Of a stretch of 64,000 nucleotides of DNA, positions 1 to 64,000 are shown piece by piece. The position numbers were made by a program, and so were the translations under genes. The stretch is from Treponema sp. (lineage in GTDB: Bacteria > Spirochaetota > Spirochaetia > Treponematales > Breznakiellaceae): positions 71,697 to 135,696 of the forward strand of contig JAITUR010000003.1 in NCBI GenBank assembly GCA_031286205.1. Reading direction: 5' to 3'. Position 1 is the stretch's first letter; every line of letters starts with the position of its first letter. The notes under the pieces are model-generated. The model made no database searches and was not told where the DNA came from. It worked only from the letters and a program-made list of their open reading frames with translations.

Positions 1-456
1 GCTGGTTAGAAGCGAATTGTTTGTTTCCAATCCAATCATAACGCCGGACGAAAGAATTACAGGCAGAAAGAATACGGCACGAACAAACCCTCTTGCCTTA
101 AACTCCTGGTTTAAAAGCAAGGCAATAAAAAGGCTGAAAATAATAATTGCGGGAACAATTAATACCATGCGCCAAATTTCTTCTGTAAGGAAGCGTACAA
201 ACTCCGGGTCTATGGTAAACACACGCTTTAGGTTTTCCATACCCGTAAATTCCATTGCAAAACCGTTGTTAATAATATCGATTGTTACCTGGCTAAATAC
301 CATGCGGAGAGATTCGATAATAGGGAAAAACATAAAACTTAAGAAGCCGACAATAAAAGGAAGCAAGAACAAATATCCGGTAACAGCATTCCTGCCTTCG
401 CTTGTAAGAGTTAGTTTTTCGTCTTTTTTCATAAAGTACTTTGTAATAAAACGCAT
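1..456 (-). CDS. Carbohydrate ABC transporter permease, N-terminal 152 codons (gene continues past the left edge)
   Basis: Absent from the ORF track because it is open-ended. My own translation of the minus strand from ATG 456-454 stays open to base 1: MRFITKYFMKKDEKLTLTSEGRNAVTGYLFLLPFIVGFLSFMFFPIIESL...LLNQEFKARGFVRAVFFLPVILSSG. This is a typical MalF/UgpA/LplB-type N-terminus with its first TM helices. The start overlaps the upstream stop as TAATG. The listed + ORF 17..472 is its antisense shadow. Confidence 0.8.
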   Translation of the reverse strand, partial: MRFITKYFMKKDEKLTLTSEGRNAVTGYLFLLPFIVGFLSFMFFPIIESLRMVFSQVTIDIINNGFAMEFTGMENLKRVFTIDPEFVRFLTEEIWRMVLIVPAIIIFSLFIALLLNQEFKARGFVRAVFFLPVILSSGVMIGLETNNSLLTS

Positions 457-2963
457 TATCTCCCCCGCCTGACTTCATAATTATTTTCGTTCATGTTTAC
501 ATAAACCACAGTTCCATCCCGGTATTGCGTTTCCGTAATTCCGGGCGCCAGAATTCTATGATCAACTATTTGCTGACCGTAAATACCTGCAAAGTCCGTA
601 GAAAACCGCTGATACAAATCGTTTGCGTCATCTATCCATTTATCGTACTCGTTTGCGTAAAATTGCCTGAACTTTGTTTCCTGCAGCTCTACAGTTTCTT
701 CTTTAATAAAACTAAAATGCAAACCTGCGCCGCTTTCGATTGTTTTAAGTATATTCATTGTGTAATCTTCTGCCAGATTAATAGCGCGCCCTGTATATGG
801 AACCATGCCGGATAATGCAATCTGATAAAACGGAACAGCCGCATCTGTAATTGCAAAACCCTGGCAATCAAGAGCCATATCGACAATTATATCTGCCCAA
901 GGCGCTGAATATGAGTAACCTGCGTTAACCATTACTTTGTTACCTGCATTATGAAGCTGTTCGAATTTTTGTGCGCGCATCCTCATGGAGGCTTCGCGGC
1001 TTACATGGCGTTTTTCGTTAAAATCCCCGGCAAGAGAAGAACCCATATTCCTGAATGCTATGTTCTGCATTCCCATCTTGGATATTTTGTCTACATATCC
1101 ATCCACCATATTCATGGACACTTCCGGACGAACAAGGTAATTAAGTTTGCCCCAGCGGATTCTTTCTCCAAACCATACAAAGCTGTATGGATATTTTTCT
1201 ACACGCTTGCGTGTTACATAGCGCGCGGCATCGCGGTACAGGCTAAAGCCGTCAAAAGCACGAAGATCTCTTACAAACACAAAGTCTGCTTCCGGGAAAA
1301 GTGAAAAGCCGTTTTGCTGAGAAACATCAACAATTTTTTCGAAATCTCTTCTGGAACCAAGCTCGTTTATTAAAGTAATATTTGTTGGAACCCTGTGTTC
1401 GTAACTGCGGTTAAACCAGCCCGAAAGTTTAATTTTGGCATTCTTCCAGCCCATGCCGCCTAAATCATTAATAATATCCTGAGTTTCTTTATAAGAAGTA
1501 AGCATTAAAGGCAGATCGAAAGGGATTCCCATACGGTGCTGTGTCTTGTTTACAGCGCCAATAATTTCTACAGCAACCGGAAGGTCGCTAAAACTTCTGC
1601 TTGCAAGATGCGGATTATTTTTTATAAGCCACTCGCGATATTCTTTTGCCATACCCATATAACCGGGCTCTTCGCATACTGTGTAGCGCAATTTAATACT
1701 TTCGCCCTGAGGCAGGCCATTTTCGTACAGATATACCGCACGGTCAGACCTTCCGGAAATATCCAATATAGCGCCATGAACTATATCAAAGTAGGCATAC
1801 ACCCTATTATAAGCCGCATTACGGCCTGACACATCTGCTGTTATCCTTGCGTACGAAGAACCTTCTTCTATTATACAGACAAGGGCGTTTCCATTTTTCT
1901 GAATTCCAAAAACGGGGAATGGCGCTTTATTATTAATTATTACTGCATCGCGGGGTATTGCTTCGTCCCAGCCAAACACCGGGTTATTGGAAGCAATTTG
2001 ATTAAACTTTCCATTGTTAAAATAAACAAGAGCGCCGGATCCATCCGGTACAAACATATATCCTTGATCATTTATTCCGGCGGCTCCCATAAACGGCAGA
2101 AGATCAAGGCGGGTAGGAGGATACGAAGCCCTATAAGCAATACTGTCATAAGGAACACTTACAATAAGGGATTTACCGTCTAGCTCGTATCTGATAGTAA
2201 TTGAAAAAGCGGGTCTTTCGTCCACGCCCGCACTAATTTGGCGAGCCGCATCTTCCATAAATTCTTCGCGGGTATATCCTGCATCATGAAACCACGATTC
2301 CATGTCTGCTTTCATAAATTCCTGGGTAGCGTCGCGAATTATCCAAAGTTTTTGATCTGCAAGATCCGGATACTGCGAAAGAAGCTCTGCCCTGTTATCG
2401 TTGGAACGCAAATTGTTAATATCATAAAGACGATAGCTTGCTTCTACCCTGTTTTTATAACTGGGGTTAATCCTGTCCATGTAGTGTTTAAACCGCTCTT
2501 CTGTACAGGTAATTGGAATAATATAAGTACGGGCGACATTTCCTACAGTATAATTAACTTCTATACCGTTATTTATAATTTCGAAATTATAATTTTCTTT
2601 TTCTACGCTCTGTGTACCGGAATACAAAGTTTCTCCAACACCGCTTACATCTGCGTACTGGAGCGAAAACTGCGACTTCATTAAATCCATTGTTACTACA
2701 GTTGCAGACTTGTCATTGTCTACATCCGGCGGAGTGGAATGCCATTCCATACCTTTAACTTTATCTTTTAAAATAATGCCGGCAGTTTCTGTAATAAAGC
2801 GAAGCTCCAAATATTGATTTTCCAAAACCAATTCTTGCGGTATTTCCACACCTTCTTCCATTGCATAACCGACAACAGGTTTAACTCTTATTATCCTTCT
2901 GTTACAGGAAGCAAGAGAAAATAAAACACTAAAAATTACTAAAAGCCAAAATAATTTTTTCAC
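456..2963 (-). CDS. Large lipoprotein of unknown function (DUF5696-like by recall; possible glycan-active enzyme)
   Basis: 835-aa ORF with a signal peptide and lipobox (VLFSLASC). Tightly linked to the Yip1-like and sugar-ABC genes. I could tie no motif to a characterised enzyme. The DUF5696 assignment is from memory of similar gene clusters and is unverified. Confidence 0.6.
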   Translation of the reverse strand: MKKLFWLLVIFSVLFSLASCNRRIIRVKPVVGYAMEEGVEIPQELVLENQYLELRFITETAGIILKDKVKGMEWHSTPPDVDNDKSATVVTMDLMKSQFSLQYADVSGVGETLYSGTQSVEKENYNFEIINNGIEVNYTVGNVARTYIIPITCTEERFKHYMDRINPSYKNRVEASYRLYDINNLRSNDNRAELLSQYPDLADQKLWIIRDATQEFMKADMESWFHDAGYTREEFMEDAARQISAGVDERPAFSITIRYELDGKSLIVSVPYDSIAYRASYPPTRLDLLPFMGAAGINDQGYMFVPDGSGALVYFNNGKFNQIASNNPVFGWDEAIPRDAVIINNKAPFPVFGIQKNGNALVCIIEEGSSYARITADVSGRNAAYNRVYAYFDIVHGAILDISGRSDRAVYLYENGLPQGESIKLRYTVCEEPGYMGMAKEYREWLIKNNPHLASRSFSDLPVAVEIIGAVNKTQHRMGIPFDLPLMLTSYKETQDIINDLGGMGWKNAKIKLSGWFNRSYEHRVPTNITLINELGSRRDFEKIVDVSQQNGFSLFPEADFVFVRDLRAFDGFSLYRDAARYVTRKRVEKYPYSFVWFGERIRWGKLNYLVRPEVSMNMVDGYVDKISKMGMQNIAFRNMGSSLAGDFNEKRHVSREASMRMRAQKFEQLHNAGNKVMVNAGYSYSAPWADIIVDMALDCQGFAITDAAVPFYQIALSGMVPYTGRAINLAEDYTMNILKTIESGAGLHFSFIKEETVELQETKFRQFYANEYDKWIDDANDLYQRFSTDFAGIYGQQIVDHRILAPGITETQYRDGTVVYVNMNENNYEVRRGR

Positions 2964-2971
2964 TTTTCCTC

Positions 2972-3628
2972 CTATAGAATCCGGAACATTATTTCTTTAT
3001 ACAGCGATATAAAATATGCAATTGCATCGCTTACAAGACTAAAAAATACAACAAATACAAATACCATAACTCCCATTCCTACGATAGTCAGAAGACTGGA
3101 CATAATGGTTTTTGTAAGGCTGTAATCGTGTACCATCATCATTCCTGCAAGAATTAGCATACCTGTCCATAATGCGGAAAATCCTGCAAGCACCCAGTAA
3201 ACGGCACCTTCTTCGAAGGTTATAAACTGGCTTAAAACAATCATGGAGGCATTAATAATTACCCATGGAGTAAGAGCATAAGCGACTGTCATGTAAATTT
3301 CGTGCATCTTTCCTTTTCCGTCCATTAGGGTTGTAAGACCCCAATTTGCCACAGTCCACAGAAAAATTGGAAGAATAATACGCATTACAACAATAACCGC
3401 ATTAAAAAATTCCATGTTAATAGTAACAAACTGAAAATTTGTTAATGTCAGCCGCAGAACTTCTATAATAACCGCCAGAAATACAATAAGATTGGCAGCA
3501 GCAATAGAGCCGCGCTTTTCATGGGTTAAATCCCAAAAACCATCCAAGGGATGCGTACATACATACAATGAATATTTAAGAGTTTTACCAAAATGCTGCC
3601 ACCAGTTTTTATCTATCGGGTTTTTCAT
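2972..3628 (-). CDS. Yip1-domain-like polytopic membrane protein
   Basis: 218 aa with a short soluble N-terminus followed by five hydrophobic helices (IAAANLIVFLAVIIEVL, VIVVMRIILPIFLWTVANW, and others). 4-nt overlap with the upstream gene. Confidence 0.65.
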   Translation of the reverse strand: MKNPIDKNWWQHFGKTLKYSLYVCTHPLDGFWDLTHEKRGSIAAANLIVFLAVIIEVLRLTLTNFQFVTINMEFFNAVIVVMRIILPIFLWTVANWGLTTLMDGKGKMHEIYMTVAYALTPWVIINASMIVLSQFITFEEGAVYWVLAGFSALWTGMLILAGMMMVHDYSLTKTIMSSLLTIVGMGVMVFVFVVFFSLVSDAIAYFISLYKEIMFRIL

Positions 3629-5061
3629 GATTCTCTGATCTCCTTGATAGTATTAATGGATTTTCTTACGGCAAGCGGTACTAATATAATAATGCCCAAT
3701 ACCAAAAGCATTTTCCAAAGATTGTCTTCCGTCCATTGTTTACGATAAAGCTGGAAAGCTTTTCCATAACCTTCGCGGTGATGTTTAAGTTTGTAATATT
3801 TCATGGATTTTTGATAATCGCCCTGTCTAAGCGATGCCCTGCCAATACCGATATAAGCAAGATCGTAATTTCCGTTCATTTTAAGAACTTTTTCCCAAAC
3901 TTCTGCGGAAGATTCATAGCGGCCTGCCTTGTATTCATCAAGAGCTTCGTTAATTAGCTCTCCATAAAGAGTTAAACTAAAACAGGTAAGAGCGGCAGTT
4001 CTGGAATCTAAAGCATAAAGAGAAGAACCCATCCTATCCAAAGCTACCGGCAGTGTAAAATAACCTTCTCTATTTCCTATACCGCCAAATGTGTACAAAA
4101 GATTGCCCTGAAAATCGTACATAAAAACACGGCCGCGTGTTCTGTCAAACGCAGCGTAGGAATCGTTATCAAACGCGACAATATCTATAAACCTTGAACG
4201 GCCGGAAATACCGCCCGCATTACCGTAAGTTAAATCTCCAACAGGGTCTTCGTAACCATTGCGGATAAGAATATCCTGCCCCATCGCATTTAATCTTCTT
4301 ACCGGATCTGTCTGCCCCGTAGCATTGGTAACATAAATAAAACCGTCGTTGTCTAAAGCAACATTGGTATATTCGGTAGGAACAAATAAATCCATTTGCG
4401 CTCTTTGACTCTGTGTAGCAAGAAGTTTCCAAATATAATCTATAATATTAATTACAACTTTATTGGCACCCATATAACCGGCAAATTCACCGCGGTTATC
4501 GAATTCCAAAAGTCCTTTGTTAACATTTGTAGCCTGGACAAAAATTCTGCCTGCAAAATCTACTACAAGTTTTACCGGCAAAAATTCCATATTTTCGGCA
4601 AAACTTTCGTCGTCCGGTTTATATATGGAATAAACATGATTCCAGTTTCTGTCCAGTTTAATTACTCGCTGATTCCTGTTATCTGCAATATAAAGAGAAC
4701 CGTCCCTGTCTTCGAAAATATCCGTAGGTCCTGCCAAAGCCGATTGCTGCCCGTCAATTAATACGGAAGAAAAAACCTTTACAACATTATGTTCGCCGCG
4801 ATCGTTTACTTCGATTAATACAATTCTGCTGTTGCCGGTATCGCAGATATAAATACGGTTTCCTCTGATATAAAGCCCCTGCGGATCGCGGAAATGACCA
4901 ATTCCCAAATTTTCGCCAAGAATGTACGCGCTTGGACGATAAGCGTCAGGAGACGCAACCTGTTCCCGCCAGAAGTCATAATTGTAAGTGTAGTTAGAGG
5001 GCTCCGCATAAACAAAGAGCAGAGTAAAAAGGAAGATACTTAAAATGATTATTCTTTTCAT
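3625..5061 (-). CDS. Secreted six-bladed NHL-repeat beta-propeller protein with C-terminal TPR and TM anchor
   Basis: Signal peptide MKRIIILSIFLFTLLFVYA. Six NHL-like blades (for example PQGLYIRGNRIYICDTGNSRIVLIEV and PTDIFEDRDGSLYIADNRNQRVIKLD). TPR-like segment YKAGRYESSAEVWEKVLKMNGNYDLAYIGIGRASLRQGDYQKSMKYY. Terminal TM helix MLLVLGIIILVPLAV. Confidence 0.75.
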   Translation of the reverse strand: MKRIIILSIFLFTLLFVYAEPSNYTYNYDFWREQVASPDAYRPSAYILGENLGIGHFRDPQGLYIRGNRIYICDTGNSRIVLIEVNDRGEHNVVKVFSSVLIDGQQSALAGPTDIFEDRDGSLYIADNRNQRVIKLDRNWNHVYSIYKPDDESFAENMEFLPVKLVVDFAGRIFVQATNVNKGLLEFDNRGEFAGYMGANKVVINIIDYIWKLLATQSQRAQMDLFVPTEYTNVALDNDGFIYVTNATGQTDPVRRLNAMGQDILIRNGYEDPVGDLTYGNAGGISGRSRFIDIVAFDNDSYAAFDRTRGRVFMYDFQGNLLYTFGGIGNREGYFTLPVALDRMGSSLYALDSRTAALTCFSLTLYGELINEALDEYKAGRYESSAEVWEKVLKMNGNYDLAYIGIGRASLRQGDYQKSMKYYKLKHHREGYGKAFQLYRKQWTEDNLWKMLLVLGIIILVPLAVRKSINTIKEIRES

Positions 5062-5063
5062 AC

Positions 5064-5942
5064 TTATTCCTTAATTCCCGAGCTTGCCATTGTCTGCAAG
5101 ACATTGCTTTGAGCAAAGATAAACATAACAAGCGGAACAATCATTATAAAGAGAGTTACCGCCGCTCCAACACCGGCGCGGGCAATTGTTACAGCGCCGC
5201 CTGTAATTATCTGAGAAAGCGCATACGGCAATGTCTTTAATTCTTCGGAATAAATTACATTGGATGCTCTGGCATTCCAGAGATTTTGTACAGAGAAAAT
5301 CATTACAGTAAGCCATGCCGGTTTAATCATTGGCAGAATTATCCATGTAAAAATACCGAATTCTTTTGCGCCATCCACGGTTGCAGCTTCTAAAAGCGTA
5401 TCCGGAATGGTATCTATAAATTGTTTAAGAAGGAAGAATCCCATAGGCATGGCAAATGCCGGAATAACAACCGAAAGATAAGTGTCTACCCACCCAAGAC
5501 TTGCCAAAACAAGGTAGTTGGGTATTGCGGTTACATAGGGGGAAAACATAAGAGTAATAATAACGCCGGAAAAGAAAATCTTTGCGCCGGGGAATTTGTA
5601 CTTGGATACAACAAATGCTCCCATGCTTGCAACAATTATAAGACCGGTGGTTCCTACTGCCGTAATAAATACCGTATTAAAAATGTACCTGGAAAACGGA
5701 ACCCAGGATTTGCTCATCATAATAAAGAGATCCTGGAAATTATTCAGTGTCGGATTGCGTACAAAAATATTGGGAGGAAACAAGAATATTTCGTTTAACG
5801 GTTTAAACGCATGGTTAATATTAAAAACAAGAGGGAAAGCAAAGAACACGCCAAAAATGGTGAGTATGGTAATAATAAATGTGTCTCCGCCGTACGAGCG
5901 GTTAAGCCTTCTGCCGCCAATTAATTTTTTTATCTTCTTCAT
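5064..5942 (-). CDS. Carbohydrate ABC transporter permease (MalG/UgpE type)
   Basis: 292 aa, six TM helices, EAA loop LEAATVDGAKEFGIFTWIILPMIKP. Confidence 0.9.
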   Translation of the reverse strand: MKKIKKLIGGRRLNRSYGGDTFIITILTIFGVFFAFPLVFNINHAFKPLNEIFLFPPNIFVRNPTLNNFQDLFIMMSKSWVPFSRYIFNTVFITAVGTTGLIIVASMGAFVVSKYKFPGAKIFFSGVIITLMFSPYVTAIPNYLVLASLGWVDTYLSVVIPAFAMPMGFFLLKQFIDTIPDTLLEAATVDGAKEFGIFTWIILPMIKPAWLTVMIFSVQNLWNARASNVIYSEELKTLPYALSQIITGGAVTIARAGVGAAVTLFIMIVPLVMFIFAQSNVLQTMASSGIKE

Positions 5943-5952
5943 ATTTTACCCC

Positions 5953-6885
5953 TTATGTTCCTACACGCTTAAGGAATTTCTGAATAATGAAATTACATAA
6001 AATCATTGTAATAAATAATATTGTAGCTATAGCGGAAGCGTACCCCATTTCGAAACGGATTGCGCCAAAGTCGACAAGATGGTTAACAACCGTATGTACC
6101 GCATAGTCCGTACTAGGGAACCCTGCAAGTATTTGAGTAACCTCCCCTACGCCAAAAGATTGTGTAATTGCCATAACCGCGCCGAACATTAACATTCCTT
6201 TCATGTTGGGAAGAGTTATGTACCAAAGTTCCTGCCAGCGGTTTGTAATTCCGTCTACTAATCCCGCTTCGTACAAAGTAGGATCGATAGTGCTTAGACC
6301 GGCGATAAACGCAAGGAAGCCCGCACCTAAGCTCATCCATAAAATAATTACAAGCATAACCGGCATCATGTATTTTGGGTCTGTTAACCAAAGTATAGGC
6401 TGATCCAATAACCCAAGATTAATTAAAATACCGTTTACATAACCGTAAGCATCGCCAGAGAAAATAAGCGCCCAAATCATAAACGCACTGCCCGCAATAG
6501 ACGGTGCATAGAAAATTAAAGTTACAAGAGCGCGGATATAGCGAGGAAGCTCGTTAATAAACCACGCAAACAAGAATGCCATAATATAACCGACAGGACC
6601 GCAGATTGCCGCCATAATAAATGTATTTTTTACAGCTATCAGGTATACATCATCTGCAAGAAGCAGGTTTATATAGTTACGAAGTCCAATAAATCTTGGC
6701 GGCTCCAAAATGTTAAAATATGTAAAGCTAAAGAAAATAGAAATTAACAGGGGCATTACAAAGAAAAGTATAAACACAATTGCATAAGGCGCAAGAAAAA
6801 GATAACACACACGATGTTTATGAATTTCCCTTATTTGTTTTTCTCTGGCTTCTCTTTTTTTATCCAGGTATCTTGTCAAGCTCAT
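5953..6885 (-). CDS. Carbohydrate ABC transporter permease (MalF/UgpA type)
   Basis: 310 aa, six TM helices, EAA loop YEAGLVDGITNRWQELWYITLPNMKGM. Confidence 0.9.
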   Translation of the reverse strand: MSLTRYLDKKREAREKQIREIHKHRVCYLFLAPYAIVFILFFVMPLLISIFFSFTYFNILEPPRFIGLRNYINLLLADDVYLIAVKNTFIMAAICGPVGYIMAFLFAWFINELPRYIRALVTLIFYAPSIAGSAFMIWALIFSGDAYGYVNGILINLGLLDQPILWLTDPKYMMPVMLVIILWMSLGAGFLAFIAGLSTIDPTLYEAGLVDGITNRWQELWYITLPNMKGMLMFGAVMAITQSFGVGEVTQILAGFPSTDYAVHTVVNHLVDFGAIRFEMGYASAIATILFITMILCNFIIQKFLKRVGT

Positions 6886-6893
6886 TATTCCCC

Positions 6894-9785
6894 CTATTCC
6901 AATCCGAATTCTTTTCGTTTTTTTATTAACTCATCATTTATAGTGATGGTATAATCCAACAATGTTTCGCGGGTATCATGCCCTTCGTTAAGAACACGGC
7001 GTACGGCGTTAACGACATGGCGGTTTACAAAGTATCCGCCGGGAACTTCTGGAGTACCAACTGTCCAGTTACGCTGTTCGTCCAGAACCGCCATTTGCTC
7101 GGAGCCCCATGCAAGCTGCTTAAAGGCTTCGTAGTTTGCGGTAGGATACCTTGCCGCAGCGCCCATTATACTTTCCAGCTCGCGTCCATATCTAAGCTGA
7201 GTAGGGGAACTGATCCACCACTTCATAAACTCCCATGCTTGCTCCTGTCTTCGCGAAGCAGAAATAATCATAGACGCAATAGTACCGGTAGATACAGAAC
7301 GATCGATATATTCGTTGCCGTCCTTGTCTTTTCTTTTAAGACCCGGCATTCTTGCAAAACCCCAAAGACCGCGAAGCTCCGGTGCAAATACTTCCAAGGT
7401 GTTAAAGTTTGAATAATCCGCAAAAGCAAGGGGCATTTCGCCTGTGCGGAAACGGTTTACAAAGTCGAATGCTATAGGAGTTTTGTAATGTGTATAAAAT
7501 TTTGTATAAACATCGAATGCGTCAATTGCAATTTCTGTATCCAGAAGAGCACGCGAACCATCTTCGTTATATAGCCTGCCTCCTCGCTGGAACAAGTGCG
7601 CCATAAAATTGGAAAAGTCCGGGTGAATGCCGCGCGCAGGATCTGCGTTTGCTACAGAGGGAATACCGACATTCATATTGTTTTTTTGAATAATCGGCAG
7701 AATATTAATAAGATCTTCCCATGTATCGGGGAGAGATAAATTAAGCTCTTCTAAAATATCTTTTCTATAATACATGACATGGAAGTATTGAGCTTCCGGC
7801 AGCCCCCATACGCCGTCGCCATAGGTAAATGGGATCATTACTTCCGGGTTAAGCTCTTTTACCGCATCTTCGTAACCGGGGAATTTGGAAATATCCACAA
7901 CGGCCTTACGGATAGCGTAGTTAATAACTTCGCCCTGAGGAACTGTTAATACAATATCCGGACCCGTACCTGCAACAACCGCAGGCATAACCGCATCCGG
8001 CGCAACAAGTCTGACATTTACCCTAACTCCCGTTAGTGGAGTAAAAGTATCGTCTATCATTGCTTTTAGGATTGTACTTTGATCGCGGCCTGCAATCATC
8101 CATACACTGATTGCATCTTTGTGTACATCGCCAACATTACTGTAGTTTATAACAAAAGACATAAAGAAAGATTTTATTTCGTGCAGCGCGGCAACCAAGA
8201 AATTTTCCCGCACCGGCGGTATATGGGCTTCTTTTCCGCTTATTATTAGATAATCGATATCCAACTGTGATTGCGCAAGACCAAGCAGACTGTCGCCAAG
8301 AGAGCTTATATTTCCTTTAAAATTTACAAGAGTTCTTGGAATCTTTTCCGGTCTTTTTACAAAAAGCTCAAGCTGACGCGCCAGAGTAAGAGTTGCCGCA
8401 GCCTGTGCGCTTCTTTCCCCTGTATATTCTGTTAAATCATCTACAAGTTTGTAAAGGATTTTGCTTTCGAGAGACATAGCTGTCATTATTTCCGGATACA
8501 CATGATTGACACGGTAATCGCGGTAAATATCGGGTTCCGGTCCTGTAAGAACAAGAATTTTCCGGTAGATGGCATTTAATCGGTATACGCTTTCTTCCAT
8601 TGTGTTAAGTAATTCGCCCATACCGCCAAGAGTTGCCTGAAGCCGAATGGTATGACTGCCGTTTTCCAGCGGAACAAGAATATCTCCCTGATCATCATGC
8701 AAGGTAAGAAGTTCCCATTTATTATTAAAGGAAAACGGAACTGCGGCAAACTCGCTGTAGGGAACTTGTCTGTTAATAAGTACGGTACGATTCGATACAA
8801 AGCCGCGATTGTAATTCTGTCTGCCTTTTATGGTGATACGGTACATTCCGTTTTCCGGAACATCAAAATCCCATTCGATCCACTGCCCTGCAACACGCCA
8901 GCTTTGTCCGCCAATCATGTTAAGTCTTATTCTTGCAACGCTGGCAGGGTCTGTTGCGCCGGAAGAGCGATCGTAAATCGGGTATAACGAAGGATCAGAA
9001 CGATGATTCGATCTTTCTCCCTGAATTTTTAAAAAGAAATTTTCGTTGCCGCCTGTAAAACGGCCTGTATCTATACCGGCTAAAGTTTCCCTGTATGGCA
9101 GAATTATTTCCGGAGCCATTATTGACAGCGCGCGAATAACTACAGGTTCGTTTATTCCTTCCATTCTGATAGTGTTTTCGCCTTCGCGTAAATAAAAGGT
9201 ATAAGGTTCTACGATAAAACCAAGCGAATCCCTAAACCGGGAACTTTCCCATCGCGGTTTTTCTACCTGCGAAGGACGAATCTCGTTACCCTGATTGTCA
9301 AAGGTGCTTTCTCTTGCATCGCCCCAAACACGCTGGAACGAAAGTCTGTCTGCGCCAAGAAAGGGAACTTCTCCATTAATTAACAAGATGCGTTCTATCG
9401 GAATACCGCGCGAAGGAAGCGGGAAATATTCCATGTAAAAATTATAAAGTCCCGCTTTGTCTACATTAACTTTGTATTCTACAAAGCTTATTTCTTCTGT
9501 TCGCAATACCCTTGGTTCGTCCTGAAAATTTTCCAGCACGGAAACACCCTGCGCAGCCGAGTATGCAAAAATATTGATGGGTATATTGCTTTGCCCCAAA
9601 GGAGCGTTTGCATGATGCTCCATGTAGCGGGAAAAGGTGTTGGCTCTTCCCGTGCTTGCACCAGTTAAATCGTAGCCGGCATACTTGTGCGAAAAATCTG
9701 AATCTTGCCTTCCGACAAACACAAACAATAACACCACAATGGCAGCTATTGCAACAATAATAATTGGTTTAAAAAATTTATTCAT
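6894..9785 (-). CDS. Giant membrane-anchored extracellular solute-binding protein (N-terminal beta-sandwich/helical extension plus family-1 SBP domain)
   Basis: 963 aa with an N-terminal TM anchor (IIIVAIAAIVVLLFVFV, no lipobox). About 540 aa of non-SBP sequence, including two similar beta-rich modules (GLYNFYMEYFP...GENTIRMEG and GMYRITIKGRQ...GSHTIRLQA). The C-terminal ~400 aa resemble sugar SBPs (VWMIAGRDQSTILKAMIDDTFTP...GVWGLPEAQYFHVMYYRKD). Confidence 0.75.
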   Translation of the reverse strand: MNKFFKPIIIVAIAAIVVLLFVFVGRQDSDFSHKYAGYDLTGASTGRANTFSRYMEHHANAPLGQSNIPINIFAYSAAQGVSVLENFQDEPRVLRTEEISFVEYKVNVDKAGLYNFYMEYFPLPSRGIPIERILLINGEVPFLGADRLSFQRVWGDARESTFDNQGNEIRPSQVEKPRWESSRFRDSLGFIVEPYTFYLREGENTIRMEGINEPVVIRALSIMAPEIILPYRETLAGIDTGRFTGGNENFFLKIQGERSNHRSDPSLYPIYDRSSGATDPASVARIRLNMIGGQSWRVAGQWIEWDFDVPENGMYRITIKGRQNYNRGFVSNRTVLINRQVPYSEFAAVPFSFNNKWELLTLHDDQGDILVPLENGSHTIRLQATLGGMGELLNTMEESVYRLNAIYRKILVLTGPEPDIYRDYRVNHVYPEIMTAMSLESKILYKLVDDLTEYTGERSAQAAATLTLARQLELFVKRPEKIPRTLVNFKGNISSLGDSLLGLAQSQLDIDYLIISGKEAHIPPVRENFLVAALHEIKSFFMSFVINYSNVGDVHKDAISVWMIAGRDQSTILKAMIDDTFTPLTGVRVNVRLVAPDAVMPAVVAGTGPDIVLTVPQGEVINYAIRKAVVDISKFPGYEDAVKELNPEVMIPFTYGDGVWGLPEAQYFHVMYYRKDILEELNLSLPDTWEDLINILPIIQKNNMNVGIPSVANADPARGIHPDFSNFMAHLFQRGGRLYNEDGSRALLDTEIAIDAFDVYTKFYTHYKTPIAFDFVNRFRTGEMPLAFADYSNFNTLEVFAPELRGLWGFARMPGLKRKDKDGNEYIDRSVSTGTIASMIISASRRQEQAWEFMKWWISSPTQLRYGRELESIMGAAARYPTANYEAFKQLAWGSEQMAVLDEQRNWTVGTPEVPGGYFVNRHVVNAVRRVLNEGHDTRETLLDYTITINDELIKKRKEFGLE

Positions 9786-9816
9786 TTCTTTGACGCCTTT
9801 ATAGGGATATTAGAGT

Positions 9817-9845
9817 ATGATACACCGAAATAAGACTGCCGTCAA
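9817..9845 (-). promoter_or_regulatory. Putative sigma70-type promoter for the ABC cluster
   Basis: Minus strand reads TTGACG (9845-9840), a 17-nt spacer, then TATCAT (9822-9817). It lies directly after the aroA stop and 31 nt upstream of the SBP ATG. Confidence 0.4.
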
Positions 9846-9846
9846 C

Positions 9847-11217
9847 CTAAATTGTCTGTAAAATATTAAAAAAACCGGGATAGGTAACTTGGGCGCTTTC
9901 TGCACTGGTTATTTCCACAGGACTCTGCCCCCCAAGGGCGGCAACGGCAAGAGCCATAACCACACGGTGGTCGCCATGCCCCTCCAACAGAGGGACAGAG
10001 CTTGAATTTTTGGGGTTTTCCAAACCGCCTTTGCCGTGAATAACGAGTCCGTCCGGTTTTTCCGTGCATTTTACCCCCAATTTAGCCAATTCCTGAGCCA
10101 TTACAGCGATACGGTCGGTTTCTTTAATGCGGGCATGGGCAACATTGGTTAAAACTGTATCTCCATTTGCATAGGCTGCTACCGCCGCCGCCGCAGGAAG
10201 CATATCCGGGGTTTTATTCAGGTTAAAAGTACCCCCTTTTAGGGGTTTACTGCGGGAAATTACAACGCTATTCCCGGTATTTTCGGGGACAGAGCTGTCT
10301 TTCGGGCTAGACCAGCTAACCTCGCAGCCCATTTCCTGCAGCATTTCCAGAAAAAACTTGTCTCCCTGAGTATCTTGAGGGTCTAAGCCATAAAGGGTAG
10401 CAATACCGCCTGTAATTGCGGCAGCGGCAGCGGGGAATGCCGCCGAAGAAAAGTCGCCGGGGACAGAGCTTGTAAAAGATTTATACGAATACCCGCCATT
10501 TACAACAAAATACCCCGAATTGGGGTTTTCCTGCCCGGCGGCAGGGACAGAGCTAAAAAAATCGGCTTTATAGGGTATTCCTTGCGCCTTTAAATAGGAA
10601 AGAGTCATCTCTATATATGGAAGCTCGTTAAGCAAAGGGACATTAATTTCGGTTTTTGCGCCTGCGGGGGCAAGAGGAGCGGCTATCAACATTGCCGATA
10701 AATACTGGCTTGTGGGGCATGACAGAACAACCTTGCCGCCTGCCCAGGGACCCTGCACCGTAATTGGAGCGCAGCCATTATTACTTTGACATTTAACGCC
10801 AATGCTGGCAAGCGCTTCCAGTAATGGGGCGGCACTGCGTTTTTGGATTTGTTCGTCGCCGGTAAATTGAATGGGATTGTTTTGCAGTCCGGCAAGCGCA
10901 AGCGCAAGATACAGGGTTGTTCCCGAATTTCCGACATCAATTTTATTTTCAGTTCGATGCCCGCTGTCCCTAAAATTGGCATTGCCTTTAACTATCAATT
11001 TGATAAGATTTTCTCCGTCATATTGTTCATCTATTTGCGCGCCAAATACACGGCAGGCAGAAATACAGGAACGGGTATCCAGGGAATCCAGCGGGCAGAG
11101 AATTTCGGATATACCGTCCGCAAGAGAGGCAATTAACAGTTGTCTTATTGTATGCGATTTAGAAGCGGGGATTCTGACAATGCCGGAAAATTTTTGCGGG
11201 CTAATGCGGACTATCAA
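9847..11217 (-). CDS. aroA: 3-phosphoshikimate 1-carboxyvinyltransferase (EPSP synthase)
   Basis: 456 aa. N-terminal GIVRIPASKSHTIRQLLIASLADG and VGNSGTTLYLALALAG motifs. C-terminal ARIKETDRIAVMAQELAKLG. The apparent start is TTG, overlapping the upstream TGA (TTGA). Confidence 0.9.
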   Translation of the reverse strand: MIVRISPQKFSGIVRIPASKSHTIRQLLIASLADGISEILCPLDSLDTRSCISACRVFGAQIDEQYDGENLIKLIVKGNANFRDSGHRTENKIDVGNSGTTLYLALALAGLQNNPIQFTGDEQIQKRSAAPLLEALASIGVKCQSNNGCAPITVQGPWAGGKVVLSCPTSQYLSAMLIAAPLAPAGAKTEINVPLLNELPYIEMTLSYLKAQGIPYKADFFSSVPAAGQENPNSGYFVVNGGYSYKSFTSSVPGDFSSAAFPAAAAAITGGIATLYGLDPQDTQGDKFFLEMLQEMGCEVSWSSPKDSSVPENTGNSVVISRSKPLKGGTFNLNKTPDMLPAAAAVAAYANGDTVLTNVAHARIKETDRIAVMAQELAKLGVKCTEKPDGLVIHGKGGLENPKNSSSVPLLEGHGDHRVVMALAVAALGGQSPVEITSAESAQVTYPGFFNILQTI

Positions 11218-12197
11218 AACAAAAGCCCATCCGTTTTATTGTATTCGAAAATATCCCAGGCTTTGGAATAGAAGGGATCGTTATTAACATAATCGCCGGG
11301 AATAATATCAGAAATTACGCCGGGAACTGCCTGAAACATTTCGCAAAACAACGCTCGTTTTTCCGTAAGAAACTCAATAAAACTCCAGGCAGCATCCGAA
11401 TTTGCGCTGTTTATTCCAATACCTGCATAGATTCCTGTAAGATTGATATTATACCTGCCGACAGAACCGTCTGTTGCGGTCGGTATCGATGTTAAACTAA
11501 ATTCATTATCTTCCAATCTTTCCCTTAAAAAAGAAATTGCACGGGTAGAGGCGGTTATAAGGGCTGCATTTCCCTGTACAAAATCTTCCAGTTTTTGCTT
11601 TTCCGGTTTATTGTTTTCCGGCGCGGAAAGATCGTCTGTATAAATACCGCTGTCTTGTACGGTTCTTGAATAAATAATATATTCCCCTCTTGTTCTTGGC
11701 GGGCGGTCAAATCCGGCAGCCGACAAAATATTAATATTATAAAAAAGGACATCCATAAAAGATACCAGAGGGATTGCAAAAATTATGTCTTCGGAATCAT
11801 TTTCTATATAGGAGTTTAGAGGGGCAAGCGAGGCGGCTTCGTCTAGGGAATCGGAGTTATCGTAAATAATTATATCGGGTTCTCTTTCGGGTTGATTTTT
11901 ATCGGTCTGTGCAGGAAGTATACGCACACGAATATCGGGGTTTGCCTCGTTAAATTCGCGCAGCAGGTTTTCTGCCATTGTTTTGCCGAACAGTTCTTCG
12001 AAACGGGGCGAAATATACAGATTTGCAAGCCGGATATCCGCGCTTATTTTATTAACAAGCATGATAATAAAGGGGGTAATTATTACAATAAACAGGGTAA
12101 TAAGCAGAAAAATATCGATTCGCTCTGTGGAATGTCTCGACTTTTCCCCGCTTTTAGTGCTACGCTTAAATATGTTTGGTAATTTCAGAAGGTTCAT
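11214..12197 (-). CDS. Membrane-anchored solute-binding-protein-like protein
   Basis: I trimmed the track ORF (379 aa) to ATG 12197 (MNLLKLPNIFKRS...). This avoids an antisense overlap and places the TM anchor IFLLITLFIVIITPFIIMLV near the N-terminus. The remainder is SBP-like (LLREFNEANPDIRVRILP...PDIIIYDN). Confidence 0.55.
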   Translation of the reverse strand: MNLLKLPNIFKRSTKSGEKSRHSTERIDIFLLITLFIVIITPFIIMLVNKISADIRLANLYISPRFEELFGKTMAENLLREFNEANPDIRVRILPAQTDKNQPEREPDIIIYDNSDSLDEAASLAPLNSYIENDSEDIIFAIPLVSFMDVLFYNINILSAAGFDRPPRTRGEYIIYSRTVQDSGIYTDDLSAPENNKPEKQKLEDFVQGNAALITASTRAISFLRERLEDNEFSLTSIPTATDGSVGRYNINLTGIYAGIGINSANSDAAWSFIEFLTEKRALFCEMFQAVPGVISDIIPGDYVNNDPFYSKAWDIFEYNKTDGLLF

Positions 12198-13782
12198 GTA
12201 TGCTCTCTCCAATAAAATCTTCCAGAGGGATCCTGACGGAAAACCGGAAGCAAGGCTGGTTGTGGACTTTACCAAAGCAAAGTTTGCCCTGACAAAACAA
12301 CATCCTTTTAATATTAAATCAGAAGATTCGTATAATGTCAGCCTGTCTGACAATGCTCTTAGCCTGGGGTTAAAAAAAACAAACTTAATTGCCTATACGG
12401 ATATCCCCAAAATTGAGTATCAGGATCATGTTATCGATGCAAAAATAAGGCTGGACAGCATGGGCGGTTATGCGTCTACAGGTATTATTTTTCGCATTAT
12501 GAGCCAGGATTCCTACTATATGGCATTGGTATCCAGCAAGGGGTATTTTAGGTTCGATGTTGTAAAAGACGGCGCTCCCCGGACTCTTATTGCCTGGACA
12601 GAAATTGCAAATTTTGACGGATCAAATATCGACCTAAAAATAATTACTTACGGTTCTTACCTTATTTTTACAGTTAATGGAACATGGGTTGCGGAAATTA
12701 GCGACGATTCTATCCAAAACGGCACTCTTGGTTTTGTCGCAGCTTCGTATGATACCGACTATGATACCGGCGCTGCCAAAAAGAACAGCAAATATACCTG
12801 TGCAGCGTATTTGAATTATATAAGTATAGATGCTCGTGTCAGCGCAATAGAAAATGAATTTAAAAAATGGACAAGCGACACAAGCATTAATGCGGACAGC
12901 CGCCTAAGACTTGCGGAAACTTTTGCGGTAATGGATAAACCTGCAAAGGCAATGGATCAAATTAACAGGGCATGGAAACGCAGAGACGATGTTATTCGCG
13001 GTATTGCAACAACTTACACGGAAGCCAGAACAAAAAAAGAACTTTTACTTGCCAGCCGAATGTCTTTTCGTCTTGGACAATTTAAAGAGGCGCTTGAATA
13101 TATTGATTCTCTTATAGAACAATGGCCTGCATCTCCGGAAGGAAAGCTTGCATTTGCAGAAAAAATTAAAATACTAAACGAACTTGATATGTTTGAAGAC
13201 CTAAAAGAATTTTTACAAAGTCAGGCGGATAAACTGGAAAAAGATATTGATTACTACATAATGTATGCGCGCTGCTGCTTCGAGCTAAAAGAATACAGGG
13301 CATCGGCAAATGCATGGAAAGAAGCTTATAAAATGAACAGAGAAAACGGCGTTTATGCCGCCAATGCCGCAAACTCTCTGGAACAAATGGGCAGAAAAAA
13401 AGAGGCAGCCGCCTTTTATCTTGAAGCAGGAAAAAATTTTCTTAGACAAGACAATAATGCCGAACTTGAAGTTTTAATTCCGAAGATATTAACAATTGGC
13501 AAAGATAATTGGGAAGCTCATGGGTTAGCCGGAAAATGGTATTTTAGCATAGAAGATTACGACAACTGCAACAAAGAATTTGTTAAAGCGGAAAAACTTA
13601 GAATAGAAAAAAAACCAAGACCTGCGGCAGACCCTGCGCTTTATTATTTATGGGGACTGGTTTATTTTATTAAAAACAAGAAAAAAGACGCTGTCCGTCT
13701 TTTGGAAAAAGCTGTTAAACTTGCTCCGGACTATGAATTGTTTAGCGAAAAACTGAAAGAAATAAAAAATGCAAATAATTAA
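12196..13782 (+). CDS. Concanavalin/LamG-like jelly-roll domain protein with C-terminal TPR repeats
   Basis: I trimmed the track ORF (599 aa) to ATG 12196 (MYALSNKIFQRD...). The N-terminal ~230 aa are beta-rich, with GIIFRIMSQDSYYMALVSSKGYFRFDVV and GTLGFVAASYD, a DUF1080/LamG-like pattern. The C-terminal half consists of TPR-like helices. No signal peptide. Confidence 0.6.
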   Translation: MYALSNKIFQRDPDGKPEARLVVDFTKAKFALTKQHPFNIKSEDSYNVSLSDNALSLGLKKTNLIAYTDIPKIEYQDHVIDAKIRLDSMGGYASTGIIFRIMSQDSYYMALVSSKGYFRFDVVKDGAPRTLIAWTEIANFDGSNIDLKIITYGSYLIFTVNGTWVAEISDDSIQNGTLGFVAASYDTDYDTGAAKKNSKYTCAAYLNYISIDARVSAIENEFKKWTSDTSINADSRLRLAETFAVMDKPAKAMDQINRAWKRRDDVIRGIATTYTEARTKKELLLASRMSFRLGQFKEALEYIDSLIEQWPASPEGKLAFAEKIKILNELDMFEDLKEFLQSQADKLEKDIDYYIMYARCCFELKEYRASANAWKEAYKMNRENGVYAANAANSLEQMGRKKEAAAFYLEAGKNFLRQDNNAELEVLIPKILTIGKDNWEAHGLAGKWYFSIEDYDNCNKEFVKAEKLRIEKKPRPAADPALYYLWGLVYFIKNKKKDAVRLLEKAVKLAPDYELFSEKLKEIKNANN

Positions 13783-14317
13783 TTGGAATGAATTTTTAGA
13801 GCGCGGACTTCCTTCCGGCAAAGCATCCATGACGGTGGGGGTTTTTGACGGTGTCCACAAAGGGCACAAAGCTTTAATCGAACAAATATTGCCTAAGAAT
13901 GTGCGCAACACCGTGCCTGTGGTAATTACATTTAGGGAACCTGTATACAAGAGCGAAAAAATTCCGTTTATTATTCAATCTTTCGAAGAAAAAGCCGCTG
14001 CTTTAGAGGCACTTGGCGTAGAGGTGTTAATCGTTATTGATTTTACGGAAGATTTTAGCCGCATGACGGGCAGGGAGTTTTTGGAAACATTGCTTGCCCA
14101 TGCGGAGATTGGCTTTTTTGCAGTAGGCTCTAACTTCCGCTGTGGCTGCGGGCTGGACACAGATGCAAAAGCAATCCGCGATTTTTTTACGGATAAGGGT
14201 ATTCCTGTAGAAATTGTGCCGGAAGTTCTTTACAACGGATTTCCAATAAGCTCCAGCAGGATACGAACAGCACTTGCGGAAGGCGATATCGAGTTGGCGG
14301 AAGTATTGATTGGGTAG
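13769..14317 (+). CDS. FMN adenylyltransferase (FAD synthetase) domain protein lacking the riboflavin kinase domain
   Basis: 182 aa. Carries the RibF N-terminal nucleotidyltransferase motifs MTVGVFDGVHKGHKALI, GSNFRCG and SSSRIRTALAEGDIELA. The ORF ends where bifunctional RibF would continue into the kinase domain. 14-nt overlap with the upstream gene. Confidence 0.8.
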   Translation: MQIINWNEFLERGLPSGKASMTVGVFDGVHKGHKALIEQILPKNVRNTVPVVITFREPVYKSEKIPFIIQSFEEKAAALEALGVEVLIVIDFTEDFSRMTGREFLETLLAHAEIGFFAVGSNFRCGCGLDTDAKAIRDFFTDKGIPVEIVPEVLYNGFPISSSRIRTALAEGDIELAEVLIG

Positions 14318-14396
14318 TATTTTTAATTTAATTTGTCTTTATATTTCACCTAACCGTCACCATGCGGCATCAAACTTTTTCCAACAAACACGCACA

Positions 14397-16034
14397 CTAT
14401 AAATTAAGGATCTTTGTTAATTCCATTATCAATTCGGAAATAATTAGATCCCATTCAGGCAGTTCCGGCAGGTGAGCGCCTTCGGCGGGGACTGTTACGG
14501 ACGGATATACTTCCCATGCCGATCTTATAGGGTGTAATGCCGCATCTGTACCTGCATTTCTCCATTGCCGCGCTCCCACACGCCATGCACGGACAAATCC
14601 TTCGTCGGGGATTGTTATTTCTACAGGCAGCCAGCGTTTGCCGTCCAGCTCGATTATTTCAGTGCTGTTTAGGTTCCAGGAATTATCGCCCACTTCGAAT
14701 GCAATATAAATATGTCCGGGTATCGTAATAAAGGCACTTTCTATATCGAGCGCTTCCAGCAGCGAGCAGAACAGAATCGAAAGATACGAACAGTCGCCGC
14801 CGCGATAGTACAAAGCCTGATAAGGAAAACTGACATTATCTAATACAGATTCATCTGCAGAAACATTTACAAAGGATGTAGCGGGAACAACAACATAGCT
14901 AATGCCATACAGGCGCAAAGCCTCGAACAAAGCTGCGGCATAAATAATATTTTCCGGCATATTTGCCAATCTATTATTTCTTGTTTTTAACTTTTTACTT
15001 TCTACTGCGGCGGCAACATATCGCGAAAAATATCGGACTGTAAAATCATTGGGGGAAACAAAAGCCGCAGCCCGCCGGTCATCATCCCACGAAAGGGTGT
15101 TACGGTGAAATATCGGCATTTGTATTGCAGAGCTTGTTTCTTTCCGTGTACCTAAACTGCGGTACTGTATTTGCAAAACACCATTTGCATTTACGGTTTC
15201 TGTTAAATTCATCATGGCTGAATTAAATAAAGCTGTTACAGGAACCTCGGCGCTTTCGCCCGGCGCAAGGTGCGGCAGGACGGCAAAAGTCCAGGGCTGG
15301 CTCATGTAACTGTCCATAAAAAAAGAAAGTTTTACATCGGTAATGGCATTGGGCTCCTCGTTTGTTACTTTTACCATTGCAACAGGATTATTTTCGTACC
15401 ATGCCCACGAAACAGGAAAAATTCTATACTGATCTGTTTTTTCAATTTTGATTCTTGCTCTGCCGCCCATTGTTTCAGACAAGTTAAGCCTTAACCCCAA
15501 AGCTGCGCTAAAAGAAGTTAAAGGTTCTGCGTTCCCTGAGCGTTCGCTAAAAACCCTGTAAGCATAACCGCCGTTTGCAAATAACGAAAAATAAGGAGAC
15601 AAATTGAATTCAAAACCAAGAGCGGACGAAAGCAAAGGATTAACCGCGCTTTTTCCATCTCTGGAATACAGATACACTCCGCCATAAGCCCCTGCGCGGA
15701 AAGCCAAGCGGTCGAGCGTACCCATTTTGGAATAAGGCCGCCACCGCAAAAGCAATCCTGCCCTGCCTTCCAGCAAAGTAAGCGGATCGCCTACTGCAAA
15801 AGGCAAAGATGCAAAAGAACCTTCCGCGCTTATACCAAAATCCAATCTGGCTTTAGTTCTAAACATCCAATCAAAAGAAGCTATTGCTCCTAAACCGGGA
15901 CTGAATTCCTGAATACTTATTGGCGCTTCGACAGCGGGAGCAATGCGCAAAGAAAATTCGCTTTCTGCAAAAAGAAGGAAAGAAGAAACAAAGAATATAA
16001 AAATAATTAATATTTTATTTAACCAAAAACCCAC
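14397..16034 (-). CDS. Secreted protein: N-terminal barrel-like domain, Ig-like middle domain, transglutaminase-like C-terminal domain (Cys-His-Glu retained)
   Basis: 545 aa with a GTG start 3 nt after the cyclase stop. Signal peptide ILIIFIFFVSSFLLFA. Alternating aromatic/Gly beta-strand pattern for ~190 aa. The motif GGDCSYLSILFCSLLEALDIESAFITIPGHIYIAF...WLPVE resembles the transglutaminase-like cysteine protease core. Paralog of 19098..21110. Confidence 0.6.
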   Translation of the reverse strand: MGFWLNKILIIFIFFVSSFLLFAESEFSLRIAPAVEAPISIQEFSPGLGAIASFDWMFRTKARLDFGISAEGSFASLPFAVGDPLTLLEGRAGLLLRWRPYSKMGTLDRLAFRAGAYGGVYLYSRDGKSAVNPLLSSALGFEFNLSPYFSLFANGGYAYRVFSERSGNAEPLTSFSAALGLRLNLSETMGGRARIKIEKTDQYRIFPVSWAWYENNPVAMVKVTNEEPNAITDVKLSFFMDSYMSQPWTFAVLPHLAPGESAEVPVTALFNSAMMNLTETVNANGVLQIQYRSLGTRKETSSAIQMPIFHRNTLSWDDDRRAAAFVSPNDFTVRYFSRYVAAAVESKKLKTRNNRLANMPENIIYAAALFEALRLYGISYVVVPATSFVNVSADESVLDNVSFPYQALYYRGGDCSYLSILFCSLLEALDIESAFITIPGHIYIAFEVGDNSWNLNSTEIIELDGKRWLPVEITIPDEGFVRAWRVGARQWRNAGTDAALHPIRSAWEVYPSVTVPAEGAHLPELPEWDLIISELIMELTKILNL

Positions 16035-16037
16035 TTT

Positions 16038-18623
16038 TTACTTCTCCGTTAAATTTCTTACTGCGTCCCAGTTTAAAGGCGGAGGATTCTGAATACATGC
16101 CTTACAGCGTTCTACATACATTTCCGCAGTCTTGTCGCTTGGATTACTTTTCATTATGGAAAAAAACAGCCTGCCTGCATCATTGAATTTTCTTTCTTCG
16201 TAAAAATCCATCGCTTTTTCCCAATTATCCATTTTGCCATTTTCATCGTTCATTCCTAAAAGTTCGTACAACCTTAGCGGTGTGTCAATTCCGACAACCC
16301 GTACACGGTCTAGGCGGCGCAATAAAAATTCATCGCCTATTTTGTTTCGGGTGTATTCGCTGATTAATATGCCGCCGGTGTGGTATTGATTATTTACACT
16401 TTCCAGGCGCGCGGCAAGATTAACCGCATTGCCCATTATTGTGTAGTCCATCTTATTTTCCGCGCCCATATTTCCTACTACCATATCGCCTGTGTTTATA
16501 CCAATGCGGGTAAATATTTTTACAGGAGACAAACCTTCTTCCAGTACAGTTTTGTTTAATTCTCTTTCTGCCGCCTTCATTGCAATAGCGCTGCGACAGG
16601 CAAGAGCGGCATGGTCTGCACGGAATATAGGCGCACCGTAGAATGCAACTATTGCATCCCCTATGTATTTATCTATTGTACCCATATTTTCCATAACGAT
16701 ATTGCTCATTAATGTCAGATAACGGTTAAGCAATCTTACAAGATGGGCGGGATCTAGTTGTTCGGAAATTGTAGAAAAACCCTTAATGTCGGTAAAGATT
16801 GCTGTCATTTCGCGTTTCTCGCCGCCAAGATTCAGTTTAACAGGATCATTAATAAGCTCGGTTATTATTTCCGGCGCAAGGTAGCGGGAAAAAGCATTGT
16901 GCAAAAAAGCCTTTTCGTGGCTTGTGGTTAAAAATTTACTAATCATTATGGTTAAAAATGATAAAGTTACGGCAGCCAGCGGAACCGCAAGTCCAAGATA
17001 TATTTTACTTACAACAAAGAAAAATCCAAACAAAGCGCATAAAAGAATAATGCCGAATAAACCCGTTAATATTGACAGGTGAGTATCAAGGCGGGTTACA
17101 ATAAAACCTGTTAAAAGCGAATACAGAAAAGCAATAATTGCAGGTATTAACCAGTGAACATCTACAAGAAAATCCCCTGCAAGCAGCATATTGGCAAGAA
17201 CTGCGTAGCTGCCGACATTGGGATAATTTTTTTCAAAGGGTACAATACTATGATCTGTCATTGATGTTGCATCGGAACCGATAACGCTAAAACTGCCGTA
17301 TAAAACCTCGGCATCCTTGCGAATTACCAACAGGCGTTCGAATTGTTCGCGGCAGACATCAAACAACTCCCGCACTAAATCCGCTGTCTCGGGATACTCC
17401 TCTACATCGGCAAGAACGGCATCTTCATAATGACCATTAAGAAAAGTTTTAAATGTATAAAAGAACAACTGCCGCGCAAGAAGCCAATTATCGCTTGCGG
17501 CAAAATTTCCGGCAAGTTCTTTGTTCTTAATTTCCTCGGCTTTAATATAATATTCCCAAGGGGTAAGAAGCTCTGATTCGGCGCCTTCGATGCCATCGTC
17601 CTCGATGCCATCGCCCTCGATGCCGCCGTCCCAATAAAAGAAAAGCCCTAAATCGTTCATAAGGCTGATGTTTTGCGCCAGCACGGGCTCCAGCATAATA
17701 TGCTGAATAAGCGAAACAAGCGACATTGTATTATATTCGTTAAAAGATTTTTTTGGCCACCTGTAAAGCACAGTTCCATCCTGCGCCCGTGGAATTCGCA
17801 AAGTTCCGCCGTCATTTAAATTCAGGGTAATTGCCTTATTTGTTATTGATACTGTGTCATAACCCAGCTTTTCCTGTATTGCCGCAAGCGTTAGTTGTTT
17901 GTAATAATTATCCTGATATTTCCACATAAGATTTACACGCCGCCTAATTCCGTCAGAATCGGGGCCGGCGTTTACAAATCCTGCGCCTCTTGCACGGCTT
18001 AAAAGTTTTTGGATCGACGGTATAACAGCGGCTGACGAAGGCGTTTTTGTATCGCCATAACTAAAAACATCTTGCGCCGCAAGAAATTCCGCTAAATAGC
18101 GATCTGTTTCCTTATTTGTTATTACATCATCGTCTATAAAAACTTCGGGAGGCAGCATGGTAAGCGTAAGCCACGAGGAGCCGCTAAAAGCCAGAGCCTT
18201 GGCAAAGTATTCGTCTACATCCCTGCCCAACAACGGAATTACGGACACCGCAGAATCCAAATCTGCAATACCGGAATTAAGATGTTGAATAAACAAATCC
18301 ACGGCGTACTGGGGGCAAAAGCGTTCTGCGCTTTCGTCAAGATAACTTAAGTCAAAAACAATTGACTCTACTCCAAGTTCTTTTAACAAAATAATAACAT
18401 CGGCCATAACCTCGCGCCTGAACGGAAACCCTCCGGCATATTCCATCGAAGCATCGTCAAGCGTAAGGACAAACACCTTTTCGTTTTCGGCAAGCGGCGG
18501 CAGTAAACGCAAAAACAAATCAAACAGCTTGTTGTCAAGAGAAGTAAAAAACAACAGCGAAGAAACAAAACAAGCCGCAAGAACTGCCAGGAGGAACGGC
18601 TTGTTTCGGTTAACCTTACTCAT
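16038..18623 (-). CDS. CHASE2 sensor domain-containing class III adenylate/guanylate cyclase
   Basis: 861 aa. N-terminal TM helix followed by a CHASE2-like periplasmic region (VFVLTLDDASMEYAGGFPFRREVMADVIILLKELGVESIVFDLSYLDE). Three TM helices. Cyclase core: EMTAIFTDIKGFSTISE, DKYIGDAIVAFYGAP, GINTGDMVVGNMG, YTIMGNAVNLAARLES. TPR-like tail. Confidence 0.85.
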   Translation of the reverse strand: MSKVNRNKPFLLAVLAACFVSSLLFFTSLDNKLFDLFLRLLPPLAENEKVFVLTLDDASMEYAGGFPFRREVMADVIILLKELGVESIVFDLSYLDESAERFCPQYAVDLFIQHLNSGIADLDSAVSVIPLLGRDVDEYFAKALAFSGSSWLTLTMLPPEVFIDDDVITNKETDRYLAEFLAAQDVFSYGDTKTPSSAAVIPSIQKLLSRARGAGFVNAGPDSDGIRRRVNLMWKYQDNYYKQLTLAAIQEKLGYDTVSITNKAITLNLNDGGTLRIPRAQDGTVLYRWPKKSFNEYNTMSLVSLIQHIMLEPVLAQNISLMNDLGLFFYWDGGIEGDGIEDDGIEGAESELLTPWEYYIKAEEIKNKELAGNFAASDNWLLARQLFFYTFKTFLNGHYEDAVLADVEEYPETADLVRELFDVCREQFERLLVIRKDAEVLYGSFSVIGSDATSMTDHSIVPFEKNYPNVGSYAVLANMLLAGDFLVDVHWLIPAIIAFLYSLLTGFIVTRLDTHLSILTGLFGIILLCALFGFFFVVSKIYLGLAVPLAAVTLSFLTIMISKFLTTSHEKAFLHNAFSRYLAPEIITELINDPVKLNLGGEKREMTAIFTDIKGFSTISEQLDPAHLVRLLNRYLTLMSNIVMENMGTIDKYIGDAIVAFYGAPIFRADHAALACRSAIAMKAAERELNKTVLEEGLSPVKIFTRIGINTGDMVVGNMGAENKMDYTIMGNAVNLAARLESVNNQYHTGGILISEYTRNKIGDEFLLRRLDRVRVVGIDTPLRLYELLGMNDENGKMDNWEKAMDFYEERKFNDAGRLFFSIMKSNPSDKTAEMYVERCKACIQNPPPLNWDAVRNLTEK

Positions 18624-19021
18624 TATTCCGCCGCAATATCATTGTCTTCTGCCGCATCGCTTGCCCGCGCGGAAGCGGTTGTAACTTGTCCTGTAGTACG
18701 CGCTGCCGCGCCGGTATCCGTTCGCGCCACATTCCCGTTAATTCGTGTTCCAGAAGCTGTAGAAACTAATTCTCCAACTTTGCCGCTGCGGGCTGCCGGA
18801 ACCGTAAGTGTCCTGCTTCCTTCTCTTACGACAAGAGACGATCCCACGCCGGTATGGATTACAGTATCAGTGCCAAGAGTTTCCCCGGCAACAACATTAA
18901 CCCTTCTGCCGTCAACCTCTTTTTGAACCCGTCCTGTTATGCTCTGCACAGTATAATTTTGTGCCGCGGCAACAGCCGTAACTGCCAATGCAATTACAAT
19001 TACCAAAATGCTTTTCTTCAT
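18623..19021 (-). CDS. Small secreted FecR-domain-like protein
   Basis: 132 aa. Signal peptide ILVIVIALAVTAVAAAQ. FecR-like beta segment VVAGETLGTDTVIHTGVGSSLVVREGSRTLTV. Ala/Thr-rich tail. GGAGA Shine-Dalgarno sequence upstream. The stop overlaps the cyclase ATG (TAATG). Confidence 0.6.
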   Translation of the reverse strand: MKKSILVIVIALAVTAVAAAQNYTVQSITGRVQKEVDGRRVNVVAGETLGTDTVIHTGVGSSLVVREGSRTLTVPAARSGKVGELVSTASGTRINGNVARTDTGAAARTTGQVTTASARASDAAEDNDIAAE

Positions 19022-19065
19022 CTTTAATCTCCGTTTTGCCGCTTAAGCGGCGATGTTAATTGAAA

Positions 19066-19082
19066 TTTCCGCAACGCGGAAA
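19066..19082 (-). terminator. Intra-operon hairpin (possible attenuator or partial terminator)
   Basis: Minus strand reads TTTCCGC-gtt-GCGGAAA followed by TTTCAATT. It lies in the 76-nt gap between the 670-aa gene and the FecR-like gene. A second hairpin, GCCGC-ttaa-GCGGC, is at 19038..19051. Confidence 0.3.
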
Positions 19083-19097
19083 CAAACCCCCTGTGTT

Positions 19098-21110
19098 TTA
19101 TCGAATACTTATTACCCGCTCCAGCCCTCTAATTGCTGCTTTGTTCTGATTGTCATTCTGCAATGCCTGTCTAAACCACCGTTCCGCAGCCGCAAAATCC
19201 CGTTCTATCAAGGCAAGGTTGCCGCGATTGGTCATTGCAGGAACAGACCCCATAGCCGCAGCTATCTCGTACGAATCCTTTCCTAATTTATTATGCCCGG
19301 AACGAATCAGGACTATTCCCAAACGATTATATAAAGAGGCAGTTGAGTTTGTATTCATTTGTCTTCGCATCTCTTGTGCCATTGGATTTAATTCCTGCGC
19401 TATGTACATTCGTACAGCCCGGTTAACCTGATTTACCGCAGCTTCAGTATCTGTTCGTATAACACCTCTGTCCATTTCAGGCAAAGGCGCAGGCGGAAAA
19501 GCAGCCCAGGCAGATTCTACAATAACAAATTCTGCATCCTTGCCTGCTGTAAATGTTTCGTTAAGAACAGCAGTTCCCTGTGTCCATGCCGCTATAAATC
19601 CATCGTTAAAAGCGCTCATGGAAAGAGGCAACCATACTCTGTCGTTAATTATCAATATCCTTTCTATACCGTTAAATAAAGTTTCCGCCGCTGCCTGCCC
19701 TATGCCAAGATTTATGGCAACAAGAAAATCATCTTCCGTTTGAATAAAAGCAGAAGGAATACCTACGCCCTCGAGACAGGATGCAAAGAGCAGGGCAAGG
19801 TCGCGGCTGGAACCTGTTCTGAACAGCAAGGTTTCGGCAGGAAATTGAACATGGGTTTTATCGGTATAGGTTTCTCCCAAACTTATATTGGAAGCTCTTA
19901 AACCTTCCAAAAGCCAAATGGCATACAACATATTTTTGTTGTGCCCTATTACTTGATGCGCGCGGGAAAGCCCTGCAATAAATCTTGCAAAATTAAGTGT
20001 TTCGGGCGAAGTAGGCGAAATAAAAGCCGCATAAGCGGCAGGGTCCAATGGCTGTGCATCTGACGAAATTATTTTATTTCGATTGTGGGTTGCCACAGTT
20101 ACCGCCCTTACTGCTTCCCGCTCCTGTCCCAGAAACCGGTAACGAACAACAACTTCGCCCATAATACGGCCATCGTCGGTAAAACGAAGAATTTCAGACG
20201 AAAAATCCGCTAATAGCGGAAGCTGGACACTGCGTCCCCGCGGAATAATAGAAACAGTACCGCAGGGAAACTCCGAAGTTGTGTAAGGATCGGCGCGGAA
20301 GTACAAGCGAACATTTCGTATCTCGGCATCTTCATTGTTGCGGACAACGGCTGTCCCTATTGCGGTGCTCTGGTAAATCTGCATAAAAGCAGGATACACC
20401 GCCGACGGCTGATCCAGTATTACATGGATTCCTTCGTTACTTCTTTTGCCTGTTTGGAAAGTTATTTGCGCTGTCAATCCCGCGTAATAACCTGAATTCA
20501 TAGATCTAGTATTGCTGTTTATAAAACTTAAACCCCATCCTTCTTCGTACTGCCGCCACCCTGCATTAGCTGCAATAAGAAAGCCCGGCGTAAAACGAAA
20601 GCCAATCTCGCCGCCGCCCCGCCAAAATAATCCCGGCTGCGACAGTATAGACGACTGCGACGATTCATTTATTCCGCTTCTAACAGCAGACTGATACACG
20701 CCTATTGCCCCGTCAATGCGGGTAAAAAAACGCGACAGAGGAAAAAGATATAATCCCAAAGTGCCGCCAAAGGAATAAAAATTAACATTCATTATATTGT
20801 TTCCTTGGAAAGGATTGTCCAGCATACCGCCTTCGACGCCAAAAATAAAACTAAGACCAATGGGATTAGGCCAAGCAGAAAAAAGATCAATTTCAAAACC
20901 AATCTCGCCGCCGCCGCCCATATTGTACATACTTTTTTCGTTAGGAGTGATACTGCCGGAACCCATTGGCATAGAGGCAAAACCTTTAAGGCGAAGAGAA
21001 AATTCCGAAGCAGATAAATTAGAAAAATAAGAATTAAAAAATAAAAAAAGAGCAATGAATAGAAAGAATTTAATTGTCTGTAAACCTTCGGTTCGATGTT
21101 TATTTTTCAT
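19098..21110 (-). CDS. Secreted protein: barrel-like N-terminus, Ig-like domain, degenerate transglutaminase-like domain, C-terminal TPR
   Basis: 670 aa. Signal peptide FFLFIALFLFFNSYFSNLSA, then SEFSLRL (the paralog has SEFSLRI). Same domain order as 14397..16034, but the triad positions read GSSRDLALLF / EDDFLVAI / WLPLSMS. TPR-like tail (NRGNLALIERDFAAAERWFRQALQNDNQNKAAIRGL). Confidence 0.6.
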   Translation of the reverse strand: MKNKHRTEGLQTIKFFLFIALFLFFNSYFSNLSASEFSLRLKGFASMPMGSGSITPNEKSMYNMGGGGEIGFEIDLFSAWPNPIGLSFIFGVEGGMLDNPFQGNNIMNVNFYSFGGTLGLYLFPLSRFFTRIDGAIGVYQSAVRSGINESSQSSILSQPGLFWRGGGEIGFRFTPGFLIAANAGWRQYEEGWGLSFINSNTRSMNSGYYAGLTAQITFQTGKRSNEGIHVILDQPSAVYPAFMQIYQSTAIGTAVVRNNEDAEIRNVRLYFRADPYTTSEFPCGTVSIIPRGRSVQLPLLADFSSEILRFTDDGRIMGEVVVRYRFLGQEREAVRAVTVATHNRNKIISSDAQPLDPAAYAAFISPTSPETLNFARFIAGLSRAHQVIGHNKNMLYAIWLLEGLRASNISLGETYTDKTHVQFPAETLLFRTGSSRDLALLFASCLEGVGIPSAFIQTEDDFLVAINLGIGQAAAETLFNGIERILIINDRVWLPLSMSAFNDGFIAAWTQGTAVLNETFTAGKDAEFVIVESAWAAFPPAPLPEMDRGVIRTDTEAAVNQVNRAVRMYIAQELNPMAQEMRRQMNTNSTASLYNRLGIVLIRSGHNKLGKDSYEIAAAMGSVPAMTNRGNLALIERDFAAAERWFRQALQNDNQNKAAIRGLERVISIR

Positions 21111-21120
21111 TCTTAATTTC

Positions 21121-21861
21121 TCACTTATTTTTATTGTCTTTATTTTTTTGCGCCCTGCGGTAGAAATTGGCCTCTTTGAACACTTCCTGAATATCGTCTA
21201 TAAACACTTTATTGTCTTTTACGGTTATTTTTCCTGTCGTAAAAATTTGGCTATAGAGTTTTTGGCTTTCCGGTTCGGAGATGCCCGCCATGCCTGCAAG
21301 TTCTTTATAACCAAAACTACATTCATAGGAATTCCGCGAGTTTGGGTCTACACTGTTTTTTTCAAGTTGAGTTATTAAAGCATCCCAGATACGACCCACG
21401 GGATTTTCCAGCAAGGTATTGGCAAGCTGCCGGTACAGAAGCCAGATTCGTTCCGACATTATACTCGTTAAACGGACAACCATTTCCGGCATTTTTGTAA
21501 TTAGGTTGGAAAAGTTTGCCTGATTAATTGCCAACAGGGTGCTGTCTTCGTAAATTTCGGCGGTAGCGGCACGAGGTTTATCTTCCAGTATTGCCATCTC
21601 TCCAAAAATATCGCCTTTATTTAAAACCGCAAGCACTACTTCCTGATTGTTAACAATTTTTGTAATTTTTACCGCTCCGCTCTGAATGGTGTACAGGGTA
21701 TTTCCGCTTTCGCCTTCGGCAAAAACCAAATTATCTTTTGGATATTCCTGCACCATTATGTCAGACGAATACACGGGCATTGCAGTCTTAACAAGGGACT
21801 TTATTTTTTCTATTTTATTATTTACCTCGCTTGCATTAACCGCATTTGGGCAGCAGTCCAA
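21121..21861 (-). CDS. Crp/Fnr-family cyclic nucleotide-binding transcriptional regulator
   Basis: 246 aa. cNMP-binding beta-roll (FAEGESGNTLYTIQSGAVKI...GDIFGEMAILEDKPRAATAE). C-terminal HTH-like segment (FGYKELAGMAGISEPESQKLYSQI). Confidence 0.8.
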   Translation of the reverse strand: MDCCPNAVNASEVNNKIEKIKSLVKTAMPVYSSDIMVQEYPKDNLVFAEGESGNTLYTIQSGAVKITKIVNNQEVVLAVLNKGDIFGEMAILEDKPRAATAEIYEDSTLLAINQANFSNLITKMPEMVVRLTSIMSERIWLLYRQLANTLLENPVGRIWDALITQLEKNSVDPNSRNSYECSFGYKELAGMAGISEPESQKLYSQIFTTGKITVKDNKVFIDDIQEVFKEANFYRRAQKNKDNKNK

Positions 21862-21870
21862 ATACCTTTG

Positions 21871-22332
21871 CTACGAATATAAAGCTTGATTAAACTTTTC
21901 GTTCTTTTCGTAAAATTTTCCAATATGATATAAATGAGAAGGGTCGCTCTGCGCGCTTTTTTTTAATATCCGGATGGAAAAAGCTTCGTCCAGGCTCCGC
22001 AGCCGCTGAGAAAACAGCTTAATGGTATTAACAGCGACAGTTGGAGTTTTACGAATTAAATCCCCGTACTGTCTGCGTTCAACTACCATTAGGGCAACAT
22101 TAGTTTTTGCCTGTGCCGATTCAATATAGCTGTGTCCTGTCATTGCAGAAATAAGCCCAAACATTTCTCCTGCACCGACAATATTGCCTTCCTTTCCGGC
22201 TTCCGCCTCGCGGCTTATCTGAACCTTGCCTTCCTTGATGATGTAAAACCGATCTGCATTTGGTTTCCCTTCTACAATGATGTAGGAATCTTTGGAAAAT
22301 TTAAGAATGGAAGGTTGAAAGTTTGTAGACAT
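21871..22332 (-). CDS. Stand-alone cyclic nucleotide-binding domain protein
   Basis: I trimmed this to ATG 22332 (MSTNFQPSILKF...), which overlaps the upstream stop as TAATG. cNMP-binding motifs: IIVEGKPNADRFYIIKEGKVQI and GEMFGLISAMTGHSYIESAQA. Short TPR-like tail. Confidence 0.75.
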   Translation of the reverse strand: MSTNFQPSILKFSKDSYIIVEGKPNADRFYIIKEGKVQISREAEAGKEGNIVGAGEMFGLISAMTGHSYIESAQAKTNVALMVVERRQYGDLIRKTPTVAVNTIKLFSQRLRSLDEAFSIRILKKSAQSDPSHLYHIGKFYEKNEKFNQALYS

Positions 22333-25300
22333 TACTGTCCTCCCATTCCCCGTAGGGTTGGCCACTTATTCCTTGTAACCGGCGTACCTAAATCCCAGAT
22401 TTCCTCATTAAAACCCAAACCCCGATAAAAACTCCTGTCGATTATTTCCCATTTAATAGTCTCGCCATTTCTATTAGTAGCAGTACCTACAGGACTAGGA
22501 GTCGTTGGACTTGGGTTAGTAACATTATAATCGGTATTAAATAACAACAATCTATCTGCCACATAATTTTCCTTCCAGGCTGTACTTGTTGGTTGATTAC
22601 CAGCTATTCTACCTATAAAGTTTTGTGTGGGTGGAGAATTACTTTGCGTACTAACGAATTCTCCAAGAACAACACAAGATTCTATGTCAGAACCAATAAA
22701 TAAATAACTTATCAAACCGGCAACGCTCCCGCCGCCTATATTGCTGGTGCTTCCACTCTTGGCGGTAAATGAACCTACAGAAAAACATCGTTTTATTGTG
22801 GAGTTTGTTGTTGTATTAGAACTACCATCAGAATTTCGCACAGACCCTCCAAATCCACCGGCATCTATGAGTCCTGTGGTTACACCATCAAGTCTATCAA
22901 TCATAATATTACCGGTGGCATAACAATCTTCAATATCAACATCTGCAAAAATTACTCCTACAAAGCCGCCGGCAAAGTAGCGGTAAGATTCTTTTTCGTA
23001 AGATGTTACCGTAATAGATCCGGTCGCATAACATTGTTCTGCTGTACTATTGTTATCCATAGTTCCCGCAAACCCGCCAAATGAATGTCGGGCTTGTTCA
23101 TTTGGAGTGCCGGTTATATTATCTGTCGATCTTATGTCTACCTCGATAGAAGTAGTGCTGTAACACTTTTTTATACCGCTTTTTAGTAAACCGGCAAAGC
23201 CCCCTATCTTTAGTTGTTCCAAATTAGTTGAAGTATTAATTACAGTGCTGGTATCAACTTTTATTAGACTCAAACTTCGGCTGTTTTCAAATTCAGTAAA
23301 ATTGCCGACATCTCCTATAAAACCGCCTATAGTTACGAAATCTCCGGGACCTGTTCTTGTTCTGCTAAAACTAATAAGGCTGCCTGAGTATTCACAATTT
23401 TCAAAAGAAACCTTAGCGCCGGCACTTTCCCCCTCAGAAATGCCGCAAACTCCGCCTATCACAATTTCACCTGTGCCTGTACTTTCAACAGTGATGTCCC
23501 CGCTTGCGACTGTGCCGCGCACTATCATTAATGGAATACCATTGTTTATATTATTTATTATTTTTCCCGCCACTCCGCCAACAATAGTATCCCCGGATGC
23601 AGTATGGGCAGCAGGGATATTAATTGCAGCGCGGCTATTGCAAGAATATATCCCGGTCCCTGTCATTGTGCCAATTATTCCGCCAATAACATGATCGCCG
23701 CTGCCTGTGCCTGTCATGGCAAGGGTTCCTGAAACAACCGAATTATTTATTATACCGCCGCCTGACCCGGCAATACCCCCAAGATTAATGTGCGCGCTCG
23801 AACCAATAGTCATACCCAGGGCGGCATAGCAGTTTGCAATGGTAACGCCGGCACCTGTAGAGCCGGTTATTATCCCGGCATCAATTTCCAGTGAAGAACC
23901 AGAAAGACTTAGCGTACCTGTTCCCTTAACAATAATATTATTAATTCCGGTACTTCCCTGGGTCTGGGCAACAAGACCGCCGATGTATCTGGTATTTGCT
24001 GCCGGAATAGTGATATTTGTATTGTATTCTACTGTCAAGTCACGGATTACCGCATTGCTAACAGAACCAAAAAGCCCCCGATGAGTAGTACCGCCAAAAT
24101 CACCACTGATAATAATCGTATTCCCATTACCGTAAAACTTGCCGCTAAAGCTGCTAATAGGTGTCCAATCGCTAATAGAAACATCATTAATAAGCACATA
24201 TTGCCCGCTTGAATTACTTGCAATGTCGGCAAGCTCAGCAGCTGAGGTAATCTCCACTACTCTGTTAGTAAGGCTTACGCTCATGCCGGGAATATTCCAG
24301 ATCGATATTTCCTGCGGCACAGCATTACCTGCAGCACTATGTGCTACAACTTCTATGTCGTACCTTATTACATTACTTACCGCCTGTCCGCTGCTGACAT
24401 TGGAATTGTTTATCTGGGAAGTGTTTATTGTACGGGTAATACTGCCGGCGCCTGTAACATTTTCTCTAAGTACACCATTAACATAAAAATACGCTCCTTG
24501 CATTGTAGATGGTGTGTTCCAATTTACTGTTATCGTATTTCCTTGTGCGTTACAGTTAACATTAAGATTAGTAACAGGGTCGGTAACCGAAACTATTTTT
24601 TTTATTTTTCCAAGTTCTTCGTCTAATACATTGCCCATACGATCTGTAAACTGTACCCTAACAGTATAAATTGTGTCAAAATTTAAAATGGTATCTAAGG
24701 ATATTAAATAGCTATTGGGATCGCCATAGTCATCATAAATATCAAGCCAGCCGCTGTCGTACACTGCGCCTGGGATTAAAACTTTCCATTGCATATTTTC
24801 TTTATCGTCTCTTGTCCAAGGTTGATTCCATGCAGAAGCGGCGGATATACCCACATCATTCAGGTTATTAAGCCTGTTTAGCGAAACAGATAATTCAGGA
24901 TCTCTTCCAAAAATATAAACTCCAGTATCGGAACCCGTACCCATCGAAGTATAACCTGCGATTGTTGTAATATTTGCCGCAGATCCGGCTGCTATAGGGG
25001 CGGTAATATCCATGACCACCGTAACATAGCGCCCGGCAGCGACAGCTTCATCGACATCCTGTGCATTAATTCCGCTCGAATGCCAGGGAAGGACAACAAG
25101 ACGGATAATTCCGGATTCGCTTGTTTGCATGATATGATTAATCGTAATTGAAGTGGATGAAACATTATGTGTGGTTGGAGTATCAACGGGAGATATTTCA
25201 TTTCCGGTTAAATTGGCATAATGCCGTTCGATAATAGTAACACGATCCGGTGCTGCCGGCGCCTCTACAGGAACTTCTACACTAAAATTAATAACAGCAG

Positions 25301-26267
25301 TTCTTTTATCGCTTTGGTTAAAACGCCTGTCTATTTGAGGATTATTCCATTGCGTTCCTGAATTACGGAAAAAATTCCCGTCTTGTCTTCTTGCCTGAAT
25401 ATTATTAGCTTCGTATATCTTCTGTGCCAAGCTTGCATTTGTATTGTACATTATGCTCTGAACCCCTGCCATTTCAAAACCAAATAAATTTTTAATGCCG
25501 GGGCCTGCATCCACCCTGATACTGGACAACTGCAAATCTGTTGCAGGATATTGCCCGTCATTTTTTATGTTTAAATCCAGCCTATAATCGTTTTCGGTTA
25601 ACGACATAGTAAAATAATTTGAAATATCATCGCTTCCATCTTTGTAAACGACTATAGTATCTCCCAAAATCGCAGTTGCCGGATCTATTTTCATGTTAAA
25701 CCATAAAGAAACTCTTTGATCATAAGGATAAAAGTTTAGGGTTTGTGTAAGCGGCGGGTTGGAACGGGTAATGCGTAATCTTGTGTCACAAAATGGTACA
25801 ATTGTTACCGGCGATGTAATATCTACTGTTACCTTTGTAAAAACTGTCCCTGCCTGAATTTTTTCGATTACAAAAGCAGCTTCATTTTCTGACAGCGATA
25901 ACTCAAGTGCGTCTCCCAGCGGCATTTCCGCTATGTTGATATTTGAATAAACATCGCTTCTAAATGCAAGCCAGCCGGAAAAACCAAATCCGCCGGCAGG
26001 GGTAAACTCAACTTCAAAAGAATATCCTTTGCGTGTTTCGCCGCAGTTGCCTGTACCACGCTGCGGACTGGAACCCCAGCTTAGGGGATAATCAACAGTA
26101 ATTGTCAGCCTTTCTGCATTTGCCCATGCAATCTCGTCATGCAAAGAATCAAGAAAATCCGGATCGACTGCTCCGTTAAAAAGTTCACAAGCAGCAATTA
26201 ACAAAGAGCAAAGTAAAAAAGTAAAAAGCGGGCGAAAAAAAAACTGTCTTTCTTTATTGATTTTCAT
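22332..26267 (-). CDS. Very large surface lipoprotein with Ig/FN3-like N-terminal domains and a GLUG-motif repeat region
   Basis: 1311 aa. Signal peptide with lipobox (CSLLIAAC). About 10 GG[LIVF]xG repeats spaced 25-45 aa apart (GGLVAQ, GGIAGS, GGIIGT, GGVAGK, GGVCGI, GGFIGD, GGFAGL, GGFAGT, GGFVGV, GGFGGS), as in GLUG-motif proteins. Confidence 0.75.
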   Translation of the reverse strand: MKINKERQFFFRPLFTFLLCSLLIAACELFNGAVDPDFLDSLHDEIAWANAERLTITVDYPLSWGSSPQRGTGNCGETRKGYSFEVEFTPAGGFGFSGWLAFRSDVYSNINIAEMPLGDALELSLSENEAAFVIEKIQAGTVFTKVTVDITSPVTIVPFCDTRLRITRSNPPLTQTLNFYPYDQRVSLWFNMKIDPATAILGDTIVVYKDGSDDISNYFTMSLTENDYRLDLNIKNDGQYPATDLQLSSIRVDAGPGIKNLFGFEMAGVQSIMYNTNASLAQKIYEANNIQARRQDGNFFRNSGTQWNNPQIDRRFNQSDKRTAVINFSVEVPVEAPAAPDRVTIIERHYANLTGNEISPVDTPTTHNVSSTSITINHIMQTSESGIIRLVVLPWHSSGINAQDVDEAVAAGRYVTVVMDITAPIAAGSAANITTIAGYTSMGTGSDTGVYIFGRDPELSVSLNRLNNLNDVGISAASAWNQPWTRDDKENMQWKVLIPGAVYDSGWLDIYDDYGDPNSYLISLDTILNFDTIYTVRVQFTDRMGNVLDEELGKIKKIVSVTDPVTNLNVNCNAQGNTITVNWNTPSTMQGAYFYVNGVLRENVTGAGSITRTINTSQINNSNVSSGQAVSNVIRYDIEVVAHSAAGNAVPQEISIWNIPGMSVSLTNRVVEITSAAELADIASNSSGQYVLINDVSISDWTPISSFSGKFYGNGNTIIISGDFGGTTHRGLFGSVSNAVIRDLTVEYNTNITIPAANTRYIGGLVAQTQGSTGINNIIVKGTGTLSLSGSSLEIDAGIITGSTGAGVTIANCYAALGMTIGSSAHINLGGIAGSGGGIINNSVVSGTLAMTGTGSGDHVIGGIIGTMTGTGIYSCNSRAAINIPAAHTASGDTIVGGVAGKIINNINNGIPLMIVRGTVASGDITVESTGTGEIVIGGVCGISEGESAGAKVSFENCEYSGSLISFSRTRTGPGDFVTIGGFIGDVGNFTEFENSRSLSLIKVDTSTVINTSTNLEQLKIGGFAGLLKSGIKKCYSTTSIEVDIRSTDNITGTPNEQARHSFGGFAGTMDNNSTAEQCYATGSITVTSYEKESYRYFAGGFVGVIFADVDIEDCYATGNIMIDRLDGVTTGLIDAGGFGGSVRNSDGSSNTTTNSTIKRCFSVGSFTAKSGSTSNIGGGSVAGLISYLFIGSDIESCVVLGEFVSTQSNSPPTQNFIGRIAGNQPTSTAWKENYVADRLLLFNTDYNVTNPSPTTPSPVGTATNRNGETIKWEIIDRSFYRGLGFNEEIWDLGTPVTRNKWPTLRGMGGQ

Positions 26268-26404
26268 GGCATTCTACCCTCTCTGTTATGACAGCACCTA
26301 TATTTATAGATAATTATAAGTCAGTTAATTATCAAAAACACTGCAATTGCCGTAAACGGTTTTTTTTGCCGTGAATGATTACAGTTCTATGTTATAATAT
26401 CCTT

Positions 26405-27163
26405 ATGAAAGTCATCGTTTGCGATGATAACCCGGAAGACAGATATTATTTGCACTCTCTTATTAACAGATATTTTAAAGAAAATAACTGTCCTATAGAA
26501 ACTTCCGTTTATAAAAACGGCGAATCTCTTATTAAAGATCTTGGTATTCTAAAAACCGAGGATTTAAAAATAGCCTTTCTGGATATTTATATGCCTGGTA
26601 TAAACGGTATTAATGTTGCCAAAAAAATACGGGAAACCGATACTGATATGGCTATTATTCTTACCACTACCAGTCTAGATCATGCGCTGGACGGATATTC
26701 GGTGCAGGCGCTTCAGTATTTAGTAAAACCTGTCAGTTACACGGATGTGGAAAAAGTCCTTAATAGCTGTGCAAAAACATTTGCATCCTCGCTTAGGTTT
26801 ATAGAGGTTATATCCGACAGATTAAAGGTAAAAATTTTGTTAAAAGATATTCTGTATATAGAAATTTATGATCATACCTGCTATATACATACCATGCCGC
26901 AAACTGAAGATATAAAAACCAAGGGTTGTAAAATAATAGAAAGCAGCCGCCTTACGCTTCAGGAAGTTGAACGACATCTTGATAAAACCAACTTTCTAAA
27001 AACTCACCGCAGCTTTATTGTAAATTTACGGTATGTAAAAAATGTTAACGAAAATAATTTTGAACTTACAAGCGGCGCAACTATACCTATCCGCAGAAAC
27101 AACAAATTGGCTGTAAAGCAGGCGTACATGGATTATTTATTTACGCAAACAAGGGATATGTAA
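26405..27163 (+). CDS. LytTR-family (LytR/AlgR/AgrA-type) response regulator
   Basis: I trimmed this to MKVIVCDDNPEDR. Receiver domain (IAFLDIYMPGINGI, YLVKP). C-terminal LytTR-like DNA-binding domain (FLKTHRSFIVNLRYVKNV). Confidence 0.85.
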   Translation: MKVIVCDDNPEDRYYLHSLINRYFKENNCPIETSVYKNGESLIKDLGILKTEDLKIAFLDIYMPGINGINVAKKIRETDTDMAIILTTTSLDHALDGYSVQALQYLVKPVSYTDVEKVLNSCAKTFASSLRFIEVISDRLKVKILLKDILYIEIYDHTCYIHTMPQTEDIKTKGCKIIESSRLTLQEVERHLDKTNFLKTHRSFIVNLRYVKNVNENNFELTSGATIPIRRNNKLAVKQAYMDYLFTQTRDM

Positions 27164-27165
27164 TT

Positions 27166-28527
27166 ATGGATAAATTAAATTATATAAGTATGTCGCTGGA
27201 TTTATTTTGTATAGTTATTTCCTTTATAATTTTTATTAGCCTGCTTCTGGAAAGCGAAAGAAAATCCAAACTGAATCGTCTTTTTAGGGTTTTTGTTCTG
27301 TGCAATATTGGGATCGTATTGTCCGATCTTATTGCATGGCTAATGACGGGAAACTTAGAATTATATGCCTATTTTTTAATAAGGGCAGCTAATTATTTCC
27401 ACTATTTATTTGGTGCATTTATATTGGCAGCGCTTTCGCTTTATATGCTTGCTTTTATTGCATTAAAAGAAAAAACCCCAAACCTAATTAAATACACGGT
27501 TATTATATTATGTGCAACACAGGTGTTATTAACTACTGTTTCGCAATTTACAAATATGTATTATCTTATTGATGAAAACAATGTGTATCACAGACAGGGG
27601 CTTTACTGGTTGTCCCAGATTTTTCCGGCGGCTGGGCTTATTATTAACATGGGTATTATTATTTTTTATCGTAAGGTTTTAAAAACCCGGACTATGTTGT
27701 TTTTTCTAACTTATATGATTTTACCTGTTGTCGCAATTCTTATTCAATCTTTGTTTTATGGTATAACTCTTGTTAATATAGCCGCAACGCTGACCATGTT
27801 AATTTTATATATTGGTGTTCAAATAGAACAGTCAAAGGATATGGAATCGCATATATTATTAATTAACCGGCAGCTAGAGTTGCAGCGCGAACATTATAAA
27901 ATGCTTCAGACACATATTACAGAAACAAAAAAGGCAAAGCACGATTTGCGCCACCATCTGACGGTGTTTCAGTCTTTTATTAATGCGGGAGAAACCGAAA
28001 AGCTGACAGCCTATGTTAACGATTACAAGGCTTCTTTGCCCGATGATACAGAAGTGGATTTTTGCAAAAACTACGCTGTTAACGCAATATTAAGATATTA
28101 TTCCATTATAGCAAAAAACGAAGATATAAAAATTACTGCGCATTTGGATCTGCCGGAAAACACGGGCATTGCCGATTCCGACTTGTGCATTATTTTTGGC
28201 AATTGTATCGAAAACGCAATAGAAGCCTGCCGTAAAATTAACGACGGCAGATTTATAAAAATAAATTCCAAGGTTGCGGGCAAAATGCTTGCTGTTACCA
28301 TTGACAATAGTTTTGACGGTGTATTAAAAAAAGAAGGTTCCGAATTTTTGTCGCGCAAACATGAAGGTCAGGGCGCTTATCCGGTATCGGGCATTGGTAT
28401 TTCGTCCGTAAAATCTGTTGCCAAAAAATACGGAGGAGAAACACGGTTCGAGGTAAAAGACAATATTTTTCAGGTATCGATCTTGCTGCGATTAAAGTTG
28501 TATGATATTATAACAGGAGGGCATTAA
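27166..28527 (+). CDS. AgrC/ComD-like (HPK10-type) polytopic sensor histidine kinase
   Basis: 453 aa with six or seven N-terminal TM helices. H-box KKAKHDLRHHLTV, N-box IIFGNCIENAIEAC, G-box GIGISSVKSVAKKYGG. Starts 3 nt after the response regulator gene. Confidence 0.85.
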   Translation: MDKLNYISMSLDLFCIVISFIIFISLLLESERKSKLNRLFRVFVLCNIGIVLSDLIAWLMTGNLELYAYFLIRAANYFHYLFGAFILAALSLYMLAFIALKEKTPNLIKYTVIILCATQVLLTTVSQFTNMYYLIDENNVYHRQGLYWLSQIFPAAGLIINMGIIIFYRKVLKTRTMLFFLTYMILPVVAILIQSLFYGITLVNIAATLTMLILYIGVQIEQSKDMESHILLINRQLELQREHYKMLQTHITETKKAKHDLRHHLTVFQSFINAGETEKLTAYVNDYKASLPDDTEVDFCKNYAVNAILRYYSIIAKNEDIKITAHLDLPENTGIADSDLCIIFGNCIENAIEACRKINDGRFIKINSKVAGKMLAVTIDNSFDGVLKKEGSEFLSRKHEGQGAYPVSGIGISSVKSVAKKYGGETRFEVKDNIFQVSILLRLKLYDIITGGH

Positions 28528-28557
28528 CCCTAAAAATCAAAGCGAAGAGAGGATAAT

Positions 28558-28920
28558 ATGAAAAGAATATTTTTATTGTTTGTTATTGCACTGGTTGGCG
28601 TAAATTGTTATGCCCAAAGACAATCGGCAGAAGAAAGAGCTCTGCAGGGAACATGGATACTAATCGGTATAATGAATGATCAAGAAAGCTACAACGAGCA
28701 GAGTATCAAGGCGGAAGGTGTCGATGTTTCTTATATTTTTTCCGGCAATAATTTAACTATCAGAAAAGAAGGTGAAGTTATAGGTCCTGTAGTATTTGAG
28801 CCACGCGAGGGCTATTTGCTTCTTGGTCCCGAAGGCGCTGCAAAATTACCATATAATTTACAGGGAAGAATCCTGATTGTCCATGAAGGCGGTTATGCTT
28901 TCGTTTATCGCAAGAGGTGA
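28558..28920 (+). CDS. Small secreted protein of unknown function
   Basis: 120 aa. Signal peptide IFLLFVIALVGVNCYA. Beta-rich. GAGAGGA Shine-Dalgarno sequence upstream. Follows the kinase gene after 30 nt. Confidence 0.6.
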   Translation: MKRIFLLFVIALVGVNCYAQRQSAEERALQGTWILIGIMNDQESYNEQSIKAEGVDVSYIFSGNNLTIRKEGEVIGPVVFEPREGYLLLGPEGAAKLPYNLQGRILIVHEGGYAFVYRKR

Positions 28921-29038
28921 TTCTAGAGGTTAGAGATTGGAATCCCGCAGGCGTCAGTGTTTAACGAGGAATCTGGCGGAACTCTGGGAGTTTCGTTGTT
29001 CGATAATCTATCCTTTAGCTAAGGGGAAAATCTAAATT

Positions 29039-29293
29039 CTAGCCCCTAGACTGCTTCATTACAAAAGCCAGTACCTTTGCCGTTGCTTCCCAGCACCAAG
29101 GGGGGATATAGTCGCCGGGTTTTGCGCTTGTGTCAAGAAGGGCGGCAAGAGCGGGATCTTCCATTACTTCTATTCCCGCCTGCTCTGCGATTGCGATAAT
29201 CTGTTCGGCTTCTCTGCCACGACCCTGAGCCAATAACATGGGGGCAAGGTCTCCCTTTGTATATCCAATTGCAGATGCTGTTTTTCTTTTCAT
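29039..29293 (-). CDS. Stand-alone FlhB C-terminal domain homolog (YlqH/EscU-C-like)
   Basis: I trimmed this to MKRKTASAIGY (ATG 29293, a TAATG overlap with the upstream stop). The sequence AIGYTKGDLAPMLLAQGRGREAEQIIAIAEQAGIEVMEDPALAALL...IPPWCWEATAKVLAFV matches the post-NPTH part of FlhB/YlqH proteins. Confidence 0.75.
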   Translation of the reverse strand: MKRKTASAIGYTKGDLAPMLLAQGRGREAEQIIAIAEQAGIEVMEDPALAALLDTSAKPGDYIPPWCWEATAKVLAFVMKQSRG

Positions 29294-30252
29294 TAGACAG
29301 CCTCGTCTACAAAACATAAAAGTTTTTCGCCGAATTCTGTTTCTGCGGGGTTTTCTAAACCGGCTTTAATGGAAACATTTCCGGCAGGAATATCAAAAAG
29401 TTTTGTTAAATCTTTTAGCTGCTTACTGCGTAAACTGGAAGGTATTGTTTGATCATCCACATACATACAGACTTTGCTTACCTTATTATTTTCAAATTCC
29501 AACGCAAAAGAATAACGAAAATCCTTGCCGGGTTCTACAATGTCCAGCGCCGTAAAAACTGCATTGTCTCCATCAACCAAAACCCTCATCGATACACGGA
29601 AGTTCCGTCCATTCTGGGAAAATTCAAAAGGAAGCGTTATCCAGCGTTGTTTGTTTTTTCCCGGTAATTTATTCATTATTAACAACAGCGGATTATTTTC
29701 TTCGGATTCATTCGCCTTTTTTTGCAAGACAACACCATTAATTGTTTCGTCTTCTTCCTGCTTGTCTTTATTTTTATTTCTTTTATCTTTGTTTTGTTTG
29801 TCGCCTTGCCTTTCTTCCCATTCGGGGTCGATTGCTTCGGCAAAATGTTCCAGCCCCTTGGGAGACAGCTCTACTCCCTTGCTTTCTGCGGCTGAAGCGG
29901 CAAGCAAAAGGATAGAGCGGGTTTTATCGGCGGCAGTGTCTGCCGGTTTTTCTGCAGCAGTTTGTTTTATTATTTCAGGTAGAGCTGTAAAAACCTGACG
30001 GCGGATTTCGTTTAACTGTTCAGGTTTCATGGATAAGGAAAAAAATCTAAACAAAGGAAGCAAATTGGCGGAAACCTTGTCGTTTGGAAGATTTAAGTTC
30101 GAAATTAAAGATGATATCGAGCGCGGTATTGCTGCGGATTTTGTTAAAGTCTGCGGCACAGCTTGCGGTGCAGAATGTTTTATTTGCGGTTGTGTTTTAA
30201 GTGTCGATGTAGTTTTCGCGGCAGGAGCAGCGGCGTTTTTTTGAATCTGCAA
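29293..30252 (-). CDS. Hypothetical protein with a Lys/Asp/Glu-rich central linker (possibly FliK-like; uncertain)
   Basis: 319-aa ORF with an apparent TTG start 3 nt after the cmk stop. Low-complexity segment QGDKQNKDKRNKNKDKQEEDE. Translationally coupled to the FlhB-C homolog. No diagnostic motif. Confidence 0.4.
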   Translation of the reverse strand: MQIQKNAAAPAAKTTSTLKTQPQIKHSAPQAVPQTLTKSAAIPRSISSLISNLNLPNDKVSANLLPLFRFFSLSMKPEQLNEIRRQVFTALPEIIKQTAAEKPADTAADKTRSILLLAASAAESKGVELSPKGLEHFAEAIDPEWEERQGDKQNKDKRNKNKDKQEEDETINGVVLQKKANESEENNPLLLIMNKLPGKNKQRWITLPFEFSQNGRNFRVSMRVLVDGDNAVFTALDIVEPGKDFRYSFALEFENNKVSKVCMYVDDQTIPSSLRSKQLKDLTKLFDIPAGNVSIKAGLENPAETEFGEKLLCFVDEAV

Positions 30253-30255
30253 AGG

Positions 30256-30786
30256 TTAATTTATCTCCCGCGCTCTTTTTACAATTAACTCGACAATTTG
30301 CTCGGGCGTAATTCCATCGGTATCAATATCTAAATCTACAAAACTGTAATTATCCGTATCGATATTATAAATACGAAGATAACGCTGGCAATCCTGATTG
30401 TCGCGCTCCGCCGTAAATGCGGCAATTTCTTTAATACTGCCGCCTTCTCTTTTTTCTATGCGCCCCGCCCTGACTTCTTCGCTTGCGTGTAAATATACTT
30501 TTAAGTCCGCTTCTTCCAGCATCCAGATTGCAAGGCGGGAGCCCAGTACACATCCGCCTTCTTCGCGGGCAATCTTTACCTGCCTTGTGTCAACTTCCCT
30601 GTCCCATGAATCGTCGTTAGCTGCAAGTTCCAGCACAGTTTTTAAGTCGATACCGCGTTCTTCGGCAAGTGAGCGAAATGTAAAATTAATAAACCGCAAT
30701 CCAAGCGTTTCGGAAACCATCTTGCTAATAGTGGTGTTCCCGCATCCGCTTCTGCCGGAAATGGCAATTTTAATGTCTTTTTTCAT
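30256..30786 (-). CDS. cmk: Cytidylate kinase family protein (short, archaeal-type)
   Basis: 176 aa. P-loop IAISGRSGCGNTTISK. Matches the short (d)CMP kinase pattern over its whole length. Confidence 0.7.
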   Translation of the reverse strand: MKKDIKIAISGRSGCGNTTISKMVSETLGLRFINFTFRSLAEERGIDLKTVLELAANDDSWDREVDTRQVKIAREEGGCVLGSRLAIWMLEEADLKVYLHASEEVRAGRIEKREGGSIKEIAAFTAERDNQDCQRYLRIYNIDTDNYSFVDLDIDTDGITPEQIVELIVKRAREIN

Positions 30787-30796
30787 TGCATATTCC

Positions 30797-31663
30797 TTAT
30801 TCTACATTCCTTAACTGTTCCCTTATATTTTCCAACGCCTCTTTCATTTTAACAACTTCGCTGCTTACCTCTATTATAGCACTCTTTGAACCAATCGTGT
30901 TAATTTCTCTGTTAATTTCCTGACACAAAAAATCCAGTTTTTTGCCCGGACGCGGATTTTTTTCCGTTTCCGTAATAAATTCATTTAAATGAGACCCAAG
31001 CCGGGATATTTCTTCGGAAATTGTATATTTTAATAAAAGAGCCGCCGTTTCCGCCAATATTCTGTTTTCGTCAACCTGATTCCCAAGCAGTTCGGCAAAG
31101 CGGGATTTAATATTTTCCTTTATATTATTTTCTATAAGAGGGGCAAAGTTAACGATTTTTTGAATCGAAAGCAGTATCCTTTCTAAATTTGACAGTATAT
31201 CTTTTTTTGTATGCCCGCCTTCTCTTTCCCGCTCTGCGTAAAATTGATTTAAAGTATCCCGTAAAACCGGTTCTATCGTTTGCCAATACAAATCTTCGTC
31301 GCGGTTTTTTTCTATATCAAGTACGCCGTCCATTCCAAGCAAAGTATGAAGCCTTGGTTTTTCTTCCAGATTAAGATCGTTTGCAAGATTGGTTATGGCA
31401 TCATAATACGCTTTTGCCGCATTTTTATTTACACTGATATTTACAGGAACATTATGTTCTCTTATACGAACAAAGATTTCGATCTTTCCCCTGCCGCAGA
31501 CAGAGGCAGCAATTTCGCGGATTTTCATTTCCAGCATGGATAAAAACGGCGGAAGATTTACATAAATATCCAAATGACGGCTATTGTATCCTTTAATTTC
31601 CATAGTAACCGAAAAATCGTTTCCTGCTTTTTCACGGTATGCATAACCTGTCATGCTTATCAT
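30797..31663 (-). CDS. yicC: YicC-family stress-induced protein
   Basis: 288 aa. N-terminal SMTGYAY...IKGYNSRHLDI. C-terminal GKKLDFLCQEINREINTIGSKS signature. ATGA overlap with murC. Confidence 0.85.
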   Translation of the reverse strand: MISMTGYAYREKAGNDFSVTMEIKGYNSRHLDIYVNLPPFLSMLEMKIREIAASVCGRGKIEIFVRIREHNVPVNISVNKNAAKAYYDAITNLANDLNLEEKPRLHTLLGMDGVLDIEKNRDEDLYWQTIEPVLRDTLNQFYAEREREGGHTKKDILSNLERILLSIQKIVNFAPLIENNIKENIKSRFAELLGNQVDENRILAETAALLLKYTISEEISRLGSHLNEFITETEKNPRPGKKLDFLCQEINREINTIGSKSAIIEVSSEVVKMKEALENIREQLRNVE

Positions 31664-33117
31664 ATATAAATCTCCTTAAAATGTTTATATAATTTTTCCG
31701 CAAGAGACCAGTTGTTTCCTGCCCCCAATGTTATAAATAAATCTCCGCTTTTTAATAATTTGCTTAATGGTTCGAAGGCATTATCCGGTTCGTCTATATA
31801 ATAAGTTTCGTAATTATTGTTACACCTTTTTTGCGCGGCTTTTTCAAAAAGCGCCTTGCCATCGATAGAAAAATTATTTTCTTCCCTTGCGCTTGCATAT
31901 ATTTTATGCAGATAAAGAATATCGGCGGCATTAAAGCAGGATGCAAAATCATCAAACAGGGCTTCGGTTCTTGTGTAGGTATGCGGCATAAAAGAAACAA
32001 TTAACCTGCGGGCAGGATAAAAACTTTTAATTCCTTCCAGTGTTGTTTTAATTGCCGTAGGATGATGCCCATAATCGTCCATAAAAACAATGCTGCCGCC
32101 TTCTTTGCAAAAAACTTCGCCTATTCTTTCGCTTCGCCGTTTTGTACTTTTAAAATTTTCCAGTGCATCTTTTACGGATTGGAGTTTTTCTCCGCATAAA
32201 GAAGATTTATTCAGTAAAACAGTAAGCGCAATACCGGCTGCGGCATTCAACGCCGTATGTCTGCCGGAGATACTCAATTTAAATTCTCCGTCGAATCCTG
32301 CCAGCTTAAATACCGCTCTTTCGTTTTCTACATTGTATTTTAATATTTTATAATCGCTAAAAGCCGTAAATCCATAAGGTATAAACTCTATATCGCTGCG
32401 TTCGGTTTTTAATATTTCTGCAACTTCAACTGCTCCATTATCGTCGGCGCAATAAATAAGCTGCCCGCCTCGCGGTAAAAGATGGCAATATTCAATAAAC
32501 GCGCTGCGGATAGATGCATAATCTGCAAAATAATCCTGATGATCCCATTCCACAGAGGTAAGAATTATCCGCCTGGGATGAAACGATAAAAAATGTTTCC
32601 GGTACTCGCAGGTTTCTGCAATAAAATATTTGTCCCCCATATGCAAGATAGATCTTCCGCCAAAATCCGGCGAGGCGCTGCCTGTAAGAATTTGCGCGGG
32701 CAATCCTGCGGCACGGGCAAGAATACCGCAAAGCGCCGTTGTTGTAGTTTTCCCATGAACGCCGCAAACACCTGTAGAATCAAAATTCGCAGACCATGCG
32801 CCAAGAGCATCGGGATACTTTATAACAGGAATACCAAGCGCTGCGGCATGGATAAGCTCGGGGTTTGTATCGATACTGTATGCCGGGGAATGAATTACAA
32901 TGTCAATTTCTTTGTTGATATGTTCTGTATCAAAACTTTCGAAAAAAGGTATATTTAATTCTTTAAGGATTGTGTCCGTGTAAAATTTTTCTGCAGTGTC
33001 GCTGCCCGACACTTTGTGCCCGGAATTATGCATAAGCTCTGCAAGGACGCATACGCCTGTTCCTTTTATCCCTACAAAATAAACGGATGAACCCGGCTGT
33101 AGTTTTTCTATTTCCAT
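31660..33117 (-). CDS. murC: UDP-N-acetylmuramate--L-alanine ligase
   Basis: 485 aa. N-terminal Rossmann motif YFVGIKGTGVCVLAELMHNSGHKVSGSD. P-loop GVHGKTTTTAL. DDYGHHPTAI followed by PHTYTRT, which is the MurC pattern rather than the Mpl pattern. Confidence 0.8.
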   Translation of the reverse strand: MEIEKLQPGSSVYFVGIKGTGVCVLAELMHNSGHKVSGSDTAEKFYTDTILKELNIPFFESFDTEHINKEIDIVIHSPAYSIDTNPELIHAAALGIPVIKYPDALGAWSANFDSTGVCGVHGKTTTTALCGILARAAGLPAQILTGSASPDFGGRSILHMGDKYFIAETCEYRKHFLSFHPRRIILTSVEWDHQDYFADYASIRSAFIEYCHLLPRGGQLIYCADDNGAVEVAEILKTERSDIEFIPYGFTAFSDYKILKYNVENERAVFKLAGFDGEFKLSISGRHTALNAAAGIALTVLLNKSSLCGEKLQSVKDALENFKSTKRRSERIGEVFCKEGGSIVFMDDYGHHPTAIKTTLEGIKSFYPARRLIVSFMPHTYTRTEALFDDFASCFNAADILYLHKIYASAREENNFSIDGKALFEKAAQKRCNNNYETYYIDEPDNAFEPLSKLLKSGDLFITLGAGNNWSLAEKLYKHFKEIYI

Positions 33118-33123
33118 AGTTAA

Positions 33124-33846
33124 TTATACCATAACTGGTTCGATTCTGCATTCCCGCTTTTTGCCGGTTAAAGGGCAGGTAAAAAAAAGAGCATGGGCGC
33201 AAAGAGCAAGGAAGGGCGTTTGTTCGACGGCAGATACAAAACCCGCATCTAATTCCCCGTATAAAGGATCATGTAAAATAGGAAAACCAATCCATGCAAG
33301 GTGGCAGCGTATTTGGTGGCGAAAACCGCGCTTTATCCGTACTGTAAAAATATCTTTGCCCTTGCAATGCTGTGTATTGATTATTTCTGTCCGGTAAAAC
33401 CCGCCCTTATCCTTCGCAATCTCTTTATTGGGGACAGAGCCGGCATCGATTACCGGGCGTACTTGTTTTCTGCCGGGACCATAAGGCCGAAAATAACTCA
33501 TAATAATCCCGTTACCGGTTATGTCCGGCGGCGGCGGAAATCCGTCTTTATTCGTGCTGATATTTGTTTTTAAGGCAGATGCACAAACAGCCGAGTACTC
33601 CTTAACAAATTCCCCCCTATCCTGCAAATCCGTAAAATAATTAAAACTTTCTTTATTCCTTGCAAAAAGCACAAGCCCATGTGTCTCGTAATCCAGGCGG
33701 TGCATAAGTTGTCCGTCATACGAATCAACAAGAGTGCCGCCTTCTCCCTCTTTTAACGGAACGCTGTGCATTCTTGCCGGTTTATAAACAACAGCATAGT
33801 CGGAGGTTTCTTCTATAACACGCGGCTGTTCTGTTTTGCAATTCAT
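33124..33846 (-). CDS. RluA-family pseudouridine synthase (no S4 domain)
   Basis: 240 aa. Catalytic HRLDYETHGLVLFA motif and GFRHQIRCHLAWIGFPILHDPLYG. Confidence 0.85.
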   Translation of the reverse strand: MNCKTEQPRVIEETSDYAVVYKPARMHSVPLKEGEGGTLVDSYDGQLMHRLDYETHGLVLFARNKESFNYFTDLQDRGEFVKEYSAVCASALKTNISTNKDGFPPPPDITGNGIIMSYFRPYGPGRKQVRPVIDAGSVPNKEIAKDKGGFYRTEIINTQHCKGKDIFTVRIKRGFRHQIRCHLAWIGFPILHDPLYGELDAGFVSAVEQTPFLALCAHALFFTCPLTGKKRECRIEPVMV

Positions 33847-33864
33847 TTTACAACCTCTTTTAAC

Positions 33865-34761
33865 TTATAAAAATATTTTAAAAATACTTTTAAACCTCTG
33901 CGGAACAGGTGCCGAAAAAACACGCGGTTGATTTTCTCCCGCAAGCGTAATTTCCAATTTTTTTGCATGAAGCATAAGCGCGGCAGACGGAAAACCCTTG
34001 TCCTCTTTGCCATAAATGGAATCTCCCAAAATCGGGCATCCAAGATGGCGCATATGAACACGAAGCTGGTGAGTCCGCCCTGTACGAGGACGAAGAAGAA
34101 CAAGCGAATAATCTTTTAGGTTTTTTATTACTTTGTAAAAAGTAAGCGCGTTTTTTCCGCGCCCTTGTCCGCGTTCGCAAACCGCAAATTTTTTACGATC
34201 CTTTGGATCACGGGCAATAAAGGTTTCTATCTTTCCCCGCTGTTCTTTCGGAGAACCAGAGACAATCGCAATATAAGTTTTTCGCACCTTGCGGTTTTTA
34301 AATTGCGAAGCCAAAAACTCATGGGCCTCTTCGTCATAGGCGGCAATAATTACGCCGGAAGTATCCTTATCCAGCCGATGCACAATACCGGGGCGCATCC
34401 CTTCCAGCTTGTCATTCATTCTAAATAAAATGGCATTAGCAAGAGTGCCCTGCCTGTTACCCGCTCCGGGATGAACAACCATGTTCTGCGCCTTGTTTAC
34501 TACAATACACCTGTTATCTTCGTAAATAATATCCAAAGGAATATCCTGGGGAATTATATTTTCCGGCGGAGAATCTTCCCATAACAGTTTAAGATTGTCG
34601 CCGGGTTCTACATTACGGGAAAGCTTAACTTCCTTGCCGTTCAGTATTGCTTTAAGTTTTCTTGCTTTAATCTGCGAACGGGAAAGTAAAGATAAATTTT
34701 CAGAAATGTATCGATCAAGTCTGGGGTATGCGCTATCTACTTTGCAAAAATGACTGGGCAT
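33865..34761 (-). CDS. rluD: RluD-like 23S rRNA pseudouridine synthase (S4 domain plus RluA-family core)
   Basis: 298 aa. S4-like N-terminus (RLDRYISENLSLLSRSQIKA). HRLDKDTSGVIIAA. GRTHQLRVHMRHLGCPILGDSIYG. Confidence 0.8.
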   Translation of the reverse strand: MPSHFCKVDSAYPRLDRYISENLSLLSRSQIKARKLKAILNGKEVKLSRNVEPGDNLKLLWEDSPPENIIPQDIPLDIIYEDNRCIVVNKAQNMVVHPGAGNRQGTLANAILFRMNDKLEGMRPGIVHRLDKDTSGVIIAAYDEEAHEFLASQFKNRKVRKTYIAIVSGSPKEQRGKIETFIARDPKDRKKFAVCERGQGRGKNALTFYKVIKNLKDYSLVLLRPRTGRTHQLRVHMRHLGCPILGDSIYGKEDKGFPSAALMLHAKKLEITLAGENQPRVFSAPVPQRFKSIFKIFL

Positions 34762-34763
34762 AT

Positions 34764-35195
34764 TTAATCCGGCTCTAGTTCCGGTTCCGGTTCTCCGTAC
34801 GGTTCCCTTTCGATCTCGTAAGAACCTGCAGGAACGCTTTCCAGCCTGCGCTGTTCCTTGCTCCGTTTAACTACAGTAATTATTATATCTACAAGAGCAA
34901 GAGAAAAAGATGCCCCCGCAGATATTAAAAGAATATTATTGTGATAACTGCCGGGCAATGCCGGATTATACCTTAAATATAAATCATAACCTAAAGTTGT
35001 AAATAACATTGTAAAAGGAAGCGTTCCAAAAAGAATTATGTCAAAACGCCGTAAATCTTTTGCCCATTGCGGAACCGTAGAAGGATCAAAAACTATAGTT
35101 TTATCAGAAGCAATATCCGTACTTTGAGCCCGCAGCTCCTGCAAGGGTGTAAACAAAAGAGTAATTAAAAGCAACAGAAAAAATAACTTGTTCAT
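34764..35195 (-). CDS. Small secreted/membrane protein of unknown function
   Basis: 143 aa with a signal peptide, two TM helices and an acidic Pro/Glu tail (EPYGEPEPELEPD). Sits 3 nt from the rluD-like start. Confidence 0.55.
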   Translation of the reverse strand: MNKLFFLLLLITLLFTPLQELRAQSTDIASDKTIVFDPSTVPQWAKDLRRFDIILFGTLPFTMLFTTLGYDLYLRYNPALPGSYHNNILLISAGASFSLALVDIIITVVKRSKEQRRLESVPAGSYEIEREPYGEPEPELEPD

Positions 35196-35205
35196 TTTCC
35201 TTAAA

Positions 35206-35937
35206 TTAATCCTTAAAAATTAAACTTCCAATTCTTAACATTGTAGAACCTTCTTCTATGGCAATTTCAAAATCGTTTGACATTCCCATAGAAAGACAAT
35301 GCCAATTTCCATTCTCTCCCGACGGAAAATGTTTTTCAAGCTCCTTTTGCGCTTTAACAAGCTGCCTGAAAGAAGATCGCACAAGCTTAATCGAATCTGG
35401 ATTCGACATATCATTAAAAAAAGGAGCCATTGTCATAAGCCCCGCAGGTTTTATGTTTTGAATGTTTAAAACTTTTTCCGCCGCCTTACATAAAGCATTA
35501 AAGTCTGTAAACCCGCTCTTGGATTCTTCTCCGGTACGAAGCTCCAGCAAAACCTCTAACGGCTTTTCTCTGTTTTGCACATATTTTGCAAGCTCTGCAA
35601 CAAGCTCCAATCTATCTACAGATTGTATGTTATCAAAAAAAACTGCCGCAATTTTTGCCTTGTTACGCTGTAAAGACCCAATCATATGAAGCTTAACATT
35701 GGAAAATTTGTCTTTAAAGCCGTCGAGCTTTTCCGCCGCTTCCTGCACCCTGCTTTCGCCAAAATAACAAATACCCGCGCCGGCAGCTTCTTCTATTCCG
35801 GCGGCAGGAACAAATTTAGAAACACCCATCAAAATGATTTCTTCCCGCTTTCTGCCGGCAGAAACGCAAGCCTTCTGGATCCTTTCTTCTATTTTTGCAA
35901 TATTTGCAGTTATGGACACCTTGTTTATATAATGCAC
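35206..35937 (-). CDS. yggS: YggS-family pyridoxal phosphate homeostasis protein
   Basis: 243 aa. ILMGVSKFV (PLP-binding Lys), HMIGSLQRNKAK, LSMGMSNDFEIAIEEGSTMLRIGS. Confidence 0.9.
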   Translation of the reverse strand: MHYINKVSITANIAKIEERIQKACVSAGRKREEIILMGVSKFVPAAGIEEAAGAGICYFGESRVQEAAEKLDGFKDKFSNVKLHMIGSLQRNKAKIAAVFFDNIQSVDRLELVAELAKYVQNREKPLEVLLELRTGEESKSGFTDFNALCKAAEKVLNIQNIKPAGLMTMAPFFNDMSNPDSIKLVRSSFRQLVKAQKELEKHFPSGENGNWHCLSMGMSNDFEIAIEEGSTMLRIGSLIFKD

Positions 35938-35945
35938 AATTCAGG

Positions 35946-36800
35946 TTAAATTTTCAAGTGCATTTCGAATGATTTTGCAAGAGAAATAAATTGATCCAAT
36001 TCCAGGGTTTCCGCCCTTTCCATGCCTGTAAGCCCATTTTCAGATAAAATATTTTCTATACTCAATTTAGATAAAGAAGATGCTGAAAAAACAGAAAGGT
36101 TATTTTTAATTGTTTTACGACGGGATGCAAAAAGCGCGCGAACCAGCGGATACAGCATCTTTGGAATTGCATCAGGAAGCTTTGCTTCAGGATGCTTCGC
36201 ATCCAACAGTACCCCCATACTATCCACATTTGGCTGAGGATAAAACGAAGGCGGTTTAATCGTCATAAGCAGTTTAACATTATATATTGATGCGCATAAA
36301 ACCGAAAAAGAAGAATAGTCCGCGCTGCCGGCTTTTGCCGCCATGCGAAGCGCAACCTCTTTTTGAACAGTTACCACCATACGGGAAAAAACACGCCCTT
36401 TTTCTATTAAGTCCGCCAGCAAAGCAGCCGCAATGTTATAGGGAAGATTTCCCAATAAAAAACGCGCAGGGCTTTGAGTACTCCATGTCTTCATTGCATC
36501 GCCTTCTACAAGACTAAAATTATTTTGATCTTTGAACATTTCTTTTAACACACGAATAAACCCGGCATCGATCTCAAATGCTTTTACCTTGCTGCCATTA
36601 TCCAAAAGCAAAGCTGTCATAGCGCCAAGACCGGGACCTATCTCCCAAACTTCTTCTCCGGCGGCAGCTCCAAGCTCGTCTACAAGGGCCTGTCTTGTTG
36701 CAGGATTAATTAAAAAATTTTGTCCGAATTTTTTTTGCATTCCAAGATTATTTTGTTCCAGAAAAGCGCGCAAAGCAGATGCCGAATTATAATTTACCAT
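35946..36800 (-). CDS. rsmA: 16S rRNA (adenine1518/1519-N6)-dimethyltransferase
   Basis: 284 aa. KKFGQNFLINP and VWEIGPGLGAMT SAM-binding motifs. NLPYNIA. Confidence 0.9.
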   Translation of the reverse strand: MVNYNSASALRAFLEQNNLGMQKKFGQNFLINPATRQALVDELGAAAGEEVWEIGPGLGAMTALLLDNGSKVKAFEIDAGFIRVLKEMFKDQNNFSLVEGDAMKTWSTQSPARFLLGNLPYNIAAALLADLIEKGRVFSRMVVTVQKEVALRMAAKAGSADYSSFSVLCASIYNVKLLMTIKPPSFYPQPNVDSMGVLLDAKHPEAKLPDAIPKMLYPLVRALFASRRKTIKNNLSVFSASSLSKLSIENILSENGLTGMERAETLELDQFISLAKSFEMHLKI

Positions 36801-38290
36801 AAAAAAGGCTCCGGCTTTAATCGATCTTTGGTAAATTTATTTTCTAAAACAATAATTAAAACTATAGCTATAATGGATACCACAAGAATAACGACAGGTT
36901 TATCTGCAGAAATAGCGGGAACCTTGGCGGCTAAACCTACAAGCCATTCTTTAACCCGGTAAAGAGGAGACAAAAGCCATCCAAAATCCAATACAAGCCA
37001 AACAAGCGATAAAATCATGTACAAGGTTGTAAGAGGAACAAGCACAAGACCGACAAGAATTCCAATAGGCGCAATATACCCAAAAAGAAAACCCGTTATA
37101 CCCGCCGTCGCCAAAAATGCTCCGCAGGATGCAGACAATGGCTGTAACAAGAAATCAGGAATTTTTCCTGCAAGAAGCTCGTAAAAGGGCTGTCCAATAA
37201 CAAATATTCCGGCAAGAGCCGCATACGAAAGTATAAAACTTATTGTATGCCCTGCCGCCGGCGTAATAATAATTTGAATTAAAAACGATAAACTTAAAAT
37301 TGCCATTGGCTGTTTTGGAAGAAATCCCAAGATTGCAACAACTCCCAAAATATACATTAAAGCGGCACGGTTAAGGCTGGGCATTGGTCCTGTTAAAAAA
37401 CAGTACAGGCAAATTATTACTGCGCCCGCAATAGAAGCCGGTTTTAAGCCCAGCAGGGGTTTTAATAAAAAAGCGATTATTGCGGCTAACACTGCAAGGT
37501 GCATACCGGACAATGCAAGAATGTACGAGCAGCCTGCTTTTCTGTACATATCGGATAAATCAGAATCTAAATTGTCTTTTATACCCAATAAAAGCGCAAG
37601 AGCAAGAGCGCCCCACTCTTTGCTGTCCGCTTTTTCGATCAATTTTATACGAATACCTGTTCTCATTCGTTCTACCGGCGGCGCGGGTTTTACAACAAAT
37701 ATAGTGTTTGCGCTAAATGTCCACTCTCCTTCCGCAGTTGGAGAAGGGCGAAGCATTCCTTCGGAATAAACAGATGCTCCCCGCCCAAACTCCCTTAGTT
37801 TTTCCGCACTTTGCGCAGGAAAAAAAACAGTTATTCGTCCGGAAGAAGTTGCGCGCACAGAACTGTTGGGGCTTATGGATGCACACTTTCGTAAAGAAAC
37901 AAGCGCCATTACATTGCCGCCGGAAATTATCCTTGGATCTTCGAGCAATACACCTTCTATTGCCGTTATTTTTTCCGGCAAGACGGCGAATTTTTGCCGG
38001 CTAAGCCCTGCGTTGGCTGCGCTTATTCCAATGGCAAGCCCGCAAACAAATACAAAAACACAGATCGATACAAGTTTTAATCTGCGTCCCAGTTTAAATC
38101 TATAGTCTATTCTTGCGGCATAACGGCAAAAATACGAAAAGGAAAAAACCAGCATTAGCAGGATTATTGCAGTGGACATAAAAACCAACAGCGAAGCAAA
38201 CATTAGCGAGTGTAAAAAATAAAAACCTATTACTGCTCCTGCGGCAGTGCAAAAAACAGGTGTAGGACGCAAATAATTTTTCATTACCAT
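36794..38290 (-). CDS. comEC: ComEC/Rec2-family membrane protein (no metallo-beta-lactamase domain)
   Basis: 498 aa, polytopic. DUF4131-like OB region, then the competence-domain motif CSYILALSGMHLAVLAAI. Confidence 0.75.
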   Translation of the reverse strand: MVMKNYLRPTPVFCTAAGAVIGFYFLHSLMFASLLVFMSTAIILLMLVFSFSYFCRYAARIDYRFKLGRRLKLVSICVFVFVCGLAIGISAANAGLSRQKFAVLPEKITAIEGVLLEDPRIISGGNVMALVSLRKCASISPNSSVRATSSGRITVFFPAQSAEKLREFGRGASVYSEGMLRPSPTAEGEWTFSANTIFVVKPAPPVERMRTGIRIKLIEKADSKEWGALALALLLGIKDNLDSDLSDMYRKAGCSYILALSGMHLAVLAAIIAFLLKPLLGLKPASIAGAVIICLYCFLTGPMPSLNRAALMYILGVVAILGFLPKQPMAILSLSFLIQIIITPAAGHTISFILSYAALAGIFVIGQPFYELLAGKIPDFLLQPLSASCGAFLATAGITGFLFGYIAPIGILVGLVLVPLTTLYMILSLVWLVLDFGWLLSPLYRVKEWLVGLAAKVPAISADKPVVILVVSIIAIVLIIVLENKFTKDRLKPEPFLW

Positions 38291-39156
38291 TTTAAGCGCG
38301 AAATGGCTTCTGCGGCGGCGGAAGTAATATCTTCGTTATACGACAAATTACCTGCAAAAAGCAAATTATCAAAAGCCGCATTATCGCCGATATTTCCAAG
38401 AGCATTAATAACGGCCATTGTTATTTCAGAATCAAATGTTCCTGTTCTTTCTTTTCTTGCATTTATTAATCCAAGCTGCAAAACCAGAACAAGAGCCGCA
38501 TCAGAATCTCCTACAGCACCAAGACAGGCAATAGCCTCTATAAGGCGATCTTTAGAAACCCTGTTCTGCATAAAATCCGCCTGTACACGATAATAGTGCC
38601 TAATTACCTGCGCGTTTGCTCTTTTCCATTCAAGTTCTGTAAGAGCCAAGATTGATGCATAACGCAATGCGGTAAGATCCGCATCTTCTTCGTTATATAA
38701 AAAACTTTTTTCCAGAGCGTGTTCCGCAAGCTGCCCGCGTTCAGATACATTCAGCTTCTGGCTGTTAATTCCTGTTCTAAACGCAATGAATTTTTCTGCC
38801 GGAGGATTATTTTCTATTACATTTAATAAAAATAAATTCAGATTTCCGGAAATTATATCCAGAGCGCCAATGGCTTCGGAAGCTATTATTTCGGGATACC
38901 CCGAAGTTAATACAGAAAAAAGGGCGGGATACGAAGAACTGCTGCCCTGCTCCATTAAAGCGGCTATACATGCAGAAACAATTCCATAATCAACCGCTGT
39001 TCCGGCTTTAAATGCGTTATTCATTTCTCCTAAGATAAATTCAGGAGAAGGAAAATCTTGGCTGTAAACAGCAGGCGTGCTAGAAATAGCGCTGGAAATA
39101 GCGCCAGAAATAATCAATAAAACAAATAAGGCTGTAACTCTTATCCGTTTATACAT
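38284..39156 (-). CDS. Secreted HEAT/PBS-lyase-like repeat protein
   Basis: 290 aa with a signal peptide. Repeated helical units such as EAIGALDIISG, AIACLGAVGDSDAALVL and VINALGNIGDNAAFDNL. Confidence 0.55.
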   Translation of the reverse strand: MYKRIRVTALFVLLIISGAISSAISSTPAVYSQDFPSPEFILGEMNNAFKAGTAVDYGIVSACIAALMEQGSSSSYPALFSVLTSGYPEIIASEAIGALDIISGNLNLFLLNVIENNPPAEKFIAFRTGINSQKLNVSERGQLAEHALEKSFLYNEEDADLTALRYASILALTELEWKRANAQVIRHYYRVQADFMQNRVSKDRLIEAIACLGAVGDSDAALVLVLQLGLINARKERTGTFDSEITMAVINALGNIGDNAAFDNLLFAGNLSYNEDITSAAAEAISRLKW

Positions 39157-40267
39157 TTAACGCCCCCTGCGAGCCGTCTTTAATTGTATCGGCTTCTTCT
39201 TCCAATACACGGAACGGCAATTCTTCTTCATCTTCTTCCGGTAATAGATCAAACACTTCGCACAGAATATGGTTACGCGTTCCAATTGGAAGAGGGTCTG
39301 CTTCCATGTGAACTACAGATATATTTGCTTCTTTATTGTAATCGACAGAGCGGACGGTGCCGGGCATACAAACCGGAATCCTGTCCAAAGAAAATTGCAC
39401 TTTTAACCGCAAACCTTCTGTTGCCTGCCCGGAAATCCTGAATGCGCAGCCTGATTCAGAAATATCCTCCATCATACACAAAAGACCCTGCGCTCTTTCC
39501 AAAACATGAGGACTCTCGTTTTCTCTTACCATATACAAAAAAGCATTTTTCTTAAACTTTATACGCAGGTGTTTTCGTTTTTGAGTCCTAAACAGGGAAT
39601 CGTTATGCTCTACTTTTAACGAAGAAATACCTTTGGAAAAAACTTCATCCATTACTTCAGTATCAAAAACATAACCGGCATCATCTTCCCGCCAAAAATA
39701 TATAGATATTTTAAGACCTTCCCATGGCATAGATGCGCTTAATTTTTGATTCACCGGGCGCGAAATAGTAATATAGTTTCCGTAATTTTTTATTACTTCA
39801 GATTTATATACGCCTACATTTGGCACCAAAACCCGCAGAATCTGCCCTTCGTTTATTTGACGGGAAGTAGAAATACGAACTTTATTTTCTACAACTTCCA
39901 TCTCTATTTTTTTACAGTAATCGAAAAGCTTGGCAAGAAAATCCTGCGTTGGCAAGTCATTAATTTCGCCGGACATACGAACGGTATGAACCAATGTCCG
40001 AATAACTGTTTCCATTTTTTGCAGGGATTTAAAAATAGAAGCCGGATCCTGGATATTGCAGCCTGCCGAAATCTGCCTAAGCTGCTCCATTTCCCTAAGA
40101 GTAAATCCCGCTTCCTTCCCCTTTGCAAAGAATGCAAGCCAATTGGCGGAATTTTCCTTTTTAGAGCGGGTTATAAAAAAACCTGCGGCGAGAATTACTG
40201 CTGCAAAAAAGAAAAATGGTATCAATTTACTATCCTTGTTATATATATTATAATCAATGTTTAACAA
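39149..40267 (-). CDS. Membrane-anchored YcgR-like PilZ domain protein (predicted c-di-GMP receptor)
   Basis: 372 aa. N-terminal TM helix. PilZ signature QKRKHLRIKF ... EDISESGCAF (RxxxR / DxSxxG). Acidic tail. The start is uncertain: TTG 40267, or TTG 40225 preceded by AAGGA. Confidence 0.75.
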   Translation of the reverse strand: MLNIDYNIYNKDSKLIPFFFFAAVILAAGFFITRSKKENSANWLAFFAKGKEAGFTLREMEQLRQISAGCNIQDPASIFKSLQKMETVIRTLVHTVRMSGEINDLPTQDFLAKLFDYCKKIEMEVVENKVRISTSRQINEGQILRVLVPNVGVYKSEVIKNYGNYITISRPVNQKLSASMPWEGLKISIYFWREDDAGYVFDTEVMDEVFSKGISSLKVEHNDSLFRTQKRKHLRIKFKKNAFLYMVRENESPHVLERAQGLLCMMEDISESGCAFRISGQATEGLRLKVQFSLDRIPVCMPGTVRSVDYNKEANISVVHMEADPLPIGTRNHILCEVFDLLPEEDEEELPFRVLEEEADTIKDGSQGALNV

Positions 40268-40925
40268 TATGGGAATATATATAGAGGCTCTTATTTTATA
40301 TATTGTGCTCTTTTTTGCCGGTTCTGCCGGGGCAATTGCAAATATGCCTCAGGAAGCGAGCGATTTTTCTGTTTATCGGGAATTATACAGGATTGTATTG
40401 TACAGTATCCCCTCTATTGCCCTTATTTGGTATCTTGTTTTAAGGGGTAAAAAGCCAAAGAGCGCGCCCATTAAACCGTGTAAAAACGATCTTGTTTCGG
40501 GTCTTATCGCTCTAGGGTGTCTGTTATTAACCGGTTTTACCATCGCTCTTATGCCTTCCTATTTTGGGGGTTATCCCGCAAGCCCGCCTTCCGGTTCGCC
40601 TGTTGCAGTTTTAGAGTGGGTGGTTTTGTGTACATCCTGTTTTTTGGCGGCATACTTGGAAGAAAGTTATTTCCGTTTTTACCTGCTGTCTAAAAGCAAA
40701 GAAATGAAGATGGGGCAGATTCAGGCGCTGATTTTTTCTACAGCTTTGTTTTCTTTATGCCACATCTACGAAGGACCTTGGGGTTTTCTAAACTCCGTTA
40801 TTTCCGGAGCTATTCTTTCTTTTCTTTATTTGCGTTACCAGACACTTCATGGAATTGCCATTGCTCATGGCCTTTACAATATAGCTGTTTATGTTATTAA
40901 CACTCTGTTAATTATGCGCTTATAA
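40257..40925 (+). CDS. CPBP-family intramembrane glutamic endopeptidase (CAAX protease/Abi-like)
   Basis: 222 aa, polytopic. Motifs LEESYFRFYL (EExxxR), FSLCHIYEG (FxxxH) and IAHGLYN. The start could also be ATG 40269. Confidence 0.8.
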   Translation: MFNNMGIYIEALILYIVLFFAGSAGAIANMPQEASDFSVYRELYRIVLYSIPSIALIWYLVLRGKKPKSAPIKPCKNDLVSGLIALGCLLLTGFTIALMPSYFGGYPASPPSGSPVAVLEWVVLCTSCFLAAYLEESYFRFYLLSKSKEMKMGQIQALIFSTALFSLCHIYEGPWGFLNSVISGAILSFLYLRYQTLHGIAIAHGLYNIAVYVINTLLIMRL

Positions 40926-40942
40926 TATTTTAGACAGCTTAA

Positions 40943-41926
40943 TTAAAACATATAGGAGAACCCGATATAGGGACGGAAAAAACCATTAAACCCTTGTGTC
41001 GAATAATTAAACCCGGTTTCCAGTAAAAATTTGTTAAATAAACGCCAGTAAATTGTCATACCCAAATTAAATTGAACACTTCTTCCGGTTGGCTGCAGGG
41101 GAAAAATCGCTCCTGCTTTTACTCCAAAAGCATTTCTTTCGCCCAGCAGCCATTTTAATACAAGCATATTTATACCCAAATCCGAATTATACCGAATATC
41201 TACTAATGGAGTAGTTAAAGGATCTAAGCTGTATCGACAGTAAACTACTTCTGTTCCAAAATAAATATTCCCGAAAGCCTTGGTAATAAAGCTGGCAAAT
41301 ATATCCATAGACAAAGGGTATAAACCCGAAAAACCTGTTCCGTATAACAGTATAAACGGTGTCCATGCCACACCAATTCTTATTGTAAGGGGCGGAATAT
41401 CTTCAAATACTTCCCAGTCTTTTTTTAGTTCGTCTCTTTCGCTGACGATTTTTTCTACAAATTCTTCTTCGGATCTTTTTTTTGCTATTCTATGTAAAAC
41501 AATTAAGGGTTCCATCAATTCTCTTTTAACCATATCTGAATCCACTGGTTCTGCTTCTACCATTATTTCTTCTGTTTTTTCTTCTATTCTTTCTTCAGCC
41601 TTTTCTTCTACAAGTTCTTCCTCCGAATGTAATGGAACAACTTGAAAATAAATCCAATCCGATTCTTTACTGGGACGATCCAGTACATCGTATGGAATTA
41701 CCAAAAATCTGTAAAAACCGGGATACAAAGAAACATTTAAAGATTGCACTGTTGTCGATTCCACCAAATAAGGGGCAAACTTGCCGGCTTCCATTCTTTG
41801 AAGAATAATCTCGTAACGGAAAGCGTTTTCTACATTCCAGGAAAGTCTTTGTTCAAGGCGTTGAGCGAAAACCGGGAAGGCAAGAAAAATTAAAATGATA
41901 ATTAAAAAGCGCTGTTTATTCATCAT
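40943..41926 (-). CDS. Outer-membrane beta-barrel-like protein with an N-terminal FN3-like domain and an acidic coiled linker
   Basis: 327 aa. Signal peptide FLIIILIFLAFPVFAQ. FN3-like module LSWNVENAFRYEIILQ...GFYRFLVIPY. Glu-rich linker. The C-terminal ~150 aa have an alternating pattern ending in GFSYMF, with the terminal aromatic typical of OM barrels. Confidence 0.55.
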   Translation of the reverse strand: MMNKQRFLIIILIFLAFPVFAQRLEQRLSWNVENAFRYEIILQRMEAGKFAPYLVESTTVQSLNVSLYPGFYRFLVIPYDVLDRPSKESDWIYFQVVPLHSEEELVEEKAEERIEEKTEEIMVEAEPVDSDMVKRELMEPLIVLHRIAKKRSEEEFVEKIVSERDELKKDWEVFEDIPPLTIRIGVAWTPFILLYGTGFSGLYPLSMDIFASFITKAFGNIYFGTEVVYCRYSLDPLTTPLVDIRYNSDLGINMLVLKWLLGERNAFGVKAGAIFPLQPTGRSVQFNLGMTIYWRLFNKFLLETGFNYSTQGFNGFFRPYIGFSYMF

Positions 41927-43574
41927 GCTGTATCCCCAGATCTTCTACCTGTAATTCAATTTCTCCGGGTACTTGGAAGTCAAGAATAAAAGTACTTTCT
42001 CCTATTGTTCCCCGCCGTGCAATCGTATTTCCGGAGCCTGTTCTTACAGCTTCTACCTGCCAGATGAATGTTCCTCTGTCTAACACCCTAAGATTTTCCA
42101 TGGAATAATTAGTTCTTGTTATTGGATCTGTCTGCACTATCTGCCGTCTGCCCGCAGGAGTTTGCTGGTATAAAGTAAAAATATAAGCTGTCGCCTGAGG
42201 TACGCTAGACCAGCTAAAATTGATTCTTCTAAGATTCTGTAATTCATTTGTCTCATATCTTGTTCCCCTTACAGGCAACATATTCTGAGGAGCTGCAAGA
42301 CGCGGGGGCGGTGCTGGGGGTGCTGGGGGCGGAGGAGGAGGAGGCGGTTCAGGCGGCGGTGGCGCGCTGGCAGGCACTGCCTCGGGGGTTGATGACGCCG
42401 CGGGAACAGTTGTCGATATTGTCGGCGGAGGAGGCGTTAACGCAAGCACTTCCGGCGGCGCTGCCGCTATCGCAACAGCAATTTCCTCTTTAGTAAAATG
42501 AGCCGAAACTATTTCCGGCGGTAATTCCGGCGGCAGATTAGCAGGGGTTGGGGCTTCCAATACCAGCCAGTCCATTATACTTTCAGATTCACTTTGCACA
42601 TTAGACCGGACTTCCGTTTCCGGAGCTGCTGTTGCTGCAACTGCAACAATTTTTTCTAACCGGAAAAAATTAACACTAGAATAAACACTTTGCGCGTTAA
42701 AAATAGAAGGATAAACAGGCAAGACACGCCAGAACCATACTCCTTCTTCCAAACCTGTTTCGGTTAAAAAAGAAGCGAATGTATTTTTATTTACCATTAG
42801 ATCGGAAAAATCCGGTGTCTTACATACTTCTATCTTGTAAGAAACAGCATCTTCCAATTCTTCCCACTGAAAATTAATTACAGGGGTTCCTTCCTGGTAC
42901 CTGAATATACTGTTTACTGCGGGACTTATCAATTTAGGTTGTCTAACAGAAATACTTGCTGTACTTACCTTGTCGGTACTGGCAGCCCATTCAACGCTTT
43001 GTACTGTTTGTATAGATACCTCTCTTGGCGTATCCCTTCTATCTTCTGCATTATTTGTATTTGCCGGGTTTGCCGTACTTACAACAGGGCTTATTGCTGC
43101 GGTTAATACACTACCCGGCTGGGCAGATACATTCCTGCCGTCAATTTCCAGTTCTATTTTTAGATTCTCGTCTGTTGCAACAACAGAGATAGTACCTTCA
43201 TCCAAAATAATTTGCAGTGTTTCGCCGTCGGCAGACAGCATTATTCGTATAAGCGTATTTTCTTCCAAAAAAATATCGGCTTCCTGTATTTTTAATGTAG
43301 CTGCGGAAACATCGGCTACACGGATTAAATCTCCAATGTAAACAGGCGATTCATTTGTAAGCCTATCCCATACAACCCGGTTAGAAAAACGCCGCTGAAC
43401 CGTATTTTTTCTTATTACAACAGTTCCAACAGGCTCTACATTTTGCAAATGCACTGTTTGCATAAGATCGTGCCAAAACAGATTTACACATACAACAGAA
43501 ATGGAAAGAAACAATAAAGTAATAAAAATATCGATAAAACCGAATTTTTTAAAACTGGAATTTCTGCCGCCCAT
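41916..43574 (-). CDS. Membrane-anchored FecR-domain-like protein with FN3-like modules and a long proline-rich spacer
   Basis: 552 aa. N-terminal TM helix. FecR-like segment GTVVIRKNTVQ...PVYIGDLIRVADVSAATLKIQEADIFLEENTLIRI. Two FN3-like modules (FQWEELEDAVSYKIEV..., FSWSSVPQATAYIFTLY...). Pro-rich region including PPPPEPPPPPPPPAPPAPPP. Confidence 0.65.
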   Translation of the reverse strand: MGGRNSSFKKFGFIDIFITLLFLSISVVCVNLFWHDLMQTVHLQNVEPVGTVVIRKNTVQRRFSNRVVWDRLTNESPVYIGDLIRVADVSAATLKIQEADIFLEENTLIRIMLSADGETLQIILDEGTISVVATDENLKIELEIDGRNVSAQPGSVLTAAISPVVSTANPANTNNAEDRRDTPREVSIQTVQSVEWAASTDKVSTASISVRQPKLISPAVNSIFRYQEGTPVINFQWEELEDAVSYKIEVCKTPDFSDLMVNKNTFASFLTETGLEEGVWFWRVLPVYPSIFNAQSVYSSVNFFRLEKIVAVAATAAPETEVRSNVQSESESIMDWLVLEAPTPANLPPELPPEIVSAHFTKEEIAVAIAAAPPEVLALTPPPPTISTTVPAASSTPEAVPASAPPPPEPPPPPPPPAPPAPPPRLAAPQNMLPVRGTRYETNELQNLRRINFSWSSVPQATAYIFTLYQQTPAGRRQIVQTDPITRTNYSMENLRVLDRGTFIWQVEAVRTGSGNTIARRGTIGESTFILDFQVPGEIELQVEDLGIQHDE

Positions 43575-43577
43575 ATC

Positions 43578-45689
43578 TTACTCGTCTAAGCTAATATCCA
43601 GTAAGTCTGCCGGATCGCCAAGTTCTTCTATTTCGTTTTTATCGTCCATGCCTATTTTATATTTTTTTTCATCGGTATTGATATCCGCATTATTAGTACC
43701 CGGAGGCTCGATATTCAAAAGCTGGCGAACTTCTCTTAAGGTCTGCGGTCCTTTGGTTTCTCCAAGGAAATTTACTACAGCAAAAATACGAACAGGTTTT
43801 TCTTTCCCTTTAACGGTAACAGGAGGCATTTCTTCCGTTATAAATTTATCGCCCACAAGTTTCCATGTATCTTCCGATATAAGAATATCCGCCCCCAGCG
43901 GTTTTGTAAGAGCTTCTATTCTGGACGCAAGGTTTACAGGATCGCCAATTACCGTATATTCCATTCTCATATCACTGCCCAGTTGTCCCGCCGTAACAAT
44001 ACCGGTATTTATACCGCACCCAATTTTAATAAGAGGGAATTCGGGATCATTTTCCTGGCGGGATTTGTTAAGATAAAAAAGACATTTACGCATCATTAAT
44101 GCGGACTTTACACAGTTAAACGCATCTTTGCGCGGACTTCCTGCAGAGTATGCTGTTCCCCAATGCGCCATAACAGCATCTCCAATAAATTTATCGACAA
44201 CGCCATTTGTTTTTTCTACACAATCGACCATTTGGGTAAAGTATGAATTTAACCACGAAACAATTTTATCGGATGCACCGCTGCCAAAAACCAAAGTAAA
44301 CTGTTCGGATTTTGCAGTAAAATCACGAATGTCGGAAAAGAAAACAGTGCCGTGTTTTGGAAAACCGCCGGGTTTAATTTCGCCGCGCATGGCTTTAATT
44401 GCAATTTCTTTATTTGTAAATCTGCCAAAAATATTCAGGGCTTTACTCATCTTATGGAAACTTCCCATTAAAATACCGACTTCGTCATGGCCTTTTGCTT
44501 TTAAATCAATATCAAAATTACCGCCTTCTATTTTACGCGCGGCATAAGCCAGTGTTCTTAGGGGAACAGACAGTGTTTTGGAGAAATACCAGATAAAAAT
44601 AATGGAAATGCAAAGCACTGCGATTGTAAAATAAATATTGCGCCTTGTTGTAGCGGCAATACCTTCGAATACTTTGTCGTACTCTATGCTTGTAACAATA
44701 ACAGTGCCTGCTATATTTAATTTTGTATAAGCTAAAAAATACCGCGCAGGTTTTTCAGATTCTTCTTTAGATGTTTCTATTTTTTTTAGCGCAGGAATAT
44801 ACACTGATGCTTTTTGCCAAATCTTATCCCAGATATTTTTAACTTTTACCCATATTTCTCCCGCTTTATCCCACGCAATGGCGGCAAAGCCGGATGCTAC
44901 AACTGCGGAACTGTCCTCCATAAAGCCAAGATCTGCTTCTATTAACTGCTGTCTGGAACGCTGAGTATTGTTAACAATATCAAAAAAAAAGCTTTCCCCT
45001 GCCAAATTAACGGCATTGTTTAATATGCTAAAATCTGAAATGGCAAGAATATCTCCATCGCTGTTTACCATAAAAGATTGATTCACGCCAAATCCAAAAT
45101 TATTGTTCAGGTTTTCGGAAGAAAATAAAACAGCGCCTACTCCGCCCTGAGACCACGGAAAATACAAAGCAAGGCATGGGCGGGCAAAAAAAGGTGACGC
45201 ATTATTAAGCAAAGTTTCTCCGCGGACAGCCCGCCCCAATGCAATTCTTTGTTCCTTAAAAAAATTGCCTGCGGCAGTATCCTCCAGGCCTCTGGACGAA
45301 AAAAATACGGTATTTACATACAACTGCTCGCTTTTGCCCGGTTCGACAAAATAAAGAGCCGCTATTTGCTGGTTTTCGGAGAAGAAATAGTCGACAGTTT
45401 CCTTTGCGATATTAGACCCCGGACCTACAGCGGTTATTGTATGCATTAAAACCCGCGAATTGGATCTAATATTCATAATGGCGGACTCCGCTTCCATAGC
45501 CGAGCGGCGGTTAACCTCCAGGTTGTTGTCTTCGGCGGTAATGCGCAAGTCTTGATGCACCAGCCAGGAAACAAGGGCAGTAACAGAGCCCAATGATACG
45601 ATAACAATGAAGGAAATAATGATAATTAACTTGGCGCCTATTGAAAATTTGATATTATCTATTGCGCGCCGCTTGTATTTTGCTGCCAT
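43578..45689 (-). CDS. Sensor class III adenylate/guanylate cyclase (periplasmic Cache-like domain, HAMP, cyclase)
   Basis: 703 aa. TM1, a ~300-aa periplasmic domain, then TM2. HAMP (LSVPLRTLAYAARKIEGGNFDIDLKAKGHDEVGILMGSFHKMSKAL). Cyclase core (GTVFFSDIRDFTAKSE, DKFIGDAVMAHWG, GINTGIVTAGQLGS, YTVIGDPVNLASRIE). Confidence 0.85.
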   Translation of the reverse strand: MAAKYKRRAIDNIKFSIGAKLIIIISFIVIVSLGSVTALVSWLVHQDLRITAEDNNLEVNRRSAMEAESAIMNIRSNSRVLMHTITAVGPGSNIAKETVDYFFSENQQIAALYFVEPGKSEQLYVNTVFFSSRGLEDTAAGNFFKEQRIALGRAVRGETLLNNASPFFARPCLALYFPWSQGGVGAVLFSSENLNNNFGFGVNQSFMVNSDGDILAISDFSILNNAVNLAGESFFFDIVNNTQRSRQQLIEADLGFMEDSSAVVASGFAAIAWDKAGEIWVKVKNIWDKIWQKASVYIPALKKIETSKEESEKPARYFLAYTKLNIAGTVIVTSIEYDKVFEGIAATTRRNIYFTIAVLCISIIFIWYFSKTLSVPLRTLAYAARKIEGGNFDIDLKAKGHDEVGILMGSFHKMSKALNIFGRFTNKEIAIKAMRGEIKPGGFPKHGTVFFSDIRDFTAKSEQFTLVFGSGASDKIVSWLNSYFTQMVDCVEKTNGVVDKFIGDAVMAHWGTAYSAGSPRKDAFNCVKSALMMRKCLFYLNKSRQENDPEFPLIKIGCGINTGIVTAGQLGSDMRMEYTVIGDPVNLASRIEALTKPLGADILISEDTWKLVGDKFITEEMPPVTVKGKEKPVRIFAVVNFLGETKGPQTLREVRQLLNIEPPGTNNADINTDEKKYKIGMDDKNEIEELGDPADLLDISLDE

Positions 45690-45695
45690 ATTACT

Positions 45696-45723
45696 ATTAT
45701 AGTGTATTTTTAGGCAAATGCAA
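45696..45723 (-). promoter_or_regulatory. Putative sigma70-type promoter placed for a leaderless cyclase mRNA
   Basis: Minus strand reads TTGCAT (45723-45718), a 16-nt spacer, then TATAAT (45701-45696), then agtaat and ATG at 45689. There is no Shine-Dalgarno sequence. Confidence 0.45.
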
Positions 45724-45912
45724 CTTGATTTTCCCGATAACCTCGACTAATATTGAACGAGATGTTAAACAAATCACAAAAGTTTCCGACGAGCTTTTAT
45801 TTGTTAATTTTATAATCAAACCCAAACGAAGCCGATATAAAAGATTATATTATTCCCATATCCTATATTTAAGGCACTATTCACACCTTGTAAAAAATGC
45901 TATGCTTTTATA

Positions 45913-46623
45913 ATGAAGAAAAAACACTTATCTATTCTAGTAATTACAGTTTTCCTTGCAGTTTTAACCCTTTGGGGCTGTAAAGGAAAAGAAACCGGCT
46001 CTTCCCATTCTTTCGATAAAGATGCTTCCTACGCCCTTGGTATGGCCTATGGTACGGAAATAAAAAACAATATCGATATGAGCGGAATTGTCCCGGACTA
46101 CGATCAGTTAGTCAAAGGCTTTAAAGACAGTTTAACCGGCAATAAAATGCGGTTTGACTTAAACGAGGCTATGGGAATACTTGAAGAGGCATTTATTGCA
46201 ATGACAGAAGCAAGAAACATCGAGCTTGAGCAGGAAGAAAACGCCTTTCTTGCCGAAAATGCAAAAAAACCGGGTATCATTATTACTTCTTCGGGGCTTC
46301 AGTATGAAGTGCTAAAAGAAGGAAGCGGCGCCAAACCGGGTTTTGAAGATACCGTACTTGTAAATTATACAGGCACTCTTGTTGACGGTACTGTTTTTGA
46401 CAACTCGCAAGAACCTACGGAAATACCGCTAAGCAGAGTTGTTTCCGGCTGGGCGGAAGGCTTGCAGCTAATGAGTATTGGCAGCAGTTATATATTATAT
46501 ATTCCGTCAGAAATTGGTTATGGTCCTGAAGGATTGGTTAATCCAATGACAGGTATGCAGATAATTCCGCAGTACGCAACTTTAATATTTGAAGTCGAAC
46601 TTGTCGGTATAAATAAAGAATAG
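45913..46623 (+). CDS. FKBP-type peptidyl-prolyl cis-trans isomerase lipoprotein (FkpA/Mip-like)
   Basis: 236 aa. Lipobox LTLWGC. N-terminal helical dimerisation-like region. FKBP core GLQYEVLKEGSGAKP...VNYTGTLVDGTVFDNS...GWAEGLQLM...IPSEIGYG. Confidence 0.9.
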   Translation: MKKKHLSILVITVFLAVLTLWGCKGKETGSSHSFDKDASYALGMAYGTEIKNNIDMSGIVPDYDQLVKGFKDSLTGNKMRFDLNEAMGILEEAFIAMTEARNIELEQEENAFLAENAKKPGIIITSSGLQYEVLKEGSGAKPGFEDTVLVNYTGTLVDGTVFDNSQEPTEIPLSRVVSGWAEGLQLMSIGSSYILYIPSEIGYGPEGLVNPMTGMQIIPQYATLIFEVELVGINKE

Positions 46624-46632
46624 GAGATAAAC

Positions 46633-47346
46633 ATGAGAAAGATTTTTATTTTTACCTGCCTTTTTTTGGCGGTATTTGCTTTGCACGCAAGAGCTATTCA
46701 GGAAGACATTAATCTTGCAGAGGAAAAAGCCCAAGCAAGCTATGCTATTGGAATGATGATGGGCTCCAATTTACAATCAATGGGCATTGAATTAGATTAC
46801 AATGCTTATCTGGAAGGTCTAAAAGCGATCATGGAAGGCGCTGAACCTCAAATAGGCATGAACGAAGCTATGGAACTTACAGAAGCCGCCATCGATAAAG
46901 CCGAAGACAGAGCTGCAGAACATCAAAGATTAATTCAAGAAGATTTCTTATCAAACAACAGCGCAAACCCGGGAGTAAATGTAACGCCAAGCGGATTACA
47001 GTTCGAAATTATTTTAGAAGGATCCGGAGAAAAACCCGCTCCAAATGATGTTGTAAAGGTTATATACACAGGAGCCTTAATTGACGGCACTGTTTTTGAC
47101 AAATCGGAAGATACAGGTTCTTATATTCCTCTGGAAATGGTAATTCCGGGATGGGGAGAAGGATTGCAGCTAATGAATGTCGGAAGCAAACATCGTATTT
47201 ATATACCCGCAAATCTTGCCTATGGAAAAAACGGTGTCCGTGGAATTATTCCTCAGTATGCAACATTGGTTTTTGATGTTGAGTTAGTCGAAATTATGGA
47301 TCGCAGTGTCTTCTTTGCTGAAGATGTAATGGAATTCGAATTCTAA
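46633..47346 (+). CDS. FKBP-type peptidyl-prolyl cis-trans isomerase, secreted (tandem paralog)
   Basis: 237 aa. Signal peptide. FKBP core GLQFEIILEGSGEKP...VIYTGALIDGTVFDKS...GWGEGLQLM...IPANLAYG. The 16-aa C-terminal tail is encoded antisense to the phoR 3' end. Confidence 0.9.
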   Translation: MRKIFIFTCLFLAVFALHARAIQEDINLAEEKAQASYAIGMMMGSNLQSMGIELDYNAYLEGLKAIMEGAEPQIGMNEAMELTEAAIDKAEDRAAEHQRLIQEDFLSNNSANPGVNVTPSGLQFEIILEGSGEKPAPNDVVKVIYTGALIDGTVFDKSEDTGSYIPLEMVIPGWGEGLQLMNVGSKHRIYIPANLAYGKNGVRGIIPQYATLVFDVELVEIMDRSVFFAEDVMEFEF

Positions 47347-49120
47347 AAACAGAACCATCGCCGGTACGGCTTTCCACTTCGGCTTTTCCCTTATGAAGAA
47401 GGGCAATATGCCGGACGATGGAAAGCCCTAAACCGGTTCCCCCCGCTTCCCTGCTCCTTGCACGGTCTACCCTGTAAAATCTTTCGAAGATTCTTTCTAT
47501 ATGTTCCTTCGGTATGCCAATTCCCTTGTCGCGCACTTCCAAAAGAAGCTCATCATTTTCCTGTACAGCTTTTACCCAAATTTTAGAATCAGGCTGCGAG
47601 TATTTAATACCATTATCAATTAAATTGATAATCGCCTGAATAATAAACGAACCGTAAAGATTTGCTTTTAAGTTTTCCGGGCAATCCGTAATAATTTCTA
47701 TATTTTTTCTTTTTGCCTGAGGTTCCGCAGAAGAGACTGCTTCATTTATTAATTGATCAATAAATAACTCTTCTGTGTCGCGCAAGTTTACTCCGTTGTT
47801 TTCCAGATCTGCAAGCGCAAGAAGATCGTTTGTAAGATTTTCCATAATGCCGGCATTCTTTTGAATTATCTCTATAAAGTGAATAATTTGTTTTTTATCG
47901 CCGTCGTCTGTCACTGTATCAAACAAAGTTTCAGAAAAACCTTTTACAAGCTGAATGGGTGTTCTTAATTCGTGGGATACATTGGCGACAAAATCCTTGC
48001 GTATCCTTTCCAATTTTACAAGGCGCGTAATATCCTGCAATACCAAAACAACACTGCTTGCATCTGCAAGTTTCGCCGCATAAACCTGAAAATATTGCTC
48101 CGCGCCTGTTCTAAAAGCAAGCTCCATATCCAAAGAAGTGTCGGCAGCAAGCGCTTTTCTTGCAATATCTTCCAACTCGGTAGATCGTGTTGCTTCCAGT
48201 AAAGACATTAATTTAATATCACGATCTCCAAGATTAAAAAGCTCTCTTGCGCGAGGATTTACAAGATGCAGTTTAAGAGCGGAGTCCATTGCAAAAACAG
48301 CCTCGGACATTCCGTTAAGAATAGCTTGCAGTCTTGTACCCTCCGCTTTTGCCTGTTCAAAGCGCATATTTAATTCCGCCGTCATTGCGCGCAGGGATTT
48401 TTCCAAACTTCGGAATTCCGGCGCGACAAGTTCTTCCGCTTCAGGACCGGATAAAAGCGGCGCACTGCTCTGCACTATTTTTACAATCCTGCCCACTGAA
48501 TCCGCCAATGAACGGGAATAAGCGTAAATTGCGAAAAAAGCGATTATTGTCAACAAACATATATAAATAAAAAACGGCAAAATTACAGGAGAAACACGCA
48601 TCCCAAACCCGGGAACAGAAACAGAAACTCTAAACACTCCAATAACCTTGTTGTCTTCTTCGCCGTTATCGCCGGACAACCGGCTATAAACAGGGAGCGC
48701 ATGATAAATAAGCTTTTCTCCCAAACTTATCGAATTGCGGCGGGCGCTTGCTTCTTTGCCTTGTAAAGCGGAAGTTATTTCTTCGCGATTAATATGATTA
48801 ACAAGTCTGTCAAGTATATGAGAATCCCACAATACATAACCGGAAGGAGCAATCAAGGTAAGACGATACTCTCCTAATGTTTTTACGGGTAAATCAAGTC
48901 CTTGAATAAGAATTTCTGAATCGGAATGTTCTTCGAAGATTTGAATAATTCGATCTTCTCCAATAGCCGTAAAAAGAGTTGCAGCGGTTTTTTTAAGTCC
49001 AATGGCATTAATTTCATAATAAAGCGAATTCATAAAGACCATGGAAAATATTAAAAGCACCGCACTAAAAGCAAAAGCAGTAATACCAAGAGTAAGCAGG
49101 CTTTTTTTAAATACTGTCAT
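47294..49120 (-). CDS. phoR: Phosphate-regulon sensor histidine kinase (PhoR-like)
   Basis: 608 aa. TM helix, extracytoplasmic domain, second TM helix, PAS-like region. H-box FVANVSHELRTPI. HATPase motifs (DNGIKYS, DKGIGIP, GGTGLGLSIV). Last gene of the pst-pho operon. Confidence 0.8.
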   Translation of the reverse strand: MTVFKKSLLTLGITAFAFSAVLLIFSMVFMNSLYYEINAIGLKKTAATLFTAIGEDRIIQIFEEHSDSEILIQGLDLPVKTLGEYRLTLIAPSGYVLWDSHILDRLVNHINREEITSALQGKEASARRNSISLGEKLIYHALPVYSRLSGDNGEEDNKVIGVFRVSVSVPGFGMRVSPVILPFFIYICLLTIIAFFAIYAYSRSLADSVGRIVKIVQSSAPLLSGPEAEELVAPEFRSLEKSLRAMTAELNMRFEQAKAEGTRLQAILNGMSEAVFAMDSALKLHLVNPRARELFNLGDRDIKLMSLLEATRSTELEDIARKALAADTSLDMELAFRTGAEQYFQVYAAKLADASSVVLVLQDITRLVKLERIRKDFVANVSHELRTPIQLVKGFSETLFDTVTDDGDKKQIIHFIEIIQKNAGIMENLTNDLLALADLENNGVNLRDTEELFIDQLINEAVSSAEPQAKRKNIEIITDCPENLKANLYGSFIIQAIINLIDNGIKYSQPDSKIWVKAVQENDELLLEVRDKGIGIPKEHIERIFERFYRVDRARSREAGGTGLGLSIVRHIALLHKGKAEVESRTGDGSVFRIRIPLHLQQRRHCDP

Positions 49121-49130
49121 GTTATCTCTC

Positions 49131-49826
49131 CTATTCCGGCAGCCTTAATCGATACCCTACGCCGCGCACTGTTTCTATTATGTCGCCTGCTTCCCCAAGT
49201 TTTTTTCGCAGCCCAAGTATTTGCACATCGACAGAACGATCCGTTACAGGATAATCAGATCCTTTAATGGCGGAAATAATTTGATTACGCGAAAAAACAA
49301 TATCGGGATTTGATAAAAAATGTTTTAACAAGGCAAACTCTGTAGCAAAAAGTTCCAGTTTTTTATCTTTGTAAGATACGGTATGGCGGGCGGAATCCAG
49401 TTTTATATCTCCCTGCTGCCAAACAGTTGCAGACGATAAAGAGGTTCCCTCTTCCTGCCGCCTAATGCCTGCACGAACACGGGCAATTAATACTTTGGTA
49501 CTGTACGGCTTTACAACATAATCATCGGCTCCAAGTTCCAGTCCTGTTATAATATCCGATTCTTCGCCCTTTGCCGTTGTCATTATTACCGGTATATTTT
49601 TACATTGATCTATTTCTTTTATTTTTTTTAGCACTTTTAATCCGTCAATGCCCGGAAGCATAATATCCAATAAAATACAATTAACTTTTTTGGTTTTTGC
49701 TATTTTAAGTCCGTCTTCTCCTGTCTTTGCCTGATAAAGTATCCAGTTTTCCCCGGACATTGAATGAAAAAGCAGCTCTTGAATTTCCGGATCATCTTCT
49801 ATGATTAAAATCGATGCTTTAGTCAT
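49131..49826 (-). CDS. phoB: OmpR/PhoB-family phosphate-regulon response regulator
   Basis: 231 aa. Receiver domain (ILIIEDDPEI, ILLDIMLPGIDG, DYVVKP). Winged-helix domain (VDVQILGLRKKL...VRGVGYRL). Located between phoU and phoR. Confidence 0.8.
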   Translation of the reverse strand: MTKASILIIEDDPEIQELLFHSMSGENWILYQAKTGEDGLKIAKTKKVNCILLDIMLPGIDGLKVLKKIKEIDQCKNIPVIMTTAKGEESDIITGLELGADDYVVKPYSTKVLIARVRAGIRRQEEGTSLSSATVWQQGDIKLDSARHTVSYKDKKLELFATEFALLKHFLSNPDIVFSRNQIISAIKGSDYPVTDRSVDVQILGLRKKLGEAGDIIETVRGVGYRLRLPE

Positions 49827-50484
49827 TTAATTCCTCGCGCTTGCCTTCTATCATATAAATAATTGCTTCGCAAATATTTGTAATATGATCTCCAAGCCTT
49901 TCCAGTTGATTAGAAGTATGCAGAATTTGCATTGCGCTTTTAACAAGATCAGGATTCTTTTTCATTAACTTTAAAATATCTTCGGTAAGAGCGCCATGTT
50001 CTTCATCAATTATATTATCAATTGCGGCGGCTTCGCGGGCAGCTTTGGTATCCTGAGAAATAAAAGCGTTTATTGCTGCACGAAACATAACCTTTCCGGT
50101 TTCCGCCATCTTTTCCAGGCTTTCCTGAGCCCTAATGGGAGATTCCGTTTTTTTTGCAAGTTTCTTTGCGGCTTTTGCCAAATGCACGGCATGGTCGCCC
50201 ACCCTTTCTATATTGCCGGTAAGTTTAAAAATTGCAACCAACTCCCGCAAATCGCCTGCAACAGGGTGCTGGGTAGCAATAACATATGCGGCATCATCTT
50301 CTATTTTTAACTGGAGCGCATCCACAATTAGATCGTCTTCGCGTACTTTTTTTACAAGTTCTTTGTTGCCCGTTTTAAGCGCGACAAGCGCATTGCCAAG
50401 ATTTTCTTCCACCCTGGTTGCCATTGTCAAAATATCATGCCTGAGTTTTTGCAGTTCTTCTATTAAATATGTTCCTGTTCCCAT
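49819..50484 (-). CDS. phoU: Phosphate signalling complex protein PhoU
   Basis: 221 aa. Two PhoU repeats with the conserved E/D..ER.GD motif (NIERVGDHAVHLAK and NQLERLGDHITNICE). Confidence 0.9.
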   Translation of the reverse strand: MGTGTYLIEELQKLRHDILTMATRVEENLGNALVALKTGNKELVKKVREDDLIVDALQLKIEDDAAYVIATQHPVAGDLRELVAIFKLTGNIERVGDHAVHLAKAAKKLAKKTESPIRAQESLEKMAETGKVMFRAAINAFISQDTKAAREAAAIDNIIDEEHGALTEDILKLMKKNPDLVKSAMQILHTSNQLERLGDHITNICEAIIYMIEGKREELND

Positions 50485-50495
50485 AACTCCCCCAA

Positions 50496-51251
50496 TTATC
50501 CGAATCTGCCGGATATATAATCTTCTGTTCTTTTATCTCTTGGGTTTGTAAAAACCGTCCTTGTATCATTATACTCTATTAAATCGCCCAATAAAAAGAA
50601 AGCTGTTTTATCGCTTACCCTAGACGCCTGGTGCATCGCATGGGTTACGATAATTATACTATAATCCTTTTTTAATTCTCCAATAAGTTCTTCTATACGA
50701 CCTGTCGCTATCGGGTCAAGCGCGCTTGTGGGCTCGTCCATCAAAATAACCTCCGGCTCCATTGCAATACTTCTTGCAATACAAAGCCGCTGCTGCTGAC
50801 CGCCCGAAAGTGCGGCTGCCGGTTTTTTAAGCCTGTCTTTTACTTCTTCCCAAAGAGCGGCTTTTCGCAGAGAGGTTTCTACAATATCCGCTAGCGTATT
50901 TTTGTTTTTTACACCCTGCATTCGTTTGCCGTAGGCTACATTATCAAACACACTCATATTAAAAGGATTCGGCTTTTGGAATACCATGCCAACACGGCTG
51001 CGAAGTTCCGTAACATCCATATTGCCGTAAATATTTTCGCCGTCAATTAAAATTTCGCCTGTTATGCGGCACGAAGGTATAAGATCGTTCATGCGGTTTA
51101 ATACGCGGACAAATGTGGATTTTCCGCAGCCGGAAGGTCCAATACAGGCAGCCACTTCCTGCCTTCCCAAAGTAAAGTTAATGCTTTTTAGTGCATGAAA
51201 ATCGCCGTAGTAAAGATCCAGATTGCGAACATCTATTTTACTTTCGCTCAT
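50496..51251 (-). CDS. pstB: Phosphate ABC transporter ATP-binding protein
   Basis: 251 aa. Walker [10 protein letters not shown], signature LSGGQQQRL, Walker [12 protein letters not shown]. Typical PstB N-terminus ([13 protein letters not shown]). Confidence 0.95.
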
Positions 51252-52081
51252 AACGATCCCCTTATTTTTCTGCTAAAATTAGCAGTTAATATTTTTGTTG
51301 CTGTATTTATAATTATTACAAGAATAATCAGAACAGATGCGGTTGCGAATGCAATGCCAAAATCTTCGGGGCGTATTGCTTCGTTTGTAAGGTAGTAAAG
51401 ATGTATTGTAAGCGTTCTGCCGGAGTCAAATATCGAGCGGGGCAAATTCTTTGACAGCCCCACCGTAAGCAGAACGGGAGCGGACTCGCCAATAACACGG
51501 CCTATAGCCAAAATTACCGATGTTAAGATTCCCGGCAATGCAGACGGCAGCACTACATGAACAATTGTCTGAAACTTTGTCGCACCCAATGCAAGAGAAC
51601 CTTCGCGGAAACTATTTGGTATAGATTTTAAAGATTCCTCCGTGGTACGAATTATTACCGGCAGAATCATTATGCTAAGCGTAAAAGCGCCTGCAATAAT
51701 TGACTGCTCTAATTTTAATATCCTGCAAAATACCAGCAATCCAAAAAGCCCGTATATGATAGAAGGAATCCCTGCAAGAGTTTCTATTGCAAGACGCAAT
51801 AAGCGGATTATAGGAGAGTTCCCCGAATATTCATTTAAAAAAATAGCCGATGCCAAACCAATCGGCAAAGCAACCGCTATGGAAACCAATACTACATAAA
51901 GAGTTGTTACAATCATTGGCAGAATACCTGTCTCTGCGTTGGTAAGAAAACTTAAATTCAAATACCCCGCCTGAGAGCGGAATATGTAAAGTATTACAAA
52001 CAACAATGAAATAATAACGACTACCATTGCAGTTGTCATAAGCCCATACATTAAACTGTCTAATATTTTTCGCTTTTTCAT
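51248..52081 (-). CDS. pstA: Phosphate ABC transporter permease PstA
   Basis: 277 aa. [15 protein letters not shown] and [26 protein letters not shown] motifs. Position in the operon. Confidence 0.9.
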
Positions 52082-53403
52082 AATTCATGCTCCATTTTAC
52101 GGCGATACCACAGTATAAGACTATTAAGTATCAAGATAATAGAAAAGAGAGCTACCCCTATCGAAAACAACATTTCGCCGTGCCTGCCTGATGCATAACC
52201 CATCTCCATTGCTATTGTAGAAGTTAAAGTTCTTACACTTGCCAAAGGATTTATTGTAAGATGAGGCGAATTCCCCGCCACAAGAATTACCGCCATAGTT
52301 TCGCCTACCGCACGCGAAATGCCGAGTATCACGCCGGCGATTACCCCCGAATTTGCATGAGGCAGAACAACCCGCCAGGAAGTTTGCATCTTGCTTGCGC
52401 CTAAAGAAAGACTTGCTTCCCGCACAGCAAGAGGAACCGCTCTTAAAGAAGTTTCTGCAATAGTTATTACCGTTGGCAGAATCATAAGCGCAAGCACGAT
52501 AATTGCCGAAAGCAAAGTATTGCCTGACGGAAGATTAAAGGTTGTTCTTACAAAGGGAACAATTACCATAAGGCCAAAAAAGCCGTAGACTACAGAAGGA
52601 ATTCCTGCAAGGAGCTCTACACCCGATCGCAAGATTGCCGCCATCTTCGGCTTTAAAAACTCCGCCATAAAAAGAGCGCATAACAAGGCGATTGGCACTC
52701 CCAAAAGAATTGCACCAAAACTTGCCAAAAGAGTTCCAATAATCATTGGGAATATGCCGTATACTTTATCTCTGCTTGGCCGCCACTCCAGCCCGGAAAC
52801 AAATGCTCCAAGGCTGTACGCCGGCTCCGGTAATATAATATGTATTTTTTTTCCCAGTGATGCAATAATTGCAGGCCAGTTTACAGTTGTTACATAGTTT
52901 TCAGGATATAAAATATCTATATCATCGCTGCATATTATAGAAAGCATTTCTTTTGGGTCTTTTTCGTTATAATTTATATAAATTTCCAGTAAAGATTCGC
53001 CTATTAGAATTTTTTCTGTTTCGTTTTCATCTTCTGCCAGAAAATCGTCGTCGTAATAATCGTCCCAGTCGTCGCTATCCCAGTTGTCCCAGTCCCAATC
53101 GTCATCCCAATCATCGTCCCAATCATCATATAAATCTTCGTATATTGGAATTTTAATTGTTATTTTTTCGGTGTTTTTTGGAATATCAATAAAAGTGTTA
53201 TGATCTATATAAGAAATATCATTAACTGTAAGTTCGTCTATTCTTTCTGCAACAAGGCGAATACCCGAATGCGTGGGTGTAAAAAAGGGAATACTGCCCT
53301 GTACAAAAACAAACAGCAAAATAGCCCCCAATGCCAAAACGGAAAAGAGGGCTACAATGCTGAATAGATGTTTAAAAAAAACATCTGTAAATTTTCGATT
53401 CAT
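52078..53403 (-). CDS. pstC: Phosphate ABC transporter permease PstC carrying a ~150-aa insertion after TM1
   Basis: 441 aa. PstC core (FGAILLGVPIALLCALFMAEF, EASLSLGASKMQTSWRVVLPHANSG). Between TM1 and the next helix lies an extra segment containing YDDWDDDWDDDWDWDNWDSDDWDDYYDDDFLAEDENE. Confidence 0.9.
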   Translation of the reverse strand: MNRKFTDVFFKHLFSIVALFSVLALGAILLFVFVQGSIPFFTPTHSGIRLVAERIDELTVNDISYIDHNTFIDIPKNTEKITIKIPIYEDLYDDWDDDWDDDWDWDNWDSDDWDDYYDDDFLAEDENETEKILIGESLLEIYINYNEKDPKEMLSIICSDDIDILYPENYVTTVNWPAIIASLGKKIHIILPEPAYSLGAFVSGLEWRPSRDKVYGIFPMIIGTLLASFGAILLGVPIALLCALFMAEFLKPKMAAILRSGVELLAGIPSVVYGFFGLMVIVPFVRTTFNLPSGNTLLSAIIVLALMILPTVITIAETSLRAVPLAVREASLSLGASKMQTSWRVVLPHANSGVIAGVILGISRAVGETMAVILVAGNSPHLTINPLASVRTLTSTIAMEMGYASGRHGEMLFSIGVALFSIILILNSLILWYRRKMEHEL

Positions 53404-54192
53404 TTAGCGCGCAGGAATCCAGCCGTTATCACGAACAATTCTTTGTCCACGGCTGCTTGTCATCCAGCTTACAAAAGCGGTGGCATTGCGGGGAGCATTG
53501 CTTCCTGTAAGAACGATAAACGGGCGTGCAATTTTATATGTGCCGTTTTGTACATTTCTTGAAGTAGCCTCAACCCCTCCAACATTAAGCGCTTTAATTG
53601 TATTGTCAACCGAGCCAAGCGAAATATAACCAATCGCATCCGGGTTTTGTGCAATACCGGCTTTGATAGCGCCTGTGCTTGTCGATTCATTTGCGCCTCG
53701 AACAAGCCTGCCCTGAAAACCTATGATTTCTTCGAAAGCGCCCCTTGTGCCGGATCCTTCCTCGCGGCTTACAACCGCAATTCTGCCGCTCTTTGCGCCG
53801 CCGGAAACCTGGCTCCAGTCGGTAATTGCGCCGGTGTAAATATCACGAATCTGTTCGATGGTAAGATTGTTAACAGGATTATTACTGTTTACAATAACGG
53901 CAATACCGTCGATAGCTACAATAACTTCCCTTAACCCTTGCCCTTTTTCCGCGGGGGTAAGTTCTCGGCTGGACATACCAATATGATAAAGCACGCCCGC
54001 ATTTTTGATACCATCGCCGGATCCCGTTCCGTTAATGTTTACCTGAATACGGGGATTTTGCGCTTTATACGCCGTGGCAAACAACTCCATAAGAGGTGTT
54101 ACAGATGTAGATCCGCCCACTTCGATAGTCTGTGCAAATACTCCTGCAGCGACCATAACCGCCATTAAAAATGCCATTACCTTAATCTTCAT
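53404..54192 (-). CDS. pstS: Phosphate ABC transporter substrate-binding protein PstS
   Basis: 262 aa. Signal peptide. GSTSVTP, GTGSGDGI and EEGSGTRGAFEE motifs of PstS-family binding proteins. AAGGAG Shine-Dalgarno sequence upstream. Confidence 0.9.
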   Translation of the reverse strand: MKIKVMAFLMAVMVAAGVFAQTIEVGGSTSVTPLMELFATAYKAQNPRIQVNINGTGSGDGIKNAGVLYHIGMSSRELTPAEKGQGLREVIVAIDGIAVIVNSNNPVNNLTIEQIRDIYTGAITDWSQVSGGAKSGRIAVVSREEGSGTRGAFEEIIGFQGRLVRGANESTSTGAIKAGIAQNPDAIGYISLGSVDNTIKALNVGGVEATSRNVQNGTYKIARPFIVLTGSNAPRNATAFVSWMTSSRGQRIVRDNGWIPAR

Positions 54193-54237
54193 AATTCACT
54201 CCTTAAAGTATAATTTACTAAAAGGGTATTTTATCCG

Positions 54238-54265
54238 TGTTAGGAAGATGTAAAAGAATTGTTAA
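54238..54265 (-). promoter_or_regulatory. Pho-box-like triple direct repeat upstream of pstS
   Basis: Minus strand reads TTAACA-attct-TTTACA-tcttc-CTAACA: three hexamers at exact 11-bp periodicity. This matches the Bacillus-type PhoP-box pattern TT(A/T/C)ACA-N5. It lies 46-73 nt upstream of the pstS ATG, with TATACT at 54212-54207 as a candidate -10. Confidence 0.5.
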
Positions 54266-54272
54266 AATTTGG

Positions 54273-55205
54273 TTAATTCGCCTTAACTCGCCAGTAATTA
54301 TCTACCCGCTCAAATTGGCTGGCAGGTATATTTAATATACGACCGTCGTCGGCTCCAAGTTTTATCTGATTCGTAATGGGGTTAACATCTGCAACCCTCC
54401 AGGATTCCCCTTTATGATTAATACGCATTCCTTCCTGGGGAAGATTGCGCTGTGCCTCGCAATAAAAACCGTACTCATAAAAAAGACAGCACAAAAGCCG
54501 CCCGCAAGGACCGGAAATTTTAACGGAATTAAGCGACAACTTTTGATCCTTAGCCATTTTAATCGATACCGGCTTTAATTTATCTGAAACACAATTACAG
54601 CAATATTCTCTTCCGCAGACACCAAGACCGCCTGTAACACGCGCTTCGTCGCGAACCCCAATTTGCCTAAGCTCTATCCTCATCTTAAAAACACTTACCA
54701 AATCTTTTACAAGTTCCCGGAAGTCGACACGGTTCTCTGCAGTAAATAAAAATAAAATTTTGGGTTCTTCCAAAAGATAATGAACAAGAACCAGCTTCAT
54801 TTCCAATTTATGGTTTTCTATTTTTTTTCTACAAATTCCAAATGCTTCCTTTTCCAACTGATGATTTTTGCAGGTTTTATCCATATCTTCCTGAGTTGCG
54901 ACACGAACAATCCAGGCAATCTCGGAAACAGGCGGAAGCTTCCCGCTTACAGAGCCAATAACCTGCGCTAAATCGCGCCCATAACGGGTGGGCACTATTA
55001 CATAGGTATTTGGAGAAAGAGTATCTTCGCGGTAAACCGCAAGAAAGGTTTCGTGAGAATACAAAAGACGCAGGCGGTAAATGGGGGTGTCCGGCGCAAT
55101 GGACTCTATGCCGGCTTCTGCCCCGGTAATAACATTGCGTTCTTTACTAGGCTCGTCTTCCAGTATTTCGTCTTCTATATCTTCATAATCTTCTATATCG
55201 CTCAT
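54273..55205 (-). CDS. PSP1 domain protein (YaaT/RicT-like)
   Basis: 310 aa. Acidic N-terminus. PSP1 C-terminal Cys-rich motifs GGLGVCGREYCCNCV and GPCGRLLCCLFYE. Confidence 0.85.
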   Translation of the reverse strand: MSDIEDYEDIEDEILEDEPSKERNVITGAEAGIESIAPDTPIYRLRLLYSHETFLAVYREDTLSPNTYVIVPTRYGRDLAQVIGSVSGKLPPVSEIAWIVRVATQEDMDKTCKNHQLEKEAFGICRKKIENHKLEMKLVLVHYLLEEPKILFLFTAENRVDFRELVKDLVSVFKMRIELRQIGVRDEARVTGGLGVCGREYCCNCVSDKLKPVSIKMAKDQKLSLNSVKISGPCGRLLCCLFYEYGFYCEAQRNLPQEGMRINHKGESWRVADVNPITNQIKLGADDGRILNIPASQFERVDNYWRVKAN

Positions 55206-55213
55206 ATTTATCC

Positions 55214-55780
55214 TTAATGCAATAAGTCTATCAATAAACCGCGTATTTCCTCAAGCCTGGAAACCAGTTCCAACTGTTTTTTTTGCCCGGAAAGAAGCAT
55301 GGCCGCCAGGTCTTCCAGTTTTTTATCTATAACCTGAATTTTGGTATATCCCTTCCAGTCATCGGCTTCCGGGGTATTTCGCCTGCCCTTAAACTGCGGT
55401 TTAAATTTATTTAATATCCCGTCTTCATGTTCTACCGCATAAGTGTTCTGTACAACATGGTTTATAAAGTTTCGTACCGCCTGCTTGTAACGCATTATTT
55501 CTTCCGGCAAGGGACGGCTTTTTAAGGCATCGCCGGTGGAGCGGACTTCGTCCATTAAATGATTAACCGCTTCTTCGGAAGAAGGAAGGTCTTTTAGAGG
55601 GCCAATTTCGTCCGCTGTTATACCTCGTAAATTATCAAATAACCGGGAAAAATCGCTTTTGCCGACATCCTTGGTATGTAAAAACCCTTTTGTTTTTCTT
55701 GATTCTTGCTTTTCCGGTTTAACCTGCGAGTAAACCGCGGGATTCATATATAAGGTATTATCAGCATCAACTTTAGCCAT
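55214..55780 (-). CDS. DUF327 (YaaR-like) family protein
   Basis: 188 aa. The pattern YKQAVRNFINHVV...KIQVIDKKLEDLAAMLL...LEEIRGLLIDLL aligns by eye with B. subtilis YaaR (YKQLVKQFMDEAV...EIKGLLINIY). Confidence 0.7.
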   Translation of the reverse strand: MAKVDADNTLYMNPAVYSQVKPEKQESRKTKGFLHTKDVGKSDFSRLFDNLRGITADEIGPLKDLPSSEEAVNHLMDEVRSTGDALKSRPLPEEIMRYKQAVRNFINHVVQNTYAVEHEDGILNKFKPQFKGRRNTPEADDWKGYTKIQVIDKKLEDLAAMLLSGQKKQLELVSRLEEIRGLLIDLLH

Positions 55781-56213
55781 ATGGATGATATGATTTTTGG
55801 AACACCGGCAATGCCGATCTTACACCCTGTGCGTCACGGAATTCGGATACAGTTTTTGTCCAGTTTTCATCCGTAGGACACACAGCCACTCTGCCATTAA
55901 CAAAACAACCGTCATCTGCCTGGATACGACGGGAAATAATATCGCCTACAACAATGGCAGTAGAAAGAATAACAAGATGTCCGTCTGCAATAACATTACC
56001 TACCACCACCCCGCCAATTGTAATACTTGTTCCGGTTACATTGCCTTTCATTCTTGCTTTTTCGCCAAGCACTACTCTGCCTTTGGCTTTTACATTTCCG
56101 CGAATACTGCCGTCTATACGGGTAAAGCCGCCGGTTTCTATATTGCCGGTAAATTCGGAATTGGGCCCAATAATAGTATTTATTGAATAATCGCCTGAAT
56201 TGTCGGAAGCCAC
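55773..56213 (-). CDS. Bactofilin-family cytoskeletal protein
   Basis: Beta-helical bactofilin repeats IIGPNSEFTGNIETGGFTRIDGSIRGNVKAKGRVVLGEKARMKGNVTGTSITIGGVVVGNVIADGHLVILSTAIVVGDI. I trimmed the track ORF start (56375), which overlaps the M23 gene, to GTG 56213, 4 nt after the M23 stop. The start is uncertain. Confidence 0.75.
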   Translation of the reverse strand: MASDNSGDYSINTIIGPNSEFTGNIETGGFTRIDGSIRGNVKAKGRVVLGEKARMKGNVTGTSITIGGVVVGNVIADGHLVILSTAIVVGDIISRRIQADDGCFVNGRVAVCPTDENWTKTVSEFRDAQGVRSALPVFQKSYHPYG

Positions 56214-56217
56214 GCTG

Positions 56218-57246
56218 CTAGCGTCCTCTGGCCATGCTTGAACGAATGGTAATGTATCTGTAAGGATCAACAACATCCGAACCAATGTGGACTTCGTAGT
56301 GCAGATGAGGACCCGTAGAAATACCTGTGCTTCCAATATAACCAACAACTTCATTCTGTTGAACACGCTGCCCAACGCTTACCGTATATCTTTGCAAGTG
56401 CGCATAACGGGTATAATAACCGTGCTTGTGTCTGACAATTACATAGTTGCCAAAATCATAAGCATACTCTGCGGTTACTACCTGTCCGTCTGCGGTAGCT
56501 ATAACAGGATCGCCTGAGCGGTGCGTAGCAATGTCAATACCTTTATGAATATAGTACTGACCATGAATAGGATTAACATTTTGACCAAAGAACATTGTAA
56601 TATGTCCGATACCGCCTTTAACCGGCCAGATACTTGGAATTTCTGTAAGAAGGGCGCTCTGAGAAGTAAGTAAACGGCCAAGTTCGCCTATCGGTTCTTT
56701 AGCCTGCGAAAAATAATTGGACAATCGTTTTATCTCTTCTATTTCCCGCAATACACCATCCCGGCTTTCGCCAACACTAAGGAATGTGCTTAAATCTCCG
56801 GGTGTATTCTGGGCAACCCTGCTTCTGTCATTATAACCCATTGTAACCAGAACTTCCGAAAGAGCGCTCTGAAAACTATTTGCCTCTCTAAGAAGAAGGG
56901 CTGTTTCGTCACGGAATTGATCCAAGGAAGCTTGATAATCTCTAAGCTGCCCATCTTTGTTTGCCATATTATACATTGTGCTGGAATACGAAGCGCCGTA
57001 CCAAAAAAACGCTCCTAATATACCGATAAAAACAAAAAGAAAGCAGCAAATTGATAATACAGTAACATGAAGATTGTAAACTTTTTTTTCTGAATGAGGA
57101 ACAAAAACTATTGTGTAACGCTGTGTTAAAAACCGCCCAAAAGACCTAAGAAGACCCGCTATAAAACCAACCGCTATTACAGCTAATTCTTTTATTCTTT
57201 GGACAAGCTTATTTTCTAACCGTTTATACTCATGTACTGAGCCCAT
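56218..57246 (-). CDS. Bitopic membrane M23-family metallopeptidase (LytM/LmdC/Csd-like)
   Basis: 342 aa. Cytoplasmic tail, TM helix (LSICCFLFVFIGILGAFFWY), coiled-coil-like region. M23 motifs HKGIDIA, GNYVIVRHKHGYYTRYAHL and GSTGISTGPHLHYEV. Confidence 0.85.
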   Translation of the reverse strand: MGSVHEYKRLENKLVQRIKELAVIAVGFIAGLLRSFGRFLTQRYTIVFVPHSEKKVYNLHVTVLSICCFLFVFIGILGAFFWYGASYSSTMYNMANKDGQLRDYQASLDQFRDETALLLREANSFQSALSEVLVTMGYNDRSRVAQNTPGDLSTFLSVGESRDGVLREIEEIKRLSNYFSQAKEPIGELGRLLTSQSALLTEIPSIWPVKGGIGHITMFFGQNVNPIHGQYYIHKGIDIATHRSGDPVIATADGQVVTAEYAYDFGNYVIVRHKHGYYTRYAHLQRYTVSVGQRVQQNEVVGYIGSTGISTGPHLHYEVHIGSDVVDPYRYITIRSSMARGR

Positions 57247-57272
57247 CGGAACTCCTACTTTTTTATCCTATA

Positions 57273-57301
57273 ATCATATCAAAAACCGGAAAATCTGTCA
57301 A
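57273..57301 (-). promoter_or_regulatory. Putative strong sigma70-type promoter of the M23-bactofilin operon
   Basis: Minus strand reads TTGACA (57301-57296), a 17-nt spacer, then TATGAT (57278-57273). An AGGAG Shine-Dalgarno sequence lies 5 nt before the ATG at 57246. Confidence 0.55.
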
Positions 57302-57321
57302 GAATTATCTGGCAAATTTTG

Positions 57322-57855
57322 TTAAATTGCCTTATATCCCGCCTGGATAGCCTGAATATTCATTGGAATATACTGATGCTTATCCACCGGAAAAAATTTC
57401 TTTAAGACACCTTCAATATCGGCCAAATTTAAGGCTCCCGTTAGCTTTGCCATAGCTCCAAGAGCCACCATATTGGCAAAAACCACATTTCCAATCTGCT
57501 CTGCTATGCCGGAAGCATCGATTTTTACAACTTTTAAGCCGCTTCGGCTTGGATTTTCCTTTACAAGGCTTGAATTTATGAGCATTATGCCGCCGTCTTT
57601 AAGGATTTTCTCGCAAAGAGGGAGGGAATCCATATTCATAACGAGTGCGGAGTCCGGCGTTGTTACCAGGGGGCTTGCAATTTCTTCGTCAGAGATGATT
57701 ACACTGGCACGGGCAATGCCGCCGCGTTTTTCTGCGCCGTAAAAGGGGAAAAAAGTGACATTTTTTCCTTCCTGCATGGCAAAATAGACCCAAAGCTGCC
57801 CCAAAGAGATGATTCCCTGTCCGCCAAATCCTGCAAAAAACGATTTTTCTGTCAT
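57322..57855 (-). CDS. 2-oxoacid:ferredoxin oxidoreductase gamma subunit
   Basis: I trimmed this to MTEKSFFAGFGGQGIISLGQ (ATG 57855, an ATGA overlap with the beta subunit stop). Typical gamma-subunit GGQG motif. Confidence 0.85.
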   Translation of the reverse strand: MTEKSFFAGFGGQGIISLGQLWVYFAMQEGKNVTFFPFYGAEKRGGIARASVIISDEEIASPLVTTPDSALVMNMDSLPLCEKILKDGGIMLINSSLVKENPSRSGLKVVKIDASGIAEQIGNVVFANMVALGAMAKLTGALNLADIEGVLKKFFPVDKHQYIPMNIQAIQAGYKAI

Positions 57856-58607
57856 TTTGAGCCTCCAAGTGTATTTTTTACCTCTCCCAATGGGTAGGCG
57901 GGAATCATATTCTTTTCCAGCCATTCAACTGCCTGGATAGAGTCCATTGTCCAATTTGTGGGACAGGGACAAAGAATTTCTACTATTGTACTGCCAATGC
58001 CGGACAATTGCGCTTCGAATGCTTTTTTTATGTATTGCCTTGTTTTGCGTACATTTACGGCATTGTTTACCGCGCCTCTGGCGATATAACTGGTTCCGTC
58101 CAATGTGGCAAGAAGCTCGGCAACTCTAATTGGATAACCCATTCCGGCGGCATCTGCATCGCGGCCTGCGGGAGCGGTGGTTGCTTTTTGCCCCAGCAGG
58201 GTTGTGGGAGCCATTTGCCCGCCGGTCATGCCGTAGATTGCATTATTTACGAAAATTGTCGTAAATTTTTCCGCACGGTTAGCCGCGTGGATCATTTCGG
58301 CGGTTCCAATTGCCGCCATATCACCATCACCCTGATAACAAATAACCAGGTGATCGGGATGCACTCGTTTAACCGCGCTTGCCGCCGCGGGAGTTCTGCC
58401 GTGGGGCGGCTGTACAGAATCAAAATCAAAATAAAGATCCGCCCAGATCGAACAGCCTACCGGGTGGGTAATAATTGATTTTTCCCTGATGCCCAATTCG
58501 TCTATTACACTGGTAATAAGCCGGTGCACTACTCCATGCCCGCAGCCGCCGCAATACTTTGTTTGTATCTTCCTTAAACTTTCAGGATGTCCGTATAACT
58601 TTTTCAT
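57852..58607 (-). CDS. 2-oxoacid:ferredoxin oxidoreductase beta subunit (TPP-binding)
   Basis: 251 aa. YCGGCGHG Cys motif. GDGDMAAIG TPP-binding motif. Confidence 0.9.
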   Translation of the reverse strand: MKKLYGHPESLRKIQTKYCGGCGHGVVHRLITSVIDELGIREKSIITHPVGCSIWADLYFDFDSVQPPHGRTPAAASAVKRVHPDHLVICYQGDGDMAAIGTAEMIHAANRAEKFTTIFVNNAIYGMTGGQMAPTTLLGQKATTAPAGRDADAAGMGYPIRVAELLATLDGTSYIARGAVNNAVNVRKTRQYIKKAFEAQLSGIGSTIVEILCPCPTNWTMDSIQAVEWLEKNMIPAYPLGEVKNTLGGSK

Positions 58608-59677
58608 TTTTTCAAAATTTCCTTTGCTTTACTAAACACTTCTTCTTCGGTGGGGATCATTCCGCCCGAACGAGCCAGCAGGTGAATATCACTTTTTACT
58701 CCGGCATTATTAAGGCTTGCTTCATAAGCCGAAAGCTTTACATCTTCGACCAACTGCCCCAGCGACATCTCTACTGTTAAAACAGGTTTTCCAAGGGATA
58801 TAACTTTTCCCAATTCCTGAAGCGGAAATGGCCACAGGGTAATAGGCCTAAAAATACCCAATTTAATGCCTTCTTTTTTTGCAAGTTTCTGCGCTCCAAG
58901 GCATATTCTTGCGCAAGTGCCGTAAGCTACCATTATAAGGTCTGCATCGGCACAGCCGCTTTCTTCATAACGGATTTCGGAGGCTTTGACTGTTTCGTAC
59001 CGCTTAAAACGCTCTTTTGTTTGAGCTTCCAGTTTTTCCGGCACGAGCTCTATCGATGTAATATGCCGAGCCTTTCTTCCGGCGGCATTTCCGACAGTCC
59101 AGTCCCTTTTTGGCGCTTCTTTTTCCGGCGGCAGAACCAATCCTTCTACCATTTGCCCGATCATTCCGTCCGCCTGAACAATTACGGGCATCCGGTATTT
59201 GTCCGCCAAATCAAAAGCAAGGTAGGTGTGGTCGGCGCATTCCTGTACGCTTTTTGGCGCAAGCACTATGGAGCGGTAATCTCCATGTCCGCCGCCCCTT
59301 GTAGACTGAAAATAATCGCTTTGCGCCGGAGCTATATTGCCAAGTCCAGGTCCGCCGCGGCAAACATTTACCACTACTACCGGAACATCGGCGCCGGCGG
59401 CGTAGGACATTCCTTCCTGTTTTAAACTGATGCCGGGGCTGGAAGAGCTGGTCATTGCTCTTACTCCTGCGCAGGAAGCGCCATATACCATTATCATCGC
59501 TCCAATTTCGCTTTCCGCCTGAATAAAGATGCGTCCTTTTTCCAGCATATGTTTTGCCATGTAGGCAATCAACTCGTTTTGCGGGGTAATTGGATACCCA
59601 AAATATGCGCCACAGCCCGCCCTAATTGCGGCTTCGGCAATGGCATCATTTCCTTTCATTAGAACTTTTTCACTCAT
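58604..59677 (-). CDS. 2-oxoacid:ferredoxin oxidoreductase alpha subunit
   Basis: 357 aa. MKGNDAIAEAAIRAGCGAYFGYPITPQNE N-terminus typical of Kor/Oor/Vor alpha subunits. Confidence 0.9.
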   Translation of the reverse strand: MSEKVLMKGNDAIAEAAIRAGCGAYFGYPITPQNELIAYMAKHMLEKGRIFIQAESEIGAMIMVYGASCAGVRAMTSSSSPGISLKQEGMSYAAGADVPVVVVNVCRGGPGLGNIAPAQSDYFQSTRGGGHGDYRSIVLAPKSVQECADHTYLAFDLADKYRMPVIVQADGMIGQMVEGLVLPPEKEAPKRDWTVGNAAGRKARHITSIELVPEKLEAQTKERFKRYETVKASEIRYEESGCADADLIMVAYGTCARICLGAQKLAKKEGIKLGIFRPITLWPFPLQELGKVISLGKPVLTVEMSLGQLVEDVKLSAYEASLNNAGVKSDIHLLARSGGMIPTEEEVFSKAKEILKK

Positions 59678-59704
59678 AGTTTAATCCTTTACCTGAATAT
59701 TTAC

Positions 59705-59926
59705 TCAGGCAGATAGTTCATAAACCTCGATACAAATATCGGGGCACACTTCATAACAGTTTCCGCAGGCAATACATTTTTCTTCCAGAACCACTTTTGG
59801 CGGATACGAGCCGGAAGAATTGTGTTCTGTATCAACTTCCAATACTTTCAGCGGGCATGCGCGGATACATAACAGACATCCCTTGCACATTTCTCTATTT
59901 ATTTCAATTTTCCCTTTTCTTGCCAT
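59705..59926 (-). CDS. 4Fe-4S dicluster ferredoxin-like delta subunit
   Basis: 73 aa. Two CxxCxxCxxxCP motifs (CKGCLLCIRACP, CIACGNCYEVCP). The gene order delta-alpha-beta-gamma matches OorDABC/KorDABC-type 2-oxoglutarate enzymes. Confidence 0.85.
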   Translation of the reverse strand: MARKGKIEINREMCKGCLLCIRACPLKVLEVDTEHNSSGSYPPKVVLEEKCIACGNCYEVCPDICIEVYELSA

Positions 59927-60137
59927 TTTTTCCTCGTTTTTTCTTTGTTTATGTATGTATATTTTAGAGAAAAATCGATTATATGCCTAGCAGGGGCGCT
60001 ATGGGATATTGGAGGTTTTTAAGATAAGCCGCTTGAATATTGGAAGAAGTGTTTGGGCGGGAATACTTGCAAAAGACTATTATTTTTCAATAAATCTGCA
60101 CCGCTTGGGATGAAGGCAGCGAAGTTGTCGGTATAGC

Positions 60138-60181
60138 CAAAAAGAAATTCAAAAGCGCAGCAGGATAACCCGCTGCGCTTT
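60138..60181 (-). terminator. Rho-independent terminator downstream of the repeat lipoprotein gene
   Basis: Minus strand reads AAAGCGCAGC-gggttatcct-GCTGCGCTTT (10-bp perfect stem) followed by TGAATTTCTTTTT. It lies about 20 nt after the TAA stop at 60203-60205. Confidence 0.6.
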
Positions 60182-60202
60182 GAATATTTCATAGTACCGT
60201 AA

Positions 60203-62527
60203 TTACAATGACGGTCTGACAGTATCGGTACTCCACACAACGCCAAAGGTGCCGGTTTGACCAAGAATATACGGAGTTATCCTGATATACACCGTACCAT
60301 TCTGATTTGAAGTAAAATTCTGTGGGGTTGTCCACCCAGAGTCAACATTGTTAAAAATAATAGTTCCATCACTGTAATAAGCGGTTGAACTTACATCCAG
60401 TGTTTTTCCGCTACCTTGATAAGAGTCATTCCACCAAATGCGGTATGTTGTTCCGCTTTCAACAGAGAACGAATACCAAATTGCGTTGCCGGAAGCGGCG
60501 GTAATTTCACCATCTGCCCATTGGTTGAAATAAATTGGAGTAGGATTAGGCGGAGAAAAGGACGCAGCAGGCCTTACACTGTCAGCAGCAGTGTAGACAA
60601 TACCAAAGGTACCGGTTTGACCGGAAGTAACCGGAGTTACCCTAATATACACCAAACCAACCTGGTCTGCAGTGGGGGTAATAGATCGTGCTGTACCCCA
60701 GGAGGCATTAGTGCTGGCAAAAGCATCCGCCCCGTTTGCATACCAGCCGCGTATGTTAGCATTCAATGTTTTAATCCCATTACCATTACCATTATTTGAA
60801 GCACTTGCATTATTACCATTCAACCAGACACGATATGTTGTACCGGCAGTATCAGCATTAAACGAGTACCAGATTTCACCGGCAGAAGCAGTAATTGTTT
60901 CATCCACCCATATACCGGAACTAAGCGGGGTGTGATTGGCAGGGCTAACGGGCACATCAGGTCTAGTGGTACCTTGTTCGCCATAAACAATGCCAAAAGT
61001 GCCGGTTTGAGCGGAAGTAACCGGAGTTACCCTAATATACACAATAGTGTCTTCCATCGTAGAAGCAATAGAGCGTGCCGTTGCCCATGAGGTATTAGTA
61101 ATGACAAAAATTTCTGTTCCATTAGCATACCAACCGTGTATATTAGCATTCAATGTTTTTATCCCATTCCCAAAGCTCAAGTTATTAAACCAGAGGCTGT
61201 ATGCTGTACCAGCAGTAACATTAAATGAATACCAAGCTTCACCGCCGGAAGCTGAGGTTATTTCGCCATCCGCCCATATGCCGGCAGTAAGCGAAACAGT
61301 AGAATCGGGAGGAGCTATGGGTGCAGCAGGTTTTTCACTATCAGCAGCAGTAAACACAATACCAAAGGTGCCGGTGCCGGCAGATGCGATTACCCTTAAA
61401 TAAATCGTACCTCCAGAGGCGGGGGTAAATGTTGTTGGTGAATTCCATGGAATATTTTCGTTAGTAATAATATTGTTTCCGTTAGCATACCATGCACTTA
61501 CCCTCGCATTAAGCGATTTAGTACCATCACCAGTCGAACCATTACACCAAATTCTGTATGTTGTACTGGCAGCAGCTTCAAACGAATACCAGGCTTCGCC
61601 GCCGGAAGTGGTAATTGCTCCATTTACCCATGTGCCGGCAGTAAGCATAGTTGCAGAGGGAGGAACAAAGGGCGTAACAGGTTTTACGCTGTTATTTACA
61701 GTATAAACAATGCCGTAAGTTCCGCCGGGTGTTGCAGTTGCGTTTACATGTAGATAAATTGTACCGTTCGCAGTGGGAGTAAAAGTAGCGCTTGAATTCC
61801 ATGCGGAATCAGCATTGGTAAATCTTTTAGTTCCATTCGCGTTAAAAGCAGTTACAACTATATCTTGAGTTTTCATGCCATTGCCTTGTCCGGAGTCATT
61901 CCACCAAATGCGGTATGTGCTTCCGGCAGTAACTTGGAATACATACCAATCACCACTATATATAGATGCAGCTGGAATGCTTCCATCTTTCCATATGCCT
62001 GCTGTAAGCGATGCGGCATTGACTGGTGCAGACCATGTAAAAACAGGGGCTGTGGTTGATGTGTTAAATAAAAGGTGGTAAGTACCACTACCACTGCCAT
62101 ATGGCCATACCTTAATGTAGTATTTTTGACCGGGTACTAATGTCCGAGATGTACGACTATTTAATGCAGTGCCATAAAGGTTTGATTGACTCGCTCCTAC
62201 TATTTCACCGCTGTTGTCAACAATTTGTACATTGACATCTATTAAAGCGCCGCTGTTATTAAAATGTATATACTGTGTTGCGGTGGTAGCCGTAAAAACA
62301 AACCATTGATTAAAACTAGAAGCAGGAATATTGCCTTTTGCCCATACATTTGAAGTAAGCAGGATGGCTTTTTCCATACTAGAGCCGTCATTACCAGAAC
62401 CAGTAGTACCACCGCCGCCGCCGCCGCCACCACCGCCGGTGCTAGGTTCAGGAGGACAGCCGGTAAACGAGAATACGATTGCCGTAATAAATAAGACAAT
62501 CCCGATTAATTTGATAAAATTTTTCAT
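60203..62527 (-). CDS. Surface lipoprotein built from six tandem PPC-like (pre-peptidase C-terminal-like) beta-sandwich domains
   Basis: I trimmed this to MKNFIKLIGIVLFITAIVFSFTGC (ATG 62527, AAGGAG upstream), which has a relaxed lipobox. A Gly10 linker follows. Then six ~115-125-aa repeats of the pattern W(Y/F)xFxxxAGTxYxIWxN...G.K.L...(W)Y..G......W....F.P...G.(I/V)Y(I/L)(R/H)V......GT(F/Y)GIV(Y/F). Confidence 0.75.
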   Translation of the reverse strand: MKNFIKLIGIVLFITAIVFSFTGCPPEPSTGGGGGGGGGGTTGSGNDGSSMEKAILLTSNVWAKGNIPASSFNQWFVFTATTATQYIHFNNSGALIDVNVQIVDNSGEIVGASQSNLYGTALNSRTSRTLVPGQKYYIKVWPYGSGSGTYHLLFNTSTTAPVFTWSAPVNAASLTAGIWKDGSIPAASIYSGDWYVFQVTAGSTYRIWWNDSGQGNGMKTQDIVVTAFNANGTKRFTNADSAWNSSATFTPTANGTIYLHVNATATPGGTYGIVYTVNNSVKPVTPFVPPSATMLTAGTWVNGAITTSGGEAWYSFEAAASTTYRIWCNGSTGDGTKSLNARVSAWYANGNNIITNENIPWNSPTTFTPASGGTIYLRVIASAGTGTFGIVFTAADSEKPAAPIAPPDSTVSLTAGIWADGEITSASGGEAWYSFNVTAGTAYSLWFNNLSFGNGIKTLNANIHGWYANGTEIFVITNTSWATARSIASTMEDTIVYIRVTPVTSAQTGTFGIVYGEQGTTRPDVPVSPANHTPLSSGIWVDETITASAGEIWYSFNADTAGTTYRVWLNGNNASASNNGNGNGIKTLNANIRGWYANGADAFASTNASWGTARSITPTADQVGLVYIRVTPVTSGQTGTFGIVYTAADSVRPAASFSPPNPTPIYFNQWADGEITAASGNAIWYSFSVESGTTYRIWWNDSYQGSGKTLDVSSTAYYSDGTIIFNNVDSGWTTPQNFTSNQNGTVYIRITPYILGQTGTFGVVWSTDTVRPSL
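60206..62386 (-). repeat. Intragenic tandem domain repeats, period about 350-390 bp, six copies
   Basis: Repeat landmarks recur near 60233, 60603, 60993, 61363, 61711 and 62078. Copies 4 and 5 share a 30-nt identical stretch (60622..60651 and 61013..61042). Confidence 0.8.
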
Positions 62528-62563
62528 AAAAAACTCCTTGCTAATCTTTGTAATCATACAAAT

Positions 62564-62591
62564 ATAATACTGCTCTTATCAGATAGATCAA
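62564..62591 (-). promoter_or_regulatory. Putative promoter of the repeat lipoprotein gene
   Basis: Minus strand reads TTGATC (62591-62586), a 16-nt spacer, then TATTAT (62569-62564), about 36 nt upstream of the ATG at 62527. Confidence 0.35.
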
Positions 62592-62805
62592 TAAAAATAA
62601 AAAAAGAATTGGAATATAACAATATGATTATTAAAATCATGCCAAGAAATGCAAAATATTCTTACAAAATTGCTGCGCACTCATTGCCGATAAGCTAAAG
62701 AAGAATATTCTCAAAGATGTATTTGCCCTTCTTTTACACAAAAAAATAAAATTTTTTACAGATTTTCCTTGACTTCACAAATGGTTATTTTTATTTTTTA
62801 AATAT

Positions 62806-63525
62806 ATGGGAGAAAATATTAACATTCTTATTGCTGCCAAAGATGACACAGACCGGGAGTGTATACTTACCGCCGTATCAACCCAGAAGGATTTTAGCGT
62901 AGCAGGTGTAGAATGTGATGAATTCAACACAATAATAAAATCGGAAAGATTAAAACCTGATGTCCTTATTTTTGATTTACAACCGCCCGGAGCAGACGCT
63001 CCCATCCTTGCTCCTATCATACACCGAAGATCGCCGAATACATCCATTATGATGATATGTGATAGGGACGATAATGATTATGCCGGTAAAGCTCTTAAAT
63101 CCGGAATTTCAGGTTTTTTGCTGAAAAAAGCGGATATGAACAAAATAGTCCCTGTCGTAAAAATAGTAAATTTGGGCGGATACTTTGTCAGTGCTTCAAT
63201 TGCAAGCAGGGCGTTGGATACGATTACATTCATTAAGCAGTTTCCGGGGCAGGTAATAAATTTGGGTCATAGCGATTTGGTTTTTTCCCCCATAGAACGC
63301 TGTATTATTACCGAAATTGCCAAGGGGCTTTCGGACGAAGAAATAGCAAAATACCTGAATTATAGCCCCGGAAGTATCAAAAATTGCCTTGCCGGAATTA
63401 AACGGAAAACAGGGTTAAAAAACCGGCTGCAAATTGTCCTATATTCACTTTTTTACGGATTAATTAAAATAGAACATACTGATATTTTCAAATTCAATAG
63501 ACAATTTGTCAAAGATCCCATATAA
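62806..63525 (+). CDS. Orphan NarL/FixJ (LuxR-type HTH) response regulator
   Basis: 239 aa. Receiver domain (ILIAAKDD, DVLIFDLQPPG, GFLLKK). C-terminal LuxR HTH (SPIERCIITEIAKGLSDEEIAKYLNYSPGSIKNCLAGIKRKTGLKNR). No adjacent kinase gene. Confidence 0.8.
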   Translation: MGENINILIAAKDDTDRECILTAVSTQKDFSVAGVECDEFNTIIKSERLKPDVLIFDLQPPGADAPILAPIIHRRSPNTSIMMICDRDDNDYAGKALKSGISGFLLKKADMNKIVPVVKIVNLGGYFVSASIASRALDTITFIKQFPGQVINLGHSDLVFSPIERCIITEIAKGLSDEEIAKYLNYSPGSIKNCLAGIKRKTGLKNRLQIVLYSLFYGLIKIEHTDIFKFNRQFVKDPI

Positions 63526-63557
63526 TAGTAAAAAGACTGACAAGGAGACATTGAATT

Positions 63558-64000
63558 ATGAAAACCGTATGCGGAATAGATCTGGGAACCCAGAGCTGTA
63601 AAATAGTTGTCTATGATTTTGATAAAAAGACCGTTGTTGCCCAATCTTCGGCTCCTGTGGATATAATAGCGAACAATGACGGAACAAGAGAGCAAAAAGC
63701 CGAATGGTACGATGCTGTCGTAAAAACCTGTTTTAGCAAAATCGATACAAAAATCAAAAAAACCATAGAAGCTATCGGCGTTTCCGGTCAGCAGCACGGT
63801 TTTGTCCCGCTGGACGAAAAAGGCAAACCTGTTTACAATGTCAAACTTTGGTGCGATACATCTACAACAGCCGAATGTGACGAAATAACCAAAGCAGCAG
63901 GGGGCGAAAAAAAACTTATTGCCAAAGCCGGCCTTCCAATGCGTCCCGGCTACACTGCCCCCAAGGTTTTGTGGCTTAAAAAAAATAAACCCAAGGCATT
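63558..64000 (+). CDS. xylB: Xylulokinase (FGGY family), N-terminal ~147 codons; continues past the right edge
   Basis: Absent from the ORF track because it is open-ended. My translation from ATG 63558 (AAGGAGA 10 nt upstream) reads MKTVCGIDLGTQSCKIVVYDF...IEAIGVSGQQHGFVPLDEKGKPVYNVKLWCDTST...YTAPKVLWLKKNKP. This shows the XylB-type GIDLGTQS and GVSGQQHG motifs. Confidence 0.8.
   Translation, partial: MKTVCGIDLGTQSCKIVVYDFDKKTVVAQSSAPVDIIANNDGTREQKAEWYDAVVKTCFSKIDTKIKKTIEAIGVSGQQHGFVPLDEKGKPVYNVKLWCDTSTTAECDEITKAAGGEKKLIAKAGLPMRPGYTAPKVLWLKKNKPKA

Follow-up and report, generated by a model that had tools for sequence, protein, structure and literature searches.

On balance, a co-directional gene block in a 64,000-nucleotide stretch of DNA from a termite-gut Treponema sp. 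(the whole stretch analysed, called the window below) probably encodes an accessory module, specific to its lineage, that serves a CHASE2 receptor adenylate cyclase. The most reasonable reading is that the block senses the state of the periplasm or envelope with cAMP as its output, and that it represents the spirochaete form of an arrangement, a sensor with partner proteins, of which other bacteria offer known examples. The module would be a compact, strongly conserved set of candidate CHASE2 partners, consisting of a secreted protein of about 130 residues and an active/inactive pair of proteins with a transglutaminase fold. It also brings to light two unannotated families, that of the 132-aa protein, with 400 clusters and no Pfam model, and a fusion of an outer-membrane barrel with a transglutaminase fold.

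The gene block and its CHASE2 cyclase

Plus-strand genes at 13769-14317 and 26375-27163 in the list of open reading frames (ORFs) flank the block, which therefore also takes in the 1311-aa gene and runs to 26267 (Table 1). A first-pass annotation, made from the sequence of the window, had described six minus-strand genes running from 22332 to 14397. Their positions hold, but the block extends further, and two of the frames, both encoding cNMP-binding domains, are one gene split by a TAG codon. The TAATG stop/start overlaps were found where they had been reported: that at 18623, between the 132-aa gene and the cyclase gene, was read directly from the sequence, and that at 22332, between the stop of the 1311-aa gene and the next start, follows from the ORF coordinates.

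Table 1. Coordinates of the block, its upstream region and a second cyclase locus within the window
Feature	Position	Strand	Basis or content
545-aa gene	14397-16034	-	ORF
861-aa gene	16038-18623	-	ORF
132-aa gene	18623-19021	-	ORF
670-aa gene	19098-21110	-	ORF
Interrupted tandem cNMP gene	21121-22332	-	frames 21121-21861 and 21871-22332
1311-aa gene, first in the co-directional block	22332-26267	-	ORF
AT-rich divergent intergenic region	26268-26374	no strand	likely block promoter region
Separate cyclase operon	40943..45689	-	703-aa, 552-aa and 327-aa proteins

An RBS-like GAGAGGG precedes the ATG of the 1311-aa gene, and the intergenic region upstream of it contains a promoter-like match at 26356-26328 that does not rise above chance. 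Promoter and terminator scans of the block returned counts equal to the shuffled expectation and were uninformative, so we infer from the short gaps and overlaps that the block is probably co-transcribed. An Rfam scan of 13500-27500 gave no match.

The 861-aa protein matched the Pfam models CHASE2 (PF05226; 93.9 bits against a cut-off of 26.3, E 1.6e-26, residues 15-313) and Guanylate_cyc (PF00211; 76.3 bits, E 3e-21), both well above the cut-offs, and its assignment as a CHASE2 class III cyclase is thus solid. A hydropathy scan placed transmembrane (TM) helices at residues 11-29 and in three segments within 486-567. The predicted layout is a first TM helix, a periplasmic CHASE2 domain, three TM helices, the class III cyclase domain and, at the C-terminus, a short helical region; its beginning (one TM, periplasmic domain, three TM) shows the canonical CHASE2 topology.

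The best PDB matches of this protein are bacterial adenylate cyclases, CyaB and CyaC among them. The segments FTDIKGF, KYIGDA and MDYTIMGNAVNLAARLES match P. aeruginosa CyaB residue for residue (E 2.4e-36), and the metal, Lys/Thr, Asn and Arg positions align with those of the bacterial adenylate cyclases, which bears out the earlier view that the motifs are intact. By the roles established for single catalytic residues in class III cyclases, the protein has the full adenylate-specific set, namely two metal-binding Asp residues, the substrate Lys with Asp/Thr, and the transition-state Asn and Arg. The alignments show a predicted class III enzyme whose catalytic positions are intact. To our knowledge no structurally defined ligand has been reported for CHASE2, a widespread extracytoplasmic sensor domain. 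Functional clues to CHASE2 input come from partner proteins in a few proteobacteria only.

Candidate secreted and outer-membrane partner proteins

The 132-aa protein has a signal peptide, no other TM segment and no membrane anchor. It is composed of a small beta-sandwich (residues ~22-81; pLDDT of the whole AF2 model, 71), a disordered linker and an acidic C-terminal tail that is conserved in the family with the pattern TASxRAS...D..I/W..E. The family, counted above in clusters at 50% identity, has listed members mostly of ~125-150 aa.

This protein had been annotated as FecR-like, an assignment that Pfam does not support. The FecR model (PF04773) did not match it even at E<=10, and at E<=1 the model matched no sequence in an alignment of 96, made up of this protein and 95 diverse relatives; SMc02177 and a protein from Methylosinus, used as positive controls, scored 33.9 and 44.5 bits. 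Searches of Pfam and NCBIfam with the protein and with the 96-sequence alignment returned no family match, only sub-threshold DUF7354 matches over the beta domain. Foldseek of the model against the PDB gave no significant match and no FecR or PupR structure, the best match being a 76-aa cell-surface anchoring domain (5ix9, E 0.24), and a profile search of the family against PDB sequences retrieved nothing meaningful. When the family was compared by hhalign with the FecR family of SMc02177, a weak match was obtained (probability 59.7%, E 8.8e-5, 72 columns), confined to SMc02177 residues 34-105, whereas the Pfam FecR domain of that protein spans 65-157. Whether the target was the SMc02177 alignment, the single SMc02177 sequence or a FecR protein of Methylosinus, the alignment kept one register; a control family, unrelated, gave E 1.5e-3 on signal peptides alone. 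These data suggest that the 132-aa family weakly resembles FecR-family proteins encoded next to CHASE2 cyclases, over their N-terminal half.

The genes on either side of the 132-cyclase pair encode paralogs, as first proposed: the 545-aa and 670-aa proteins share 27% identity over about 400 residues (E 6e-33). The AF2 model of the 545-aa protein (pLDDT 79 overall) shows an OmpA-like 8-strand barrel at residues 25-184, a beta-sandwich at 195-308 and a transglutaminase-like core at 319-545. The barrel consists of eight long antiparallel strands following the signal peptide, with a pLDDT of ~90 over the strands. Foldseek matched it to NspA, Ail, OmpA, OmpX and OmpW (E 3.5e-6 to 3e-4, target TM-scores 0.5-0.65), and a weak Pfam OMP_b-brl match supports it. 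The core was matched to TG3, factor XIII and TG2 (probability 0.95-0.99, E 8e-4 to 3e-3). With Pfam Transglut_core (PF01841) the 545-aa protein scored 17.3 bits, under the cut-off of 23, and the 670-aa protein did not match. The latter is also secreted; from N- to C-terminus it comprises a barrel region, a beta-sandwich, a transglutaminase-like fold and TPR repeats, whose matches at residues 596-656 are sub-threshold.

The triad of the 545-aa protein, Cys415, His441 and Glu472, does not vary among 32 aligned orthologs or within the locus-derived set, the third residue being Glu in this type. In 10 of 10 orthologs of the 670-aa protein the corresponding positions hold S/T/N, D/N/E and S/A, so that the catalytic triad is gone. 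Since the triad is kept in all 545-type and absent from all 670-type proteins examined, the two are, by sequence, an apparent enzyme/pseudoenzyme pair. Bacterial transglutaminase-like cysteine proteases likewise combine a papain-like Cys-His-acid triad with the transglutaminase fold, and animal transglutaminases also carry a beta-sandwich ahead of this fold.

Both proteins are predicted to be anchored in the outer membrane. In OmpA-family proteins, too, an 8-strand barrel comes first and periplasmic domains follow it, and some 545-type orthologs carry the C-terminal OmpA peptidoglycan-binding domain (OmpA_C). Because the modelled barrels are 8-stranded like that of OmpA, the bulk of both proteins should face the periplasm and not the outside; the even strand number and the OmpA_C fusions of some orthologs imply the same for the transglutaminase and TPR parts. 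We know of no described fusion of an OmpA-like barrel with a transglutaminase fold.

The 1311-aa protein is a predicted lipoprotein with a lipobox-like N-terminus (...LLIAAC), for which Pfam gave weak, sub-threshold fn3 and GLUG matches only.

Neighbourhood conservation and the interrupted cNMP gene

The order 670-132-cyclase-545 was found complete at loci L003/4, L011, L012, L014 and L015, all from Treponema metagenome-assembled genomes (MAGs) and with 52-72% protein identity, and in part at L005, L007, L009 and L010. Gene-order conservation, one of the checks suggested by the first-pass annotation, is therefore borne out beyond chance, as the order recurs on contigs of independent Treponema MAGs. 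A CHASE2 cyclase is the commonest neighbour of the 132 family, present in 11 of the 12 distinct close loci, and distant family members of 24-40% identity usually adjoin CHASE2 cyclases as well (L017-L020, L023/24). The 132-aa protein is the apparent core partner of the cyclase and its most constant neighbour, and at most loci the two paralogs flank this pair on both sides. The giant 1311-aa lipoprotein often accompanies them; its homologs are encoded directly upstream of a 670-type gene at L011 and L015, directly upstream of a 132-type gene at L001/L008, and downstream of the cyclase at L007. A scan of the genome collection with an alignment of close relatives recovered 11 loci, all in Treponema/Spirochaetaceae MAGs, and Treponema sp. 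is the only named source among 132-family members. So far the module has been seen in Treponema and other spirochaetes only, mostly from termite guts.

Some loci are consistent with another reading, that of an operon for surface proteins or for building the envelope, in which the CHASE2 cyclase is an optional monitor. Its other products, namely the giant lipoprotein, the 132-aa protein and the two paralogs anchored in the outer membrane, would make up a structural or enzymatic unit that might, for example, cross-link, trim or anchor a protein of the surface or periplasm. At L006 the genes 670-132-545 occur without a cyclase, and the same MAG has a separate locus with the order 1311-like-132-cyclase (L008). 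At L022 two 132-type genes accompany 670-like and 545-like genes and a giant Ig-like (Big_5) protein, with no cyclase within 8 kb, and at L017 a Big_5 protein of >3500 aa lies directly upstream of two 132-type genes. On the evidence of L006 and L022, the 132-type and transglutaminase-fold proteins may also serve a purpose independent of the cyclase. The OmpA peptidoglycan-binding fusions fit this explanation, as does the invariant triad of the 545 family members examined, which points to a probable enzymatic activity. However, the predominance of the CHASE2 cyclase beside the 132 family, at close and distant loci alike, and its coupling to the 132-aa gene in the window through TAATG, by which the two would be translationally linked, speak against an optional role. 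We regard the envelope-building operon as possible, if rather unlikely.

The cNMP gene behaves differently from the 1311-aa gene, which is the more faithful neighbour of the module. Two cNMP receptors had been proposed immediately upstream of the 670-aa gene. Inspection of the frames showed that the 153-aa and 246-aa products lie in the same reading frame, with a single TAG at 21871-21873 between them; at the junction the relatives read YSYQ(Q/R)YL and the window YS*QRYL. Of 80 related loci, 68 had the gene as one intact ORF (~405 aa, counted at >=376 aa). The remaining 12 fell below 376 aa through truncation at a contig end or through the rule by which the script sets ORF starts, and none was seen to be split. 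Because relatives read straight through the junction, the TTG-initiated 246-aa frame was rejected as an independent Crp gene. The apparent pair of cNMP-receptor genes is thus an annotation trap, a single gene with a nonsense codon.

Each half of this gene encodes a cNMP_binding domain (E 3.3e-22 for the Crp-like half). Residues 26-230 of the second half pair with 20-225 of M. tuberculosis Crp in an end-to-end alignment that covers the DNA-binding region, although Pfam HTH_Crp_2 did not match this half even at E<=5. As read from the sequence, the extra N-terminal CNB domain of the native protein appears to have a phosphate-binding segment without the usual Arg. Among the domains assigned to the block in the first-pass annotation, CHASE2, Guanylate_cyc and cNMP_binding were recovered by profile search, while FecR, Transglut_core at its cut-off and the Crp HTH were not.

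None of the 15 loci found through the 132-aa protein has the cNMP gene; conversely, the 670, 132 and 545 genes are absent from all 80 loci of the cNMP gene, one of which (L046) has a segment resembling the 861-aa cyclase at 33% identity ~2 kb upstream. With its adjacency kept at none of these 95 loci, the proposed cNMP receiver is not a conserved part of the module.

Relation to known signalling systems

The remark in the first-pass annotation that it knew of no experimental description of such a unit is wrong in spirit. Two reports (PMC7529298, PMC13001267) describe a trans-envelope cAMP pathway in S. meliloti that comprises the outer-membrane barrel protein NsrA, the CHASE2 cyclases CyaK, CyaD1 and CyaD2, and the Crp-like receptor Clr. 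According to these and a third report, CHASE2 class III cyclase activity in this organism depends on an outer-membrane beta-barrel protein (PMC5498481, PMC7529298, PMC13001267). We found the locus clr-cyaD1-SMc02177(FecR)-SMc02178(Sel1/TPR-like)-cpdA, where small secreted FecR-family and Sel1/TPR-like repeat proteins are encoded beside the cyclase and the Crp-like receptor gene is next door; a tblastn search of pSymB with CyaD1 at E<=1e-30 did not recover the cyaK locus. Loci of Gemmobacter and Methylosinus showed Crp and CHASE2, and CHASE2 cyclase and FecR, pairings.

The Treponema block shares with S. meliloti a CHASE2 cyclase and predicted outer-membrane barrel proteins, and a small secreted protein and a repeat (TPR-type) protein are likewise encoded near the cyclase; the resemblance is confined to architecture. 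In contrast to the S. meliloti partner, that of Treponema is ~130 aa long, is missed by the Pfam FecR model and ends in a distinctive acidic tail that is conserved. NsrA is one large barrel protein, whereas the predicted Treponema barrels have 8 strands and are fused to a transglutaminase fold in a putative enzyme/pseudoenzyme pair. The block also lacks a phosphodiesterase gene, and its Crp-like adjacency is not conserved.

FecR-domain partners of CHASE2 sensors have further been noted in Campylobacterota, in a cluster of CHASE2 cyclase, FecR outer-membrane protein, TPR protein and phosphodiesterase, and in Burkholderia/Pseudomonas, in an operon of LysM-FecR (COG4254) and CHASE2 histidine kinase (PMC9239204, PMC5192318). 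As in Treponema, a periplasmic or outer-membrane partner lies directly beside the CHASE2 sensor, often with a TPR protein and whatever the output, which in the betaproteobacterial case is a histidine kinase. Unlike the Treponema protein these partners match Pfam FecR, and they come without transglutaminase-fold barrels.

By analogy with the small FecR-family and FecR-domain outer-membrane proteins encoded beside proteobacterial CHASE2 sensors, the 132-aa protein would act within the accessory module as a periplasmic co-sensor that binds the CHASE2 domain. Its acidic tail may dock on, or be processed by, the TPR pseudoenzyme, the active transglutaminase-like paralog or both. cAMP synthesis would then be governed by the condition of the outer membrane or periplasm, and the cAMP made would be sensed by cyclic-nucleotide-binding proteins whose genes may lie anywhere in the genome, one candidate being the tandem-CNB/Crp-like gene of the block, though it is interrupted here. 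A more specific proposal would make the ~130-aa family the missing CHASE2 co-sensor of spirochaetes and its tail a docking or cleavage motif for the pair, with periplasmic proteolysis or cross-linking switching the cyclase. We give this proposal a small chance of being correct; if true, it would establish a regulated-processing route to cAMP without a described counterpart.

The first-pass annotation had favored a Fec-type surface signalling logic, in which barrels receive an external signal, a FecR-like protein relays it, the cyclase transmits it and two cNMP receivers respond. Gene order and short gaps fit such a scheme, the weak similarity to the N-terminal half of FecR-family proteins is in its favor, and the NsrA/CyaK pair of S. 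meliloti is a case in which a CHASE2 cyclase receives input from an outer-membrane protein (PMC7529298). What the block shares with E. coli FecA/FecR/FecI, however, is only the passage from an outer-membrane event to an inner-membrane protein through periplasmic protein contact. Pfam and NCBIfam searches of the seven block proteins found no TonB-dependent receptor, STN signalling domain, membrane-spanning anti-sigma domain or ECF sigma factor, and the predicted output is cAMP. The 8-strand barrels with their large, predicted periplasmic domains and the unmatched FecR model also tell against it, as do the two receivers, which are one interrupted gene that accompanies the module at none of the other loci examined. 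The receiver part is largely refuted, and we consider Fec-type signalling as a whole quite improbable. What stands of the proposed trans-envelope cAMP system is a conserved module of CHASE2 cyclase, small secreted protein and two paralogs with predicted outer-membrane anchoring; the two receivers do not.

That the genes are chance neighbours, or share their orientation and no function, is scarcely credible: the promoter and terminator scans support neither side, but the stop/start overlaps and the persistence of the gene order at 52-72% identity on many independent contigs, and of the 132-cyclase pairing at 24-40% identity, already contradict it.

The locus at 40943..45689 had been described as a second, differently built copy of the system, and this did not hold up. 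In the 703-aa protein Pfam found only HAMP and Guanylate_cyc (class III cyclase), and no CHASE2 or FecR domain in the proteins of the locus, which has no detectable 132-like protein. The membrane-anchored 552-aa protein was rejected as FecR-like: Pfam (whole protein and isolated N-terminal region) and NCBIfam gave no support, and hhalign gave no meaningful match with the 132 family or with the SMc02177 FecR-family alignment. The 327-aa protein is secreted and ends in ...GFSYMF. A terminal aromatic residue is typical of outer-membrane beta-barrel proteins, and by our own reading this C-terminus may be of that type. Relatives of the 703-aa cyclase adjoin the tandem-CNB gene at two loci (L033, L041).

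Gene block and its CHASE2 cyclase

Between two plus-strand genes lies an uninterrupted series of co-directional minus-strand reading frames (see table). All six reading frames that the first-pass annotation had claimed were found at the coordinates it gave, as were its two TAATG stop/start overlaps, and the block also takes in an upstream gene it had omitted, which encodes a predicted 1311-aa lipoprotein. One overlap couples this gene to the first of two frames annotated as cyclic-nucleotide receptors, and the other intergenic gaps measure 3 to 76 nt. The 76-nt gap between the 670-aa and 132-aa genes, at 19022-19097, is the sole sizeable one; it holds a perfect GC-rich hairpin (GCCGCTTAAGCGGC core) without a T-run, possibly a site of processing or of attenuation. 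Scans of the block for consensus promoters and terminators gave as many matches as shuffled sequence and were uninformative, and an Rfam scan of the block matched no family.

Features of the gene block and of the second cyclase locus
Feature	Coordinates	Strand	Remark
Flanking gene	13769-14317	plus	bounds the block
Gene block	26267->14397	minus	co-directional reading frames
TAATG overlap	18623		seen in the DNA itself
Hairpin	19036-19053		
In-frame TAG	21871-21873		between the 153-aa and 246-aa frames
TAATG overlap	22332		deduced from ORF coordinates
1311-aa gene	22332-26267	minus	upstream member of the block
Flanking gene	26375-27163	plus	bounds the block
Second cyclase locus	40943-45689		three products
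552-aa protein	41916-43574		membrane-anchored
703-aa cyclase	43578-45689		two-TM HAMP + class III cyclase

Pfam, motif and topology evidence agree that the 861-aa protein, encoded at 16038-18623, joins a CHASE2 domain to a class III cyclase, as had been proposed. The two domains score 93.9 and 76.3 bits, respectively, both far over the Pfam cut-offs, and a hydropathy scan placed one transmembrane helix at the N-terminus and three within residues 486-567, as in the canonical topology of CHASE2 proteins. The catalytic domain aligned best with adenylate cyclases of bacteria, among them P. aeruginosa CyaB (E = 2.4e-36), and FTDIKGF, KYIGD and MDYTIMGNAVNLAARLES all agree. By the established assignments for class III enzymes, these motifs contain the two metal-binding Asp residues, the adenine-specifying Lys and Thr, and the transition-state Asn and Arg; Lys with Thr is the class IIIb pattern among class III cyclases. 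Judged by its sequence, the protein is shown to be a CHASE2 adenylate cyclase that should be catalytically competent. The Pfam CHASE2 match stops at residue 313 and spans only profile positions 4-183 of 257. Just past its end, in the periplasmic region at cyclase residues ~335-350, we observed a short DGIEG-type acidic repeat (GGIEGDGIEDDGIEGAE).

The small secreted protein and its conserved neighbourhood

Anchoring on the family of the 132-aa secreted protein recovered about a dozen distinct Treponema/Spirochaetaceae contigs, in which the module order recurs. The complete 670-132-cyclase-545 order is present at loci L003/4, L011, L012, L014 and L015 and incomplete versions are found at contig ends (L005, L007, L009, L010), with protein identities of 52-72% across both sets. 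The immediate upstream neighbour of the 670-type gene in L011 and L015, and of the 132-type gene in L001/L008, is a homolog of the 1311-aa protein; in L007 this homolog follows the cyclase. Distant members of the 132-aa family (24-40% identity) adjoin CHASE2 cyclases in L017-L020 and L023/24, and in L017-L019 two tandem copies stand directly downstream of a giant Ig-like Big_5 protein. We conclude that the association is genuine, with the pairing of 132-type gene and CHASE2 cyclase as its most constant element. The homologous proteins carry Treponema names, and the loci come largely from JGI/ENA metagenome contigs and Treponema MAGs, which we take to be of termite-gut origin.

The 132-aa protein has a signal peptide and no further hydrophobic segment, and in its structural model (pLDDT 71) residues 22-81 form a small beta-sandwich, beyond which the chain is disordered for a stretch. 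Searching 1.84 billion representatives with a profile returned a family of 400 clusters, mostly of about 125-150 aa among those listed, whose members have the beta domain in common and a strikingly conserved motif at the extreme C-terminus, TASxRAS...D..(W/I)..E. The label 'FecR-like' given to this protein was not borne out as family membership: Pfam FecR did not match it at E<=10, nor any of 96 aligned family sequences at E<=1, and sequence and fold searches against the PDB gave nothing significant. A few family members had sub-threshold matches to DUF7354. SMc02177 is encoded beside S. meliloti cyaD1 and belongs to the FecR family; profile comparison with its alignment paired residues 24-94 with SMc02177 residues 34-105 (72 columns, E = 8.8e-5) at a probability of 59.7%, and a control comparison with an unrelated family reached E = 1.5e-3 from signal peptides alone. 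SMc02177 by itself and a FecR-family protein from Methylosinus both reproduced this register; the match is limited to the N-terminal half of these proteins, the Pfam FecR domain of SMc02177 being residues 65-157. We regard this similarity as a weak lead to a possible FecR relationship.

Flanking paralogs and a model for the module

The 545-aa and 670-aa proteins are indeed paralogs, as first proposed (E = 6e-33, 27% identity across about 400 residues). The AlphaFold model of the former (pLDDT 79) consists of a signal helix, eight long strands (residues 25-184), a beta-sandwich (195-308) and an alpha/beta domain (319-545). Foldseek matched the strands to NspA, Ail, OmpA-TM, OmpX and OmpW, all small barrels of the outer membrane (E = 3.5e-6 to 3e-4), and the remainder to the animal transglutaminases TG3, factor XIII and TG2 (E about 8e-4, probability 0.95-0.99); the Pfam score for Transglut_core was sub-threshold. 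Cys415, His441 and Glu472 are invariant across 32 orthologs and are kept in nine locus-derived orthologs and one distant one, and all three are gone from the 670-type proteins (10/10), which marks the two as a putative pair of enzyme and pseudoenzyme. The pseudoenzyme also bears C-terminal TPR repeats. Both chain ends of an eight-stranded barrel are periplasmic, and about a tenth of the listed 545-aa orthologs (630-730 aa; for example P0123, P0132, P0136 and P0140) carry an extra C-terminal OmpA peptidoglycan-binding domain (PF00691). From these two features we infer that the large domains of both paralogs face the periplasm and not the outside. In NCBIfam, residues 214-452 of the 545-aa protein (gene at 14397-16034), which span the beta-sandwich/transglutaminase region, also matched part of the anti-phage protein ProA, namely its first 240 residues (E = 1e-13, far under the cut-off).

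Our data show that the block encodes a CHASE2 cyclase and a small secreted partner whose gene is translationally coupled to it, along with two transglutaminase-fold proteins anchored in the outer membrane and a giant lipoprotein that is often found nearby. We lean slightly towards a mechanism in which the 132-aa protein would bind the periplasmic CHASE2 domain while its conserved acidic tail docks on the TPR-bearing 670-aa pseudoenzyme, enters the 545-aa active site, or both, so that outer-membrane or periplasmic conditions would then modulate cAMP synthesis. The main rival, which we think rather unlikely, is that the 132-aa protein makes up an independent envelope or surface-protein unit with the two transglutaminase-fold proteins and the giant lipoprotein, the cyclase being an accessory to it. 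It is favoured by two cyclase-free loci, L006 (670-132-545) and L022, where tandem 132-type copies lie beside 670-like and 545-like genes and directly downstream of a giant Big_5 protein; the Big_5 proteins of L017-L019 and L022 have lengths between about 1085 and over 3500 aa. A second locus in the same MAG as L006 (L008; WRLP01) has the order 1311-like-132-cyclase, without 670 or 545, suggesting that the parts may work in trans or that the genes other than the cyclase may act on their own. A literal analogy with Fec-type signalling is improbable, as every defining Fec component is missing.

CHASE2 cyclases with envelope partners have been described elsewhere. In S. meliloti, CyaD1, CyaD2 and CyaK respond to plant signals via the outer-membrane barrel NsrA, with output via the Crp-like Clr (PMC7529298, PMC13001267), and the cyaD1 locus, also examined here, has the order clr-cyaD1-FecR(SMc02177)-SMc02178-phosphodiesterase (PMC5498481). 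Campylobacterota have gene clusters in which a CHASE2 cyclase is accompanied by an outer-membrane protein with a FecR domain, by a TPR protein and by a phosphodiesterase (PMC9239204), and in Burkholderia and Pseudomonas the partner of a LysM-FecR protein is a histidine kinase with a CHASE2 domain (PMC5192318). On plasmids of Gemmobacter and Methylosinus we saw Crp with CHASE2, and a CHASE2 cyclase with FecR. The general logic is therefore already known, and partly demonstrated by experiment; the novelty here rests in the components. Unlike those systems, Treponema has a minimal 130-aa partner family with a conserved tail and without a Pfam model and, to our knowledge, a new barrel–transglutaminase enzyme/pseudoenzyme pair. 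We found no account of either in the literature on Treponema. The module provides a concrete entry point to the question of which signals CHASE2 domains detect.

The cyclic-nucleotide-binding gene and the second cyclase locus

The 'two cNMP receptors' of the first-pass annotation proved to be one gene interrupted by an in-frame TAG. The 153-aa and 246-aa frames are in phase, and the TAG occupies the position of a conserved Tyr codon of what is normally a single gene of ~405 aa (...ALYS*QRYLDCCPNA... in the window, ...AVYSYQRYLECCPNA... in the nearest relative). Anchoring on the 246-aa frame gave 80 metagenome loci from many habitats, with labels from several JGI sample series and from ENA records with activated-sludge and marine-sediment titles. 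In 75 of them the gene immediately upstream is a co-oriented relative of the 153-aa frame; in the remaining five a contig end cuts the gene or a separate match is absent. ORF extraction joined both parts in one contiguous reading frame of about 401-439 aa in 68/80 loci, and in the other 12, cut short by a contig end inside the gene or by the start-codon rule of the extraction, no split gene was seen. The interrupted gene may be a pseudogene, or the TAG may be peculiar to this strain or a mistake of assembly.

In its native form the gene encodes cyclic-nucleotide-binding domains in tandem, and the product shows two cNMP_binding stretches (E = 8e-45 in L046). The C-terminal portion of this product gave a full-length alignment with M. 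tuberculosis Crp; Pfam HTH models did not match it. On our reading of the sequence, the phosphate-binding segment of the second domain is near-canonical (FGEMA...PRAATA) and that of the first has no Arg. Across the family, the first domain carries a conserved non-canonical H-x-[YH]-I-E-[ST]-A where PR[ST]A would be usual. The family is widespread and well conserved (30-76% identity, L025-L104), and we found no characterised member.

None of the loci anchored on the 132-aa protein contained the gene, and the spacing of only 167-247 nt between the 1311-type and 670-type genes of L011 and L015 leaves no room for it. None of its own 80 loci contains a 670, 132 or 545 gene. A segment resembling the 861-aa cyclase (33% identity) lies about 2 kb upstream of it in L046. 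In L033, L041, L051 and L093 it stands beside a HAMP-type cyclase resembling the window's 703-aa one, followed in L041 by a 552-like gene, and in L097 it comes directly after a 327-like gene, which points to a recurrent but loose link with the HAMP cyclase operon. These neighbourhoods fit a general cAMP-receptor role and not membership of the CHASE2 module; the proposal of a complete unit running from sensor to receiver, with two receptors, is not upheld.

The locus that had been called a second copy of the block is a distinct receptor-cyclase operon. It has no CHASE2 domain, and neither Pfam, NCBIfam nor hhalign against the 132-aa and SMc02177 families gave a FecR signal in its 552-aa protein. 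Its third product, a 327-aa secreted protein, ends in ...GFSYMF; a terminal aromatic residue is usual in outer-membrane beta-barrel proteins, and we read this one as a candidate barrel by that feature. The 552-aa protein and the 703-aa cyclase end in acidic tails (…EDLGIQHDE and …DLLDISLDE) with a hydrophobic residue a few positions before the terminal Glu, a superficial likeness to the tail of the 132-aa family.

Follow-up and report, generated by a model that had tools for sequence, protein, structure and literature searches.

Organization of the locus

The window analyzed here, a 64,000-nt stretch of DNA from a termite-gut-type Treponema (contig JAITUR010000003.1), contains three tightly packed minus-strand genes encoding proteins of 703, 552, and 327 aa, which we refer to as genes 1, 2, and 3 (Table 1). 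The ORF list confirms all three reading frames as first described from the letters alone, including the 3-nt gap between genes 1 and 2 (43575-43577) and the 11 nt shared by genes 2 and 3 (41916-41926, cATGATGAATAA). The region 5' of the cyclase gene also separates it from a divergent FkpA-like gene, and it carries the sequence TTGCAT-16 nt-TATAAT immediately upstream of the cyclase ATG. A consensus scan returned no better promoter site, and this is likely the operon promoter, as predicted from sequence; the scan also returned no terminator-like site within 17 nt 3' of gene 3. The neighboring genes encode CPBP, PilZ, HEAT, ComEC, FKBP, and histidine kinase proteins. Public annotation labels all three trio proteins "hypothetical."

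Table 1. Coordinates of the three genes, their predicted domains, and the upstream region within the window
Feature	Residues	Position	Strand	Basis
Intergenic region 5' of cyclase		45690..45912	-	Read from sequence
Gene 1, cyclase, 703 aa		43578..45689	-	ORF list
Gene 1 periplasmic sensor	~45-350	44640..45557	-	PERI matches in related loci
Gene 1 HAMP	369-418	44436..44585	-	Pfam PF00672, 39.8 bits, gathering threshold 25
Gene 1 class III catalytic domain	448-632	43794..44348	-	Pfam PF00211 Guanylate_cyc, 67.8 bits, threshold 21.9
Gene 2, FecR-like, 552 aa		41916..43574	-	ORF list
Gene 2 predicted TM anchor	13-43	43446..43538	-	AF2 helix; near-invariant columns in alignment A3
Gene 2 divergent FecR-type domain (marginal assignment)	50-162	43089..43427	-	PF04773 matches in homologues
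Gene 2 FN3-like module 1	215-308	42651..42932	-	AF2; Foldseek
Gene 2 proline-rich disordered spacer	376-430	42285..42449	-	Sequence PPPPEPPPPPPPPAPPAPPP; pLDDT <50
Gene 2 FN3-like module 2	438-531	41982..42263	-	AF2; hhalign to module 1
Gene 3, barrel protein, 327 aa		40943..41926	-	ORF list
Gene 3 N-terminal beta-sandwich	25-96	41639..41854	-	pLDDT >90; invariant columns
Gene 3 Glu-rich linker	100-175	41402..41629	-	pLDDT 43-64
Gene 3 8-stranded beta-barrel (predicted)	180-327	40946..41389	-	pLDDT >90; Foldseek

Gene 1 encodes a predicted membrane adenylate cyclase

By sequence, the gene 1 product is a class IIIb adenylate cyclase with two transmembrane (TM) helices, a HAMP domain, and a catalytic core that is intact and predicted to be active. 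The two helices (TM1, ~ residues 15-44; TM2, ~ residues 351-373) enclose a periplasmic domain ~305 aa long, and both the HAMP and the catalytic domain score above their Pfam thresholds. The best solved relative is Pseudomonas aeruginosa CyaB (3r5g, E = 2.7e-33), and a residue-by-residue alignment with CyaB, cyanobacterial CyaC, and other solved cyclases shows that all catalytic residues are present. The metal Asp residues fall in the FSDIRDF and GDAVMA motifs, the substrate residues are the Lys of DKFIGD (within DKFIGDAVMA) and the Thr of EYTVIG, and the transition-state Asn and Arg lie in VNLASRIE. The HAMP domain and intact class III core originally assigned to this protein are thus borne out.

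The identity of the periplasmic domain is less clear-cut. Homologues of it occur in the upstream cyclases of related loci, and six of 49 members of this domain family match dCache_1 (PF02743) weakly, with E values of 0.0032 or weaker. The family consensus reaches E = 1.5e-4 and 21.8 bits, short of the threshold of 45, over model positions 162-239 only, which is the C-terminal part of dCache_1, and a profile search of the PDB gives weak matches to dCache chemoreceptors (PctB, 6pxy). The 703-aa protein of the window itself does not match dCache_1, and Pfam finds no CHASE2 domain in it. These data suggest no more than a Cache-like module next to the membrane in a domain that is possibly double-Cache-like; the "Cache-like" label of the sequence-only reading survives in this weaker form, through sub-threshold matches in the family.

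Gene 2 encodes an anchored FecR-like protein with FN3 modules

The product of gene 2 is predicted to cross the inner membrane once and combines a FecR-like domain of divergent type with two FN3 modules and a linker rich in proline. A basic cytoplasmic stub of 12 aa precedes the TM helix, followed by the FecR-like domain, the first FN3 module, the linker, and the second FN3 module; the AF2 model (pLDDT 78) places a helix, a beta domain, and two FN3-like folds at the residues listed in Table 1. Because the cytoplasmic part consists of these 12 residues only, any output of the protein must be periplasmic or intramembrane. The 233 homologues are mostly metagenome proteins, those with names coming from Treponema/Spirochaetaceae metagenome-assembled genomes (MAGs). 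Conservation is greatest in the TM helix and the FecR-like domain, with D15, F22, F33, and D36 standing out as conserved flanking or intramembrane residues in alignment A3.

As in the FecR family, a single TM helix is predicted N-terminal to the FecR-like domain, and PF04773 is matched by seven of 48 homologues at the region equivalent to residues 50-162. Homologues above the threshold of 24 bits are P0036 (29.9 bits) and the proteins of loci L056 (27.2) and L071 (25.1), whereas the window protein has no PF04773 match even at E = 10, nor does the family consensus. The FecR assignment made in the sequence-only reading is therefore marginal, supported through homologues and not by a Pfam match in the 552-aa protein itself.

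The two FN3-like modules that had been proposed are supported. They are homologous to one another (hhalign probability 92%, E = 6e-7), and when the model was queried with its FecR-like and FN3 parts together, the top 50 Foldseek matches were almost all tandem FN3/Ig chains, with E values down to 6e-7. Module 1 additionally shows weak matches to the N-terminal region of DUF4962 and to SusE.

Gene 3 encodes a predicted outer-membrane barrel

The protein encoded by gene 3 comprises a signal peptide ending in ...FPVFA/QR, an Ig/FN3-like N-module, an acidic linker, and an 8-stranded barrel. In the AF2 model (pLDDT 83.6), the N-module is a six-strand beta-sandwich, the acidic linker is disordered, and eight long strands span residues 180-326. 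A profile search yielded 55 homologues, one of which is named "porin family protein" by NCBI. The N-module is the best-conserved part of the protein, with invariant W30, G70, R73, D80, L82, and W91; the linker differs in both length and sequence among homologues. It had been proposed that this module is of the same type as the FN3 modules of gene 2, for which we find modest support that extends to module 1 only (hhalign probability 43%, P = 2.5e-4) and not to module 2.

Foldseek matches the barrel to Ail, NspA, OmpX, OmpW, the TM domain of OmpA, and the N-terminal domain of OprF (E = 8e-5 to 7e-3, probability 1.0), with TM-scores normalized to the target of 0.44-0.69. The C terminus, IGFSYMF, has the alternating aromatic and hydrophobic residues of a beta-signal, and homologues end in GFGVQF, GLSYQF, or GVGWRF. 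The protein matches no barrel sequence family (OMP_b-brl, OmpW, Ail_Lom, and similar) in Pfam or NCBIfam at E = 0.1, and its family consensus likewise matches none. Gene 3 is confidently modeled as an 8-stranded OmpX/Ail/OmpA-like barrel, and the signal peptide, fold, Foldseek matches, and beta-signal all agree with its earlier placement in the outer membrane.

Both termini of 8-stranded barrels are periplasmic, so the N-module should face the periplasm. Since DSSP spacing indicates short extracellular loops, the barrel resembles an anchor, and we consider this role more likely than that of a surface receptor. On another reading, gene 3 would act like a small autotransporter that exposes its Ig-like module on the cell surface, for example to plant polymers or host glycans, with the cyclase answering an external ligand. 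Its passenger-like N-module, helix-containing linker, and C-terminal barrel do form a type V secretion-like layout, but the eight strands span only ~147 residues, and the TM-scores to 12-stranded translocators are ~0.16-0.26, well under those to 8-stranded barrels, even though the translocators NalP and EstA are among the Foldseek matches. Eight-stranded barrels have no pore that passes a polypeptide. A C-type lectin or FGE-sulfatase domain does occur in some family members; against surface display, the partner FN3 module of gene 2 is necessarily periplasmic, and the alternative anchors found at other loci (LysM and OmpA_C, described below) bind peptidoglycan, a periplasmic target. We judge surface display very unlikely.

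Conservation of the gene order

We compared 69 related loci from ~55 species-level genomes, counting an upstream cyclase where a homologue ends within 150 nt and a downstream gene 3 where a homologue starts within 200 nt. A cyclase lies directly 5' of gene 2 at 66 of the 69 loci, a gene 3 homologue lies directly 3' at 55, and both are present at 54. The 11-nt overlap of genes 2 and 3 is seen again in many related genomes, and several genomes carry two to three paralogous triads. As found here, the family is confined to Treponema/Spirochaetaceae genomes, many from termite guts. This arrangement is far beyond chance; at these loci FecR-like genes do adjoin class III cyclase genes, and the count upholds the proposal that the trio is functionally associated.

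A further possibility is that two envelope proteins are co-transcribed with a cyclase and have nothing else to do with it. Such a view would sit comfortably with the "hypothetical" status of all three proteins, yet order, spacing, and overlap are kept at the 54 loci, across species and among within-genome paralogues, and it is further opposed by the in-step divergence of domains in different proteins and by a gene 2-gene 3 fusion (both below). We regard co-transcription without a functional link as extremely improbable.

What truly argues for a functional link is this conservation, and not a second locus in the window. The sequence-only reading saw in the trio a repeat of the three-compartment logic of 14397..21110 and argued for function from two realizations within 25 kb. 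The 132-aa lipoprotein of that locus, however, has no Pfam match, PF04773 is found in 0 of 150 members of its family, and hhalign finds no significant relationship between it and the FecR-like domain of gene 2. The two flanking proteins of that locus, 545 and 670 aa long, are mutual paralogues, and a scan of the window with the gene 3 family profile (A2) matched neither. The cyclase there (16038..18623) carries a CHASE2 domain at 93.9 bits. With no FecR signal in the 132-aa protein and flanking proteins unrelated to gene 3, all that the two loci have in common is a class III membrane cyclase beside envelope proteins; the parallel holds to that extent, and the argument from a second realization is not supported.

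Alternative anchors, fusion, and co-divergence

At loci that lack gene 3, a domain that binds peptidoglycan often forms the C-terminal end of the gene 2 protein, namely LysM at L002a, L028, L033, and L042 and OmpA_C at L056 and L071. The distal end of gene 2 is thus replaceable by other outer-layer anchors. A C-terminal FN3 module in gene 2 goes together with a downstream gene 3 (counts 47/3/4/7; Fisher p = 7e-5, uncorrected for phylogeny), the exceptions being three loci with the FN3 module and no detectable gene 3 and four of the reverse kind. At one locus, L041, a single 1120-aa ORF comprises the TM helix, FecR domain, FN3 repeats, linker, and barrel, dropping exactly the signal peptide and N-module of gene 3. 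The two proteins are thereby joined, in Rosetta-stone fashion, where docking is proposed to occur, although this is a single case from a MAG. FN3 module 2 of gene 2 is a candidate docking module for gene 3.

The domains of different proteins also diverge in step. In mirror-tree comparisons uncorrected for phylogeny or barrel-alignment saturation, the periplasmic domain of the cyclase correlates with the FecR domain at r = 0.77, and the last FN3 module of gene 2 with the N-module of gene 3 at r = 0.73; within-protein pairs lie below these cross-protein values, at r = 0.40-0.51. With the catalytic domain controlled for, the cross-protein values are still 0.66 and 0.67.

A proposed trans-envelope system

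Pfam, AF2, and Foldseek support, as predictions, the compartments originally assigned to the trio: a cyclase in the inner membrane, a periplasmic FecR-like protein anchored there, and a barrel in the outer membrane. Overall, the original observation is confirmed and its interpretation is partly supported. We propose that the trio probably links cAMP production to conditions in the outer cell envelope. The cyclase would sit in the inner membrane, its ~300-aa, possibly Cache-like periplasmic domain coupled to the catalytic domain through HAMP. Gene 2 would be anchored beside it, with the FecR-type domain near the inner membrane and the FN3 modules and proline-rich spacer extending outward, while the gene 3 barrel in the outer membrane would suspend its Ig/FN3-like module in the periplasm on the long acidic linker. 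The distal FN3 of gene 2 would bind this N-module and so tie the FecR-like protein to the outer membrane, and the FecR-like domain may touch the cyclase in its periplasmic or membrane-proximal part. A change in the tether, which we infer could follow from perturbation of the outer membrane or cell wall, a shift in the spacing of the periplasm, or a ligand bound by the FN3 or linker parts, would alter HAMP output and thereby change cAMP synthesis, whether by activation or by inhibition. The cAMP would then be read by cNMP-binding proteins encoded elsewhere in the genome. We rate it somewhat better than an even call that the trio forms one operon and that, working in this way, it gives a receptor adenylate cyclase a trans-envelope accessory system.

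The same architectural evidence applies to a scaffold without a sensor, in which genes 2 and 3 position or immobilize the cyclase at envelope sites without passing on a regulatory signal, and the cyclase senses its own ligand through its Cache-like domain. The large periplasmic domain that the cyclase owns, with its sub-threshold dCache_1 similarity, and the short-looped, anchor-like barrel suit such a scaffold. It accounts less well for the in-step divergence of the FecR-like and cyclase periplasmic domains (r = 0.77), and the peak of gene 2 conservation in the TM helix and FecR-like domain is better fit by a specific regulatory contact. To our knowledge, FecR domains are signal-relay modules in every characterized system (Fec/Pup/Fox cell-surface signaling). 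We therefore think a pure scaffold unlikely.

Gene 2 might alternatively be subject to FecR-style regulated proteolysis, whereby an outer-membrane signal exposes the tether-protected protein to periplasmic or intramembrane proteases and its removal releases or inactivates the cyclase. The anti-sigma proteins FecR and PupR are processed by proteolysis, and the N-terminal periplasmic domain of gene 2 is homologous to PF04773 in family members. TonB-dependent transducers are reported to shield the anti-sigma factor from proteolysis when no signal is present (PMC11637429). A gene for a CPBP/Rce1-like intramembrane protease (40257..40925 in the window) is a conserved convergent neighbor, seen also at L002-L004, but it lies on the other strand and is missing at L001 and L077. 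The operon itself has no protease gene, and gene 2 offers no cytoplasmic domain that cleavage could set free. This route appears quite unlikely, and we continue to favor the signal-coupling tether.

Comparison with known systems

Residues 180-327 of gene 3 resemble the OmpA/OmpX/OmpW/Ail barrels in predicted fold and size, and the protein shares their signal peptide and C-terminal aromatic beta-signal. It differs from them in having no Pfam or NCBIfam sequence-family match, and its domain order is the reverse of that in OmpA, with the periplasmic module N-terminal and the barrel C-terminal.

The trio recalls FecA-FecR-FecI signaling (also Pup, Fox, and Has) in pairing a single-pass inner-membrane protein that has a periplasmic domain of FecR type (PF04773, marginally assigned in gene 2) with an outer-membrane beta-barrel whose N-terminal periplasmic domain offers a contact point, the logic being signal relay across the periplasm. 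Unlike those systems, gene 2 lacks a cytoplasmic anti-sigma domain (~80-90 aa), with 12 residues preceding its TM helix, and no ECF sigma factor gene occurs among the triad neighbors or in the gene tables of related loci. Where those systems have a TonB-dependent transducer of 22 strands that carries an STN domain, the 327-aa partner has an Ig-like module and an anchor-type barrel of eight strands and shows no Pfam match, plug, or STN. Output is presumed to run through a class III adenylate cyclase, and the FN3 repeats and proline-rich spacer are extra.

In the Burkholderia "BiofilmReg" operon, the gene for a LysM-FecR periplasmic protein adjoins that for a CHASE2 histidine kinase (PMC5192318). 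This combination of FecR and peptidoglycan-binding LysM beside a membrane sensor is like that of the gene 2 variants ending in LysM, whereas the window copy has the FN3/outer-membrane-barrel pair in place of LysM. BiofilmReg signals through a histidine kinase and response regulator with a CHASE2 sensor; the presumed output of the trio is a cyclase.

Two published arrangements involve cyclases. In Campylobacterota, CHASE2 cyclases cluster with FecR-domain outer-membrane proteins, a TPR protein, and a phosphodiesterase (PMC9239204), and in Sinorhizobium meliloti the outer-membrane barrel NsrA relays a signal to the CHASE2 cyclases CyaD1, CyaD2, and CyaK (PMC13001267). The trio differs from the CHASE2 clusters in its sensor, a ~300-aa, possibly dCache-like domain with HAMP, in carrying its FecR-like domain not on the outer-membrane protein but on a distinct FN3 protein anchored in the inner membrane, and in having no TPR or cAMP phosphodiesterase gene in the triad or its conserved neighbors. 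What it has in common with them is a class III cyclase in the membrane that is linked, by its genes or in function, to a protein with a FecR domain and/or an outer-membrane barrel, with cAMP as the output, presumed in the case of the trio, of a signal at the level of the envelope. Because clusters of CHASE2 cyclases, FecR domains, and outer-membrane proteins have already been published, the trio represents no new principle.

Results

The three minus-strand genes of the triad are separated by a 3-nt gap (gene 1/gene 2) and joined by an 11-nt overlap (gene 2/gene 3), the start codon of gene 3 lying inside cATGATGAATAA at the end of gene 2, and their positions and spacing are exactly as claimed in the sequence-only reading. 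The window has a G+C content of 41.5%, and the closest relatives of all three proteins occur in Treponema/Spirochaetaceae metagenome-assembled genomes, many of whose labels (Emb289P3, Co191P1 and similar) belong to a termite-gut metagenome series (PMC7886697). An Rfam scan of the whole window returned no RNA element, and promoter and terminator scans gave scores no better than those of shuffled sequence. Downstream of the triad lies a conserved syntenic block that encodes a convergent CPBP/Rce1-like intramembrane protease, a PilZ-domain protein, a HEAT-repeat protein and ComEC; this order is kept in the related loci L002-L004 and, without the CPBP gene, in L077. On the other side, two tandem FkpA-like genes (FKBP_N and FKBP_C, each with a signal peptide) diverge from the cyclase, and their products, predicted periplasmic prolyl isomerases, adjoin an operon that encodes a proline-rich periplasmic protein.

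Features of the triad, the CHASE2 locus and related loci (window coordinates unless a gene or an L-numbered locus of another genome is named)
Feature	Position	Strand	Basis or remark
Gene 1, cyclase (703 aa)	43578..45689	minus	ORF
HAMP	gene 1 residues 369-418	minus	Pfam
Guanylate_cyc	gene 1 residues 448-632	minus	Pfam
Gene 2, FecR-like/FN3 protein (552 aa)	41916..43574	minus	ORF
Gene 3, barrel protein (327 aa)	40943..41926	minus	ORF
CPBP, PilZ, HEAT, ComEC block	36794..40925
Tandem FkpA-like genes	45913..47346
545-aa flanking protein	14397..16034
132-aa predicted lipoprotein	18623..19021		between TPR protein and CHASE2 cyclase; stop codon overlaps cyclase start
670-aa flanking protein	19098..21110
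cNMP-binding proteins	21121..21861; 21871..22365
1311-aa secreted protein	22332..26267
LysM- or OmpA-family-ended two-gene variants	L002 428..3911; L028, L033, L042; L056, L071		homologous cyclase then FecR-like protein
Fused 1120-aa ORF	L041 2116..5478
Tandem cyclase genes	L044 1837..6023		ahead of FecR-like gene
750-aa cyclase with FN3-like insert	L056 3765..6017
Gene 3 homologue P0141	L077 6415..7893		lectin insertion

The same arrangement recurs across related genomes. In each of three gene 2 homologue loci that we examined, a cyclase is followed by a FecR-like gene and then by a gene for a protein of 276-344 aa; the 11-nt overlap recurs in two of these three loci, and CPBP, PilZ, HEAT and ComEC lie downstream there, syntenic with the window. 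A scan of one genome per GTDB species yielded 72 loci in about 55 genomes, 14 of which hold two or three copies. ORFs called in these loci were searched with profiles of the window's gene families, and we counted the 69 loci with an N-terminal FecR-like ORF. A class III cyclase ends within 150 nt upstream on the same strand in 66 of the 69, a gene 3 homologue starts within 200 nt downstream in 55, and both partners are present in 54, with contig ends cutting two of the three cyclase-less loci and several of those without gene 3. Nearly every complete upstream cyclase copy has a periplasmic domain homologous to that of the window, and all members of the families are annotated as hypothetical.

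A rival account of this linkage is meaningless co-transcription. In a comparison of 48 triads, the periplasmic domain of the cyclase and the FecR-like domain diverge in parallel (pairwise divergence, r 0.77), as do the last FN3 of gene 2 and the N-module, the N-terminal β-sandwich of gene 3 (r 0.73). All domain pairs within one protein fall below these two cross-protein pairs (r 0.40-0.51), and the cross-protein correlations are 0.66-0.67 after control for the catalytic domain. At the level of sequence, this divergence in step of paired domains across the triad proteins is suggestive.

The closest solved structure to gene 1 is the catalytic domain of Pseudomonas aeruginosa CyaB (3r5g, E 2.7e-33). 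Because both metal-binding Asp residues, the substrate Lys, the class IIIb Thr (EYTVIG) and the Asn/Arg pair (VNLASRIE) are all present in this alignment, the class III core is indeed intact, as had been proposed, and the product is most likely an adenylate cyclase. Hydrophobic segments at residues ~15-44 and 351-373 flank a domain of ~305 aa that should be periplasmic. The description of this sensor as Cache-like finds weak support: dCache_1 does not match the window's own protein, but it matches 6 of 49 homologous periplasmic domains at E 0.003 or weaker, and the family consensus scores 21.8 bits against the last third of the dCache_1 model, for which the gathering threshold is 45. When the periplasmic-domain profile was compared with PDB sequences, the dCache chemoreceptors PctB and 6pxy appeared at E 1.5-2.4 only. 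Two cyclase variants occur elsewhere: L044 has two tandem cyclase genes, and the L056 cyclase contains an FN3-like insert recognized by the gene 2 profile.

Direct annotation of genes 2 and 3 with Pfam and NCBIfam gave nothing usable, and the case for both was built from homologues. The AF2 model of gene 2, computed from a 48-sequence alignment (mean pLDDT 78), comprises a helix (13-43), an all-β domain (50-162), a β-sandwich (215-308), three short helices, a disordered proline-rich stretch and a second β-sandwich (438-531). Tandem FN3 chains such as fibronectin and contactins were its Foldseek matches, with E down to 6e-7, and hhalign shows homology between the two modules (probability 92%), so the two FN3-like modules read from the sequence are confirmed. 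The FecR-like label holds by transitive homology only. PF04773 matches neither the window's gene 2 nor the family consensus, but 7 of the 48 homologues match it, always in the equivalent region, and three family members lie above the Pfam threshold (P0036, 29.9 bits; the L056 protein, 27.2; the L071 protein, 25.1). Searching PDB sequences with the family profile recovered no FecR or PupR structure and only the N-terminal Ig region of heparinase II/III (E 0.12); in Foldseek, the whole model was swamped by FN3 chains, from which a FecR fold is not separable there. A rival reading of gene 2 is regulated proteolysis in the style of FecR. Only 12 residues precede the TM helix, and gene 2 therefore has no anti-sigma domain; no ECF sigma gene lies near it. 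Variation in the number of FN3 repeats accounts for the spread of homologue lengths, from 373 to 1379 aa.

Pfam and NCBIfam were silent on gene 3, and a word-indexed search with gene 3 alone found only four proteins, so that a profile including the downstream genes of related loci was needed. Its AF2 model (mean pLDDT 83.6) confidently shows a signal-peptide helix, a β-sandwich (25-96) and eight long antiparallel strands (180-326), with a Glu-rich, low-confidence linker between sandwich and strands. The best Foldseek matches are the 8-stranded barrels Ail, NspA, OmpX, OmpW, OmpA-TM and OprF-N (probability 1.0; TM-score normalized to target 0.44-0.69). The C-terminal IGFSYMF is a typical β-signal, and NCBI names one homologue "porin family protein"; the proposed outer-membrane location is thus borne out by prediction. 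Surface display of the N-module is a rival reading. As an 8-stranded barrel has its two termini on the periplasmic side, the conserved N-module should, on the model, hang into the periplasm, an OmpA-like design with the domain order reversed. The shared FN3 type proposed for genes 2 and 3 holds modestly and for one module: the N-module resembles module 1 of gene 2 (hhalign probability 43%, P 2.5e-4) but shows no similarity to module 2.

Variant homologues of gene 3 are P0141, P0127, P0157 and P0173. Some, among them P0141 of L077, a locus syntenic with the window, have a C-type lectin domain inserted between N-module and barrel; in P0173, the N-module is followed by an FGE-sulfatase domain and no barrel. 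In these homologues, the N-module therefore behaves as a portable unit.

Exceptions to the triad show that the anchors are exchangeable. In loci lacking gene 3, the FecR-like protein often has, in place of the C-terminal FN3, a terminal peptidoglycan-binding domain, namely LysM in four loci and an OmpA-family domain in two. Co-occurrence of the C-terminal FN3 of gene 2 with a downstream gene 3 is significant by a phylogeny-uncorrected Fisher test (47/3/4/7, p 7e-5). In L041, from a metagenome-assembled genome, a single ORF runs through TM, FecR, FN3 repeats, linker and barrel, ends in GVGWRF and lacks both the gene 3 signal peptide and the N-module, as expected if the N-module is normally joined non-covalently to the last FN3 of gene 2. 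A rival to any signaling role is that these proteins form a purely positional scaffold.

The topology of the predicted L041 polypeptide is unusual in that one end is anchored in the inner membrane and the other forms an outer-membrane barrel. The LysM variants L002 and L033 are followed by a small secreted ORF (187-198 aa) that ends in GIRF or GVRF and has a barrel-like look; comparison of these ORFs with gene 3 barrels by hhalign was not significant, and we rejected them as such.

The CHASE2 locus (14397..21110) had been taken as the first of two independent realisations of one association, a claim that is only partly supported. Pfam places a CHASE2 cyclase there, and the candidate for a FecR-like partner was the 132-aa lipoprotein. 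An HMMER scan of 1.84 billion representatives defined its family as ~130-aa proteins with 154 cluster representatives; none of 150 members scanned with Pfam contains FecR, and hhalign against the FecR-like domain of gene 2 was not significant, so that these searches detected no FecR relationship. The only thread is DUF7354, found in 7 of the 150 and in a region overlapping the FecR match of one gene 2 variant. The two flanking proteins are paralogues (27% identity over 400 aa, E 6e-33) that, by sequence, appear unrelated to gene 3; both have weak N-terminal barrel-like signals and a shared region matching the N terminus of an anti-phage ProA model and, weakly, a transglutaminase core, to which the 670-aa protein adds C-terminal TPR repeats. 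The locus looks like the published CHASE2/TPR type and is a thematic parallel, not an independent replicate, of the triad. Adjoining it are two cNMP-binding proteins, candidate readers of cAMP from either window cyclase, and beside their genes is one for a secreted protein whose long, repetitive C-terminal half is rich in Gly, Ser and Thr.

Discussion

To our knowledge, FecR domains are known almost exclusively as anti-sigma relays in iron uptake, and the route by which envelope signals reach receptor-type class III cyclases is little understood. The triad is a compact, three-gene case of a FecR-type domain that lacks any sigma-factor function, is wired to a cyclase and has swappable outer-layer anchors. 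The observation behind it is confirmed and its interpretation partly supported; the module is coherent and testable.

Our best reading, which builds on the architectures, gene linkage and exchangeable anchors shown here, is that the cyclase works with a FecR-type co-receptor, itself strapped to an outer layer of the envelope. The strap would reach the outer membrane through the FN3/barrel partner in the window and most relatives, and peptidoglycan in sister variants. Its state would pass through the FecR-like domain to the periplasmic or TM region of the cyclase and HAMP, altering cAMP synthesis; we infer the contacts, the signal and whether regulation is positive or negative. This reading gives a plausible role to three "hypothetical" protein families multiplied in termite-gut treponemes, and real contacts would make the module a tractable model of how cAMP is controlled across the envelope.

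A bolder reading, which we consider unlikely, is that the triad acts as a mechanical "ruler" of envelope integrity, the strapped FecR-like protein turning changes in spacing or attachment into cAMP without sigma factor or small-molecule ligand. Exchangeable anchors (FN3/barrel pair, fused barrel, LysM or OmpA_C) would hold the inner-membrane FecR-like protein to the outer membrane, or to peptidoglycan in sister variants, and paralogues with different FN3 repeat numbers (373-1379 aa) would be tuned to different distances or layers of the spirochaete periplasm, which is unusually wide and contains flagella. Such a mechanical sensor would make the tether considerably more interesting.

We found no published account in which a HAMP-containing, non-CHASE2 cyclase is combined with a FecR-FN3 protein of the inner membrane and an FN3-barrel partner, and a literature search for a T. 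pallidum equivalent (TP0483-TP0485) also came back empty. FecR-domain proteins beside CHASE2 sensors are already in the literature (PMC9239204, PMC5192318). In Campylobacterota, all identified adenylate cyclases carry CHASE2 domains, and most cluster with a FecR-domain outer-membrane protein, a TPR protein and a phosphodiesterase (PMC9239204). In Burkholderia, a CHASE2 kinase is adjoined by a gene for a LysM-FecR protein (PMC5192318). The Sinorhizobium meliloti CHASE2 cyclases CyaD1/D2/K are reported to respond to a plant signal through the outer-membrane barrel NsrA (PMC13001267). If the contacts proposed for the triad are real, the Campylobacterota clusters, the NsrA system and the Burkholderia FecR/CHASE2 operon would fall with it into one mechanistic class.
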